Source: Amphiscolops sp. MND2022 (lineage: Eukaryota). From it: 64,000 nucleotides of DNA. A program made the translations under genes and the position numbers. Under the pieces are notes generated by a model. The model saw only the letters and a list, made by a program, of their open reading frames with translations, ran no database searches and was not told where the DNA came from. Where the stretch lies: the NCBI GenBank assembly GCA_964187785.1, contig OZ076413.1, positions 8,308,001-8,372,000 of the forward strand, written 5' to 3'. Below are positions 1-64,000 of the stretch, piece after piece (positions within the stretch are counted from its first letter, which is position 1; the number at the start of each line of letters is the position of its first letter).

Positions 1-1592
1 GGACCCTTATCATTCCGCCGGCTGACAAACAATCGGGGAATCGCATGGTCACTCATGGCTTTCGTCAACACGTGACGCTCCGTCTGCTTCCTTGATCGAT
101 CTTCATCCCGAGCCAACAGTTTAGCCTTCTTCACCTCTAAAGGATCCAGAACACGACCAGGATTGTTGACATCGATGATTTTCCCTTTCAAAAGACGAGA
201 CAACTCTTCAAATTCTAAACACAACACCAAGGGGCTAAACAAGTAACTACATACCACAACTCTTCATGCAGACAATCAAAAGATAGTGGCAAACAAAACC
301 ATCCCAAAAGAAACAATCGCAACAGTCAGGAAAGCCAAGCAATAGAATAATAACAACACCCTTACGTTTTGACAGGCTCTTCGTCTCTTTTAAAACTTCC
401 GTCCGTTCAGCTCGGGCAGCGCTTCGGGCCAGCATCACACACTGCGCCGCGGACATCACCATTGGCGAACCAGGAGGAACTGTATTCAGGCCAGCTGATA
501 ACAAATGAGCAAATTTAACAACACTGCGAAATGAGGCTAAACTACCACACAAAGAAATCGCACAACACGGAGATGACACAAACAGTACAACGAACATGAA
601 AATTTCAACGTACCTTTTTCCCAGTCATTGTAAACAACTGAGGCCTCCACCCCAACAGCGGCTCGTGCATGTTGAGTCCTGCCACGCTTGGACGACTCTC
701 CGGGGAGTTCAGAGACAGCATTACTGACAGGGGCAGGAGTATCAATCGCCGCCTCGCACACAAACACGTCACTGTCTTCAGAAGACCCAACCCCCGGTCC
801 AGGTTCTGCTCCAGTAACTGTAATACAAAATGAAGTATGACTAACAAGAAAATGCAGAACAAGTGTCCCTAAAAGCAACAAATGAACCCATTTCATCTAC
901 ACAACACCCGAAGAAAGAGAGCGAATACCTACTTTCAAGAGTCCGAGAAGCAGAAATCATGGGGGGCATGTAGTCATCTCCTGAACTGTCATGAGCGGAT
1001 GGCAACTTGGAAACGGAACCAGAGATGACGTCAGCCAACCGAACTCGATTTGCCGACTGCACACTTGTGGTCGACAACTCCCGACTAGCCCTTGGTTTCT
1101 TCTCCCGCCGGGACTTTGTACTACGGGTCGGGACATAATCCTCATCAGACCCATCATCGCTAGCTACAGAAAGTAGATGAATAGAACGCGTTCAACGAAA
1201 CCTAGAAAGGGCTGGCCACCTATTAATTTCTAGAAAAGATTACCTTTCTTCCGTGCCAAGTAGTCAATGTCATGGCGCTCATCACTGGTTGCAGAATGGA
1301 AAGACCCAGTTGCAACAATGCTCGCATGTTCTTCAACGCCGTCATCATCAGAAACTGCTTTTTCACCAAAGCCTGGCACATGCAGTTCTCCGTGACCAAC
1401 AGAGACACCAGCTTCCTCCTGATTGCCTCCACCACTCGCCTCTCCACTCTCATCATCACTGCCACCTCCACTAACTCTCTCCCCAACACGCACCACTGAT
1501 CCCACGACAGACTCTACTTCTGCCTCACTCTCCTTCAGACCGACTTCCTGACTTCGACACAGCACAGCATTATCCTCCTTCGTGGAGCTCAT
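1..1592 (-). CDS. 5' exons of element A antisense accessory gene (acidic/Ser-rich N-terminus leading toward the zinc-finger region)
   Basis: Exons 1592-1244, 1163-933, 817-614, 494-366 and 214-<1. Donors GTAATC, GTAGGT, GTACGT and GTAAGG pair with pyrimidine-rich AG acceptors; all four introns are phase 1 and keep one open frame. The last visible residues HAIPRLFVSRRNDKG resemble DGMPWARTFVSGLNP, which precedes the Zn finger in C. Confidence 0.75.
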
Positions 1593-1814
1593 GTTTCAAA
1601 CTTGTCTAAAAATAACAAACCATGAAAAATTCAAAGAAGATGTGGCGTAAAACAATGGAATTATTAATACTAGAAGTTATCTACTATATAAGGAGAGTTG
1701 TTCAGTCTGCCAGTTGAACAATTCACGGAGTTGACACAAACCGTGTGAACAAATTTTCCAAGCGAAGCAAATCAGTTGTACTGAAAACTGATTGACACTC
1801 AGCTTGCTATTATA

Positions 1815-2414
1815 ATGAATCATCCCATTTCAAATAACCAAGCAGACGAAGACGTTTTTATTCTTGAACGAGATCAACAGCCAACACCGACTGAACAAAG
1901 GCCCAGTACTCCACCGCCTAATTATCGTATCATCAACCCGACGCAGCCTGCTATTGTTTATGAAATAGTCAAGACGGAAGATCTACACGTAGTCCTTGTT
2001 CATGAACAACCACTTGTGAATGCAATTAACGTCGAAAATGAACAAGGAGTAATACGAAGGTTCACCACAGAAAATCCGGTTATCCCAGATGACGAATTCA
2101 TGAGCCCCATCAGACGATTCAATCAAGAGGACCAAAATAGCCCTGATTATTTTGTCGACAGCCCTATGAGCTCAATAAGCGAGACCGACAGCAGCTCAGA
2201 AGGCTACTGGTCAGGCAGCAGTTGGGAAAGCAGCTCTTCATGGCGATCATACGATTCAATGAGAGATGACCTCACCACTTTGTTTGATACACCGATACGA
2301 TCCATTTCCCAATTTCTCCTTCCTGAGGGAACTGGGCAACGAAGCCGAGGACTGTCACAGCCCCACTTGAGCTGTGAGTATTGCAGCAGAATCAACCCAG
2401 TCTTCGAAGAATAA
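1815..2414 (+). CDS. Element A ORF-X (199 aa, Pro/Ser/acidic, C-terminal CEYC), overlapping the PPT and 3' LTR start
   Basis: Intact ATG-to-TAA ORF. The last ~20 codons lie beyond TGTCACAG at 2353. Same position as ORF 22183-22998 in C. Confidence 0.65.
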   Translation: MNHPISNNQADEDVFILERDQQPTPTEQRPSTPPPNYRIINPTQPAIVYEIVKTEDLHVVLVHEQPLVNAINVENEQGVIRRFTTENPVIPDDEFMSPIRRFNQEDQNSPDYFVDSPMSSISETDSSSEGYWSGSSWESSSSWRSYDSMRDDLTTLFDTPIRSISQFLLPEGTGQRSRGLSQPHLSCEYCSRINPVFEE

Positions 2415-4559
2415 ATTAGGAAATGGAAAAAGGAGAAATGAAAACAGAAAACCAGAAAACAATCCGTTCAACCCATACAACCTGAAATAATGGCGCTAAA
2501 TAATATAATAATTAGAAGAAATTACATATTAATATTTATGTAGTTATACATACTTACATACAGTGTACTAACCGGTATAGAGCTACTTGTGCTGTTAATA
2601 GTATTAATACGGTGCTATATAGTTAATAGTAATACAATCACACCGCTCAGCAAGCGGCCTGAATGAATAATGGCGGAACTGCGGCCTGGCAGCCGGCCTG
2701 AGATTCGCGCAGTGAAGCGGTGGCCTGGCGAGTGGCCTGAGAATGAAAATGCTACGAATCAATCTCTAACACTAATTATGCTATTTTGTGAATACATGTA
2801 AACCTGTTGATGCGTTAAACGAGTATTAGAACGACGTTATACATGTAATTGTCCATATAAACAAGTATTGAAGCTAACTTTGAAATACCGATATACTGCG
2901 GCCCAGGACATGGCCTGAAATGTAAATCTTTAAAATCCATTGTAGAAATGGAAATTGTTAATGTTAATAGTGATCTTTTCTGCTCCTAATGAGCCTACCA
3001 ATCAATGCCTGCAATCTCAAACGATGCCTGAAGATAAAGAATGAAGTATGATGCTATTTTTACAGATAAACCATGTTCAAGTGCTAAATGAAGTAGACCG
3101 CGGCCTGAGACACGGCCTGAAATCTACTCTGACCAAATCCATCCTGGAATTGAAAATATCGATCCCCCTAACCATTTCTCCGCTCTCGCGAGGGAGCAGT
3201 GACGTAACGCATACAACAGTAAGCGATAATGATTGATTGCATGCAATGTATGATGATTTTAACCATGTAAATGCAGTATTTAGTTTGAGAACGCCAAGCC
3301 GCGGCCCAGACCTCGGCCTGGGATTAAATGTTCGATTTAATTTGTTTAATCTCCATAAATGATTTGTGTTGCCTTGTTTAGAGTCAATTTCTACTCAACT
3401 AGATTGGGAAGAGACTTGAGCCGTATTTTCGAGCCGATTCTAATCACTGAATTGTTTGTTGTTGATATAATTAATCGTTATTTTTCGGGAAATGATTTTA
3501 TTTTGCCTCGACCGTCCCAGACCTCAGCCTGGGATCGAGCTTTCCCATTTATACTCAAATTTGTGATTTTAAGCTCTCATGAGTGAACTTTATGAGCTAA
3601 TTTGTATTTCTTATTAAATAATCATCTCGCCGTGCAATATTTGAACCAAATTAATTTGGGAAATTCCCATTTTTTCCCAATTTCCAATTTGTTGGTTTGT
3701 TCGATCATTTCGCTCTTTGGGCGTGTGCAGTGATTAATTTTTTCACACTTTGCTCAGTTTCGGCGTCTTGAAAAGGCGGGAGTTGGAGGTGAAGGGAAGC
3801 GGAGTCGCAACTCAGACAGGAAGTGGACGAGTGCTTTTCCCGGAAAGCATGAACAAGCTGAAAGTCTGAGTTCGACAAAGCGGAACTGAACTTCCTGTTT
3901 CCCCGCCTTGAAGGGACGCCGGGCTGAATGAAGTGTGAAGGTGGTGCGACTTTTCCCCGCTTCAAGCCAGCGGAAAGTATATATACTTTGGAAAATTGAA
4001 TAATTTCAGTGAATAATAGTCTTGATAATTTCAACAAATTGATAATTTGACAATTTTGTTAGAATCTTGGAATTCAATAATCGTTCGTTGTAAAACAACT
4101 TTACTCTTCACTTTGAAAAATACAATTGAAGATTAAAAAATCTCAATCTTTTCCCTCATCTTCTCGTTGGATAATCTCGAGCTTATAAATCTTAAACCCG
4201 GAAAATGCCTGAAAGATCCTCTAAAAGAAAGGCCAGGAGAGATTCAGTGACTAGTTCACTAGGCGAGCCAGAAGCAACCAGTTTAAGAACTGAAAACGTT
4301 CCCAGTATTTCCGACCGAGACTTCTCTGAGCTATCTGAGAAAATTGAAAAGTCAGTGACCAGAAGGATAAAAGATGCTGAAGTTGGACAGAGGGAGATTT
4401 TGAAAATGATCGAGAATTTATCCTCAAAAATAGATTCACTGTCCGGTCAACCGCCCAATTGTGAAAACCTCGCCTTAGATCACGACGAGATCGAAGATCA
4501 AGCCTCAACATCAAGGCCATCCATACTGAACGAGTTGCACCCATCGCAGGGTCAACACA
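2353..4559 (+). repeat. Putative 3' LTR of element A (~2.2 kb)
   Basis: Begins with TG after a purine-rich tract. The end CA at 4558-4559 was chosen because it gives the same Gag phase (xxC-A then TGG) as in B and C. No second copy in the window. Confidence 0.55.
2681..3535 (+). repeat. GGCC-N8-GGCCTG motif array with ~200-bp period in the LTR of A
   Basis: Copies at 2681, 2720, 2898, 3100, 3301 and 3511 (degenerate), e.g. GCGGCCTGAGACACGGCCTGAAAT and GCGGCCCAGACCTCGGCCTGGGAT. Confidence 0.85.
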
Positions 4560-4663
4560 CTACTCAAAAAATCAATATGGTGTTGTTGAAATTAAATTAT
4601 ACTCAAGCAACTACTACCAGGTCATTTTCTTTACATTCTAGGCAAAAAAATATTACCCTGTAA
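4205..4663 (+). CDS. LTR-encoded Gag N-terminal segment of element A, reading out into flanking DNA
   Basis: MPERSSKRKARR... basic start followed by a coiled-coil-like stretch (FSELSEKIEKSVTRRIKDAEVGQREILKMIENLSSKID), analogous to the LTR-encoded Gag N-termini of B and C. Confidence 0.55.
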   Translation: MPERSSKRKARRDSVTSSLGEPEATSLRTENVPSISDRDFSELSEKIEKSVTRRIKDAEVGQREILKMIENLSSKIDSLSGQPPNCENLALDHDEIEDQASTSRPSILNELHPSQGQHTTQKINMVLLKLNYTQATTTRSFSLHSRQKNITL

Positions 4664-4687
4664 ATTTCGCTACAAAAAGTACATCCC

Positions 4688-5833
4688 TGTCAGAACGTAC
4701 GGACGTCTCAGAATTGTGTACGTCTCTGTAGTTCTCTTCCCTACTGTTTGACATTTTATCAGTAAGGGCTCTCACAATACTTGTTAGTTCGCTAATTTGT
4801 CGGTTCATTTCCATAAACCGTTGCTCGATTCTATGTTTTTCATGGTCACGTTCAATCTCTCTCATACCATTCAAGTCCTCATTCCCGTCAATATTTTCAG
4901 CAAAGTGATCGGCAACACTCATGTTGTCCTCATCTCCAGAGTACTCATTCGTTTCTTCTCGGCTGAATCTGTTTTCTCTATTGAATCCTGATCGAGTGTT
5001 AACCATTGTTTAAAAGATACAAGTTGGTAAGATGTTTAAATTTGAATTGGTAAGTTTAATAAAATGAGCTAAGAGTTGTTAAAGTACGACTGTATTCCAA
5101 GGTGGTTAGTTCTACTGACTGGTTTGTCCTAATTGTGGTAGCACCTTCAATCTCATAATTACTCGCTAATTGCACCTGAGTATTTGAGTCTCTTCTTGTT
5201 TGATTGTTTTAGTAGACCTGCTGTTAGCACCTTTGTACGACTGGTCACTTCAGTCGTCACTAGTTACTATTTCGGTAATTCAACTCTAATGTCACATTAG
5301 TATGCGTCGTTAATTTCACTACTTCACAGCACGTGTTAATGATTGAGGTTTTGAGTATAATTACTGCATTTGATTACTGGTAATACTTCTGCAATTAGCA
5401 CTGAGTGTGGAATATGACTATAGCTTGGAGTCGTTTATAGTGATTCTACAAGGTTTCACTGAATGAATATTTTATGAATGATGCTAAATGAACTAAACGA
5501 TGCTTTAGGGATGAATTGTTAAATGTTTAAATATGGCAAACTGCATGTATGTTTAAGTAAGAAAGGTACGACCAGATATGCCAGTCGTTTGTACAATTGC
5601 CCAAAAGGTTGCGTTAAGAAATATGTAAAGCGGAAAATGCTTTTGTGCATTTTACAGAACTCAAATTGCACTGGTAGTTTGTGGCATGAATGAAATTGGG
5701 ATGACAACTTTGTAGTACGGTCGTCCATTATATGTATTTACATGTATTCTAAACTGTTTATGATTTAGTGTTTTAGCTGATTGGGGAGGACTTCATCTCT
5801 CAGTCGTTGTATCTCATACCAACTGGTATGACA
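4688..5833 (-). repeat. 3' LTR of element B (1146 bp)
   Basis: Direct repeat of 19059-20204 with about 7 substitutions seen by eye (~99% identity). It contains the Gag N-terminal copy seen as ORF 4653-5006. Confidence 0.97.
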
Positions 5834-6183
5834 CTCCGCCTCTTTGAAAAGAAATGAGAGCTGACGGGGGGGTGAAGTGGTGGGTAGCAGTAGGCGGGGT
5901 TGATCAAGCATTAGCTAAGTTACAGTTGTTTCGTAGGTGAAACTTTTCCTCACATGACGACTTCGGGTGGTCGTCGATAAGTTGATGCAGCTATTGACCT
6001 ACTGTCGAGTAATCGGAAGTAGAATCGGACTGTGACGTCATGAGTATCTTCGTGTTGGGAAGTGAAAGTAGTCAGTATTGAGTGGAATTCGGTATGCCAC
6101 GTCATCCGGTCGTGCGCTTGATGAGAGTAATTCGTCGAGTTAAGTAAATAGTGAAGGAGCGATGGCCGCGGCAGTCGGCTCAT
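5765..6183 (-). pseudogene. Probable disrupted ORF-X of element B, crossing the PPT into the 3' LTR
   Basis: ORF 6183-5950 plus a second open segment 5911-5765 (MLDQPRLLLPTTSPPRQLSFLFKEAECHTSWYEIQRLRDEVLPNQLKH) that runs through the PPT and ~22 codons into the LTR. Same position as ORF-X in A and C; sequence homology not evident. Confidence 0.4.
5834..5845 (-). promoter_or_regulatory. Polypurine tract of element B
   Basis: AAAGAGGCGGAG on the minus strand, directly abutting TGTCATACC of the 3' LTR. Confidence 0.9.
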
Positions 6184-6755
6184 TCGCAGGAGAGTGAATA
6201 CGTTTGATACAGAGAGTCGTGTATTCCGTTTTCCGTTTCCGTTACTCGTGCTTGAGTAAACAAATGGTCGCTGCAGTTGTTGTTGGCTTCGAGCTCAATT
6301 GTCGTTAGCATCAGTGTTGATCAAACTTTTGTTACTGCTTGTTGCTTGCTCAAATTCAAATTGGAATTCTTCGATTATTTTCCGGATATTGCTGTTCCCT
6401 GTTTATTTTGCTGCTTTGTTGTTCGAATTGCTTCGTTGATTAGCCTTACATCCTCTCATCACTTGTCCCTTTTGAGGTTGGGATCGAATATCTTCTGGTC
6501 TGATACATTATTATTTTTTGTACGTGAAAGTAGGATAGGGAAAAAGAAACGACTGCTATGCTCGGAGGTAGATTTCTTTCGTTGATTTTTCTCTTGTTGT
6601 GATTTATGTCAATCAGCATCACCTGTGGTGGTAACTTTTGAATACCAAAATACTAGTGAGATTAGAGCATGTAGTTGATCAGGCCACATATTCGATTTCA
6701 CCAGAACTGACTTGTTGAGTCGTCTTCCACTCCTTATTCTACCCTTTATCCCTGT

Positions 6756-9700
6756 ATGTCCGATCTTGGTGGTTCCTCCTTCGACCCTGATTTGTGGTCG
6801 CTTGTATCCCTCGCCGAGGAGAATTATCAGGAGATCGAAGAGATGGCATCCGGAATAGATTCAACTTCCGAAGAGGCCTTAGCCGAAGGGGCTGCTACTG
6901 TGCTGTCGCCCTGTTGCCAGTTTGCTGGGCGAGTGAATTCCGCTTCGCTGGGAGGGATGAGTGAGCTGCTTGAACTTGCTCTCTCCGAGGAATTCCGTAA
7001 GTACAAATCATTAGTTTTTTCTTCTTCCGTAGTGGGGGGGTCATATGTGAGTGTTTGCAACACATACTTCGCGAGTCGTGGATTGTTTCTCGCCAATCAT
7101 TTGCTCGAGGCTTTTCTATCTTTCTATGTTTTGTATTCTGCATTGGTCGTCTAGACCCACTTGTCGATGTAGGACTGTGTTTTGTCGTCATGATGAGGTG
7201 GTGACTTCCTGCTTGTTTCTTAGGCAATGTTGAGATGCCGACGTTACTCGAGTACGTCCGTGCCTTCCCACAGAGAGGAGGTCAAGCGAGTGTGTCCGCG
7301 CCAACTATACTGAGCGATCAAGTGCACCAGTTAATGCAATCGCAGTTGGGTTAGTATTCTCGTGTTTGTTTCTTCTGGTTGCACACGCTTGTAAACTTCA
7401 AGTAACATGGGCGATCTCGGCTGCTGTAGTAACTTCAGTTCGATAGGGAACTCTTTTTTTTTCAATCCGGGATAATCTAGAATGCTGGGTTGGTTTTCGT
7501 AGGTGTCGAAGACTGTGCTGTCCTGTCCTTGGACGATCTGCTGAACCGGGTAGAGGCTCGCATGGACAAGAGCGTGAGAGAGCTGAGCAAGGCTATTCTC
7601 GAGTCGTCCTTGGGTGAGCTTGGCACTGTGGGGGCCTTGCGTGTGGAGGAGTTTTGGCAGACATTCAGGGCTGCTCTTCAGGAGGTCGTTGCTAAGCGTC
7701 ATGTGGATTCGGTTCCTCGAGTGTCGACGCCTTCTGCAGAATTGCCGTCTTTGGAGCTGGCCAGTCATGGCACTGTCCCTGGATGCGGTGGTTCAGGAAC
7801 TGGGTCATTCGTTCCAACTGTGTTCGGTGGTCCTGGATCGGTCGCTGCTCCTAGCGATCCTAGTGTTGGGACGTCTGTTGTTCCGAGACCTGGTAACTAC
7901 TCTCAAGATCACATGTAATGTTATACTAATTGGGGGGTTAATCTTAGTCTTGTTAATTTTTTCTCGATGATTAGTTTGTTTGGGGGTGGGTAATGTATTG
8001 GTGAAACGACCGTATTTTCTGGTCATGGTAGTCAAGACTGGTGGTTGAACACGGGGGGTGAAATTTCTCTTATTTATTTTTGTAGTGTGTTTATGTTTTG
8101 ATTTTTCAGTGAGGAAGAAAAGGCTCAATACGCTGAAACCTTCCTATTTCGTTTCGAATGTGGTGGGACTGTTCGTTGGCTTCCCGCGTCACAAGCGCGT
8201 TATCGACGGGTTCGCGCGGTGCCTGATGTGTCGCGTCGATCTCAGTATAGCCGGACGAGGCCTCCAGAATCTCTGGGGACATTGGAAAGGTGCGGAGCAC
8301 ACGCGCTTAGAGCAGAAGTTCCGGATCATGACTCAACGTCCCTTACTTGACAAGTCATGTCGGCCAGTGTCCGCGGATGAGGACAAACGCATACGCCTGG
8401 AGAGGATGGTCGAGCCTCCAGTGTATTTGGAATCTCCAATTAGTTTGTCCCTTGAGGAACGTGTCTCACTGGAGCGAGAAGTAGAAGAAGAAGGTGTGCG
8501 GCCAGTTTTGCCGACAGCGAGTGCAGCTTATCTGTGGCTGTGTTTTTTCCTAAACTGTTTTGGTACTGTCACTGGTTTCCAGTCGCTGATTCGTCTGATG
8601 GATGGCTGGTCTGGCAGTATGAGCGGCGAGATGAACTTTGTGTCTCGGACTCTTTCTGTGCCCAAATGTCAGGTACCATAACGTTTTATGTGTGTTGTAT
8701 TTACTTCTAGCTTTTTCACCGGGGGGGGGGGGGGTTACATGTTTTCCTTTTGTATTTTACATGTTGTTACTACTTATTTGTTGTGTGGTTGTTTTTCATG
8801 GTTTCTTTATGTCGTTTTGTGTGGTTTAGAGCTTGCTGTTGTACGGGGTGTACCCTTACATTGTCGAAAAGATGGGCAATCTGTTGCAAAGAGGCAGTGA
8901 AATAGGCTTGCGCGTCTATTTCGATGGCAATTTCTGGCGGGTTGACTGCCATTTCGTCGACGACCTAGATGTGAAGTCTGTGACCTTAGTAACTTGGCCT
9001 GTATGTGAGCAGTGGAAGGAAGAGCTAATCCGCCTGGCTATCACTATTTTGTCGTGTCTGGAACCGTTACCTAGCTTGTGCAGTGTGGTCGTGGATACGC
9101 ACCTCGCCGTTGGGCGGGCGTTGGCTCATTTTGGCCCCGGTGGCAACTCCGTGGTCATGCGCGTTCATGATGTACAGTGGGTTCAGCGTGCTATTCGTCA
9201 GCAGTTTCGACAGCGGGTGGGCGGTCTGGACCCATACAATGTACTGGAGTTCTTAAAGCACCGCTTGTCGAGTGTTGTAAACGGGGCAGCTTTTGACAAG
9301 ATGCCATTATTGCGTCAGGTACTTGCTTTTGCTTGTGTTACTACATGTGTGTTTTTTGTGTTGAGTGGACTCTATTTAGTTTTGTTTTTTTTCCTATTAT
9401 TTTTTTACATGTGATTGTCTTCTTGTCTAGGGCTGTGATGTTCGGTTTTTCTTTTGGCTTATGTTTGACTGAGTAACTATGGATTACGGGTGTTGTTTTT
9501 CTTGTTTGCAGTACGTGCGCAGTGACGACTTAACACTTCCTCAGTCGGCGGCTGTCTGTGGGGAGCTTGTGGAGCGCTGGGACGATCTAGCTGTTTACTT
9601 CAGCAATGAAGGCAGTGGCTCCATGGTGGAGTTGAGATCTGTCCCAATCCTAAGCGTCGTGATTTTCAATGACCGATTGGCTAGACCGCAGATGGCCATG

Positions 9701-11170
9701 TTGAGGTGGTTGCTAGACGAAGGTTGGTAGCCTAATTTTGTGTTTTTTGAGGTTTTCTTCTTTTTTTTTGTTCGTGAAGTGTAGATGACTGTGGGTCGAA
9801 GTGTTCGTTTAGTCGTTTGCTTACGACAGGTGTATTTGCTATTCTCAGTGCGGGGTAGGGTCTATTTTTGTATTGAATGCATTATACTGTTAATGTGTGT
9901 TTTTGTTTTAGTCGTAGCGTCTTTTCCTCGGGGGTGTACGTACAGTCGAGACCGAGATCTGAGCTTCGAAGTGGAGTTTGTGTCCTTCCTTCGACGACTG
10001 AGGTGTATGGTCCAGGATGCGGACAAGATCCCAGCTGCTTATGACCATGAACGTCTTCTCAGCACTAGGCCTGTTGAATTGGGAACTTTGTCTCAAGAAC
10101 GTTACCAAGCACTGTTTGTGCAGTATTTTCGCTTCGACGTGCGTGATCATTAACGTGTTTTCTACCGCGAGATCCAGTTGTTTTTGGCAAAACTCTGTGA
10201 AGACCTAGTAGCCGAGTATCAAACTGATGCTGAAGGACGATTGAATGTAACTGCTTTCGCTCCCGAGGCAATGTTCTATCGATCAAAAGACCGTGTGGTC
10301 GACGCACTTATGGATTGCTGTTTGTTGCTAACGCGCTTGGGATTTCTCGGTGATGTTCAAGGCGCCAAAGTCGTCCAGCAATACAACGATGTGTATAGCT
10401 ATTTTATGCATCGATGGCGAAGCCAATCGTCTTCTGGTCCTGTGGTTGATGACGTGATAAGCCTATGGCGGGCCTATCCCTTCTGGTCGCGTTGCAGTGA
10501 CTTGCTGTGTGTCTTCAAAGTTGTGGTCTGCTGTACTACCCGAAGTCAGTATGTGGCTGATTTCTTGGATGTTGGGTCCACTGCTCTTTCTCAAGGATAG
10601 TTGTTGTCCAGCATGAATCTGGTGAGGAGTTGGACAAGCTCTGGCGTTATTGGTGGTGCTCGCAAACTCATGGCTGGTTTCCTTCGTCATTGCGAGACGA
10701 CTGATATGCATGTCTCTCGGCTGATGGATCCCGAAAGAGGAAGACCGTGGGATCAGCTGTTGAAAGTTGGGGTCGAAGACGTGCTGGCTCGGTGTTACCG
10801 AGTGTTGAACGAAGGAACTGTTAGACCTGCAGGAATTTCAGTTGACGAGTATCGATCTGCAGTTTGCGAACAGTTAAAGAGCGGTTCGGATGATGCGATT
10901 GGTCAGCTTAGAGGTCGTTCGCGGAATTCTGCTTCTAAAGGGTCTGCCTTACAATTTTCTGTCTGTGATGATGAACCACTAATTCGTCACGTTGCCAGTG
11001 GCAAGCGACCTACATCTCAGAAGGACGTTAGTTTGCCGTCGACATCCCGTTGTGTTAAAGGAAAAAAGAAGTCTGCTGGTGTTAAGCCTAAGACAGTTGT
11101 GCCGCCTAAGAAGTCCTACAAGCGGAAGTTAACGAAAGTCCTCATGAGTGAGTCGTCTGAGGAATACTAG
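6756..11170 (+). CDS. Element B antisense, intron-containing accessory gene (~1039 aa; BED-like Zn finger plus hAT-transposase-like body; one in-frame TAG)
   Basis: Exons 6756-6996, 7503-7892, 8110-8672, 8830-9318, 9512-9722, 9912-10138 and 10172-11170 sum to 3120 nt (1040 codons). All six GT-AG introns are phase-compatible (1,1,0,0,1,0) and mostly T-rich. Motif CLMCRVDLSIAGRGLQNLWGHWKGAEH; premature TAG at 10598-10600. Confidence 0.85.
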
Positions 11171-12883
11171 TCAGTTGGAGGAAAGAAAAACATTTTGTCA
11201 TTGCTTGTTGAAGAAAAACAGTTTCAGTTGTTTACATGATTTGTACTTGAAAAACTTTACTTACAACTTAGGTTTCACTTTTCTCTTGTGGGCATTTTTA
11301 CATGTCTTTTTGTGTTACTACTTTGCATCCTGTATATGTTCATTGTATGTTGTGGTTTTATTGCTGATGCTGGGCGATTTGTTGGATTTGCTTTTTTACT
11401 ATGCTGTTCTTTGCATGTTTTTGCATGGTTGTTTTGATCTTTTGACAATTGTTACATGTTTTTAGTTACTTAGATCGGTCCATCTTGTATGTATCTTCCT
11501 TTTTGCGGGCACGGATAGTATTTTCAGTGTGTCCAGAAACAGAAAATACAGTCATTGACTTAGAACTTTCTTTTGTCCTAGAGTAGAGCTCTGCAGGTAG
11601 TGTGGTTTTCAAACATATCGGCTATCATTTTTCTTCGGTGTAGTTGGTGACTGCTCGAGAATGGTAACGAGACGCTTGTACCATGGCTCTTTTGGCCTAA
11701 GCACTGCATTGCAAAGTGGGTGACTGGGCAGCTTGCTCATTCCAATGCTTGAACGTCCAAGGAGTGCACCCTTGGTTTAAGACTTAACTTATTCAGCGTG
11801 TGATTTTGTTTTCATGTGTTTTTCTCTAAGGCCTAAGTTGCATGTTTTTACTGTTCTTATTACATTACATGAAATTTTTCGTTTGTAATGACGTCATCAT
11901 CGTTGGTGTGTGTCTTGTGACGTCACCACTCGTGATGTGTGTTGTTTTTGTTGAGACTTTTGGAAATGTTACGTTATGGTAATGACTATGGCTGGCGGGC
12001 TGTAGTTGACTATTGTTTTTAGTCGTGTTCGCGCTGAAAATTATTTTCGAGGGTAAGGCCACGGACTCCCTAAATTTTTGTCAAGGCGAGGCAAAGCCTA
12101 CGCATTTTTGGTTGGTTCAAGGGGTCGGGCGTTCATGGTTTTATTGTTGTTGGCCGTCCGTTTTTTTTGTTTGTTTTTCTTTAGCAATGTTCGGTTTATT
12201 GTAAGGTGAATTGCCGTCGCAACCACCCATTCAAAACTAACACTGAATCCAGTTGCTAAAGAGCAACCTTCATCTGTATGTTGACGACCAACCACACAAG
12301 CACGTTTTTTGACGACGCACCCACACAGCCAGCTCTATGATTTCAAGGTTAAACGAGTGGGGCTTAGTTGCGTTGTCTTAACGTTGGCGGGACAGCAGAT
12401 CGTTCCTGTTAGTTTGTTGTGCGTTTTGGGAACGTTATTTGCGTTCACGTTTCAGTAGTTGGATTGGAATAGTTCCAGATTCAAGATATTTTACTAGTAC
12501 TGTGGCTATGGTAATTTTGGCGTGAATTGCATAAATTATCTCGCGTTAATTCGTGTGGTACATGTATTTCCGCATCGCACTTTTTATGACGACTAGTGTT
12601 CGCCGTCGTTGCGTTTCCGTCCGTTCATTCTTGATGGCAGTTAGCGTTCAATTATAGCTTAGCTCGCATCGTGTTGACTGGAAGTAATGGTTGTTTGATT
12701 AGTTGTTTTCTAAATTGAGAGTGTTTGGTGAGTACTGTAATTGTAAAACAATTACCTTCAAGTTTTATAAGTGTGACTATCATGACTGCTATTAGCAGTC
12801 GTTGGTGGTGTTTTTCAAGATTACTAAACTACGGAAAGGGAAGTTGTATTTCTAGTGTGATTTAGGAGACTTATGAACGACTT

Positions 12884-15800
12884 TCAGTGTAAGTTGTTGT
12901 TTTGTAGAAATTTCTGTAAGACAGGTTTTACTTGAAGTTCATGCACTAAGAAATCTCGGTACGTTTTCGGTGCAGGTTGTGGCCTTAGATTGTACCGGGT
13001 GGTGTTGTTGCGTGACGTAACCGGCGCTTCGTCGTTATTGTTTGGCAGCTCGTGTTCGTGTGTTGCAGATTGATCAGGTTCATCCTGATATTCGTCGTCT
13101 ACTCGCGCGCTAACGACTGAGTCGTCAGTTGGTGGCACGAAAATTTGGGGAGGATTTTCAGTTATTGGCTGTGTTTGTGATCGGTCTGACGACCTTTGAG
13201 CATAGTCGTAGTAGATAATACCGTGTTCGGTATCAATTTCTTCAGGTAGTGGCAATGCGGGTGTTTGTTCAAAATGTATGGTCTGAGGTAAGTGGTCGTT
13301 GAACATGTCTTGGTCATCGAAAGCTTCAGGGTCGGCAAAGAAGAGATTTGGATCTTCTTCGATGTCGGGTATAGGTGCGTTCGGGATGAAAGGTCGTAAA
13401 CGCATTCTGTGAACGCACTGTGTGCGGGAAGTGCCTATTTTTCTCACTATGTAGTTGAAATTAGTTAAAGTTTTTACTACTTTGAAAGGGCCTTCCCATT
13501 TAAAGTGGTGGAATGCGATTTTGTCCGACTGGTCGGTGATTTTCGGATTGAGAAGGAAGACGAAGTCATTAACTTTCAACGGTGATGCTTGAGCCTTACG
13601 GTCGTAGTACCTTTTTTACTTGTGGTAAGCTTGGAGTATGTTATCGTTTACTTGTTTGTACTTTTCGTTTAGTTGGTCAATCAACTTCGTCAAATCAGTG
13701 TCTTGTGTGCGGCATTGTAGGGGGTTGCTGAACTTAAGGTCTAAGGCGTTGAACGGGACTCTACCATGAAACACTTCGCTCGGGGTACACTTAAGTGATT
13801 GGTGGTAGGTCGTGTTATGAGCCATAACTGCTAAGTTAACGTACTTGTCCCATTGGGGAGAGTCAGCTGCAACATTGATTTTCAGTATCTGTTTTAGCTT
13901 TTGGTGGGTACGTTCAACCATTCCTATGGTTTGAGCATGTTTTACAGTTGCGTGTTCGATTTGGATTCCGGCAGTTTTCATTAGTTCGGTCATGATGTTG
14001 GCTGTGAATGGTGTTCCTTTGTCAGTGATGATGGTCTTGGGTACGTAGGCGTGACGAGTGAAGATTTGTAACAGTGCGTTGACTACTGATTTCGTGTCTG
14101 GTTTGCGGATCGGGATAGCGAACAGATAGCGCGAGAAATAATCGCACGCCGTCAGAATGTGCGTATATCCGTTTGAGCAGGGTAGTTCACCTACCAGGTC
14201 GATTTCAAGTATATCTTCTGGACCGTTGCAAGGGTCATAGATTTTTTCGAGAGGTGGGGTTAGACGTTTTGGGTTGACAGGTTTAGCTTTTAGGCAGTCT
14301 GTACAGTTGCTAACAAAGTTTGAGACGTGTTCACTGAGGTTAGGTATATAATAACGCTTGCGGAGTTCTACCAACATTTTGGTTGTCCCAGGATGTCCCT
14401 GCATGGGATCGCCATGCATCGTCCTGATTATGGGCAACGTAGTTTCTGGAGGTACTACGATTTGTTTAAATAGAACTCTACCAGTGTTATCGAAAAACTT
14501 CCTGTACAGTACGTTGTTGACTACTTCAAGGCGTCTCTTGTTTTTTACAAGTTTTTGAAAGAAAGAGCTAGCAAAGTTTACGTGGTTAGGGAGGGGTTCG
14601 TCGTTAACTAGGACTCGGACCATTTTTTGGATGTCCTGGTTACTTAGTTGGTCCTGGTTTATTTGAGAATTCCCTTGCGGTCATACCTGGTTTACCGTGT
14701 TGGGGTGTTGTTTTCTGGTAAACTTCGTCAGTATGATTGAGGGGGTTTCGCCTGCTAGCACTAGCTCGAGGTGACGACTGATGATCTGGATCATCTTGGT
14801 TCGGTCAACGTCATGTTGATCCTGGGTGTTCGCGAGCAGGTGCAGTAGGGACTGCATTTGGTTGAGTGCGTCATTGGTGTCGTTTGTTTCAGGGTGATTC
14901 TGCTCCTGGGACTCATTTGGCTTGGCGTCTTGTGGTTGATCAGGGTCGTAGTCTTCTTCATCATCATCTTGTTTCGGGGTTTTTGCAGCTAAGTCGATTT
15001 CGATGTAGTGGACAGGGATCTGGTCGTTGAGTTTCAAGTGTATTCTGTCCTCAGGGTTGATGTCGAGCCTAGACAGGTAGTCGGCGGCTGGATTTTCTAC
15101 TCCTGGCACATGGGCTAATACGAAATCGAATTGCAGAGCTTGGTCGCAATGGTTCCACAATTTCGGTGGAATTCGCTTTGATTGGAAAAAGCGGGTTAGC
15201 GCTTTGTTGTCCGTCATCACGATTGTGGGTTTCTTGACTCCACATAGTATGTGGGCGAATTCATCGAAGGCGAAGTGCATGGCTAAGAATTCCTTCCCGT
15301 ACATAGTCAATGACAATTGGCCTTCGGTGAATCGTTGGGATCCAAAGGCGACGGGTGCATACGTCTTCTTCTTCTCGTCGTTGTTCTCGGTGTAATCTTC
15401 AATGAGTAGCACGTATCCTGCTGCGTGTTCGCTGGCATCACACATGATGACGAGTTGTTTGTCGGGCAGTGGCAATCGGAGTGACAGTTTTGCTGCTCGT
15501 GCTAAGTTTTCATTTATGTCGAAGATCGCATCCTTGTGTACCTGTGTCATTTCGAATTTCACATCTTTTTGTAGAAGTTTGTACAGTGGGACTAGCTTTT
15601 CGGCCAATTTCGGGATGTATTGCCTATAAAATTGGACGAAACCGATGTAACGTTGCAGTGATTTTACTGATGTTGGAAGTTTGAGTTTTTTGAGGAAGTC
15701 ATCAATTCGTTTTTCGAGAGGTGCAACGCCTTCAGTTGTTATGCTACGTCCCAGAAATTCGATCTTCGGGTGTCCGAAAGCGCACTTTGACATCAAGAGT

Positions 15801-17836
15801 TTCAGTCCTGCTTTCTGGATCTGCTGGAACACTGCTTCGATGTTGACAACCAGTTCGTCCACGTTGTGTGCAGCTCCCCCAATGTCGTCGACGTATTGTG
15901 CACATTTATCTGCTTTCACTAGTGCATCAAGATACTCGCGGATTGTGCTGTTGAATGCTGAAAGTGATCTATTCAATCCTTGAGCAAGACGGAGGTATGC
16001 GAAGGTTCTGCTGCCAAAATTAAATGCGAGGAGCTGGATTGACTGTTCATCGGCCATCTGAAGGCAGTGGTAAGCTTGTGAACAGTCGAGCTTACAGAAG
16101 TACTTCTTGCCAGCCATGTGTTGAGCGGCGTCTGCTATCGTAGTGACCGGGTGATTGTGCTGGTTGTAGTCGTTCTTGAGGAGGTGGTTGATGCGTCTCA
16201 AGTCGACTAGGATTCGCAATTTTCCATTGGGCTTCCGTTGGGCAAATATCGGGGACGAGTATTTGCTGTATGGAAGTGTGGTGATGATGCCGTATTCTTG
16301 CATCAGAGCCAATTCGACGAGGAGGTCGTCCTTCAGGTTAGTCGGGGTCGGTAGGCTCTGTGCGTACACCGGGTCATCATGCTTGGGTGTCAATTTCATT
16401 TTGAAATCGGTGTTTATGCCTATGTTGAGGCGGTGACGAGCAAAAATCGTGTGGTATTTGACCAATAAGGCTTCGATCCGCTGTTGTTCTTGTTCGGTGA
16501 GGGTTTAGTCGTCCCAGCTGAAGTTCTTCAGGAACGTCCTTCGTTGGTCGTCGTCGCGTGTAGGGTCAAGTTTCTCAGCTTCACGGAGTTGGATAGTCTC
16601 ATCGTAAATACGGCGTTCGATTTTGTTGAGTTTTTCAGGATCGTCGCATGTTTCGGGTGTTGGGTACCATCTTTTGTCTTTACTTGAGTCTGGTTCTTGA
16701 AACAGCTGATTTATGACATTGGTGGCTTCATCTGGGAATTTTGTGATGAGTGTTAGTTGTTCACTTGTCATTGGTTGAACATTTTTTGCTTGGTTTGGAG
16801 TTAAGATGCGGAAGACTGCCACTGTTGTGTTTTGGGGAATCGTTATTGAATGGTCCAAATAGTTGGTGATTTGGACGTGTGTCTGCTGGTCGTTGATCTC
16901 GGACATCGATGGGGACACTAGAAGTTCCGTCTTGCGTTCGAAAGCTGGGAATGCCTCTACCGTGCCTGTCACTTGGCCGATGTCTTTTTCTGATGTCACC
17001 GGAATGAAGACTTGTTGTCGTGGTTGTATTGTCGTCTTCTGTGATGCTCTGAGTTCCAACATCTGCAATTTGAATTTCCCATTTTGTGGTCTCAACTGGA
17101 GTGTAATTTCTGGAAATCTAACGATGTTGTTTGCAAGGTCCAGGGTTACGGAATATTTCTTGAAAAATGACATTCCAATCAATATGTTTCCCATTGTCGG
17201 TAAGATCATGAAAGTCTCTTCAAAGACTTTTCCTCCGATAAAGAACCGAAGGAGGACTTGCTTCCGGACTGGAACTATACTTCCGTTAGCAATTTGCATT
17301 TTGAAGTCCGGAGCAGGGTACTCTTCAAGTTGGGCCGCTGGGTGGGCTTGTAATATTCGGCGTAGTTCGTTTTCGGACATTGCGCTTTGGATAGCCCCTG
17401 TGTCTAGCAGTCCTTGGTTTTCATATGCTCTGAATTGGAGGGGGACGTAGAGCATTTTGTTTCTTTTGTCTAGCTGGAGTGTTGCAGTGAGAGGCTTGAT
17501 GTTTGTCGTCTTCGGGTTATTTGACGACTTCACTTGTGGTGGGTGTTTCGAGTCTCGTTTTGCTGGTCGGGTAGTCTTTTCGCTAGTTCGTGAGTCCCTT
17601 GGTTCACAGTCCTTTGTTGTACATGAAGGGTCGTCTCCAACTAACGGGAGAATGTGGTAGTTGTTGTGTGACACTTTGTGTACATAGTATTTCTTGGGTA
17701 GTTTAGTCTGGGGGACAGAATGCTGCCGACATTCTGGCGTGTGAGTCTTCGAGTCGTAGTAGTGGTTGATTTGTGGTTGTTTGCGCGCACTGTTGGTCTG
17801 GGTGTGTTGGGGATGACGTGGCTTTACAAGTTTTTT
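12884..17836 (-). pseudogene. pol: pol of element B (protease, dUTPase-like fold, RT, RNase H, integrase) in one frame with three nonsense codons
   Basis: PR LLDTGAIQS; RT QYVDDIG; RNase H CDASEHAAG..EFLAM..TDNKAL..ADYLSR; IN HGDPMQGH..CTDC with IDLVG/TDKG/GMVERTH. ORFs 16505-17674, 14681-16465, 13616-14623 and 12884-13579 share a frame, separated by stops at 16505, 14681 and 13616. Confidence 0.95.
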
Positions 17837-19377
17837 GAATTCTGGGTGAATTCTTCATTGTAATCCTCGTCGTAGTAATCGTTCTGGCCTTCTGTCTGTG
17901 TTGTTTCACTTGTTGCTTGGGCTACGTAGTAGGGTTGCTGTCGTGTGTTCTGCGATTGGCGGAGGTCTCGTCTGAATTCGCGGTTCTCCGTTGTTGACTG
18001 CTTCTGGTAAGGTACATTCTGGTAGGCTGATGCACCTGGCACGCGGTCTCGGCAATCTCGTGCAGAGTGTCCGACCTTGCCGCAGATTTGACACACCAAT
18101 TTTGGGTTATATCGGGTTTTGTCAGTCTGGGATTGTTGGTTGTTGCTATCTTGTTGAGGGCGTTGATAGGTTTTGGTGTGGATTCCGTTTGATTCATCCC
18201 GGAGGCGTTTTCGACAGTCAATCCACTTGTGACCAACTATGTTGCAAAATCTGCAATTGCCTTCGAATTTTCGTTTGACTTCTTTATTTGCATTTGGTTT
18301 CGCCGCGTTGTTGCTGGTGGAAGTCGTCTGTTGGTTTGTTTGTTGTTTGGCAGGGTAATTCTGAATGTTGTTCAGAGGCTGCATTCCCGCGTTGTTCGGT
18401 AGCAGTTGTGCGTACTGGCAACGTCTCTGAACGAAGGTCTTGATTTCTTCGCTGGTAGCGTCGTGCTTTCCTGCCATCGCTAATTCATTTTGTATCTGGA
18501 TTGGCAATTTGGCAAATAAGAAGGTTTCTGCTATGTCGTTTGCTTTTTCACCGTACGCCTGTTTTGCCAGCTTTTTAAACTTCGTCAGGAAGTCGGCAAA
18601 TGACTCCGTTGTCGGGTCGTACCTCATTTGATCGAACTTGTACTTCGATACTTCTTTGAGGTCTTCTTTGGCGTATTCCTTGCTGAATGCCTGGAGTATG
18701 TCGGTGAGTGTTGTTTCGGTTGTTATTTTCAAAGTTTGCCAAAATTCAATGGCGTCGTCCCTGAGTAAGCTTTGGAAGTAATTTAGCTTCTGTTCTTCCG
18801 TCAATTTGTGCATGTGGGGCCGGAGATGGTTTTTGAGTAAGTGTTCAAACTCGTTATATTTCTCTCGGTTCCCACGGAATAGGGGGACTTGTGTTTGGAG
18901 TATTTTTGGCTGGATCACTCCATCAACCATTGTTGTTCTGAGGTGCTGTATTTCGGACATTACGTCTCCCATCTGTGGGTCGAGCAGTGAAGGTGGAGTT
19001 CTTCTTGGCGGTTGGGTATTGGGTGTGGGCGGTGGGTTCGCCAAGACTCCTGTCACCATGTCAGAACGTACGGACGTCTCAGAATTGTGTACGTCTCTGT
19101 AGTTCTCTTCCCTACTGTTTGACATTTTATCAGTAAGGGCTCTCACAATACTTGTTAGTTCGCTAATTTGTCGGTTCATTTCCATAAACCGTTGCTCGAT
19201 TCTATGTTTTTCATGGTCGCGTTCAATCTCTCTCATACCATTCAAGTCCTCATTCCCGTCAATATTTTCAGCAAAGTGATCGGCAACACTCATGTTGTCC
19301 TCATCTCCAGAGTACTCATTCGTTTCTTCTCGGCTGAATCTGTTTTCTCTATTGAATCCTGATCGAGTGTTAACCAT
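17824..19377 (-). CDS. gag: Gag of element B (517 aa, two CCHC zinc knuckles)
   Basis: Intact ORF with CRFCNIVGHKWIDC and CQICGKVGHSARDC. The first 106 codons lie inside the 5' LTR. Confidence 0.95.
   Translation of the reverse strand: MVNTRSGFNRENRFSREETNEYSGDEDNMSVADHFAENIDGNEDLNGMREIERDHEKHRIEQRFMEMNRQISELTSIVRALTDKMSNSREENYRDVHNSETSVRSDMVTGVLANPPPTPNTQPPRRTPPSLLDPQMGDVMSEIQHLRTTMVDGVIQPKILQTQVPLFRGNREKYNEFEHLLKNHLRPHMHKLTEEQKLNYFQSLLRDDAIEFWQTLKITTETTLTDILQAFSKEYAKEDLKEVSKYKFDQMRYDPTTESFADFLTKFKKLAKQAYGEKANDIAETFLFAKLPIQIQNELAMAGKHDATSEEIKTFVQRRCQYAQLLPNNAGMQPLNNIQNYPAKQQTNQQTTSTSNNAAKPNANKEVKRKFEGNCRFCNIVGHKWIDCRKRLRDESNGIHTKTYQRPQQDSNNQQSQTDKTRYNPKLVCQICGKVGHSARDCRDRVPGASAYQNVPYQKQSTTENREFRRDLRQSQNTRQQPYYVAQATSETTQTEGQNDYYDEDYNEEFTQNSKNL
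17830..17836 (-). promoter_or_regulatory. Putative -1 ribosomal frameshift heptamer A-AAA-AAC (element B)
   Basis: TCA AAA AAC TTG TAA at the gag end. The -1 frame is open (KKLVKPRHPQ...KVSHNNYHILP) and continuous with the protease ORF. Confidence 0.85.
19047..19058 (-). promoter_or_regulatory. Primer-binding site of element B
   Basis: TGGTGACAGGAG directly after the LTR CA, identical to the PBS of C. Complement CTCCTGTCACCA looks like a tRNA 3' end, possibly Leu (inferred). Confidence 0.9.
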
Positions 19378-20204
19378 TGTTTAAAAGATACAAGTTGGTA
19401 AGATGTTTAAATTTGAATTGGTAAGTTTAATAAAATGAGCTAAGAGTTGTTAAAGTACGACTGTATTCCAAGGTGGTTAGTTCTACTGACTGGTTTGTCC
19501 TAATTGTGGTAGCACCTTCAATCTCATAATTACTCGCTAATTGCACCTGAGTATTTGAGTCTCTTCTTGTTTGATTGTTTTAGTAGACCTGCTGTTAGCA
19601 CCTTTGTACGACTGGTCACTTCAGTCGTCACTAGTTACTATTTCGGTATTTCAACTCTAATGTCACATTAGTATGCGTCGTTAATTTCACTACTTCACAG
19701 CACGTGTTAATGATTGAGGTTTTGAGTATAATTACTGCATTTGATTACTGGTAATACTTCTGCAATTAGCACTGAGTGTGGAATATGACTATAGCTTGGA
19801 GTCGTTTCTAGTGATTCTACAAGGTTTCACTGAATGAATATTTTATGAATGATGCTAAATGAACTAAACGATGCTTTAGGGATGAATTGTTAAATGTTTA
19901 AATATGGCAAACTGCATGTATTTTTAAGTAAGAAAGGTACGACCAGATATGCCAGTCGTTTGTATAATTGCCCAAAAGGTTGCGTTAAGAAATATGTAAA
20001 GCGGAAAATGCTTTTGTGCATTTTACAGAACTCAAATTGCACTGGTAGTTTGTGGCATGAATGAAATTGGGATGACGACTTTGTAGTACGGTCGTCCATT
20101 GTATGTATTTACATGTATTCTAAACTGTTTATGATTTAGTGTTTTAGCTGATTGGGGAGGACTTCATCTCTCAGTCGTTGTATCTCATACCAACTGGTAT
20201 GACA
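19059..20204 (-). repeat. 5' LTR of element B (1146 bp)
   Basis: TG...CA, followed on the plus strand by TSD ATCCC; copy of 4688-5833. Confidence 0.97.
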
Positions 20205-20722
20205 ATCCCAAATCGGTTTTTCATTTTCCACCCAAACCAAATACCCAAACCGGAACATTAGACCCAAACCAAAACTTAAGACCCCAACCAAATCGATTTT
20301 TTATTTCATCCAGGTACTTGGTGTCCCTGTTATCCTCTAACCAGTTTTCGGCTTTTGATAAAACAAACTCATTCAGAAATTTTTGCCTCCTTTCTAAGCT
20401 TTTTAAAATCTTTTCATATAGCAGAGTAATAAATCAATCCAAAGGATTCTCCTTTTCACTGTTGTCGGTTAATTGAAATTATTAGAACTTTCGTAGTTTC
20501 AGCAAAGATTTCTTATCACCATCGTATAGGCTTCAAATGATTTTAAGTACACAATTTTCCCTCACAACATCTTTGCTTGATAGACCAGGACTAACGATCA
20601 GACTTTAGAAGTTTTCTTTTTCTGTCGCTTTTGACAATAAAACACGAGCATCTTAGACAGAATTGAAGCGTTGACCGAGTATGTCACAATAATTTATGTA
20701 GACCGAACAATTGAACCATTGG

Positions 20723-22265
20723 TGTCCTAACCAAATTCATCATCACTTTGTTGAGAATCCAATGAATTTTCTCTACAGTGATTTGTTTGGTTACTTTTGT
20801 TCGATATTAATCTTGGAAACTCCTTCTGAACATTCTGAGCTGATTTATTAACATTTTCTGGATGCAGTCTATTTGACCGAAGGTCCTTCTGAGAATTTTC
20901 TGGGGCTGCATTGTCTTGATGCAGTCCATCTGACCGAAGGTCCACACTTGTATTTTTTGCTGAATTCTGTCTCCTGACGGCATTTTCGATGCTGGGCAAC
21001 ACTCCAGTGTCAATTGCAGTGTTTATAACATCCAATATCTGAGAATTTAAGTTTGATTGTAATTCTTCGAACTTCCCTGACATCTGTGACGAAATTTCTG
21101 AGCTAATAGCCTTACTAGTTTCAACAGTCAGACAACTATTTTCACTCAGATTAGTATTCCAGTAGGACCTGTAGTTGTTTTCATTTTCATTTGAACTACC
21201 TTCTCGTCTATTTGACTCTGAGTCGATTTCATTTTCACTAGTTCTATCTTGTATTTCACTGTTATCCCTTTGATAACTTCCCAACATAACATCGAGATTT
21301 TCAATATCTGAAATGACGTCAGATTGACATGAGCGTTTCTCTTTAGCTTTTTGCTTTCTAGTTGAAGGCATATTCAAAAGAGGAAATTCAGTTCAACAAT
21401 AAATTGGTGAAAGTTTCGAATGAACAAGGTTGTGTATTTAGCGTATTTCGTTTATCAAAGAATGATACCTCTTAGATCAAGTTCTGAGTAATTATAGCTG
21501 TAACAGTATGACAAGTATAAATTCGCACGCCATGTTACTAAATTTGGATTGAGGTCAGTCTAAATTTAGCTCTAACCTAGTCACTAGGTCATCTGATTCT
21601 AAATAAAGACTGTGGGTGGTGACATTGCGTCACTTTAGGGGGGGAGGTTATAAATAGTATCAAACTAACAACATATCAATTTACATGAAACTAATTCTAC
21701 TTCAAAAGCAACAGTTCATGAGGCGGCAACGTCAATATTTATCAATACATCAAATCTGACCTAACGTCAGCATGACTGCAGTGGATATTCCACACTGCAT
21801 TCTGATTGGTTGAAATAAAGGTTTGACTACACGTCGATTTGACTGCAGTAGTTTATCAGCTAAGTGTTTTACGCTTTCATGCATGTTACGCTGTATTTTA
21901 AGGCACTTCCAAATTAGTTCTATAGAAAAACTATGAAACACTTATATCAAATACTTTCAGTACAACGTATGAATAATAAGAGGATTGCAGTATGTTGTAT
22001 AAAATGGTATCGAACCAGCACTTGTCATAGTTCAAATGTGGAGTTGCTGTCCCGGTGACCTATGGTCAACTTGTAGAAAATACATGATGTATAAAATAGT
22101 GAATATATAGGTTTCAAAGTTATCAGTTTACATCAGTTTATTATTGTAAACCTTCTTAGGTAGGCAGAAGAGTTTATATGGGCTAAACCCCCGGTCGTGG
22201 GTTAGTTCGGTCACTTTCGGGAGTTATTTGGTAGAGAATGCCGTCACAGGCGACAGCCTGCGACA
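20723..22265 (-). repeat. 3' LTR of element C (1543 bp)
   Basis: Direct repeat of 36010-37546 with more substitutions and indels than the B LTRs. Carries the Gag-N copy (ORF 20727-21377) and the C-terminus of ORF-X. Confidence 0.95.
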
Positions 22266-22998
22266 CTCCCAGGGGGTCTAGAATGAAAGACCCGGCTTTC
22301 ATACCAGCTTGGAAAGCGTCGCGACGTGCTGCACGTTGTTCATATGTTTCTCCTTCGATGTGCGTTTGCTCCAAATACCCCAGGGTGATTTCGGCTCTGA
22401 TGTCTTCAATTGATTTGTCACACACTACACAACCGCTGTGGAAATTCTCGTTTTGAAGGCCACATGAACCGCTGACGCTAATTCCCAGCCCAGTAATGTG
22501 TGCATTGCCATACCATGAGTCAACTTCGTCGTTCCGGTAATGTTGGCTAACCAAGTTGGTGGCCGGGGTTTGTTCTTCTGGTGGTGGTAACCAGGGGGAG
22601 TCTCGAATCGGGTTGAGTTGACTGCACTGTGCGATTGGGTGGTCATCTATGTAGCAGTCATGGTAATTGATTGGGGGACCACCGACACACCAGTCAAGCA
22701 GCTCCTGGGAAGGCTCAGTAAAAGTGCTAATTGAGTCAGTTAAGTCTTCATGGGGCAAACTGAGGTCATTTAGATACTGGGTCAGTTCGGTTGTCATAGC
22801 ACGTCCTCCTACTAATTGAGGGGGGAAAGGAATATTTTCTCGGTGACAAGCGAGAACTTGAATGTCATCATCAGAATCGTTGTTATCAGTGTTATCAGCC
22901 ACAGAGACTGAGTCTATCTCCATATCCTCGTCTGAGAATTGATATGAGAGACTAACAAGCGGTCTAGTTAGATCGTCAATAGAAAATTGCAGAGACAT
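22183..22998 (-). CDS. Element C ORF-X (271 aa, acidic N-terminus, CVVC motif), overlapping the PPT and 3' LTR
   Basis: Intact ATG-to-TAG ORF. The last 27 codons (from DPLG-VSQAV) lie within the LTR. No signal peptide or TM segment, so it is not env-like. Confidence 0.7.
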   Translation of the reverse strand: MSLQFSIDDLTRPLVSLSYQFSDEDMEIDSVSVADNTDNNDSDDDIQVLACHRENIPFPPQLVGGRAMTTELTQYLNDLSLPHEDLTDSISTFTEPSQELLDWCVGGPPINYHDCYIDDHPIAQCSQLNPIRDSPWLPPPEEQTPATNLVSQHYRNDEVDSWYGNAHITGLGISVSGSCGLQNENFHSGCVVCDKSIEDIRAEITLGYLEQTHIEGETYEQRAARRDAFQAGMKAGSFILDPLGVSQAVACDGILYQITPESDRTNPRPGV

Positions 22999-24754
22999 CG
23001 CTTTGATGAAGCGTTGGAGGAGCAGTTTCTTAGCAATTTTGAACCAGATTTGGGTTCAGCCGATTTTGAGAAGTTGTAGTAGAAAACTGATTTGGTGCAG
23101 TCAAACTGCCCTGAGGTCCAATCTTATTTTCGCGGGTGAGAGGAAGCAGGAAATTCGTCTTCACTTTTCCCTAAATTTTCCTTTTTAGGCTTTCAGTCTA
23201 CTTAACATTCGTCAACAATTCATATGTAATTGGTGGTGTTGGCTCATTAACTAGCCACTTGACATGAATTTACATTCCTCTTCAAAGGCGTCTTAGCGTT
23301 ACGTTAAGAGGTGTTACCGTTAACTCTCTGTCAACAAACAGCATCAAAGACCGTCAGTCATGTTGACGGCAACGATTTGTTTGACCAATCATGCTGATTC
23401 TCAGAATGTGTAAAGAAGTAAGGTGAATGAAATAATATGTAAATGATGAATTGGGACAGATTAGATGACTGAAGGAATTGTAAATGGAATGATCAGTAAA
23501 GTGAATATGGCAGGGTGGCATGATGAAGTTGGTTGATTTGTACTGGAACGTGTACATCACCGGCAGGTTCAGTACACCTTGTGCAAATCTAATATTAACT
23601 AATAGGACGTTAAATTAACTAATACTTGTTGTAATTTTTATGTCAGGTTTGCCACGACTCTTTCTTCTATAGATTTATACCAGTTTTGATTTGGACTAAT
23701 TGACCTTAGGTTATTAAGTGATTTGGCAGTCTTCAAGTTCGCTTAGTACAGTTTGTTAAAGGGTGTATAAGGTGCAGTAAAGTACACCAAACGTCTAATA
23801 GCAATGTTAATTGCTATAATTAATTTAGTATCATAATTTTCCAGTAAAGGGATAAAGTATTAGTAGTAAATGAATGCAGTCAATCAGACTGTCAGTCAAG
23901 TAACGTTAATGACGTCACAAAGGTATGTAAAATTGTTTACTGGTCCATTGGTGTAGTGGCGCTGTAACGGGATACATGTAATTGATTGCTGTCAAGTGGA
24001 CGTTTGGTCAGCTTGTGTAAACAGTATATTACTCACGAGTGTACTCAGTCAACTAGTTTCAAACGTCTTTCACTTTCCAGTCTTCGCTGTGTTTCCATTC
24101 CCGAGCTGCATCACTTGAGCTATACTTATTTACGTTTTGTATTTCGTGTAGTCTCTCTAACCTTGGGTTTTATAGCTAACTCTGTCGTGTTTCGACAAAT
24201 TGACAAGTTCAATTCGCATCGACCGTTTTAACATTTTGATTTATTGACTTCCCATTTAGTTCCATCCTTTTGTTAAATTAGGTATTGTTACTCGGGCTTC
24301 CAGATTCAAACTTTCCACTTCCTTGCGTATCATAGTCAAATCAGTTCTACCCATCCAAGTACTGCAGTCACATTGACCTTTGGTCAGTTATTATTAGTGT
24401 GGAAAACGATTGCAGATCAGCAGTCACGTGTCACGCCAGTGATTTCCTCGTTTTGGTAGCTGCACAGGCTGACTTTGGACATCTTAATCTTTCATTGACG
24501 TTTGAGAGATTGACCTAACGACACCCCTCCTGTTGGGTTGCAAATTCTCTTCTATTTCAAAGTCTAAAACTGAGCCTCATCAATTCTGCCTTTCCTTATG
24601 GACAAGACATCAGGTTGGTTCTTTAATTGTGTTAGAAGTAAACTTGATCAGGGCTTAGTTCTAACTTCTTAACTTCCTCCATCATGAAAGGTTTGCTAAA
24701 GGAATGAACATTGTGTCAAACTCATTTCCGGAAGGTTCATAATTTTGCGGTAAG

Positions 24755-27700
24755 ATGGATTTTTATGCAGGAAGTCAACCGCGCTCATTCATTTCTTTCC
24801 GTTTAGGAGATATTTCAAACGGCCAACCAGCTCAGAATACTGGAGATAATATGGAAACAAGCCAAACTGGAGTTGACGTCGCTGAACAGGAGAGCGATCG
24901 TACAGAAGTTGCCATTGAGGTGTTTGAGATCATCTTAGCTTCAACCGAGCCTGACGAAACTAAGCAAAATAATTTGCCGACAAAAGTAGCTACTCTTGGA
25001 CAACTGTCAAGCCCTCAAGTCAAGAAAAAGCTGAATGCATTTCACTGTTAGCTGAGATGTACCGTTGAGGAGGTTTTGTTTTCAGCAGCAGTGGCTCGGA
25101 TGAGAGCGTGGGCGCATATTGTGCCAGAAAAGTCGAAGCCATGAGTCCTAGCAAAATTCAGTCCGAGACAGTCAAGCACTGTTCATCACCGAAGGCCAGT
25201 TTTAGTGAAGCTATCCGTCTCGCTCCCGTCGGCCAAGTTATTGAGACTTCTGGACAAACTGAAGGGCCAACACTGGATGATCTTCTCCTCTCCACTCCCC
25301 AGCTACATCCTAACGTTCAAGACCTAGGACAAGGAAGTAAACTTCCCAAAAGTAAGGTCAACATTGATACCTCTGAAATTGTGTTTGCATTCTCCCCTGC
25401 CCTGGAACATCGTGTTCTGAGTTGTGCTTCTACATCAGGTCATGTGGACCCACCGTCCAATGCTGTGTCCGGAGGGGAAGAGTTAATGTCGAATGGTGAA
25501 ATTGAAGGGCCTGCGAACACGGACTTAGAGTCAGAACACTTCAAGAGGTCTACACTCGCTGACGCTATTGCTACCCCAGTTCGCAACTTTGCCCCCCGAT
25601 TCAGTGAAGGATCAGATCATGTTTCCCCCGATGAGGCCATTCAGCGTTCCGGAAGACCTGCTCCCCTTTCAATCCACAGTCAGGAACTCATCCGTACTTA
25701 TTTTTAAAAGGCTCATTCGTTCAGTTTACCCCAGGGCCATCCTACTATTTCTCTCAACCAAGAACAGATAGGTCATATTCTCCGCATCGTTGCAGACGAG
25801 ACGGCCCGGGCTTCGTTTGAGATGCTGAAGAGTGTAGTGACCCGTGCCAGCCAATTGAGTCTTCGAGATTCTCCCACTTTGCGGAAGACGCAGATGCACG
25901 GCCCTTGTCTGTTCGTTCATGTACAACTGGGTCAGAAGGAGACCGGACGTCATTTGGGATTGATGATGTAGGACGGGACATTGATAGCAGAGGGACAACC
26001 TGTGGAGGTGACTTTTGGGGTGACGAAGACACTGGAAATTGTTCTAGTCGTTTGTCGACCATGCAGGTACCCAGTCCTCCCGTTTCCGGCAGTAGTAGAA
26101 CTGATTTAGTTGGTACCCCTAATCCAGGCGCATGTGAAATTCCCGGAAACCAGACTATGGCCGAACTAAAGCAAGAAGTCTCCAAGGCCAAAAATAAGGG
26201 CCGCAAGAAGCCCACGCCCAAGGGTAAAGTGGAAAACCCTCGCAGAGCTGTGACTAGATCTAGTAGGATCCTCAGGGACGAGCTTTTAGATGGGATGCCT
26301 TGGGCGCGCACATTCGTATCTGGTCTGAACCCTTACAATTTTTATTGTCAAATTTGTGAGGGGAACGTCTCAATATATTGTCGAGGCGTCAAAGAACGTT
26401 TGAGACATCACTCTACCGAACGTCACCTCCGCAAAGACCAAAGGTGGCGATATGAGCACCTTTCAGTCGAAGATTCTCTTACTAAAGCTATACACCACCA
26501 GGTCAGAGATGGAAGGGGTCAGGTGCTATCTACAAATGATTTACAGAAGGAGTATCAATAGTTTAAGGACGCTATATTAGTGGACATCGGGGAAAAACTG
26601 CCGTACTACCATGAAGCCATGTCTGGTAATACCCACATGAATTCCTCTTCGGAAAATCGAGTCAGGGTCCAGATTTCAATTCTTCGCCACTTTCTTCCGT
26701 CAGTTGGTGACCTTGGACAACTTAGAGGATTGTGGCAAGATGTTGGAGTGGTTGTCAACCACCAAGCCCTCTTCTCAGATTTCAACTGGGGCAAGGAAAG
26801 ACTTTCCGTGAGTACTTTCAATTGATTCCGAAGATACTTCCTTGTTGCAGCATGACTATCAAGGTTTGAAGTCGTATCACTGTATAACCATAATTAGTTG
26901 TATCTAATTTGACTAGTCGTCCTTCCGACTGCATCGTCTCATTGAGTGTGCTCTTCATTTACTTAGTCGTAATCATCTTATGTTCCAGGTCTTGTTCCAT
27001 CACATTTTCGTCCAAGTGCTTGATGATATTGGTCACCACGTCGTGTCTACCAGTTTCTACGCAGTGGAGTTCGAAGTGAAGGGTGTTTTCCTCTTCCTCC
27101 CTTTGAGATTCTGGAAGGACAAGCAGCTTTGCCGAGTTCTCCGGGTCCTAGGAAGAACCTCAGCTGAAGTTGCCTTACTTTCAGGTCATTTAGCAGCCAT
27201 TTCCACAAGACCCTCTCTAGTTTCCTGTAGTGGGTGCTCATTGGAATTAGTGCAGTTAGTGGACAACAGTTCCCTATTCCCCTTGGCCATCCAGAGCCCA
27301 CAGAGCTTCGAGGAACTTTTTCTTCAGAAGCTTATGAACAAGCGTACCCATTGTGTCTTTGGGCGGATTGACTTTGTGTCAGTCTTACAGTACCTGGTCG
27401 TCTTCCTTGGGGGAGCCTCAGCTTGGAGTTTGTCCTACTTGCTCCTGAGTTGTCAAAGGCTAGTTGACGGTTTTCACATGTGGTCTGGTCTTCACTAGTT
27501 TATCATTTCATGTTTCATGTTTGGTTTTAGGCAATCCGGAGTTGCAAGTTAGATTTTGCCAAATTGCATGTGTTATGCGAAGAGCTACTGGCCAACTGGA
27601 GTTCTGTCTTGAAGTTCTTGAGTGCGAATTCACTTCCCCAAGAGATGCAAGGAATAAAGAACCAGGTATTTTATTCGTGACCAGAGTACTAAATGTCCAC

Positions 27701-29440
27701 TAGAGCCTTGACGTTAGGTCAAGGTTTTATTTCCTTTCAGCCTCAGCACCTGGTGGGGACTATTGTGTACGACGTCTTGTTCACCACCAAACTCACATGT
27801 GGTCTTGTCTTCACTAGTTTATCATTTCATGTTTCATGTTTGGTTTTAGGCAATCCGGAGTTGCAAGTTAGATTTTGCCAAATTGCATGTGTTATGCGAA
27901 GAGCTACTGGCCAACTGGAGTTCTGTCTTGAAGTTCTTGAGTGCGAATTCACTTCCCCAAGAGATGCAAGGAATAAAGAACCAGGTATTTTATTCGTGAC
28001 CAGAGTACTAAATGTCCACTAGAGCCTTGACGTTAGGTCAAGGTTTTATTTCCTTTCAGCCTCAGCACCTGGTGGGGACTATTGTGTACGACGTCTTGTT
28101 CACCACCAAACTCGAACTCTTCCAATGTTTGGCGAGGGATTGTTAGTATGCTTCAGTTGTTGACGACAGTTGAAATTTCCTAAGGCGACCCTTCTACATA
28201 TTGTTCTTTGTAGTTTAACGTGATTTCCCGATGAGATTCCCTTTAGTGTACTCAACGTCCTCCTGACTGCAGTCGAAGGTATCTTGTAATGTTTAGACGC
28301 TAACATTTTCACCATCAACCTCAGTGGGCGCAAGGACAGAGGATTTTATCTGTACCGGGAGTTGTGTCAGTATTCATTCAAGTTAGCTCGGAGATGTACT
28401 AATCCCCTAGATCTGCCAGACGACCAGAAGTGGCAAGCCATCTTGCATCTCGACATCAAGAAGGTTACTGCTCTCACCGTAACTGAGTTTATCTCGAGGA
28501 TCAAGCTGGGATCTAGATTGCGGGTCGCTTGTAGAGCTACGGCTGAAAGAGAGATTTGTGACAAACAGAATCAGGGTCTACCAATCGATGCTCTAGCCAA
28601 CAAAAAGGGGATGACTTTGGAAGATCCGCCCCGAGTTACATCTCGCATTTATTTGGTACAGTGCAGACCCAAAAGTCTCTCACGACGGATTTGATGAAAG
28701 GACTTGGAAGCTTTGATCTGGATACCTTACTACATGACCCTCTCTCTCAAGCCGAGTATTGCTTTACTCAGCTGTTCACTAGTTTCCGGCTACGAGGATA
28801 CTTTTCTTTTGGTCAAGAGGCTGAGTGTCACGAGGAATACAGGTCATTTGTTGACGAGCTTCGACGTAAGTATCCCGAGTTGCATCAGCCGGTCCTCTTC
28901 GTCAGAGATACTGTTAGTTTCCTTATTGAGCAGCCTTCCCTCCATAACCGCCCATTGCTACACAAGATTTTCCGTTTGGCTAGCTTGTGTCTAGACGAGC
29001 CATTTCAGACTCTTCCTCCTGTTAAATTTGGCTCAGTGGATTCGGATAATCCGACGAGTAGTTTTGTGGATGTGGTATTGCCCGTTCAATCCTACTTTAA
29101 GAACGTGACTAATGGTATGGAATCTGTTAGTTCCGACGATTCTATTGCTGCTTTCCTCCGACTCGAGCCTACTTTTGTTGGGGTTGGGACTTCAGATGTA
29201 TATAGTCCTTGGAATAGTGTGGATTTCTTTGGTTGTGCTGGAAATATAGAGCAGTTGGATCCTAGTAGAGAATACAGTGGCACTGAAGACTTAGCGTCAA
29301 CTTCCAAACCTGCCGTTGCCAGCAAGCCAGACAAGTCCAAGATGTCTGGACCAGCTAAGAAGATGAGTCATTTGCTTGATGGGAAGGAGTTGGCGCATTC
29401 TGCCAAGAACTTGTTGTCTGCAAGTTGTTCTAAATTTAAT
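24755..29440 (+). pseudogene. Element C antisense, intron-containing accessory gene, homologous to 6756-11170
   Basis: YCQICEGNVSIYCRGVKERLRHHSTERH aligns with the B Zn finger. Phase-0 intron 26808-26988 (GTGAGT...TTCCAG). RKDRGFYLYRELCQY aligns with B SRDRDLSFEVEFVSF, and LRGYFSFGQ..EEYRSF..LLHKIFRLASLC with B LGFLGDVQ..QQYNDV..LLCVFKVVVCC. Several stops and frameshifts; 3' end approximate. Confidence 0.8.
27474..28113 (+). repeat. Near-perfect 319-bp tandem duplication containing a 135-nt exon
   Basis: Units 27474-27792 and 27793-28111 with one visible mismatch. Each contains TTTTAG/GCAATCCG...GAACCAG/GTATTT. Confidence 0.93.
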
Positions 29441-29657
29441 TTGTACACATGTACAATTGTTTATAGACTGCATATTTTGTTCAATTTCTTCTTTATACTT
29501 TTATTTCTAACAGTTAGATTGTGTATTTGTTTTGTTGGTCATTTGTTCGTGTCAATTTTGACACCAAGTCTTGTTCTGTCTGGAAGTCGGACCAAGCCCC
29601 ATAAAGATACTATTTATTGGAAAAGAGTCCGGGGGGCAATAAATTCAACTTTTCTGT

Positions 29658-32600
29658 CTAGTATCTGTTTTCATCAGTGAAGTTGGGGGTAGGGTTAGGG
29701 CGTAAATTATATTTTCCTCCCCTAGGACTTTCATTCTCTACAACTGAATCATCTGTTTCTTTTTCTGATAAATCGGGCACGATTATATCCTTCCCTCTAG
29801 AATTTGAAAATTCAGAATTTCCTGCCTCTGAGGTGCTCCTAGAGGTGGCTGGATCAGTTTCCAAATCAGTAGCTGATGGCCGTCCAGTTGACCTATGGTC
29901 CGCGTCAGCCGCATTTTCTGCCGACTGTTCAGGAAGTTGCTCAGACTCGGCTGAGTCAGTATCATGTTGCAGTCTAGCGGACCGAAGGTCCACTTCGTCA
30001 ATTTCATCTCCACGCTGCTCAGTAGTAGCGTGGTCAGTATTTCCGTCGCGTCGAGTGGACCGAAGGTCCAAATCTGTAATTATGGTGTCCCGTTGATCAA
30101 CATCCATCGGAGAATCGTCAGAAGCGTTTTTGGTTTCGGAAATTTGCGGGAACTTGTCAAATTCTGTCTCACAAGAAATAATCTAAAGATCATCTTGTGG
30201 TATAATAATTCCATCATCAGCCTGTAAGTTTCCTTCCGGACGAATACACGTATTTCTGTATTCGGAGTATATTTTTATAGTCGTATGCGATGTAAGATTT
30301 GTGTTTTATTGGAGTTAAGTTTTCAGACTATGTAGTTTTCATTCGGTAAAACCTTCTCGATGACATATATTCCGATTCACCGGAACTCTCGAAACGGAAT
30401 TTTTGACCCTTGATTGTCCGCTATTGGCTGTAGTATAAAACAATAGTCGCCCTGTTGTAATGGGGCTGCCTTGGCTTTGCGGTTGTAATATTTTTTATAC
30501 TTTAAATACGATTGCATGATGTTCTTCTTCGTCTTGTCTATGAGAATTTGAGTACGTCTTTTTAGTTCTTCGGCAAAATCTGTTGTTGGTAAAATTTTTC
30601 GGTTAAGGTTCAGTCCTAACCGATGGTCTAGGATGTTATATGGTACTCTTCCATGAAAAATCCTGGAAGGTTCACAGCCGATGCTTGAAAGGTGAGTGGT
30701 GTTGTAGTTGAGAACAGCCAATGGTAGGTATTTGTGCCAGAGTCGACGATATTCTCCGGAAGCCATTTTAAGGTTGCTCTTAAGGCTGGCATGAGTTCTC
30801 TCTAATTTACCTTTTGTTTGCGGATGCTTCGTTGTTGCACATTCAATTTGAATTCCCATTATTTTTGCGACCTCCTCGACTAGACGTGATGTAAATGCCG
30901 TGCCTTTGTCCGTGATCAGGGTTGTCGGTAGGTAGGCATGTCTAGTCATGATATCAAAAAGTACTTTTGCCGTACTAGAGGCTGAGGCGTCGGTTACTGG
31001 GTAGGCAAATAGGTATCTATAGAAGACGTCAAGTGCAGTAATGATATTTTCATATCCTCCACTCGGTGGGCGGTTAGGTAAGAGATCAATTTGTAAGGCG
31101 TCTTCAGGACCAAGATCCCATTCGGGCAGATTAAGTAGTTCTGGCGTTATCGATGGGTTTTTAATTCTTTTATCTTTCATGCATATTTCACATCCTTGGA
31201 GCCATTTATTGACGATCTTTGCAAATCCTGGGTAGTAGTATTTTTGACAGATTTCATAAAGCATCTTGGATATTCCTGGATGTTTATTTGCCGTTCCATG
31301 TAGTGATTGAAGTAATTCTGACACTAGGTGTTCTGGCAAAAGTGCCTGACGGTATTGTACGTTTCCTGCTTCGTCATAATAGTCTCTGATGACGATGTCT
31401 TTCTGCACTGACAGACGGTCAAGTTGATTGCAGTAGTGCCGGTAACGTGAATCCTGCTGTAGAATCGTCCACGAATAGTCTTCTTTCTGCAGTTTGAGAC
31501 GTAGTTGGTGCAAAAATACATCATTTTGTTGTTCAATAGCCATGGAGGTTATACTTGATAGCCTTTGTAGGGTTGTTTGTTGTAAAGAAGTACTGCTGTG
31601 GACACTGAGTTTTTCAAGGAAAATGTCAGGTATTTGGTTCGTCGGTTGGGACCTGGCGTCCTTTTTCCGTTGCCACATTTGCTCTTCGGTTCCCTCGTCG
31701 TCGTCTGTAAAGAATATCTGGTCCTCTTCCGTTACTCCAGCCGATTGTACGTTGAGTTCGCACGGTGTCGTCGATATATCTTCCCGTATACGGAGTATGA
31801 GTTTTTCTTTTGGACAGATTTCTAGGCGTGACAAATAGTCAGTTGCGGTGTTGTTTTTGCGTGGAATGTGGGCGATTGTGAAATTGAACTGGATAACGTA
31901 GTCACATGCGTTCCACAAAGTTGGAGGAATGATTTTTGTATGACAAAAGCGAGTGACGGACTTGTTGTCTGTTAAAATGATCACCGGTTTCGGGGTCCCC
32001 CAAACGATATGTCCAAACTCTTTAAAAGCAAAGAAAATTGCTTAGAATTCTTTCGCATAGATAGGCATTTTCAATTGGGCGGGACTAAATGTCTTGGATC
32101 CATATGCTACTGGTGCAAACGCTTTTCGCGTTGGACTAAATTTCTCCATTGGATCGTCCTCGACGAGAACTGCATAGCCTGCTGCCGAAAAACTAGCATC
32201 GGTCATTAGTGCTATTTGTTTGTTGGGCAGAGGTTGTTTGAGTGCAAGTTCACATTATCGGTCAAGAGCTTTGTTGATCTCGGTGAATTGTTCTAACAGA
32301 CCAGGCGTCACTGTGACCTTAGCGTCGTTTTTCAGTAGTTTGAAAAATAGTTTCAGTTTTTCTGAAAGCCTAGGGATGTAGTTCCGATAGTAGTTCAGGA
32401 AGCCCAAGTATCTTTGAAGTGCTTTTTTGGGCTTTGAAAATTTCGTTTTCTCTAGGAAGTTTTGGACCCTGGGTCGTTGTGGCTGCACTCCTTCAGGGGT
32501 GATGGTGCGTCCCAGGAAGTCAATTTCCTTTGCTCCAAAATGGCAATTATGCATCGTTAGTTTGAGACCTGCGGTCCTAATGCACTCAAAGGTTGCCCGC

Positions 32601-34851
32601 AAATTGTTGATTAGTTGCGTAGCATTGTTGGCAGCAATCCCAATATCATCTACGTACTGAGCGCATTGGTCCGCTTTGATCACCTTGTCCAGATATCCAC
32701 GCATAAAACTCGAGAAGGCTGACAGTGCCCTATTCAGACCATGCGCTAGTCTGCGATAGGCAAAGGTTCTGCTGGCAAAGTTGAAAGCCAGCATCTCAAT
32801 TGACCTCTGGTTGGCCATCTGGAGGCAGTGATATGCTTGAGAACAGTCCAGTTTGCAAAATAGTCGTTTGCCTGCCATGTGTTGCGCGGCGTCTGTTAAA
32901 TTACTGACAGGATGGTTATTGTTGATGTAATCATCAGAGATCAAATTATTGATCTTTCGGAGGTCGACCAAGAGTCATAGTTTGCCATTTGTTTTTTTCT
33001 GAGCAAAAATGGGACTAGCAGATTCGGAAAATGGGAGCGTTGTTATGATCCCATATCGATGTAATAATGCCAGTTCAACAAAGACATCTTCCTTGAGATT
33101 AATTGGCGTGGGCAAGCTTTGACTATAGGCAGGGGAGTCATCTTTAGTAGTTAATTTGACCTTGAAATCCTCGTTCATGCCTATATCAAAGCGGTGTCGA
33201 GCAAAAACGTCGTGAAATTCGACAATTAGCTCTTCAATTTGGGTTATTTCTGTTGGATTTAGCGTCGAGTTTGCCCAATCAAAGTTAGCAAGGAACTGTT
33301 TTCTAGCCTCAGGGTTATCTTGAGGGTCAAGTTTTTCTAGTTCCTGGAGGTTTCGTAATTCCTTCAGAATCCGTTGTTGGATTGGTGTATGTGTCTGAGG
33401 GTCTCCGGGTTCTTTTCTTCTGGAGTAGGGAACCAATAGTTTTCGCTGTCGTCCCTAGTTTTCGGAGATTTGATCAGACTGCTGGCATAATAGGCAGCGT
33501 TTTCGGGATTATCTTGTAAAAGGTGCCATGTGGTCACCGGGTCAATGGGTTTGACGTATTTCATCTGTTCTGGTGTGAGTACAGAGAAATTAGCGATGTG
33601 CGAACCTCTTTTGAGGGTGTAAGATTGATCAGTGAAGTTGTTCACATGAATTGTAACCTGTCCTTGGGTCAGGGTGACTAGAGCAGCGCAGAAAGTTATG
33701 TCTCCAGCATCTGCAAGGTCATTGCTGGGTTGAAGGATTCCGTTGACGTTAGTGTCATCAAATAATTGAGAGTACATGGAGACCATATGTCTATCATTGG
33801 GGGGAATAGTAATATCTTCCCGCGCACAGATAGGTTCCTTGACGTTAGTGTACTTGTGATCCGCTGTGTTCAATTGCATGGAAAAGAATGGGAAATTTAG
33901 GACTCTCTGTCGCGTGTCTAGTATGGTATTGTTCCTTTGGAGGAACGAAAGACCAATTAACGGACTTGTAAGTTTTTCCATAACAATGAAGATCTCATGG
34001 AAATCGATGTCTCCGACCTCAAATTTGAGTTCGACAGTGCTCTTTGGAGTTTCCAGCTGTCCGTTAGCAACCATAATTTAGTAATTTAGAGGTTGGGAGC
34101 TGGGCCCTCTTTGATTATCGACTGAGGGGCTAATAATTGGAATAAGATCAGCTTCTGGGATTGCGCTAGATAGGGCTCCCGTGTCTACAAGGCCATCTAA
34201 TGTTAGTTCGCCAAAATCCATTGGAAAGTAGAGCATGCGTATCTTGTGTTTTAGTCCGAGGTTGGTAGTCAAGGGGACGTAGTCGGGTTCACCATCCCGT
34301 GAGATTAACGTGTTCACAAATCCTTCTTCCACCGTTGCAGTTAGCGTGACCAGAGGTTCGTTTGGAACAGACGCCTTCATTGTTTCATTCTGAGTGGCGC
34401 GACTAGTGGTGGACCATCTTCTTTGCCATGGGTCTACCAGAGCCTTGTTTAGAGCCATGTTGAGGTTTTGGTCAGTTTCATATGAATCGGGTTCTATTTC
34501 CGTGAAATTTTTATGGAAATTGTTGTAGAAATGAAGATGATGTTGGTTGTAGGTCTGAATGTCGCAATAGGGGTCAAATCCAAAGTCTGGGTCTAGATAA
34601 TAAGGATTGTAGTTATCTATGAGAGGGAGAGGACAAGTAGTAGTAGTATTGTGTTGCTGTCGTTCGGACTGGTAGTCCAAGTCGTGTAGTTTGGTAGCGG
34701 TATTTTTCACCTGCTGCTGCCAATCAGCTGATGAATTTTCTTTAAGTGATGAGTAGTATTCGGTGTAATATATAGTAGAAGGGTCAGAAATTATGTATTG
34801 TCTGACGCCTAGTTTTTCATTAAAGCAGACTCGTGGCGAATCTAGTTTTTT
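29658..34851 (-). pseudogene. pol: pol of element C, fragmented
   Basis: PR LVDTGALSS; RT QYVDDIG; RNase H TDNKSV..TDYLSR; IN HGTANKHPG..CEIC with IDLL/TDKG/GKLERTH. Spread over ORFs 34078-34710, 33364-34074, 32975-33436, 32255-32971, 30377-31984 and 29658-30107. Confidence 0.93.
34845..34851 (-). promoter_or_regulatory. Putative -1 frameshift heptamer A-AAA-AAC (element C)
   Basis: CCA AAA AAC TAG at the gag end. The -1 frame is open into ORF 34078-34710. Confidence 0.85.
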
Positions 34852-35997
34852 GGGTTTTTAAGAATGGAGGTGGTGGGTTTGTTATTGTTGGGGTCATCTT
34901 GACTCATGGTAGTTTCCCCTGTTTTGGAATTGTCCAATTTGAGGTTTTTGGGCTTGAGGTGAGCTCCAGCGCCTTTCCAACATCGTGGTAAGGCCGGGTG
35001 GTTAGTTTTGTCGCAAGTTGGGCATTTTGGATATTCTTTTTTGGTATCCTGTCCGTCATTGCGGCGTTGTTCCTCCTTTCTTTTGAGTTTTCGCCAATCA
35101 TCTCTGACATGCCCATGATTTTGCAACAGTTGCAAGTAATATTTGGGTCAATGCCGGATGAGAGGAGGCCAGTACCCGGTCGTGTCGCTGTCGTCGGGGC
35201 TGTGGACATTGTGGGGTAGTGAATGTCATCGCCTTCCTCAAGTCCATTCAACTCCAATTCACGTTCAAGGTGTGTGACAATCTCTTCTTAGGTCGCATTT
35301 TCAAGTCGCGCCATATTGACTGAACGTGTGAGTTTGGGCGGCAATTTGGCATATAGAAGACTGTCAATCATAGCCTGAGCATGTTCCCCAAAGGCCTTTT
35401 CAGCACCTTGGTTAAGTTCTTCAAGAAAATCAGGCAATTTCATGGTATTCGGGTCCAATATCAGTTTAGGCCATTTATGTTTCGCTGTTGCCATACAGGG
35501 ACTCAGTTTTGACATATTTCCTACGGAAAACCGCTAGTATATCTTCCAACGTTTGTCTATTGGCTGAATTGATGTTGCGGAATGTCTGTAGTGCGTTTTT
35601 GCGTAGGAACGAGTGTAAGTGGTTGGTTTGTTGATTTTCATTGTTTCCGTCATGTCCGGTTGCATCTTTATCATTGTGTGAGAAAGATCTTCAAACAGTT
35701 CAAACTTTTTGGAATTACCGTCAAATGTTAATGTAGTCGTACTGACTGGTCGTACCATCAGTGTTTGGGCTGACGGTCTGCTGTTCATTCCCATAATAAC
35801 ATCTGCGAGTCTGTTAATGGGATCTATTGGTGTTTCCGAAGGCACATCCCGGTTATTTGTAGGGACTGGTGGTAATTGTGCCGGGATGCTGGTGTCAAGC
35901 GTGTCATCATTGACACTTTTTTGGGAGGGAGTTTTATTTCGGGATTGCATGGGCCGTCCGGTCGGGAACTCAGGGACCATTTGGGGGGTAAGGTTGG

Positions 35998-36009
35998 CTC
36001 CTGTCACCA
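35998..36009 (-). promoter_or_regulatory. Primer-binding site of element C
   Basis: TGGTGACAGGAG, identical to B, immediately after the LTR CA. Confidence 0.9.
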
Positions 36010-37546
36010 TGTCGTAACCAAATTCATCACCACTTTGTTGAGAATCCAATGAATTCTCTCTACAGTGATTTGTTTGGTTACTTTTAATCGATAATAATCT
36101 TGGAAACTCATTCTGAATATCCTGGGCTGATTTATTGACATTTTGTGGATGCAGTCTATTTGACCGAAGGTCCTTCTGAGAATTTTCTGGGGCTGCATTG
36201 TCTTGATGCAGTCCATCTGACCGAAGGTCCACACTTGTATTTTTCGCTGAATTCTGTCTCCTGACGGCATTTTTGATGCTGGGCAACACTCTAGTGTCAA
36301 TTGCAGAGTTTATAACATCCAATATCTGAGAATTTAGGTTTGGTTGTAATTCTTCGAACTTCCTTGACATCTGTGACGAAATTTCTGAGCTAATAGCCTT
36401 ACTAGTTTCAACAGTCAGACAACTATTTTCACTCAGATTAGTATTCAAGTAGGACCTGTAGTTGTTTTCATTTTGATTTGAACTACTTTCTAGTCTATTT
36501 GACTCTGAGTCGATTTCATTTTCACTAGTTCTATCTTGTATTTCACTGTTATCCCTTTGATAACTTCCCAACATAACATCGAGGTTTTCAATATCTGACA
36601 TGACGTCAGATTGACGTGTGCGTTTCTCTTTAGCTTTTTGCTTTCTAGTTGAAGGCATATTCAAAAGAGGAAATTCAGTTCAATAATAAATTGGTGAAAG
36701 TTTCGAATGAACAAAGTTGTGTATTGAGCATATTTCGTTTATCAAAGAATGATGCCTCTTAGATCAAGTTCTGAGTATTTATAGCTGCAACAGCATGACA
36801 AGTATAAATTCGCACGTCATGTTACTAAATTTGGATTGGGGTCAGTCTAAATTTAGCTCTAATCTAGTCACTACGTCATCTGATTCTAAATATAGACTGG
36901 GGGTGGTGACATTGCGTCACTTTAGGGGGGAGGTTATAAATAGTATCAAACTAACAACATATCAATTTACATGAAACTAATTCTACTTCAAAAGCAACAG
37001 TTCATGAGGCGGCAACGTCAATATTTATCAATACATCAAATCTGACCTAACGTCAGCATGACTGCAGTGGATATTCTACACTGCGTTCTGATTGGTTGAA
37101 ATAAAGGTTGGACTACACGTCAATTTGACTGCAGTAGTTTATCCGCTAAGTGCGTTTTTACGCTTTCATGCATGTAACGCTGTAATTTAAGGCACTTCCA
37201 AATTAGTTCTATAGCACAACTATGAAACAATTATATCAAATACTTTCAGTGCAACGTATGAATAATAAGGGGATTGAGTATGTTGTATAAAATGGTATCG
37301 AACCAGCACTTGTCACAGTTCAAATGTGGAGTTGCTGTCCCGGTGACCTATGATCAACTTGTAGGAAATACATGATGTATAAAATTGTACAGGTTTCATA
37401 GTTATCAGTTCACATCAGTTTTTTATTGTCAACCTTTTTAGGTAGGCAGAAAAGTTTATTAGGCGAAACCCCCGGTCCTGGGTTAGTTCGGTCACTTTCG
37501 GGCTTTATTTGGTAGAGAATGCCGTCACAGGCGGCAGCCTGCGACA
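36010..37546 (-). repeat. 5' LTR of element C (1537 bp)
   Basis: TG...CA, followed on the plus strand by TSD ATTGG. Confidence 0.95.
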
Positions 37547-37712
37547 ATTGGTGCAGTTCTTCCTTTTTATCCAACAATTGGTCTTTTAATTTCGTTTTTT
37601 TTCAGACCTTTCCTGCAAGCCAGAAACCTGACCTTGACACATTGGGATTTTTCCTACAACAGAGTGCTCTTTCCATTCGCGCTTCACGAACTGATCAAAT
37701 ATGGGTATGGTA

Positions 37713-38302
37713 ACCAGTTTGTAGAAAACCATTTTGTGAAATCCAGTTTTTCAGTTTTTAGAAAAGTGAGGTCACGTTTGTAGTTTTTTTCTACAAATTG
37801 GATCATGGTACTTTTTACGAGCAATTTGTAGAAAAACCGACCAGTTTGTAGCACAACAGTTGGTAGAGTCGAGTTTGTAAATCAGCAATTCAAGAAAAAC
37901 AATAAGACCTATAATGTAGGAACGATGCAAAGTGTAAACCGCGCCTTGGATATGTCACCCTTTTCCTTAGTGACCCGCCGCCCTTTGGGGCCGCTTATGT
38001 TCCCTTCTTGCTAAGCGAGGTCGAACAGGAGCAAAGATCTAGCGGGAACGGAGATCTCGAAGCGACCGTAGTTGGAGCTGGTTTTTGCGTGGGTGAGGGC
38101 GAGCGTGCACATCGGATATGCCCCATACTTCAGTTTTTAGATCTTATTGCTTTAGATCTTAAGTCATGGAGCTGTCAGGATCTTGTGTGAATGAAGTCAA
38201 GTTGGTAGAATTTAAAAATCCAGTGTAGAAAAAACTTCTACAAACTGGACCACTTAGGACTAATTTGTAGAATTCTACAACCTGGTTTTCTACAAACTGG
38301 AC
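37713..38302. repeat. MITE-like segment with repeated and inverted CCAGTTTGTAGAA motifs
   Basis: CCAGTTTGTAGAAAA near 37713 is the exact reverse complement of TTTTCTACAAACTGG near 38287, with several partial internal copies. Confidence 0.5.
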
Positions 38303-39830
38303 CTAATTCCCAAAATAGTTTTACAAAGTACACATTTTTTTTATGTGGTGCCAACTTGGACCATTTGGCCTGGAGAACAGTTTCAAAAAAGTTTTTACGT
38401 TTTCCGCGTAACATATGAAACTATCATTAAATAGTTTCATATATTACGACAACCACTTCTGACGACAACGTGGACTATATTTCACACAGCGAGAAGGGAA
38501 GGCGAACTCGAATGGAAAGCGACAGCGCGAAATCAAAACTGGAGACTGCTGGCAAGCAGCTCCTGGCTGCTGGCACCGACGCGCTGGATTCTCGTCTCAG
38601 GAAGTTGGCAAAGGACTACCTGCTCTGTCTAACACGTGAACTCGTCTCACAACTACGCGACACAAAACATCAAATACTGGATTAAAACAAGATAAGTGAA
38701 TCGTTAATGCAAATTACTACCGATATTATAGAACTGAAACAAAACTCTGTTCAAACTAAAAAAAGTGCAACAACAACTAATCAAAGCACCTGTTCATGAT
38801 AACCCAAATGTTTACCTCTCACAGAATAAAATAAACGGCATTCAGGAACTGTAAGTAGAACAGAGTGATGATCACAAGTGACTGAGAAATCCCCAACACG
38901 AAGAGAACAGTTCACTTGATATTTGATCACTTGGGAGAGAAAATTCATATGAACTTTTGCCATTGGTTGGGAATGATCAAGAAAGACAATCCGAGACCAA
39001 GAGCAATGATTGTGACTCTATCAAATCCATGGGATGTTCGCAAGTTAATAGCAAAGTCGCAAATGCTTAAAACCCACAACGACAAGATTTTTCCATCAAG
39101 ATGACTCAGTCCAGCCGACCGTGAAATTGAAAATATACTGATGCATAAACGATGGAAATTAATAAACAAAGAGAATGTAGACAGGCTGAGAATCAAAATT
39201 CGCGATTTGAAATTCCTAGTATAGATGACATGGAACACAAGACCAATTCTGAAGATGGCGAAGTGTCTGATCATTGACTAAGACTAACCGTCTTACTACT
39301 AAATACGCGCAGCCTCATAAATATGACCAAGAGTAAACACTGCTGAAACTGTGACCCGATTGGATTACGACATTCTTATCACGGAAACATGGCTAACACC
39401 ACTGAGGACTAACTCTGATTTTCGATCCCGTTCCTTCGACCTATTTCCGCCCACCCGTGGCTAGTATGGTGTTCCCTACGTTCGTTGCAGACGGAGTGTA
39501 TGCCTTTGATCTAATTGCTTGGGTCCAATGGAATTAGATCTAACTGTTAGATCTAACTTTCAGATCTAATTTTATCTAAAATACTTAGGTCTTTATGATC
39601 TAATATGTGTTCTGAAAGCGAAAATGTAATGTGGGGCATATGCGATGTATGCACGCTCGCCCTCACCGTCGCAAAGACCAGCTCCTACTACGATCGCTTC
39701 GCGATCTCCGTTCCCGCTAGGTTTTTGCTCCTGTTCGACCTCGCTTAGCAAGATGGTAATATAAGCGGCCTCAAGGGGCCGCGGGGCACTAGAGGAAATG
39801 GGGACATATCCGAGGCACGTTTTATACTTT
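37929..39830. repeat. ~200-bp imperfect inverted repeat pair (37929-38128 and 39629-39830)
   Basis: For example, TTGCTAAGCGAGGTCGAACAGGAGCAAA in arm 1 versus TTTGCTCCTGTTCGACCTCGCTTAGCAA in arm 2. Confidence 0.85.
38470..39415 (+). pseudogene. LINE (CR1/L2-like) 5' fragment: ORF1 remnant and start of the APE endonuclease
   Basis: ORF1-like KDNPRPRAMIVTLSNPWDVRKLIAKSQMLK..LSPADREIE, then LTVLLLNTRSL and LDYDILITETWLTP (APE N-terminal motifs). Ends abruptly; no RT. Confidence 0.75.
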
Positions 39831-40099
39831 ATATCACTTTTTAGTTTTAGATCCTAATTGACCTTTTTTTCTCAAATTAGATCAAATTAGAAGAGATTTT
39901 TAGACCTGATTTAGATCAATTTATTAAGATCTCAGTTTTGCCCCCTCTCTTAGATCTTTTTCTTAAGACCTGATTCAACGTAGCCGTTGCAGACCACGGG
40001 TGTGTGTCTTCCCCCAACATGATGATGCACATGGCACTTGATTGATTACGAAGATCCATAATATCTGATAGAAAAAAATGGGGAGCAATCCCTGCAGCA

Positions 40100-40500
40100 C
40101 ATGCTGCGAAGCCTTAAAAATAATAATAATAATAAATACAGTTTCGGTCGGAACTAAAGGGCCCTATTAATTTTTTTTGCATTGAGAAACTTCCAAAAAA
40201 ATCCCTTACCGGTCCCCTGCAGTTTTTTGCGACAGAGTGCAGGTTGAAAACCCAAAGGGCCCCTTTCAGTTGTTTTGAATAGTGATTTCTTTGAATTCCA
40301 AGGGTTCCGTATTCAATTTTTTTGATGTTTTGCAACAATGTTAAAAGTCATTTTCGCGCTAGGTGCCCGGCGCGCCCATTGAGCCCAATTTTTGGGTCTT
40401 TTGGGTACTGTAAAAATACACCACACTTTGAAGTACTGCTATTTTTGAGCTTTAGATATGCGGCGACTTATGCCGTCCCCGGCTTGTTCCTTTTTTTTCA
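40100..40500. repeat. Dispersed repeat related to 60050-60105 (SINE-like family body)
   Basis: TTTTGAGCTTTAGATATGCGGCGACTTATGCCGTCCCCGGCTTGTT near 40443 matches TTTTTGAGCCTTAGATATGGCGCCGACTTGGGCCGTTCCCGGCTTGTT near 60055. Confidence 0.55.
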
Positions 40501-41447
40501 GTATTTTATTCTCAGGGAGTGGAACATTTGCAGAAATTATCTCAAGATTGTAAACCAGGGTACTAAGCTTCTGGATCTTGGAGAGTTTTCGTTGTTTTTG
40601 CGACAGTTTTCGTTGTTGTTGGAAGACAGTGGTCACAGATCCAAAAGCAGTTCATTTTGTTCATCACTCTGACATCTGTAGCAGGGCTTGGCAATTATTC
40701 ATTGCAATTGATTGATTTCAAAAAAGCTTGCCAATCAATAATTGTTAATTGGTTTCCTAATCAATCATTAATTGCAATGATTGCAATCATTGGCATAAAT
40801 CAATAAACTGAAAACTATGGTCTATCAAACAAAACAAAACTCTCTAAACATCTGAAAACAAACACAATTTATCATCACTAGTCCTGTAAAACTTCCGTAA
40901 CTGTCTCGATACCCCAAAATTTCCTATTGGCGTTTAGAAACAATTGCTGTTCGAGGTGTACAGGGGCCAGGCTTTGGCGGATGTCACTGAAAGCGAAGCC
41001 AGCAGAGCTAAAAAACCGTTCGAGAAGATTGCTACTAGGCTTCGAAAACCAAATTGCAGTAATCAGAATCGACAGTGTTCTTGGCGCGTTTCTGTAAAAT
41101 CTTCGAAGCAAAATCTTCAGTGTCACCGTCGTCACACACTTCAACCACTTCACTGTCATCTTTCATTTTCAGTTTTCCACAAGTGAGTTTTTCGACCATT
41201 GTCAAATCCGCTTCCATTCCGTCTATAATTTTCACAACTCCGTTCTCAAAATGGTTCGATTTCACAAATGATGCATCTTTCACCAAATATTTTTGATGCG
41301 GGTCAAGTCGCGGGAATTTTTTCATAGTCTCATCGAATAAGAGTCTGACCGATGAGAGATCCAGGTTGTCCCTTTGTAGGGCTAGAGTGACCGAATTAAA
41401 ACTCTTCAGATCTTGATAAATGGACTCTATGTTAGCATCTTCTTGAG

Positions 41448-42371
41448 GAGATAACATATGCTCAAGTATCATAGGTTCCAAAGCGAAGTTTGTTTGTATG
41501 ACAACTTTAAGTTCTCGGTATCGACTAATCATCGCAAATGAACTACCCCACCGCGTGGCACTATATGTCATCGGACGCAAAGTTGAGAGATTTCTCAATT
41601 TGGCAGCAAGTTCCAGGGTCCTGAGTTTTGTCATTATGTTGTGAAGTTTTACGATGATCGGCATGACATCTGCAATGTAATCATTCACAGCTAACTGGAA
41701 TCTATGTGAAGCACAAGCGATCATAGGTTTTTTCATCTTCTCGGCAATTGATTTATTGACCTCGCAGTTGTCGGCTATCAATGCAACATTATCAGGTGAC
41801 TTGCCATAGAGTTGAAAAGTCTCGTTTAGTAATTCTATGTGCTGGTTAGCTCCTAGTGTTGTCTCGTCCAGTAGAGGACTGAAGGCCAAAAGGGCTATTT
41901 CGTGAGAGACCTTGAGATAACATATGCTCAAGTATCATAGGTTCCAAAGCGAAATTTGTTTGTATGACAACTTTAAGTTCTCGGTATCGACTAATCATCG
42001 CAAATGAACTACCCCACCGCGTGGCACTATATGTCATCGGACGCAAAGTTGAGAGATTTCTCAATTTGGCAGCAAGTTTCAGGGTCCTGAGTTTTGTCAT
42101 TATGTTGTGAAGTTTTACGATGATCGGCATGACATCTGCAATGTAATCATTCACAGCTAACTGGAATCTATGTGAAGCACAAGCGATCATAGGTTTTTTC
42201 ATCTTCTCGGCAATTGATTTATTGACCTCGCAGTTGTCGGCTATCAATGCAACATTATCAGGTGACTTGCCATAGAGTTGAAAAGTCTCGTTTAGTAATT
42301 CTATGTGCTGGTTAGCTCCTAGTGTTGTCTCGTCCAGTAGAGGACTGAAGGCCAAAAGGGCTATTTCGTGA
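41448..42371. repeat. 466-bp tandem duplication inside the hAT transposase
   Basis: 41448-41905 is repeated at 41914-42371; CTTGA microhomology at the junction. Confidence 0.92.
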
Positions 42372-42420
42372 CCTTGATCTTTTGGGAAAGATGCCATAAT
42401 GCCGACATAATGGTGTCGGG

Positions 42421-42829
42421 TCACAAGTCCGAAAGAATAAAATTAAATTTTTACCGTCCAATAAGATTTCAGAAATCCAGCACAAGAAATACTTAGCACT
42501 GTATAGTTCTCAGCAATCTGATTGGTTGACGCGGGCGGACCGGAACGAAGTCCGTTCAAAGAATTTTAAAATGAGTTTTTCAATTTCCTCTAGTCAGCTA
42601 TGTTCACATACTCCTAGTGCCCTAAATGCAGGAGCGAAGCGAAGCGGAGCGACGTGCCATATGGCCATGCCTCAATGTTGCTACTTGGCGAAGGGAGCGA
42701 AGCGACCGAGCCATACAACAAATATGAAGCATTTTTTTGGACTTGTGCAACCCAAATTCATTTTCGGACTTTTGCAACCCAAATTCATTTTCGGACTTGT
42801 GCAACCCAAATTTATTTTCGGACTTGTGA
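42421..42829. mobile_element. ~0.4-kb MITE inserted in the hAT transposase
   Basis: TIR TCACAAGTCCGAAA at both ends; internal ~29-bp repeats CAACCCAAATTCATTTTCGGACTTGTG; flanking duplication GCCGACATAATG at 42401 and 42836. Confidence 0.75.
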
Positions 42830-43986
42830 ATAGCCGCCGACATAATGAGTACTGGCGCTACTCCAGCCGTCGTACAAAAGTGCAAATTTGGTAGGTAACG
42901 CTCTGGCGATAGCTTCTTCAGTCTTTCGAGTCACCAATCCTAAGTATTTCATAAGTGTTTTTCGAAATTGTTTGTAATGTTGTGTACTTCTGAGTGAGTG
43001 AACTCTCAACGAAACTGAAGGGGCGCAGCTCTAAGCAAATCCATTCTAGCCAACCGAAGATGTTATTTGCTTTCTTGTTAATAAATTTACCGCCAGAAAA
43101 TTCTAGGGTGGTCTGTTTATCGTGGACCGTTTTTTCAACATCATGCTGAACCCTTAGATGGGTATACAGGTTAGTCCAACCAGTCCCGTGCCTCTTCTTC
43201 AACTCTTTCCCACAGCTACATATCCATACATCACTATCCGTATCTTTCTTGGAAAAGTATTTCCGACAAACGTCTTCCAATTTTTTAGACATTTTCGATC
43301 TTAAAAGTAATATTAACGTATATTTAAATAATTGCAATAATTGCCATTCGTCAATCAATAATTGATATTGAAAAACGATACCAATCAATTAATTGCTACC
43401 AATAATTGCAATTAATTGAATACCCAATAATTGATTGCCAACCCCTGATCTGTAGCTATCAGCCCAACACACTTCCTATGAAACCAGCCTTCCAGGAATA
43501 ACGGAATACCGAAGTCCCATTTCTCAATTGTTCCTGAGCAATTGTAACATGCCTCTTTCTGTCCCATCACTTCATCTGATACACTTGCTTTTGTTGTCTT
43601 GTTCGAAGGCATCAATATGAAACTAATTGAAAGGTTTATCACAACAATTAGGCTGTTAACCTAGGTTAACATTAGACTGTTTGTCACAACAATTTGGATA
43701 GTGCCGTTAACATACTTGCAGTTCAACCCTTCGAATTTTAATGTTTCTTCTGCACGTTTTACCCTTAGAAATTTTAATATGAAAATGTTTAAGAACTATT
43801 CATTGGTTTTTGTTGAAAAAAAATTTTCTTGAGCTGAAATATTGAGAGCGGTTTTCCAATGATTGAACAACTCGAGTCTTCGGTCTAATTTGCCCAAACC
43901 ATACGTACGCGACATTTTTTCAGTTTGAAGGTCAGGTCTTGTCAAATTGTGATCAACCTGCTTACCTAGGATTTCTATGGAAAGTG

Positions 43987-44934
43987 ATGGCTGACTCTGA
44001 CGATGATGATTTCAATCTCGCCGCATTGTTCGCAGATGAGAATTGTGACCTACAATTTCATGAAGTACGTTCTCCTCTTGCTGAAAATGACAGTAGTTTC
44101 GCTGACATTTCTTCTCTTTCTTTCAACATGTGGGATACTGCACGCATAGACAACCTTGCTAAAATAGCTCGCAGATCTAAACGCTTGTTGAAGCTGAGAG
44201 TTAACCTGTTGCAGCGGTTATCTGTATTTCTAGATGGTCTCGGAGTTAACTGGTGTGTCTATGGAGGAACTGCACTGTCAGTTTATAGAGAAAACGGAAA
44301 ATTCATTGCGCATGATAGTGACGTTGATTTAGCTTTAGACGAGGATGATTTCGGGAAGGTTTGGACTGCATTACACATGGAGTATCAGAAGGAAGAGGAA
44401 GGCTTGCTGCCATCTCGACTTGTTTCCTGGACTTCTACTTGCCCCTTCACCCGCGAAGCATGGGCTCACGAGGACGTCAATGGTCATCTCACTGTGAAAA
44501 AATTTGCTTTTCAAAAAAGGTCGACAGCAAAGTACTTCAAGTTTTTCCTAACAGCTGAAGCATGGCGTGAGCTCGATTGTGCCAAGTTGTTTTTTGACCG
44601 CGATGATGTACATATAGATCTTTTCACTCTGGGATCTAATCCAACAGATACAAATCTGGTGGTTTGCAATTGGATAAGCTACCCGAACTATGATCCTTTG
44701 AGACATACGTGGCCCAGACACGTTTTTTGGCCCGCCCAAGATGACGTTTATTTTGAAGGCGTAAAAGTCAGAGCTCCAAATGACATCGAAGCCTATCTTC
44801 GCGGTGAGTATGGTTACCTGGGCCAGCCTGCAGTGTTTGATAGTGCTCTGCAGTTATATGTACCTCTACCTCCGGAGGTTTTTGATACGTTGCCTCATAA
44901 TGTGAAGAAACTTTTCTCATCTCAAACTTCTTGA
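43987..44934 (+). CDS. Intronless LicD/fukutin-family nucleotidyltransferase-fold protein (315 aa)
   Basis: WCVYGGTALSVYRENGKFIAHDSDVDLAL (LicD GTxLGAxR..IxHDxDxD type), HIDLF and APNDIEAYLRGEYG. No N-terminal TM segment. Confidence 0.8.
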   Translation: MADSDDDDFNLAALFADENCDLQFHEVRSPLAENDSSFADISSLSFNMWDTARIDNLAKIARRSKRLLKLRVNLLQRLSVFLDGLGVNWCVYGGTALSVYRENGKFIAHDSDVDLALDEDDFGKVWTALHMEYQKEEEGLLPSRLVSWTSTCPFTREAWAHEDVNGHLTVKKFAFQKRSTAKYFKFFLTAEAWRELDCAKLFFDRDDVHIDLFTLGSNPTDTNLVVCNWISYPNYDPLRHTWPRHVFWPAQDDVYFEGVKVRAPNDIEAYLRGEYGYLGQPAVFDSALQLYVPLPPEVFDTLPHNVKKLFSSQTS

Positions 44935-45658
44935 ATATTCTATTGCCGAACTTGCCTAGACTAACATATTGTTTTGGAAATTATCATTTATGTCTCACGA
45001 TTGGCCTAGTTAAGGCCTTCTTTACCTTTTTGGCTTTTTCAAGTGTAATTCACCAGATTAATGATGACTATATTTTTGTCATCTGGGAGGATAGTAAAAA
45101 AAGCATGGGTGGAAATCAACAAATAGGAAATGTTCTACACAAATAATTGAAATTGATTTATCTCGTGTCACAGTGTCTGTCTCGGTTTCCCGCAACATTC
45201 TTCAACTTCAACATTCAGTCGAGAGCCGCCGAAACCTTCCTGCATAATTTGTTAACCTTTGTGTCTCTTTGTTTTTATTTGTTGGTTTCTCTTATTGAGA
45301 ATTTTTTCTCATGAGCTCGACTATTCTTATCTTTTTTTCCGATAATAAAAAGACCGTGCGTGCTGAAACCCATTATTCATGTTGGGACAAATACGAAAGG
45401 AGCCCGTGTTACAAAGGAGGGCGAGTCCAAGAGATTTGAAGAGGGTGTCGTATACGCTGCAAGCTGCAGAACCTCTTTGCAGTTTTCATGAGCCGAAACT
45501 GTAATAATGGACCAAAAATAAATGAAACAAATCAAAATTGACTACCCTCACCCACCTGCAAAAAATTTCTTCGTGAAAGCTGCGATCGCCTTCAATTACA
45601 TCCTGAATCTCAATGATCCAACAAATAAAGTTAATATGGAATAAAAATGCAGCTATTA

Positions 45659-46010
45659 CATGAGTTCAAGTACAAGGTTCTAGATGGCAGTCGCAGTTTG
45701 ACGAAGCTGCTGACCTTGGAAGCCCTCTATATTGAACGTGAGAAACCTGGTCTGAACACGCGCGACGAATACCGGAGCCGCCCCCTCACCATACGTCTCT
45801 GATGGAGATTGTGTTTTATGATTGTTGTCAATTTCATTATTGACCTTCATAATTTCTATCTGTACTTTAGTCTGTTGCATATTTAATTCTTGAGACTCGC
45901 TTTTCGCTATTTTATTTTTCCGTATATAAAGTTTTTTTTGTGTGTTTTTAGATAACTGCTGATGATGGACATTATTGAGTCCGAAATATATTCGCGAAGT
46001 TATAATTAAA
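45659..46010 (+). mobile_element. Penelope-like retroelement 3' remnant (GIY-YIG C-terminus plus pLTR region)
   Basis: 45659-45802 translates HEFKYKVLDGSRSLTKLLTLEALYIEREKPGLNTRDEYRSRPLTIRL*, typical of PLE endonuclease ends, followed by a hammerhead-like core. Confidence 0.8.
45953..46004 (+). ncRNA. Candidate minimal type I hammerhead ribozyme
   Basis: CTGATGA (45959-45965), one extra T, stem II GGAC-attattga-GTCC, GAAA (45983-45986), palindromic ATATAT for helix III, and ATAACT/AGTTAT pairing for helix I. Confidence 0.6.
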
Positions 46011-46136
46011 GTTTTCCAACATTGACATTGTTTTACATATTTATTACATGAGTTATTGTAAAACTATAGACCCCTGTTTAGTTTATTGTAACTTTGTACT
46101 TTTATACTAATTTGGTGCTTTGTAATAGAATCAAGT

Positions 46137-46159
46137 TCTCTCTCTCTCTCTCTCTCTCT
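46137..46159. repeat. (TC)n microsatellite
   Basis: Visible dinucleotide run. Confidence 0.9.
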
Positions 46160-46879
46160 TAACCAAACTGAAACGGAAATTGGGCTTTTGAAACTGAATT
46201 GGAAATGAATGCAATCAAGATTAGAAACTAAAACTGCCATTCGAAGTTCACTCAAGCCTGTTCAACTATAGGGCACGGCCCTCCATTCTTCGATAGTCAT
46301 GCACTTTTACTGGAGCAACGAAAGGTCATATTCGAAGGAGGACAATTATGAAGGTTCAAATGTTTCACTGAGAATGCGCCAGCGGAAAACCTTTCTTGGG
46401 CTGTACAATGTTTTAAAACTTCTTTGAATTGTCGGTATTTTCACAAATTGGCTTTGTTTACATGGTGGAACGCTTGAGTATGTGCTTAAATGTTCCAATA
46501 TCACATCGTCGTATGTCGGAGATATTAGTTTTTGTTTCGAAAAAAAGCAAATTAATCTGAAAGAATCTGATTTGCAGTTAAAGTATTCAGTTAAAGTTCA
46601 AAGCCCCATTCTTTTACGGCTGTCAGACCCAGTTACAAGAGCTGGAGACCACTCCAGCATTATTCAATCTATCTACTTCTCTTACTATTAATTTAAAAAA
46701 CGTTTCGATGTTCATTTCCCGAGTTAGAATGATGTTTACTCAACTTGGTTAATCCAAGTTGTTTTTTAAAGTTGAATTCTTTGCAGTTAAAGTATTAGTT
46801 GTCAAAGCCAATCTTTTTCTAACACAATAATGTCCTCATTATATTTATTTTGAGTTGTGCTGCTGTTTATAGAGAAGCA

Positions 46880-49800
46880 ATGGAGGTGTTGAAAGGATAT
46901 GCAGATGATTTGTACAACTTTTACTTGTACCACCACAGCAGAGGAGGTTAGTTAGTACTACTCGGGCTGTTCTGATTCGACACTTTTATCCGGAATATGA
47001 ATCGGATTTCTGGTGAGGCGCTTTAGTTCATTGGCTGGTTATATATTTTTGCTAAAATTCCAGAGCTCCGAAAGATCCATTGAAGTTTATTTTTCGGAAA
47101 CTGTTCTCGGGATTTGAAAAACAAGTATACTTTATGTATTGAATCCAAAAGGGCCTAAATATGGATAATCAAATTCTTGTTTTATATTCCCTTCCTACGA
47201 AAATAGCTGGTAATTGAAGTCAGTTGTATGCCTATTGAGAAACTTTCCGCGTGGTTTTAAAAAGTTGATTTGGACAGTTTTCTCTATTTACTTGAAAAAA
47301 AAACGGTTGCTTTTTGAGCAATGATTAAGCCTAAAGTGACGAGGAAATTTCTGAAGCCATCCAAACTGGTGCTTGAATATCTCTTAAGCTATTTGAGTTC
47401 GACCATAATTTGTAGCCCGTTCGAAAGAAGACTGCGGACTTTGCGCCAAAACCTTGCACGCCTCGTGTCTCTGATTGCAATTCAGTATGTTTCAAAACAT
47501 ACTAGGGACGCTACGACCCAACATTTTTTCCCTTAAAAACTGTTAATACGGACCGCGTATAATGAAGCCTCAAATAAGGTTGACCCTAGTGCAGATGGGG
47601 CGTGTCGTTAAAGATAATTGAAAAAAAGTAAACGACCAGGTGTCAAAACGCTGCAAGCTACAGAGCCTCCTTACGGTCTCAGTAACGGTCCCATGAAAAA
47701 CAAATTCTGAAAACATCGGCAAGTGGAGGATGTTATATAGAATAGGTCATGGTATCTCAATTTTATTGAACGTCCAGAGAAAAAAGGTTGATTATGGGAT
47801 TAGTTGCACCCGTAGAATAGTCAAGTTCGAGACAGCCCTCCCTCGTGGACAACACCGCTAATCGAAGATTCCGTGGCTAGTTCACGGCGCGTTGACCTAC
47901 AGCCCTTTAAACAGAGGACGCAAACTGCGAAGTTGGGTGAAACATAGATAATGGCTTCAGAGTAACTTTCAGTACTTTTTCGTTGACTTCTGACGCAAGT
48001 CTGGATATGACTTTCGTGGCTGATGGTCCAGCTCCACCAGTGCAGGTGAATACGAGCAAGTTGAAGGTGCTCTTTTTAACGTTGACATTTCGAGACTTCG
48101 AGTTCGACATATTTGAGCTTCTGTGTTTCATGGAACTTGTATGCCCCGTTGATCTCCTTGTGGCATGATTTGGTTAGTGGGTTTAAAAATTTTTACGTCG
48201 AGCAATGTTCGGCAAGAACGTGAATCCCAGAATCCATTGGCTTTAGAGTCTTAGTTTTGCTCCGTCTTCAGTTGTCGTGGTTTTATGAACGAAGGACTCG
48301 CCTTCTAACGGCTGAAGCTTCGGCTCGATTTTGACATCAAAACAGGTGTCTCGACTTTTATCATGTAGTATTTGTGTATAACCGCACTTGTTGCATTGGG
48401 GAGAATACGACAGGCTGAAAGGGTCTCTGCGCGGACATATTCCCGATATTTTGAGAGGTTCCCAACTATAGCGCAAAACTAAACCGTCACAGAATTCAGT
48501 TTTTGTGACGTCAAAGTGATAGCGCTTCAGTGGCAGCGTGTTTAGCCAACTCGACGCGCCTTTTTCAACGGCGAGATCTATTGGATCTTCATGGATTTTG
48601 AATCCGTTTTATTGTAACAGTTTGTTCCAGTTCCGCAACCACATCATCGCTTTCTAGACATGACGACGTCTCTCTAGATCAGTTGATTTCTTGCAGTCGG
48701 TCTTCAGGTAGAAATTTGTTTAGCCCTGCGTCCCTGGCCGGAAACTTGTTCTGAAGTTCCTTAGTCAAACAGTGATACGCGTTATGTGAAGAAGTTTGAG
48801 CGAGTTTTGATAGCTTTTGAACGACTCCAATTTACTCGTTTTAAGTTTGTAATCATTGCACGCTGATTCTCAACCTATTACCGAGTCGAGGACACTGTGT
48901 CCATCGACAATTTCTACTTCGCTGTTGTCGAACATTGACAACAGTAGGATAAAGTGGCGACAAACAGAAACTTTTAAATCTGTACCGTTTTTTTTCGATT
49001 TTTTGATTCCGGTCATCAAGTCAATAATTCGTGATAATGTGTGTAATGCTATGTAATATCGTTTGAAATTCCTATTCGAGAGTTCTTTTCCGTGCGTTCA
49101 GCTAGTGTCTTCAGAAGTTTGCAGAAACTTATTGGTACGAATTCGACCCAATCGTCTTTTTACGGTTAAGTTTGTGACTTGTTTGTTGAGGGAGATGTGA
49201 ATTGGTTTGATTGGTGGTTTAGATCCCCGGACGAAAGACTGGCTGCTGGTGGAGAACTTCACCCCCACACTGGCACTGACCTGTCTGTACCTGCTGACTG
49301 TGTGGCAGCTGCCCAAGTTGATGCGCGACCGCAAGCCCCTGCAGCTGAGCAAGTTCATGGTCGTCTACAACCTGGCCCTCGTCGTGCTCAACTTCCACAT
49401 CTGCTCAGAGGTACTTGCATTGCTTCTCGTTGAAGGTCTAACAATCACATGCTATAGTACCCCTGACAGGGCTCTGACATCATCATCGCTAATTTCAACT
49501 GCTAATCGCTAAATCGTTAATTTCCCAATCGCCCACCAAGTTAAACAACCTATCAGGTTGAACAGACTTTGCTGGTTTGCAACTACAAAAGTAGAAACAC
49601 TTTTTCGAAGTGCAGGGACAAGACTGACCGCTAAAAAACGTGCGGTTTATGTTTATGGATAGAACCAGAAAATACCGATTTTTAAGTGTTTCCAGGGAAC
49701 TCATTTCAGTTCTAATTGTTTTTGTAGATTTCTTAATAATAAAGGAGAACTGAATAAGTATTTGCCAAACAATGCCATAAACTTAGGCTCCAATATTTAT

Positions 49801-52800
49801 GAGGCTGTTTTTGATTGACATACCCGGTAGGTTTCTGCACTATGGTATTGCTCCGAATTGCGTTAAATACTATGTAAGTTATAATGATCCTTTTCAAACG
49901 AAAACGTTTTTTTTATTTGAACCTTTTTTTGAATTCAAAACAACATTGGGGGTTTATACGAACATCATGTAAAAATAAAGTCTATGCACGCTTAATTTGT
50001 GGGCTAGTTAAGCTGTAGATTGTTGTAACGCGAAATATGGTAATTTTTTCTTGGAATGTCAAAAGTGATCTGTGGAAGTAGCTCTTCACTCTAATTCGCC
50101 TAACCATTTTATTGAGTTTAAGCCAATCAACCAATGCTTTCTGTGTTTTAGTTGTTCTTGGGCTCTTTCAACGCAGGCTACAGCTACATCTGCCAGCCAA
50201 TCAAATACTCGTTTGAAGAGCAGGAACTTCGGGTGAGTCTCATCTGTTAGACACCTCATTTTTAAACAATCATCTTGAAACATATTTCCATGAACTTTGT
50301 GGATATTGAGACAGTAATTTGATTCCCTTTTGTTTGCCACATTTCCCATGTGAGCTTAAAAAGGCATTTTTCGATTAAAAACTTAAAACCAGCCTAAGTT
50401 GGGACCTTTTGGTGAAAATTTCCGGGAAAAAATGTCGCACAATGCAGAAAATGAACCCATATATGGGTTGAAATCCAAAAATGTTTGAAAATGGAAAGGA
50501 AGACCTTTTGAATGCTTGCGGCATTTTCATGAAGCGCCGACTAAAAATGGAGCTTGTATGCTGGTCCAAATGTTTTCTTATTGAAAGTAGATGCTTTTCG
50601 GGGCAGTCTTTTTCCAAAATTTCTCAAAGTTTTCAATTTGTATCGCTGGCTGGGTCTGAATAGAATTGTACAAATGGAGAGAATATTCGCATGTCAACAC
50701 ATTTCGTGTTTCAAAATTTGGGCTTGTGTGAATCAACTGATGTGTTGTTTTTGCCATGAAAAGATAATTACTGTTCGGAAAGTAGTTTTATTAGCAAATG
50801 CAATCAGTTTCTGTGCAACAGGAGTTCGAAATCTTTGAGATGGGCAGCAAATGTACTTGTTTTATCTATGACAAATTGTAGACGAGAATTCTTTTTAAAC
50901 ATTAAATATCTTTTAATGTATTCGTTTGACAAAAAAGTAACTCGGATTTCGATAAGAATTACAATGTCTTTTTTTCCGTTTCGAAATGTAGTCAAAATTC
51001 AATAAGTTATACATTGTATTGTATTGTGAATTTCATTACGCAATATCGCAAAAACTATTGGTCAGAAAAACCTACGAGAATCATTTTTGTAGCATTGACA
51101 CCTGATTCCAAAATAAAAGTACTTCAGTAATTCTGATCAATTTTTGAGAAAGTTTCCAATTGGAACTTTTGTGCCGACTAATAATGTAAAAATTTAATGC
51201 GGTTGGAATTTTTTGTCAGCGAAATTGGGTGTCGTAAGCTTGGGTACCCTGGTGAAGTTTGATATATCAAATTACAAGCATGCTACTCGAACCGATTATA
51301 CGTTCATCTTTTTTTATGTCTCAATTATACAACTTGGAGGACTTGGAACCTTTTGCTCTTGAAGAATTTTACGCAATTCCTGACCAATATGTACAAAAAC
51401 TTTCCAATTCGATGAAAACTTGGTTCGTTTTTACCAAAATGAACCGGGGAGGTTTCACCCAATTTCGAAAGCTTCAAAGTTTTATCTAGTTCGATGTTAT
51501 TATTTAACATTTTCATGAGGTTATTCAATTGAAAATTTTGAATATATTCCCATTTCTTTTCACACCCCTATGTTCCATTTCTTTATCACGGTACTGCATT
51601 GTTGTGAACAATTATATCGATGTGAACAATTATGTTTTTCAGTTTAGTGTCGTGAACATCTGCTTTTCAGCTGAGCATGACGCCAAATTCCGGACACTAA
51701 GTATCGCACACACTCCAAATTTGGATTCAGTTGTCATTCATTGTGACAGCTGCGTGAAATTATTTTCATCTCAAGTATCTGCTCTTCGGTTGCAAAGACC
51801 GATTTTTGATCACGAAAGCGTTGCTGCAACATCTCAACTTTTTTGGAACTGAATCCAAAACTTGAATTGAAGATGCGAATAGAAAATGGACATGTTTAAC
51901 ATGAATCATGTCATGGATTACAACATTTATTGGAGTATGCTTAGATCAAGTTCAAATATAAGAAATAAGTTCATTACTTTTTGCTAGTTTCACGTGCTTT
52001 TATTTTTGCATTGTAAAAATAGAAATTTTAGACATTTTTTTGGTTTTTTGAAGTATACTCTGTGTATTTCTCAATTTTTTTTGGTTTTTTGAAGTATACT
52101 CTCTATATATTTCTCAAAATACATCATGTTTCTCAAATGCATTCAACTCCGGTAAATTCGTATCCGGATAGTTCCAGTTTTTGTTAATTTCATATGTATC
52201 TGAGACCCCCATTTCACGACGACCAAAGTAATATCATCCAATTAATTCGGATTTCTCATAACTCATACTATTTTATTTGGCCCCTAGCGATACGAATTAA
52301 GCGTATTCAACTGTGGTTTTGCATTAGGAGGTTTTCGTTTTCAGTGAGGGATTTTGTAAGTTGCAGAAAGGTCCTGATCGCCGTATCTCTATTCTAAATT
52401 TCAGCTGCAAAAGTAACTCGTGTAAAGGGTATCACCATTTATCCGAAATGAAATTTGATATTTGAGCGAGTTTTGGCTGGGTTGCTTTATATTTTTTGTC
52501 ACAAGAACATTTCGTAAACACGAAGAGGGAAGTCTCGTGTCATATATTTTCTACAGTAGTGATTCTAGAAAAAGCAACAATGTAAATCTTGTATCTCAAA
52601 AACGGCAGTTTTTTGAAAGTTGGTAAAAGTATAGATTACTTAGTATTTACAAATCTAGCTAGATCTTTCTTTGATTTTTTACAAATCTGTTTGTTTGAAA
52701 AATATGGGATGAAAAATTGTAAAAGTCAAGGCCATTTTTAGCCTTAATTGGGATATTTCTCACTTTTAAGAAATTTCATGTTCAACCAAGGTTGGCATTG

Positions 52801-55528
52801 TTTTAAACAGGTGTTTTAAACAAGGGATAAAAAACGTTTTAAACAGCTTTGAAAAAAAAAGTTTTTTATTTTTTCCCTTACAGTATTATGACACAAACCT
52901 AATGTCTTCTGTTATTAGTAATAGTTTTAGTGATTACTGAACCAGTGTTTTTCTTTCTTTCAGCTTTGATTCTCTTCATCTGAAAACGTAAAGGGCCTTG
53001 TATATATTCGACATTGTAAGGCCGATATCATGCCTGATGTCATGAAATTTTTAGCGAAAGAAGATCCCTTTGTGCCAAGTGTTTTTGAAAAAGTTTGCTT
53101 TGTGTCTTTTACCGGCTGTGTGCAAATTGTGAATTTCATATTCACTGAAATGAAAAAAATTGACTGTGTTGTATGTTTTTATTAGACGAGTCTGCAGTTA
53201 TTTTGCATTTCTTTGAAAAAAAAACAATAAAAAACAAAAAACATGCATTTTTCGAAAAAAAAGAAAAAAAAACTGTATAAAACGAAAAAAAAACATGTTT
53301 AAATCGCAACCTTGTGTTCAACCGACCCCTTCTGATTTTACTGAAGCCCCTCGTATGTTTTGATTAGCAAATCATTCTGAAATCTTGGAAGAAGTAAGCT
53401 GTTTTTTTTTGTTCAGTTGTGGTGTGTTTAGATCTCGCGTGCGATCTGGTGGTTCTACGTGTCGAAGCTGGGCGAGTTTGTGGACACGGTCATCTTCATT
53501 CTGCGCAAGAAGAACGACCAGCTGTCGTTCCTGCACGTGTACCACCACGCCACCATGTTCCCCATCTGGTGGATCGGCGTCAAGTGGGTGGCCGGCGGAC
53601 AGTGTTAGTCAACTATAACTACAACAACCAGTCACCCTAACCATCCCCCCCAACAACACATGATTACACTTGCGATAAGCAAGTGTTATGGGAAAGTGCG
53701 GGTCCTTTTTTTCCGGGCGACAACTCTCTCGTTTCAGCCCGCTAGTCGCATAGTTCAGGCGTTCGTGGTCTAGTGGTAAGATGCTTGCTTTTCAACTCAG
53801 AGGTTTCGTGTTCGAACCCGTGGGTATGCGCTTATTTTTTTTACAAGTATTCCGAAGCAGAATGTTCAGTTTTTTCGGCACTATGAGACTTCCCCCCTCC
53901 CCTTTTCGGCTTTGTGAGACTTTTTTTCGAAAATTTTTCCCCCCTTCAATTTTTTGGAATTTTGCAACAGAATGGATGTTAAAAAAAATCTCAAAGAGCC
54001 TCCTTTCTCAGTTTTCGGCATTGTGAGATTTTTCAAAAGGAATAATTTTCGTCTTAAAATTTAAGCTTTCTCAGGCCCATGCGATTTTATTCGATGCTAT
54101 TAAAAAAATTGTTTTCAACGAAGCCCCCTCCCCTCTCAATTCTTACAAGAAACGAAACGTTCTGCGATTGTAAAGGAACTCCTCAAGGTTTTCGGCACTA
54201 TGCGACTTACCGGAGACCTTCATCAAAAAAATTTTTCGAAAATTTTTTTCCTCAATTTTCTGTTTTTTTTTTCGAAAGGTTTCCGTTGAGAAAGATGGGT
54301 TATTGCTGTTTCCAGTTGGGGAAGAATGGTTTTCGAGACTTATGCGTATCTCTTCGGGTATTTTTTGGCGCTGTAAAATTGATGAAATTTTAACAATGTC
54401 CTTTTACCCTTGGTTCACCGTATGATATTGCTTATTTGGTTTTCCTCGAAAGTTCGCAAGTGTTTGCCAAGCACGGCTTCGCCTGTGTTAATTCGGGTTC
54501 GTGCTAAGGGAAATTGGCCAAATGGTCGACCAAGTGCTGATTCTCTAACGCATAAATATCACGCATGCGTTTATTCTGTATCATTTATTCTTCTCGAAGC
54601 ATCCAATCAAAGCCATAAAAATGCCAGCACCATGGAAACCAGAAGTCATGTTTACATCGAATCGATAGCCATACTGAATTAGGGGAAACATAATGTGCTA
54701 TTTTTGTGATGGTGATATCAGATTAGAGAAAGAAATCACAATTTTATGTTTCCCATAAATCATACTTTCTCGCAATGTGAGTTATATTATAGCGAAAATG
54801 AATTAACAGCGAGAAAATTCTTGGAACACTCAGAAAATTTCAAGAATTTCGTCATCAAATGTAGAAACATCTTTCCTAATGAGCCATTTACAAAAAAAAA
54901 TTAGGAAGATGCGTTTTTCGATAGGTTATTATTACTTAATCGGTTTAGTTAGCCCCGTGTCGCCTCGTAAATTTGGTCTTTTTTACAAGCAGGTGCTTGT
55001 AGTAACAGCACATGTGATTTTGTTGCACAAGGTTTTCCTGTGTAAATGTATAGGGTTTCTCTGTTTTTATGCCTGAAGGAGTTTCGGGAAAATCCAGCCA
55101 TTTTTGCAAGAAAAGCCAAAGTTTCACAGCGTCAGAGAAATCCACTTTCTAGTTCATAAAAACGTAGGCTGCTTCAAAGCATTGCTATGTTAATTGAGGT
55201 TCAAGTGTAATTCAAGCGTAAAAAATTCACGAACGGTTCAGTGAATAAATGAAATTCTAAAGCGTCGGTTTTTTCAAAGTTTCAAGTTATTGAGGTTGTC
55301 GATGAAATATTGTCTTGTAACTTTATACTTTCCGTTTTTGTTCCGATTATTTCATTTTTTTTCCAATTCAACATAGAAATCAATGATGCATGTGTTGCAG
55401 CGTTTTTCGGGGCGATGTTGAACTCTGGCATCCACGTGCTCATGTATCTCTACTACGGACTGGCTGCGATCGGACCCCAGATGCAGAAGTACCTGGGCTG
55501 GAAGAGATACCTCACACAAATACAGCTG
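46880..55528 (+). CDS. ELOVL4: ELOVL4-like fatty acid elongase, five coding exons; last exon not in the window
   Basis: Exons 46880-46946, 49223-49410 (188 nt), 50152-50232 (81), 53432-53603 (172) and 55401-55528 (128), all phase-compatible GT-AG. Motifs [21 protein letters not shown] and [12 protein letters not shown]. Internal exon sizes match those I recall for vertebrate ELOVL4; subfamily call needs a tree. Confidence 0.93.
47830..48560 (-). pseudogene. CRE-like (restriction-like endonuclease) non-LTR retrotransposon 3' fragment in ELOVL intron 1
   Basis: [49 protein letters not shown] and [23 protein letters not shown], characteristic of CRE C-termini; degenerate. Confidence 0.75.
53759..54560 (+). 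mobile_element. tRNA-derived SINE-like repeat in ELOVL intron 4
   Basis: Head GCGTTCGTGGTCTAGTGGTAAG...GTTCGAACCC with A and B boxes (tRNA-Gly/Glu-like, broken acceptor stem). Body has repeated TTTCGGCACTATG(A/C)GACT. Confidence 0.6.
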
Positions 55529-56269
55529 GTAGGTATCATACCTTAGATGGCATCATGGTAGATACATCTCTCATGCATTTCATAGTAGAGTTTCTCCCAA
55601 CCTTATGTCCTTCAACGTTTTCACCCTTTCAAAAAACTGTTTGCAAAAAGTCTTGACCTGCGAAGAAATTGTTTCGGTCTGATACTGGCGGTCTGGAGAT
55701 CTTACAATTCTTGAATTGAAACTCCAGCTCACTTCTATCTATCATGTGATACCTTTTCAAATTTTTTCTGCGTGTCAATTTTTTGGATCAACGATTGAAC
55801 AAAATACCAAAATGGAAGCTTTAGATGTGTGTCCACTCATCGTGAAAATAAAATTGGTGTCCGGACATTAGCTACAAGGCCGTTTGCTACTAGGACATTT
55901 GCCGAAAACTTGGTGCTATTACGGAAAGAGCGATGAGACTTATTGGTAAATTATCAAAATGTAGTTCCCTGGTATTAAAGACGATAATTGTCAAAATTGT
56001 CAGTTAATTGAGTCGTGAAATGTGAATTCACTTGTGCTTTCAGACTCGAAATCAGAAAGTTTTTCCCATAGTTAACAGCTGATATCCCCATAGTTGAAAT
56101 TAGTATCAAACTACCTAGCGTTGGAGGCTAGTAAGCTACTAACACCGTGGGAAGAGGAGGGGAAGAGATTTTGTATTTGATTGAAGTGTTGTCTTTCCGA
56201 AAAAATAGAATTTTCGAAAAGTGTACGTGAAAGTTTTCCAGAAAATGGGGAATGACGCGCGCAATTATC

Positions 56270-56470
56270 CTTGATGTTCCACTAACGGATTCGATAAGAA
56301 GACGCCCGCTAAGCATCGGGATATTTTCCGCAACACGTTTATTGCGAAAAAAAGTATAGCGAAGGAGAGGTTCAAACTCACAACCAACTGGCTGGGAAAC
56401 AAAAAAATCAAGCACCAGCCCGGGTTCGAACCCACGACCTCGTGTCTGCCAACTGCGCCATTGTGACTAG
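56270..56470 (-). mobile_element. tRNA-derived SINE-like remnant
   Basis: Minus strand TGGCGCAGTTGGCAGACACGAGGTCGTGGGTTCGAACCCGGG (A and B boxes) followed by a T-rich body. Confidence 0.5.
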
Positions 56471-56689
56471 ATGGAGTTACTATATGTGAGTCACTAAATG
56501 GAGTAAATTCGTGTTACTAAATGGAGTAATAAATAGGAGTTTTGGCAGAATTAGTAAAAAAAACGCGTCACAGATCATGATTTTCCTCCCCCATTTATGT
56601 GGGCTAAAAATAATGATTTATTTTTGGAAAACGAGTGAAGTGTGAAAAAACCGGACTTACACCCTGGAACAATTACAGCTGTTGATCTT

Positions 56690-59400
56690 CCAAAAATGCC
56701 ATCTGAAGTGGGTGTTATGACTTCAATAGCTCAATATTCAAAGGGTAAAACACAACGTTACTTTTCCGTTGCTGTGATATTAATTCGAGAAAAACGGAGT
56801 CTAAGTTGGAAAATGATTGTTTCGATCATTTTTCACGGTTCTTCCCAAATCACACGTTACAAAGAGCCCCGGAATAATTTTTTCATTGAATATATTTTGA
56901 TATTGTAACATGCATAAGAGAAAATAAACAACCAAATGTCAGATAGTTTTGACAATTTAATTGAATGAAGTCTTGACAATAAATAATGAAAAAGTCCAAA
57001 ATCTGTTACGATTTTTTGTCTAACCACTATGGCCACCAATACGGTAGACCTCTGTGGTTTAACCACTGTTTGAAGCTTGGGCATCGGTTGTTTCAATAGT
57101 TTGTTGCCTGGGATGTTGGAGATGCAAAACAGCGTCGGGGAGCTTTCTTTCAAGGTCTTTATGGAGATAATGTGGTACTCGTGTACTTTGTCGAAGCTTC
57201 ATCTTCCTTCGAGGGTTTGAAACCGCCCAATACTTCGTAACCGGGACTGTCTTCAAGATCGTTAATTGCCCCAATGAAATCCTTTAAACTGTTCCGGAAC
57301 TGAAAGGAGACTTGCTGTTTTATTCAATTATGGTTAACCGCACACAACTTGGAGAACTTAACGCTAATAAAAGTGGACTTCTGATGCACTGTGCTTGTCA
57401 GGTCCAGTTCAATCAAACAACGTGGTCCCCACTCTGGCAACCCCGTTCTGTCAACACAAACACAGAGTGAGTTGCCTGCAGCGTGGCCGTCACAAAAGAG
57501 TGGCCTGCGCAGATATCCACAGTGGGCATTTGGAATTTGATATTCAGGGAAGTTGTAGCCAAGTGAAACCAAGTCATATCACTTTCGCTATTCAGGTCAT
57601 AGGGAGGCAATTCGTTTGGTCCAAATGGATTCCAGGGGGATAAAGGTCTCACTGGTTGTAATTACAACGTAGGTGGAGTCTATCATTACACCCTTCATAC
57701 AGGACCGTGGTGCCTTGTCAGCATCTGGCCTTTTATCGTTCGCAGCGAAAAGAGCGAACACTTGCGAAAATACAAATCGTCACATTTGATGTGTTCAAGA
57801 AATCTTGTGGGTTGAGAAAAGCCTTTCAATTATAGTTGAGTCTGATTATGAAATTGTATGTGAAAATGAAAATAGTATTTATTGCTTTAGAAAAATGAGT
57901 TATCGTTTCTTCTTTATTTTTGACAGATTCATCTAGCGCTGCATGCTTGCACTATGGGAGAAGGGGTACAAGGAAGAGGAGAATGAGGAGGAAGAGTAGG
58001 AAGAGCCGGAGAAGAACTGAATGGAGGAGTGGAAAAGAACTGTAATTACTTGAATAATATTATCAAGGAATAGAATTTTTCTAATTTTTCAACAGATGTT
58101 TTGAAAAGATACCAAAAGACGTTCATGCTAGTTTACTACGAAACACTACCCGATTATATGAGTCTTAAAATAGTAGGAAACCAGGGAACTATGTGAATAT
58201 TAGAATTACCTTAAACCACTTACTTCTTCAACTGAATGATGAGAAGGCCTCAACGAGAATGCCTCCTGAAGTGGGCGTGATTGAATAATTGCAAAAATAC
58301 AAAGTATTAAAAAACTTAATCACAACGTTTGCTTTGTCAGTACTATAACTCATTTACTAATTAGAGATTAAAAAGATGTCAAAGTTGAAAAAGATAGTTC
58401 AAATGATTAATACTGAACAAACCTTAATACTGAACAAACCAAATGAAAAGTTTCAAGGTTTTTCTATTTATTTCATTGTGATATTGGAAAAGAACAACGT
58501 AACATAAACAACGAAGTGTTATATGGTATTGGTAAATTCAAATAATGAACTCTTAGCACTAAATGCAGAAACAGTGCTTAAACTTACACTAGTTTTTGTA
58601 AAACGAATCAAAAGATGACTTGACAGAAAGTAATCAAAAACGTTCAGGAACTGAATCTAATTTTTCTCCAACTACCATGGCCACCCTAGCGGTAGACCTT
58701 TGTGGTTTATTAGTTTGAAGTTGTGGCGACGGAAGCAGTAACAGATGGGGCGTTGGGTAACTTCGTGGTGTCCTGGGGTGTCGAAGGAGCTTCACAGGAT
58801 CAGGGAGCGGATTTACCAAGGGCGTTATTGAAATGATGTGGTACTCGTGTACCTCGTGAAGACTTTCGCCATCTTGCTTGGAGGGTTTGAACCAGCCCAT
58901 AACCTCAAAACCTGCACTGTCTTGAAGATTGTTTATTCCATTGATAAATTCCCTTAAATTGCGCCTGAATGTTATCAACTGAAACGACGAATCTTGTGGC
59001 TTAATGAACTTGTGGTTCACGACGCACAGCTTTGAGAGTTTGACGCTTATGAAAGCCGACTTTTGATGGGCTGTTTGCGTCAGGTCCAGCTCATTACATG
59101 TACTTAAACAGCGTATACCCCACTCAGGTAAACCTGTTTTTTCCACACAAACACAGTGAGCTGCCTGCACCTTGACCATCACAAAAATGGCCAGGACAGA
59201 GATCCACAGTTGGCACCGGAAATTTCAAACTGAGGGACGTTGTGAGAAAGTGGAACCATATCGTGTCGGACTCACTGCTGAGGTCATATGGCGACAATAC
59301 GTTTTGTCCTAGTGGACAACGTTTTTTCAAAGGGATAAATGGCTCAGTGGTGGTGATGAGAATGTTGGTAGTGTCTATCATCACACCTTTCATACGTGGC
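56690..59400 (-). pseudogene. Two paralogous, disrupted copies (~1.6-kb unit) of an uncharacterised Cys-rich ORF
   Basis: PYDLNSESDMTWFH..KFQMPTVDIC.GH.FCDG..CVCV..TGLPEWG in copy ~56990-57720 versus PYDLSSESDTIWFH..KFPVPTVDLCPGHFCDG..CVCV..TGLPEWG in copy ~58634-59400. Confidence 0.7.
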
Positions 59401-59732
59401 TCGATAACACGTCGGGGGCGACCAATAATTCAAATGAACAAAACCTAATTATGTAGTTAATATCACCAAACCATTGAGAAGATTCATTAATTAACAGGAA
59501 CAGTGAAAGGAAAGCGATAGGTCGCGCCCGCACACAGCCCTAACAGGCATGGCGCGGGCGATTTAATCTTCATTGAGCTATGATGCACTTTTTAGTTGGC
59601 GCTTTTCGAAGAAAAACGCAGGCTATAGTAGTGACTTCTTTTTTTAAGACCAACGAACTGACAGATTTTATAAATTTTTTAAGTTGACCGACTAACACTA
59701 AACTGCCACTACTGCCACACTACTTCACTGCC

Positions 59733-60110
59733 ACTTGGCATAGAGGTTACGGCTTTTTTGAGGTCTGCCAAGCAGAAGGACATGGGTTCGAGTCCCGCCC
59801 TTGACCAAAATTTTTTTGTGCAATTTTTTTTCGGCTTTGTGACTTTTTTTCGCAAATATCTCCAAAGGGTCTACCCGTCATTTTTTGTCTATTTTGCAAA
59901 AATGGATGTTCAAAGACTCCCAGAGTGCCCCCTTTTACATGTTTCGGCACTATGCGACTAAAAAAAATTTAAAAAGATCGGAATTTTTTTTCCAATTTTT
60001 CCTCAAGCGGGTACTGTAGAAGAGAATACTTGACACTTTGAAGTCCTTTTGCTATTTTTGAGCCTTAGATATGGCGCCGACTTGGGCCGTTCCCGGCTTG
60101 TTTTTGCTTT
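59733..60110 (+). mobile_element. tRNA-derived SINE-like repeat
   Basis: A box TGGCATAGAGG (59736), B box GGTTCGAGTCC (59785); body shares TTTCGGCACTATGCGACT with 53759-54560. Confidence 0.6.
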
Positions 60111-60599
60111 GATGCTGCGCTTTCCCAACCAAAGTCCACAATCCGGTAGCATCATTACATTGCAGTCATGATGAGAAATATATGAATCGGAGCACGCACA
60201 AACAACAATGGTCTTTTCTACAAAATGTTTCCGATAAAACTCACTTAAATTTATACTTTGAACAAACTTGTGTTTAATAAAAACAGTAGACACTAAACAA
60301 GGAGAAAAGTTTAAATTAGGTAACGGTAGTTTAATTTGACAATTAATGTTGCATGCTGATGAGTTATGAACTGTTGAATAAGAATCGTAACAACTTCCAT
60401 CAGAACACAATAATTAAAAATGATTAAAACTACAGTGAATTCAGTTTTAAAATCAAATTGTTTTACAAAAGATGAATTAAATCAAGCGGAAACTTGTAGG
60501 GATCCATAGGTTGCTATATTAAACCAATTGTAATTTGAAATTCTAAGAGTGTCAGAACTGTCACAACCTAAACTGTTTATTTCACGATGCCCTTAGTCA

Positions 60600-60900
60600 G
60601 TAGAGCTTTGTGAAGCAAAACAGCTGAAGCTTATGACAATTACTGACACAGCTTGAAGTAATATTTTAAAATATAATGATTATCTGAATGAACTATAAAA
60701 ACTGAAGCTGTTTAATCCACGGTCCCCACCCTTTAATAGTAGAGCTTTGTGAATAAAAACAGCTCAAGTTTTAGACAATGACTTACTTACAAAGACAATA
60801 AACAACTTGCTATTTCAATAGAGACCACAACTAAAAGTAGACAAAGAAAGTTAATCCACAGCGTCCACCCTCAATCATATGGTAGAGCTTTGTGGTATCA
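60600..60900. repeat. Three ~140-bp imperfect tandem units just downstream of the Helitron-like ORF
   Basis: GTAGAGCTTTGTG at 60600, 60739 and 60882; the latter two are preceded by TTAATCCAC..CCACCC. Confidence 0.7.
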
Positions 60901-60908
60901 ACTGAAAC

Positions 60909-63900
60909 CTACCGAACAATTTTCCCAGTGACAACAACGCGTAAACCCTCACATTCAACATTAAAATCCTCCATGCGTTTAATGAAAATTTCCAAAAATT
61001 GACTTGGCGCACCGTAACCATCGTGAACATTCAACAAAAGAAACATTTTATGGATATTCGACTCTAAATGTTCGCGCTGAATTTGGTTTGTACAATCGTC
61101 GTCAGAGAAACCCGTAGCAGAACAAAGCACTCCCCAAGGCCTAAGATGTCTTTTGTTTGTCAAAAATGAACCATCACCCGAATTATGCTCACGTAATCTA
61201 CGCTTGATGTTGCAAGTTTCTCCTACGTAAGATACCGAGATATCCTTTGTGCTCACCAGGAGGTAAACAAACCCAACGTCTCCTGGTGGTATATCAACTT
61301 TACGAGGTTTGAAAGATGTATTAGCGATATCGAAAACAACTGGAGCTTGATTACACGCTGTTTGGACCAATTTCTCAGTATATTCGTCCCATTGGGCAGT
61401 TTGACCTAAAAGGCGTTTAATTGTTATTATCGTTGTTTCCCTATCACCCACAAATGTCAAATCTTTCAAATTTTGGACACGACTCACTAGAACGTACAAT
61501 TGTTCTTTTTCCCAGAGACAATACTCTGCTTCAAAACAATCAATTTTAGTAACAACCTTACCAATAGTTTCTCCCATCGCCTTATGAATCGTCATCGCCA
61601 TAAAGTTTTTCAGAGGGAATTGAGTTCTCCTCAAAGACGACCCCTTGAAGCTGTGCACAAAACCGGCCTGTTTATGAAGTACAATTTCAAACCAACCGTT
61701 TTCATTGAAGCCGTGTTGGCCAATTTCGTTTGAACTTGGTATCTTCCTAACACCTGGCGAGGCAACAATGACTTCGATTTTTTTTGAACCGTCAAAACTT
61801 TTGAACACACACATCTGGCCTTGTGAAACATTTAAATTTGGTATATTGCAGGTTCCTCTCAGCAAGGCATTTTCATAGCAAAACAACTTTCGAGGTTCTA
61901 AGCACAGTCGGTTAAGATTTTTTTTTAAAATTTCCTTCCAGCTACTTGTACGATTAGATTTCACTTCATCTAAGCTTCCAATCTCAACAATTGTTAGCCC
62001 AGACGAGGAAACTCGTTGCATATGATGTTCGATAGCTTTTTGTTCAGCAGCTCTAGTTGCATAAATACGTATAGAGTCAAGAGGGCTGTTATCAAGTGAG
62101 CCAAACTTACAATTGTTTTTGAAAATTTAATTTCCTCATTTGTCAACTTCGGAGAAGACAACATTACCAAAAATTACCGACCTATCAAATCATCCATTCG
62201 CACACCGTTTTTAAGGGCAAACATTCTGACACTCGTGAACATGATGGGTGACGTCCAAATTAATCTGCCCTGGGGGGTGGTAGTTGTTTCGGGTCTCATG
62301 TTGCGCATACCAAAACACCTCCAAAAGGAAGAAAGGAGTTCGGACGCTTTGAAGAATCAAGTCAATGGCGGCGAACTCCTCAGAGCAAATCATACCAACT
62401 TCCTCAAGGTAAATCACATCCAACCTTTTGAGCACTGTCAACTTTGCTGAGTCAAACACTTTTGAAGAGCATTCTCTGCAATTTGGTCTACATTATAGGA
62501 CGTGGAAACCGGTAGACCGAACAAGTCATGTATATGTATACCAGAAAAAAAAGGGCATGGAACGTTCACTGCTCAGTGAAGTGACCATGACATTCAATCC
62601 TTTGCACATAACGTAAAGATGAGTTATTACGAACGTTTTGCCTGACCCCGGCATTCCCACAACAAACAAATGTTTAACAAACCTTGAGGAAGAACTTCAA
62701 AATTTGTCAATAGAATTCATCAAAGAAGACATAAGAACTTGTTGTTCATGGTTGAAGTTCAGTTCTGTACTCAACAGAGGGTTATAATTTAGGGAGGAAT
62801 CAATGTTGCAGTTCAGCAAATCCTCAATTGAGGGCTTTGCCACATCTCTTATTAAATTGTATATTTGAACTTTCACGTTGTCACATTTGTTCGAAACAGA
62901 CTGGTTCAAATCGTTACATTGCTCCTGCAATGCTTGGTAAACAATTGTAGGTGTTTCAATTTCGTCTTCATTATTGTTCAACAAAAGACAGAGCTAACTT
63001 GGCGTCTATTACCTGTCTATCCTGTGACACATGGGAACCCGGTACAAAAAGAACACGTTTCAGACCAAAGTCTGTCGAAATAGAATTAACTTCGTCTACT
63101 GAAGCAGAATTGGCATTACTTAATAAACCTCCCGCATGGTATGCGGAAACAATGTTCCTCCCCTCATATAAATCAAACTTTTTCGTACCTGCCGAACTTT
63201 AGAAGAAGACTAAGAAAATTAGGTGCATGCTTTGGAATGACATTCGGAAAACAACAATCGCTCGTTTTCTGAATTCAGGACGATTGTCGATGCGAAATTG
63301 AGCGGCATCAGGACTAGAAAACAAAAAAAGGTGGAGGCAAAATAACTATTTGTTACAGGAGTCATGTTTCCGTTTGGCCAAAAGGTCCTTAAACGTTTCT
63401 ACAGAAAAGCGGCGAACTCTGACAAGATTACCAACACCATCAATCCAACAACTTTGACCCAATGATTGAGTTGAATTATCATGCAAAACTGCTTCTTTTA
63501 TCTTTGTGAAAGAAAAATGTCTGAAGTAAAACTCCAAATCATTAACAAAAAGAAGCTCAGTCTTACCGCAAACAAAGAAACTTTGTCAATGGAAAGGTGC
63601 GATTTTGAATGTTCCTTAACCGCACGAACTTGATTAACAGTGAAAAGTCGAAAGGTATCTAATAGTGAAAAATTGCGGTAGTTGACAAATTCCATGTTCG
63701 GATTATACTGCCCCGGGCGATCAACGATACGCCTGTGTTTTTCTTCGAACGAAACCTCCCCTGTTTTCCAACGGTTTCGTGTTAACATGAACACAGGTGT
63801 ACGTTGGATAAACGTATTTCAGATCTAAAATTGACCAAATGCATTCAGTAGAGGATAGAATTCTACATTTTGATGACGTTTTTTCTTTTTCATTCTTAGC

Positions 63901-64000
63901 CGCTATTTGCGCTCCAGCTATTTTTATGTTTTTCATTCGTTTAACGGTAATAGACACGGTGTCATTCGATTTCCCTCCTATGTTAACTTCAGTATGTTCT
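60909..64000 (-). mobile_element. Helitron-like Rep/helicase (3' part, frameshifted) with a C-terminal GIY-YIG domain
   Basis: Rep C-terminal-like RILSSTECIWSIL; Walker A VVGMPGSGKT (~62634-62660); Walker B IYLEEVGM; PIF1 motifs QFPL..AMTIHKAMGETI and QLYVLVSRV; then GFVYLLVS..YVGET.NIKRRLREHN in the same ORF (60909-62021). HUH motifs lie outside the window. Confidence 0.82.

Follow-up and report, generated by a model that had tools for sequence, protein, structure and literature searches.

Structure of element B and its antisense gene

The window analysed here, a stretch of 64,000 nucleotides from Amphiscolops sp. MND2022 (contig OZ076413.1, positions 8,308,001 to 8,372,000), contains a 15.5-kb Ty3/gypsy LTR retrotransposon, element B, whose gag-pol region lies antisense to a spliced gene. 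The 3' LTR (4688-5833) and the 5' LTR (19059-20204), both trimmed to their TG..CA ends and both on the minus strand, were paired by blastn, and their TG..CA termini were read directly. They had been described as about 99% identical and flanked by an intact target-site duplication, and this proved accurate: the pair is 99.2% identical over 1153 aligned bases, and the 5-bp duplication ATCCC can be read directly at 4683-4687 and 20205-20209. Gag, protease, RT-RNase H and integrase are encoded at 12884-19055 on the minus strand, with Pfam matches to RVT_1, RT_RNaseH, Integrase_H2C2, rve, zf-CCHC and Retrotrans_gag, and it is the gene order gag-PR-RT-RH-IN, together with the LTR pair and the duplication, that identifies the host element as Ty3/gypsy. 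Three in-frame stops (16505-16507, 14681-14683 and 13616-13618) break up the pol frame of the window copy. One copy of subfamily B has pol as a single ORF of 1453 aa. Element B is a dead copy of its Ty3/gypsy-type family. An Rfam scan of the entire element gave no match, and the RNA structure of a conserved non-coding block at 12171-12470 was found to be nothing unusual (z = -1.2).

The antisense gene (6756-11170) sits inside the element, between the end of pol (12884) and the 3' LTR, and is carried on the plus strand, opposite to gag-pol on the minus strand. In its corrected form it consists of six exons and five introns of the spliceosomal type, with 3153 nt of coding sequence and a product of 1050 aa. 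It is preceded by a region (5834-6755, plus strand) that may hold an internal promoter and a 5' UTR, which shows approximately 72-77% identity between the element subfamilies A and B and includes a conserved palindrome, TGACGTCA, at 6033-6040, with a half-site 66 nt beyond. No TATA box was found upstream of the gene, and no canonical AATAAA or ATTAAA within 1 kb past its stop codon.

Exon 1 (6756-6996) encodes an acidic N-terminus, its ATG being kept in 26 of 27 copies, and ends at a GTAAGT or GTGAGT donor that is found at the homologous position in four distant lineages; intron 1 (6997-7502; 506 nt, phase 1) is bounded by GT..AG in every copy that covers it. Exon 2 (7503-7892), a linker rich in Ser, Gly and Pro that is defined by its splice joins and by the comparison of A with B, is followed by intron 2 (7893-8109; 217 nt, phase 1) and by exon 3 (8110-8672), which encodes a basic patch and then a zinc finger of the form C-x2-C-x16-H-x5-H (8220-8300; exon-3 residues C37, C40, H57 and H63). 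Beyond intron 3 (8673-8829; 157 nt, phase 0) lies exon 4 (8830-9318), which an AlphaFold model, Foldseek and Atlas assign to an RNase H-like domain. Intron 4 (9319-9511; 193 nt, phase 0) leads to exon 5 (9512-9722), which has the highest nucleotide identity between A and B (83%), and intron 5 (9723-9911; 189 nt, phase 1) to exon 6 (9912-11170), comprising 419 codons including the stop and encoding an all-helical part with a basic C-terminal tail. All of these features are on the plus strand, and introns 2 to 5 are each supported by sister copies as well as distant lineages, intron 4 additionally by database fragments.

It had originally been predicted that the gene comprises seven exons and encodes 1039 aa, and the seven plus-strand segments on which this was based do join in frame through GT..AG boundaries, at precisely the predicted coordinates, into 3120 nt (1040 codons) with a single TAG at 10598-10600. 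The sixth of these introns, 33 nt at 10139-10171, was nevertheless rejected, as the stretch is coding and, wherever the other copies extend over it (28 of 28), open; it encodes 11 residues, conserved between A and B without a change in length, and is now taken into exon 6. It had looked like an intron because a premature stop private to the window copy (codon 712, 10151-10153, plus strand) falls inside it and was bridged by the earlier model. The TAG at 10598-10600 (codon 861, plus strand), for which an inspection of sister copies had been advised, is a second private stop. Both codons are sense codons in 28 of 28 other copies, and the DNA runs agree, in their majority contig for codon 712 and in their contigs for codon 861. 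Owing to these two premature stops, the window copy is unable to make the antisense protein. A third copy of the gene that had been suspected at 1-1592 found no support in tblastn or in three exon HMMs.

Sister copies and purifying selection

Among 26 full-length sister copies the spliced frame is open in 12, an uninterrupted frame of 1049-1050 aa being present in 10 of the 18 copies of subfamily A and in two of the eight of subfamily B. The two subfamilies share about 72% nucleotide identity, and all ten splice dinucleotides are kept in both. Their alignment has no gap columns in any exon as opposed to 13-133 in each true intron (127-133 in intron 1, none in the exons that adjoin it), and nucleotide identity amounts to 71-84% in exons versus 55-70% in introns. 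Differences at the three codon positions of the antisense gene number 166/85/546, protein identity is 80% and dN/dS is 0.03-0.05, with dS saturated, the corresponding dN/dS range for gag-pol being 0.04-0.11. The antisense gene has been under strong purifying selection, as strong as that on gag-pol, while several lineages of the element diversified, and also in one further organism or more. The proposal that an LTR retrotransposon carries a multi-exon protein-coding gene on its antisense strand is borne out by sister copies and by selection.

It has been described that other retroelements, such as micropia and TART, produce antisense non-coding transcripts (PMC7264820), which would be in keeping with a role of the present transcript as a regulatory RNA, or as a source of dsRNA directed against the element, to which the reading frame is secondary. 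Such a role is highly improbable as the object of the selection described above, since the excess of third-position differences, accompanied by low dN/dS, and the distribution of indels, which are absent from exons and abundant in introns, indicate that selection acts on a protein rather than an RNA duplex.

More than 20 dispersed copies were found on many chromosomes, and the introns are retained in all of them, which confirms the earlier suggestion that they were passed through retrotransposition. The genome contains no 40-mers that cross junctions 4 and 5, even when up to three mismatches are allowed, from which it follows that there are no processed copies of the kind that would attest splicing indirectly. 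Contigs assembled from four DNA runs contain no intron-skipping joints, the only joints detected being three minor ones at internal deletions, with sides of 20-26 nt.

Distant lineages and database relatives

The same antisense layout between the 3' LTR and pol is found in three further lineages (L031, L032 and L042) at protein identities of 30-60%, and the six-exon layout is retained in L041, a lineage of another organism. In the distant lineages, GT and AG occupy homologous positions at the intron 1 donor, at the intron 2 acceptor and at both ends of introns 3 to 5. Being present in most copies as well as in diverged lineages, the gene does not represent a one-off transduction. Candidate cases of intron loss, namely longer database ORFs spanning exons 3 and 4, were rejected: P0309 and P0317 are in-frame read-throughs of intron 3, and P0318 has an internal deletion instead of a precise removal.

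Database searches recovered homologous last-exon ORFs in 131 clusters, and the 130-odd relatives are all nameless ORF fragments. In the database ORF fragments exon 4 is always followed by one Val, corresponding to the donor GTN, after which they diverge. One distant homolog originates from a marine-biofilm metagenome. Molluscs are the most frequent source of the Atlas neighbours of exons 3 and 4, and the neighbours of the RT were uninformative as to the host.

Given that one of the six introns first claimed is false and that no Pfam family is recognised, it might be objected that the chain of ORFs is a product of chance or annotation on a T-rich, stop-poor antisense strand. This objection is refuted by the comparative data, that is, by the tests of conservation and selection, and the 131 clusters of homologous last-exon ORFs speak against it as well, leaving it with practically no probability. 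The original prediction held that six consecutive phase matches were unlikely by chance; the arrangement exceeds chance by a wide margin, as independent lineages show signatures of selection that follow the same pattern of exons and introns.

Domain organization of the antisense protein

The best conserved part of the protein is encoded by exon 3, where C37 is invariant and C40, H57 and H63 are each found in at least 90% of the aligned homologs. Atlas features on this exon correspond to zf-C2H2_12 and zf-BED, and zf-BED was also matched, below threshold, in six of 32 exon-3 homologs (best E 0.006), suggesting that the C-x2-C-x16-H-x5-H finger is weakly BED-like. Exon 4 yielded an AlphaFold model with a pLDDT of 77 and the topology beta-beta-beta-alpha-beta-alpha-beta-alpha, which is RNase H-like. 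Its top Foldseek match in the PDB is the Hermes hAT transposase (E 8.6e-4), its AFDB cluster matches are of the hAT, BED, DUF659, DUF4371 and MULE types, and with VIA-align there were no matches other than generic ones of RNase H-like, Pelota, S11 and actin-like type. The Atlas language-model features of exon 4 point to the MULE/ZSWIM RNaseH-like families PF10551 and PF21056 (score 0.95, 173 shared features), for which there are no HMM matches but a few MULE rows among the AFDB matches; Atlas matches for the antisense protein include ZBED1 and ZNF618.

Pfam searches covering all exons, intact sister copies, 32 exon-3 homologs and 10 distant last-exon homologs produced no family above threshold. 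Specifically, TRP28 (PF04195) had no Pfam match on any exon or homolog, nor was there a Pfam match to the hAT dimerisation domain PF05699, the AFDB-cluster matches to hAT C-terminal proteins being weak, with a TM of 0.2-0.39 on a model with a pLDDT of 58. This poor model of the last exon gave nothing usable with Foldseek against the PDB, with Atlas shape or with VIA-wide, and profile searches of PDB sequences with the A1 and A3 alignments returned no match.

The order of its domains resembles that of hAT transposases and their derivatives (Hermes; ZBED and DAYSLEEPER-type proteins), in which a C2H2/BED-like finger at the N-terminus is likewise followed by an RNase H-like core and then by a long helical C-terminus, and its hAT-type AFDB neighbours are ZBED, DUF659, DUF4371 and hAT-dimerisation proteins. 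On the basis of domain order and fold matches, the protein may descend from a hAT (or MULE) DDE transposase that has lost catalysis, a descent that is plausible but weak, as no Pfam family passes threshold, and to which we would give about even odds. With respect to catalysis, no conserved DDE triad was found at two candidate positions, the acid after strand 1 being replaced across lineages (D, C, A, G, T, Q) and likewise that after strand 4 (D, E, G, S), and a third residue could not be placed. Since the candidate catalytic acids vary, selection is not for transposition of a DNA element.

Such resemblance to transposase-type RNase H domains and to BED fingers would also be expected if an ancestral element had acquired a host gene or a hAT-type DNA transposon, by insertion or transduction, and carried it as a passenger with no role for the retrotransposon, and nested insertions and gene transduction are indeed common in LTR elements (PMC7264820). 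Such a passenger should decay, yet low dN/dS with saturated dS extends over the full length of the gene, and lineages at as little as 30% identity, one of them from another organism, still preserve the frame and every splice site. In addition, a search for terminal inverted repeats revealed no inverted-repeat pair around the gene, and the candidate catalytic acids are variable, so that a mere passenger is quite improbable.

A probable accessory gene and its known parallels

The explanation that best accounts for these data as a whole, with a probability of roughly 0.85, is that the gene is an accessory antisense gene of a Ty3/gypsy family, whose protein would act in trans for the element. The missing TATA box and canonical polyadenylation signal and the lack of processed copies count against it. 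Retroelements are copied through their sense-strand genomic RNA, in which the introns of an antisense gene read CT..AC and are not seen by the spliceosome; having escaped splicing in this way, they outlast each round of reverse transcription. Expression would have to rely on a separate antisense transcript made from integrated DNA, probably starting within the conserved stretch of 0.9 kb that separates the ATG from the 3' LTR. The predicted protein, in which a basic patch and a C2H2 BED-like finger precede an RNase H-like domain, and a C-terminal half of helices ends in a basic tail, would be a nuclear DNA-binding factor that may act in trans on, for instance, LTR transcription, integration or targeting, and selection would operate via the success of the copies encoding it. 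A more specific version, which is possible but doubtful, is that this Ty3/gypsy clade recruited the gene of a catalytically dead hAT-type transposase, introns included, as an obligatory antisense accessory that binds the element's own DNA, such as a co-evolving LTR, and thereby controls its transcription or integration.

A parallel exists in the retrovirus HTLV-1, whose HBZ protein is encoded by the proviral minus strand and expressed from the 3' end of the provirus through a spliced mRNA, yielding a nuclear regulator that aids persistence. The HBZ product is a small bZIP protein, and its gene has a single intron and a promoter in the 3' LTR. The gene described here has five introns and encodes a large protein for which no sequence or domain similarity to HBZ was found. 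HBZ has also been cited as a retroviral antisense gene in the literature on antisense ORFs of LTR retrotransposons, where such extra ORFs are described mainly from plants and their origin and function are considered open (PMC7264820, PMC11963269).

Close parallels are the aORF-3R of plant Ty3/gypsy elements, including the Retand/Tat lineage, maize Grande gene23 and rice RIRE2 (PMC7264820, PMC11963269), with which the present gene shares a long region between pol and the 3' LTR, an antisense orientation and an occurrence across lineages and in the majority of copies. The aORF-3R are suspected of acting in the nucleus or on DNA, and the antisense ORF of Grande is transcribed from its own promoter upstream; plant aORFs are presented as single ORFs with no mention of introns, and most carry the plant-only TRP28 domain, PF04195 (PMC7264820, PMC11963269). 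Unlike them, the gene in element B, with its five introns and 1050 codons, lacks TRP28, has a BED-like finger together with an RNase H-like domain, and belongs to a non-plant, probably marine host.

Conclusions

What distinguishes this gene from known cases is its large, multi-intron structure, selection of the same strength as on gag-pol, the deep conservation of its intron positions and its recognisable structural domains. It provides a clean natural example of how orientation lets introns survive retrotransposition, and a tractable candidate for understanding how accessory proteins encoded by retroelements work. The gene family is unannotated, and gene finders that mask repeats will miss the antisense gene. 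If its descent from a transposase is true, one class of mobile elements would have co-opted a protein of another, and, should the recruited-transposase reading hold, these elements would possess an invertebrate counterpart of the retroviral antisense regulators.

Structure and gene content of element B

Element B is a Ty3/gypsy-type LTR retrotransposon whose minus strand carries gag (Retrotrans_gag and zf-CCHC), a protease and the Pfam domains RVT_1, RT_RNaseH, Integrase_H2C2 and rve. It is bounded by paired 1153-bp repeats that are 99.2% identical by blastn and flanked by a 5-bp duplication, ATCCC, in agreement with the original prediction of nearly identical LTRs and an intact TSD; trimmed to their directly read TG..CA termini, the 3' (left-hand) LTR spans 4688-5833 and the 5' LTR 19059-20204. 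The 7 kb from the left LTR to the end of pol (12884) hold a plus-strand ORF chain and no minus-strand ORF of note.

This chain had been read as a gene of seven exons, six introns and about 1039 aa, and the seven segments do join through six GT..AG boundaries into exactly 3120 nt, a frame of 1040 codons interrupted by a single TAG. The sixth "intron", however, is merely 33 nt long and was therefore checked more closely and rejected: its 11 encoded residues are conserved between subfamily A, the set of sister copies that includes the window copy, and subfamily B, its length never changes, and when 29 copies are aligned with MAFFT, only the window copy has a stop codon (10151-10153) within it, all others being open. 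The multi-exon frame and introns 1-5 (157-506 nt; donors resembling GTAAGT, acceptors rich in pyrimidines) thus stand, and the antisense gene becomes a plus-strand gene of six exons (6756-6996, 7503-7892, 8110-8672, 8830-9318, 9512-9722 and 9912-11170) and five introns, with 3153 coding nt and 1050 aa.

All other aligned copies have a sense codon in place of the TAG, and in public DNA runs the majority contigs agree with the sister copies at both sites of premature termination. The pol frame of the window copy is further interrupted by three in-frame minus-strand stops (16505-16507, 14681-14683 and 13616-13618), pol being uninterrupted (1453 aa) in a subfamily-B copy. With two nonsense mutations in the antisense gene and three in pol, five in all despite LTRs 99% identical, the window copy is dead.

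Conservation among sister copies and deeper lineages

Subfamily A comprises about 20 copies at 97-98% identity in the window's own genome (1.07 Gb), which also holds subfamily B at about 72% identity; the spliced frame is open in 10 of 18 full-length A copies and 2 of 8 B copies. The introns have passed through retrotransposition, being kept in all dispersed copies, and all ten splice dinucleotides of the five true introns are retained between A and B. Between the subfamilies each exon aligns with zero gaps at 71-84% identity, and introns 1-5 with 13-133 gap columns at 55-70%. Over the 1050 codons, differences at codon positions 1, 2 and 3 number 166, 85 and 546, protein identity is 80%, dN is 0.12 and dS exceeds 2. 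The resulting dN/dS of 0.03-0.05, compared with 0.04-0.11 for gag and pol in the same pairs, indicates that the antisense gene is constrained at least as much as gag-pol. Among young copies within A its dN/dS is higher (0.3-0.9), as expected if selection acts on the transposing lineage rather than on copies already inserted.

The element is provirus-like; sequence searches and structure models drew on intact sister copies as they occur naturally, one exon at a time. With phmmer against 1.8 billion representatives, the last exon recovered 131 clusters of homologues, all of them unnamed fragments at ORF level from ENA assemblies, none longer than 497 aa, and exons 3 and 4 gave the same pattern. 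Three loci, L031 (100% identical to chromosome 7), L032 and L042, represent other element lineages within the window's genome; they share the order LTR, antisense gene and then pol on the opposite strand, with per-exon protein identities of 30-60%. A fourth, L041, lies in a different assembly and has the same six-exon layout; since it matches the window's genome at only about 70% in exon 3, it comes from another organism. A last exon with 21% identity was also found on a marine-biofilm metagenome contig. In the distant lineages GT/AG occur at homologous codon positions at the intron 1 donor, the intron 2 acceptor and both ends of introns 3-5, and every ORF fragment aligned over exon 4 runs on for one Val (the donor GTN) past the exon end and then diverges. 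Comparative evidence of this kind argues strongly for splicing of the introns and translation of the product.

The encoded protein

No Pfam family matched the antisense protein, which consists, from N to C, of an acidic N-terminus, a Ser/Gly/Pro-rich linker, a basic patch, a C-x2-C-x16-H-x5-H finger with all four ligands conserved, an acidic stretch, the exon-4 domain and a helical C-terminal part of 490 aa whose tail is rich in Lys. The sole family recurring among homologues was zf-BED, below threshold (6 of 32, best E 0.006). AlphaFold models exon 4 (pLDDT 77) with the topology of an RNase H-like fold, beta-beta-beta-alpha-beta-alpha-beta-alpha; the top PDB match by Foldseek was the Hermes hAT transposase (E 8.6e-4, TM 0.40), and AFDB-cluster matches were mostly DUF659, DUF4371, ZBED, BED-type and hAT-dimerisation proteins, with some MULE. 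The Atlas pointed to ZBED1-RNase-like and ZNF618 by shape, and to MULE/ZSWIM (0.95) and BED/ZBED5 by features. The last-exon model was too poor to assess a hAT C-terminal domain. The acidic residues ending strands 1 and 4, the first two catalytic Asp positions of DDE enzymes, vary among lineages. We give a transposase origin a probability of about one half, and our reading is that the protein would be a catalytically inactive, transposase-derived DNA-binding protein.

Other elements in the window

Element C, of a distinct gypsy lineage (LTRs 20723-22265 and 36010-37546, 94.7% identical), also carries a plus-strand ORF chain antisense to its own pol (about 24755-29680). Its ORF at 25821-26558 (+) contains a C-x2-C...H..H finger and matches the exon-3 profile weakly (E 0.0024); it could be either a remote relative or an accessory gene of analogous kind. 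Near-perfect tandem duplications (99.6-100% identity) occur at 27474-28113 (units of 319-321 nt), within the pol-to-3' LTR region of element C, and at 41448-42371 (units of 458-466 nt). The stretch 1-1592 in element A, suggested to hold the antisense gene for a third time, is not supported as such: it showed no similarity by full-protein tblastn (E 1e-3 or better) or with three exon profiles.

Relation to known antisense genes

In retroviruses, antisense genes such as HBZ are spliced and have regulatory roles. ORFs that lie antisense in the interval from pol to the 3' LTR, as in element B, are recognised in the plant elements Retand/Tat, Grande and RIRE2; they have no known function, and the two reviews (PMC7264820, PMC11963269) make no mention of introns. 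No multi-intron antisense gene with a BED finger and RNase H fold was found described for a gypsy element in the literature searched.

Putative transcription, recombination and role

In retroelements the sense genomic RNA alone is reverse-transcribed, so that introns functional solely on the opposite strand always stay in the template. A separate antisense transcript would start within the 0.9-kb region adjoining the 3' LTR, which is as alignable between A and B as the exons are and retains a TGACGTCA palindrome with a half-site whose spacing is fixed. The palindrome at 6033, which lies upstream of the gene, occupies the same position in subfamily B. Eight of these CRE-like palindromes (1026, 6033, 11889, 11918, 21314, 23910, 36601 and 48506) lie in the 64-kb window, against about one expected, most within retroelements.

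A-B homology stops exactly at the stop codon of the antisense gene, and no AATAAA or ATTAAA was found within 1 kb downstream (11171-12200, +). Between the two convergent genes, a non-coding block (12171-12470) without codon periodicity is 83-92% identical between A and B with zero gaps, a higher conservation than most coding sequence shows; it carries AATAAA on the element's sense strand, its RNA structure is not unusual (z = -1.2) and Rfam gave no match.

When positions 4685-20208 of the window were compared with subfamily-B copies (G000 C7:57131000-57150900 and C13:12384000-12403900), the LTR and the antisense gene were each about 70-71% identical (dS >2), against 82-92% for gag-pol together with the 1 kb that follows pol (dS 0.35-1.1: integrase 0.35, RT 0.6, PR and gag 0.9-1.1). 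This difference suggests that recombination between element lineages swaps the LTR and accessory gene as one module onto a closer gag-pol. Such a module would fit a protein working on its own LTR, and the antisense protein may act on DNA in the nucleus to the benefit of the element.

Follow-up and report, generated by a model that had tools for sequence, protein, structure and literature searches.

Antisense genes with apparently shared introns and a probable hAT ancestry in two Ty3/Gypsy retrotransposons of Amphiscolops

In a 64,000-nucleotide stretch of the genome of Amphiscolops sp. MND2022 (contig OZ076413.1, positions 8,308,001 to 8,372,000; hereafter the window), two neighboring LTR retrotransposons, elements B and C, each carry an additional gene between the integrase and the 3' LTR, on the strand opposite gag-pol. 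In both genes a predicted intron follows the exon that encodes a finger. The locus raises the questions of whether the introns were inherited from a common ancestor, where the gene came from and how its exon-intron structure is kept in a retroelement. In a 2020 review, the origin and function of antisense ORFs in such elements are given as unknown, similarity to other transposons as lacking, and antisense spliced transcripts of LTR elements are named as something to be sought (PMC7264820).

Both elements have TG..CA LTR ends and a primer-binding site in common, and each is flanked as a whole by a 5-bp target duplication (ATCCC for B, ATTGG for C; Table 1). They lie 0.5 kb apart in a stretch dense in repeats. 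The coding order of B, according to Pfam matches of its ORFs, is Gag (CCHC), protease, RT and RNase H, followed by integrase; in C, the integrase ORF gave Pfam matches and the RT was found by alignment to that of B. Identity between the elements is 58% for RT and 41% for integrase, compared to about 18% for the antisense protein. A comparison of the RT with phage records gave no match, and no related loci were found in the metagenome or viral contigs searched.

Table 1. Coordinates (window positions) of elements B and C and of the predicted parts of their antisense genes.
Feature	Position	Strand	Description
Element B	4688-20204	-	full-length Ty3/Gypsy LTR retrotransposon
B LTRs	4688-5833, 19059-20204		99.2% identical
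B antisense gene	6756-11170	+	seven predicted exons, 1092 codons
B exons 1-4	6756-6996, 7224-7349, 7503-7892, 8110-8672	+	predicted
B exons 5-7	8830-9318, 9512-9722, 9912-11170	+	predicted
B intron after finger exon	8673-8829	+	phase 0, 157 nt, CAG/GTACCA ... TTTAG/AGC
B intron after core exon	9319-9511	+	phase 0
B last intron	9723-9911	+	phase 1
Element C	20723-37546	-	full-length Ty3/Gypsy LTR retrotransposon, decayed copy
C LTRs	20723-22265, 36010-37546		94.7% identical
C exon 1	24755-26807	+	conserved start motif, then a long stretch of low complexity, the CX2C..H-X5-H finger and a helical region
C intron 1	26808-26988	+	GT-AG, phase 0, 181 nt, TCC/GTGAGT ... TTCCAG/GTC
C exon 2	26989-27458	+	predicted RNase H-like core
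C intron 2	27459-27530	+	phase 0, with GC-AG ends in this copy; homologue of B 9319-9511
C tandem duplication	27474-28113		319 bp, 99.7% identical copies
C intron 3	27985-28059, second copy 27666-27740	+	GT-AG, phase 0, predicted from sequence
C exon 4	28060-28141	+	
C intron 4	28142-28213	+	probably homologous to B 9723-9911; frame broken at junction
C last exon	28214-29440	+	stops near 28221 and 28287, frame break near 28660

The six introns predicted in the B gene are all of the GT-AG type, 153-227 nt long and T-rich, and the reading frame is preserved across all of them, while the last exon contains two internal stops. Both stop codons differ in another B copy (run X1), each site being covered by a single contig of depth 2. 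The contigs of this run are thin and unspliced over B and give no cover over the C gene; the 14 listed differences to the B exons (seven non-synonymous, five synonymous and two at the stop codons) are too few for measuring selection.

The antisense copy in C is a pseudogene. In exon 1 the reading frame shifts near 25010-25030 and near 25900 and meets stops at 25705 and 26559, with a gap of five codons besides; relatives of about 700 residues match this exon in three frames, from 24755 onwards. The start at 24755 given in the first-pass annotation is borne out, as residue 1 of a 696-residue relative aligns there and the start motif also opens 40 of the 69 long relatives; homologues of this exon form 119 clusters. 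Exon 2 is likewise shifted in frame near 27409-27417, again with a gap of five codons, and the tandem duplication doubled exon 3 (27531-27665 and 27850-27984) together with intron 3, which has no counterpart in the B gene. At 29440, where the gene had been ended, the frame stays open to 29677, with an AATAAA at 29638.

The first-pass annotation had also taken the two proteins to be homologous despite their low identity, and the family profiles agree with this: they align colinearly over 375 columns (probability 92.6%, E 4.7e-7), with an own-profile score of 43.3 against 15.4 ± 2.3 (maximum 20.6) in 30 column shuffles. Leaving out the finger reduces this to a weak match (score 24.3, E 0.022). 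Pairwise, the B and C proteins of the window are significantly similar in the finger only (score 54, z 5.8, 0 of 500 shuffles). No significant similarity was found between B exon 5 and C exon 2 in pairwise comparison, between the last exons alone (E 0.22) or in tblastx of the two antisense regions, and global alignment of the proteins, pairwise or by full-length HHalign, was unsuccessful.

A formal profile alignment with the intron positions mapped onto it supported both the homology and a sharing of junctions. The previously proposed introns (8673-8829 in B, 26808-26988 in C) have exact coordinates and are both GT-AG, phase 0 candidates. Their placement at the same aligned point holds on the downstream side within one codon (one-residue offset, B189 = C181 in HHalign; in two AlphaFold models made separately, the first strand lies 23 versus 22 residues past the junction), but is loose by up to six codons on the upstream side, where the HHalign alignment has a gap of six columns at the junction and posteriors of about 0.2. 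The second intron (B 9319-9511, C 27459-27530) falls at the same codon and phase in both genes (posteriors 0.87/0.89), and the alignment across the third (B 9723-9911, C 28142-28213) is gap-free (posterior 0.55-0.67). In random draws with assumed phase frequencies, an exact coincidence of at least two of three introns came up in 1 of 20,000 draws, and a coincidence within six codons in 0.6%. There is no significant DNA similarity between B and C introns. The positions thus support a common ancestry of the introns, in line with the proposal that the first intron predates the split of the families, to which the second, exactly aligned, and probably the third can be added.

The junctions are also conserved among the relatives. 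Of 261 C-family proteins, 139 reach the end of exon 1; the next residue is V (GT donor) in 130 and VS in 113, and 117 stop within 30 residues past this point, where conservation collapses. All five B-family clusters reaching the donor at 8673 end in xCQ/V, and at the 9319 donor of B, Val is found at +1 in 20 of 24 relatives, the remaining four stopping short of the donor. Ten of 12 relatives reach the donor of C intron 2, with Val (GT) in five, Ala (GC) in four and Asp in one. In read-through proteins of both families, Q (CAG) immediately precedes the next exon. Relatives down to approximately 40% identity conserve the donor, its phase and the protein as far as the donor, but not the interior of the intron. 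In two of the 139 relatives (P0169 and P0287) intron 1 is absent and the exons are joined at the predicted junction with the spliced spacing kept. In the tree of relatives, which was built without P0293, the two lie in separate subclades, each adjoining intron-bearing relatives, an arrangement that suggests a spliced RNA intermediate.

Splicing does not remove an antisense intron from the sense genomic RNA. The introns would outlast copying because only sense RNA, unspliced at antisense sites, is reverse-transcribed, as established for retrotransposons. Persistence of an intron alone therefore needs no selection, and this part of the earlier argument for long-term function falls away; what stands is the conservation of donor, phase and upstream protein next to an unconserved intron interior, which argues for selection on the spliced product. 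That a separate antisense mRNA is spliced and translated is strongly suggested by the conservation of donors, phase and exon sequence alongside unconserved intron interiors. Taken jointly, a shared gene with shared introns, their survival through copying and a spliced, translated antisense mRNA appear very likely.

The predicted fold of the product suggests a DNA transposase. AlphaFold models of both families, which cover only the finger and the core and are of low confidence (mean pLDDT 56 and 47), predict a helix, three strands, a helix, a strand and a helix, as in an RNase H-like core. For the C-family model, the best Foldseek match was the hAT transposase Hermes (E 6.8e-4, 283 columns), the only match at E ≤ 0.001 and present in eight of the ten top rows, with alignments including the helix preceding the core (model residues 432-590). 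The B-family model gave no match under E 0.001, Hermes being 40th, and the wide fold search with this model was dominated by a helix from a read-through intron. Of 132 proteins matching the finger pattern, 119 retain the CCHH ligands, and the ESM Atlas linked the finger to zf-C2H2_12 (SPIN-DOC/GTF2IRD2; 0.91) and zf-BED (0.90). The order of finger, helical region and RNase H-like core is that of hAT transposases (PMC6027215), as in Hermes, Ac and the domesticated SPIN-DOC and GTF2IRD2, and is likewise predicted in B and C. In contrast to hAT elements, the gene sits within an LTR retrotransposon and has no inverted repeats around it, and its product has a low-complexity N-terminus of 250-500 residues and no sequence match in Pfam or PDB, including Pfam hAT or zf-BED domains. 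Pfam scans of the last exons and an ESM Atlas search with P0120 were also blank, and the hAT-like fragment present elsewhere in the window did not match the antisense protein (E 0.56).

VIA-align related Hermes to the model with Z 5.3-5.5 (rmsd 4.3-4.6, 111-117 aligned), tied with or below Pelota, Argonaute and CoaX (Z 6-7) and actin-like folds. Together with the absence of a Pfam hAT domain and a Foldseek match to the ISCth4 transposase (E 0.017), this would suit the capture of a host gene or of some other RNase H-like protein (for example one with an Argonaute/PIWI-like or Mutator-type domain), an origin that we regard as quite improbable given that Hermes ranks first by Foldseek and that a finger resembling the hAT type precedes the core in the hAT domain order (PMC6027215). 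On the modeled structures, descent of the antisense protein from a hAT transposase is probable.

Given a hAT origin, B and C might instead each hold a nested hAT DNA transposon, independent or recent, with the introns belonging to the hAT lineage. Besides the hAT-like fold of the C-family model, this would fit a weak 12/14 inverted pair bracketing the B gene and the fact that a location inside LTR elements is shown for B and C but not for the 900+ database relatives. A search among representatives gave 931 matches, the best 150 of which apparently all fall within the B and C families. The genes, however, share position and strand in two elements with a common primer-binding site, and terminal inverted repeats flanking either gene were not found. 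The target duplication of hAT elements is 8 bp long; none (≤1 mismatch) surrounded the chance 12-nt inverted pairs (0 of 74 in B, 0 of 142 in C). Family C moreover lacks Asp at either strand end, and separate nested insertions are accordingly a poor candidate. An ancestor of the two Ty3/Gypsy families likely acquired an intron-containing hAT transposase gene, placed in antisense between integrase and 3' LTR.

The catalytic residues of Hermes are D180, D248, R318, W319 and E572 (PMC6027215). With the positions of the two Asp taken from predicted strands, without residue-level superposition, strand 1 of family C ends with Glu in 16 of 18 rows, and none of the 15 matched rows has Asp after strand 4, so that the catalytic aspartates of this family look lost. 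In most rows of family B, acidic residues are retained near both strand ends (18 of 23 with Asp close to where strand 1 ends, 21 of 23 with Asp/Glu after strand 4), as would be expected if the product, at least in this family, were an active nuclease or transposase and the second DNA-cutting enzyme of the element. Such an activity is highly improbable: the first Asp is missing from the most divergent B relatives, the Arg-Trp pair reads Arg-Ser in both window copies, DxxW stands at the CxxH position in 19 of the 23 B rows, and the duplications (5 bp) and LTR ends of the whole elements are those usual for integrase. The descendants likely keep the hAT-derived gene as a spliced third gene with a product predicted to be devoid of cutting activity.

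This product would bind the DNA of its own element and protect or promote the element's expression. Family-specific DNA binding against host silencing, a tentative proposal by analogy, fits because the finger is retained and divergence is fast (about 18% identity compared to 58% for RT and 41% for integrase). The model is VANC of VANDAL transposons, an accessory, family-specific, element-encoded protein (PMC6719617); VANDAL is a plant DNA transposon, and the likeness proposed is one of function. The product might instead steer integration by tethering the integrase complex to chromatin or DNA sites or by aiding nuclear entry. The retained finger and DNA-binding region, basic stretches upstream of the finger and the close spacing of B and C in repeat-dense DNA are compatible with this, as are nuclear accessory roles proposed for plant antisense ORFs (PMC7264820). 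The integrase is, however, far better conserved than the antisense protein, so that family-specific DNA recognition fits better than a fixed protein contact, and integration steering is unlikely. The whole account, in which a captured hAT gene became a spliced antisense third gene whose disarmed product binds its own element, is favored over the alternatives with some reserve. That a Ty3/Gypsy clade domesticated the intron-bearing gene specifically as a family-specific shield or steering factor is more doubtful.

Antisense ORFs at the same position and in the same orientation, kept across families, are described for the plant Ty3/Gypsy elements Retand, Grande and RIRE2 (TRP28/PF04195) and for fungal Boty (PMC7264820, PMC11963269). 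Retand-type ORFs carry PF04195, whereas none was detected here at E ≤ 1 in eight segments of both genes and 22 relatives; the B/C gene has four to six predicted introns, and the word "intron" is absent from the main text of the Retand paper (PMC11963269). Captured accessory genes, as proposed here, are found in Gypsy-type elements with bdelloid ORF3, planarian Burro and env, and the extra ORFs of animal LTR elements include env, DEDDy, GDSL and apoptosis-type domains (PMC5408684, PMC6431247). The env-like third ORF is in sense after pol, the B/C gene on the opposite strand instead, and neither "intron" nor "transposase" occurs in the main text of the bdelloid paper. Among the papers covered, mostly by title and opening lines of the abstract, none was found to report a hAT-derived antisense gene with introns in LTR elements.

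Extra genes on the antisense strand of LTR retrotransposons have long been puzzling, and for the B/C gene a likely origin, a DNA transposase, can be traced. On the more doubtful reading of a clade-wide domestication, the gene would have been kept through hundreds of subfamilies, with introns gained and lost and a donor switched from GT to GC; clusters of relatives have up to 137 near-identical members. Conservation of exon-intron structure over deep divergence provides exact junctions and a specific biochemical hypothesis. Retroelements would have a route to carry intron-rich genes that ORF-based annotation overlooks; database relatives of the antisense gene are present only as exon-sized pieces. 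If the account is true, one class of transposon has tamed the enzyme of another.

The intron following the finger-coding exon is present in the antisense genes that elements B and C, two Ty3/Gypsy retrotransposons, carry between integrase and 3' LTR, and is a phase-0 GT-AG intron in both. Relatives of these proteins (database proteins of B or C type) are stored as single-exon gene calls running on into the intron, so that the donor could be mapped across many families. Cluster searches gave 119 matches (of 2792 candidates) for the C finger exon, 5 (of 908) for the B finger exon and 34 (of 420) for the next exon; a search of representatives gave 931 at E <= 0.001, the best 150 of which were used. 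The end of the C-type exon was reached by 139 of the 261 proteins examined. It is followed by Val (codon GTN) in 130 of these and by Val-Ser in 113, with a tail of median 11 residues (30 or fewer in 117/139), and conservation is high as far as the junction and collapses beyond it. All five B-type clusters reaching the junction end in xCQ/V (the slash marking the junction), and in both families Gln (CAG) directly precedes the next exon in read-through proteins. No significant DNA similarity was detected between these introns of B and C. In two C-type proteins, P0169 and P0287, the exons are joined without the intron at the predicted spacing. They sit in two subclades, each adjoining intron-bearing relatives, on short contigs (2588 and 938 nt), and are taken to be transcripts already spliced or else cases where the intron was precisely lost. 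Each of these origins implies splicing at this junction, though each falls short of direct RNA evidence.

Pairwise, the B and C proteins match in the finger only (z 5.8), and their identity is low (approx. 18%), as the first-pass annotation had it. Profiles of the two families align along their full length (probability 92.6%, E 4.7e-7, 375 columns; score 43.3 against 15.4 ± 2.3 in 30 shuffles), which bears out the homology of both proteins; with the finger removed the match is weak (E 0.022). The proposed identity of intron position held on the downstream side, where the offset is one residue by profile and the first strand follows after 23 and 22 residues, respectively, in two independent models. 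On the upstream side the alignment is loose, with a 6-column gap at the junction. The second intron pairs exactly (posteriors 0.87 and 0.89). Among 24 B relatives its donor encodes Val in 20, the other four stopping short of it; of 12 C relatives, 10 reach it, with Val in five, Ala in four and Asp in one. The third intron pairs gap-free (posterior 0.55–0.67), with a frame break in C that leaves its phase there unsettled. With assumed phase weights, two or more exact coincidences arose in 1 of 20,000 random draws, and two or more within 6 codons in 0.6% of 20,000. An origin of the introns before the split of the families is thus supported, more strongly by the second intron than by the one originally noted.

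The B gene comprises seven predicted exons and six GT-AG introns (153–227 nt, all T-rich), the exons joining into a single 1092-codon frame. Two stops interrupt its last exon; both codons read differently in another copy (sequencing run X1; single contigs, depth 2). The start of the C gene was placed at 24755, where residue 1 of a 696-residue relative aligns, and its start motif opens 40 of 69 long relatives. The C copy, judged by its reading frame, is a pseudogene, with several stops, a duplication of 319 bp, two gaps of 5 codons each, and frameshifts near 25010–25030, 25900, 27409–27417 and 28660. One intron of C is absent from B and three upstream introns of B are absent from C; by these predicted gene structures, introns were gained or lost inside retroelements.

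Features of the window discussed in the text
Feature	Position	Strand	Remarks
Element B, full-length Ty3/Gypsy LTR retrotransposon	4688-20204	-	LTRs 99.2% alike; target duplication ATCCC
Element C, full-length Ty3/Gypsy LTR retrotransposon	20723-37546	-	LTRs 94.7% alike; target duplication ATTGG
B, N-terminal part	6997-8109	+	split by three introns
B, intron after finger exon	8673-8829	+	
B, second intron	9319-9511	+	
B, third intron	9723-9911	+	
C, finger exon	24755-26807		one exon of ~690 codons, N-terminal part
C, intron after finger exon	26808-26988		
C, second intron	27459-27530		
C, third intron	28142-28213		
C, second-intron donor	27459-27460		GC in this copy and closest relatives, GT in farther ones; a GT-to-GC switch within the family
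C, tandem duplication	27474-28113		319 bp, copies 99.7% identical in an element with LTRs just 94.7% alike; recent event or assembly artefact
Inverted pair flanking B gene	6536-6549 / 11567-11580		weak, 12/14 bases; no matching target duplication; probably chance
gag frame, B	17827-19380	-	starts inside LTR, reads through primer-binding site
gag frame, C	35537-36679	-	as in B
290-codon sense ORF adjoining C 3' LTR	22186-23055	-	no Pfam match; no similarity to ORF 1785-2411
Acidic, apparently multi-exon gene	1-1600	-	opposite ORF 1785-2411 (+)
Inverted repeat pair	37903-39856		207 nt, 83% alike, separated by 1.5 kb; probable non-autonomous DNA transposon
Transposase-like fragment	41038-43388	-	BED finger (Pfam E 7e-5), 466-bp duplication
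LicD-family ORF	43867-44931	+	intron-free
GIY-YIG ORF	60912-62126	-	

Pfam and PDB sequence searches with the antisense protein gave no match. AlphaFold models (P0120, B type, pLDDT 56; P0169, pLDDT 47) both predict that the exon following the finger exon encodes an RNase H-like core. For P0169, the Hermes hAT transposase was the sole Foldseek match at E <= 0.001 (6.8e-4, 283 columns) and filled 8 of the 10 top rows, while P0120 had no match passing this threshold. In VIA-align, Hermes (Z 5.3–5.5) was tied with other folds of RNase H-like type (maximum Z 6.1 and 7.0), the Hermes rows reaching into the helix ahead of the core. The nearest named Atlas clusters of the finger were SPIN-DOC/GTF2IRD2 (0.91) and BED fingers (0.90). 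Catalytic positions were placed by predicted strands and what we take to be the Hermes layout, without superposition: family C has Glu at the end of strand 1 in 16/18 rows and Asp after strand 4 in 0/15 matched rows, and family B has acidic residues near these places in 18/23 and 21/23. Both window copies have Arg-Ser in place of the hAT Arg-Trp. The order finger, helices, core is that described for hAT transposases (PMC6027215), and on these predicted structures the antisense protein is probably of hAT origin.

Neither antisense gene is surrounded by inverted repeats accompanied by an 8-bp duplication, and the elements themselves are flanked by 5-bp, integrase-type duplications. The gene thus behaves like a transposase-derived accessory gene and is not classed as a hAT transposon. 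The primer-binding sites of B and C have a common start, and identity between the two elements is 58% for RT, 41% for integrase and 30% over part of Gag. The fragment at 41038-43388, presumably hAT-like by its motifs, did not match the antisense protein. The gene at 1-1600 may belong to a third element as its antisense gene; the finger-exon profile gave no match to the final 79 codons of this gene.

Antisense ORFs that lie between the 3' LTR and pol are known in plants and a fungus; where the review treats them, it calls them of unknown origin and without similarity to other transposons, and urges a search for spliced antisense transcripts (PMC7264820). Those of Retand carry TRP28, in contrast to the proteins of B and C. 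The literature searched contained no intron-bearing, hAT-derived antisense gene; most subscription journals and Repbase lay outside its scope, so an earlier description is possible. The original observation is confirmed, its interpretation supported, and the protein gains a likely identity.

The RNA that is packaged and reverse-transcribed is the sense strand. Since splicing on this strand cannot see antisense introns, they are copied intact, and their mere persistence, from which function had been argued, needs no selection. That donors, phase and exon sequence are conserved beside unconserved intron interiors does argue for selection. From a separate antisense mRNA, once spliced, a predicted nuclear DNA-binding protein would be translated, the finger of which has its CCHH intact in 119 of 132 proteins. 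The main rival role for this product is in integration targeting. A kept finger combined with fast divergence between B and C fits a protein that recognizes its own family's DNA, as described for VANC proteins, which act in this way against silencing (PMC6719617); by this analogy, we tentatively suggest that the product may recognize the DNA of its own family and counteract silencing.
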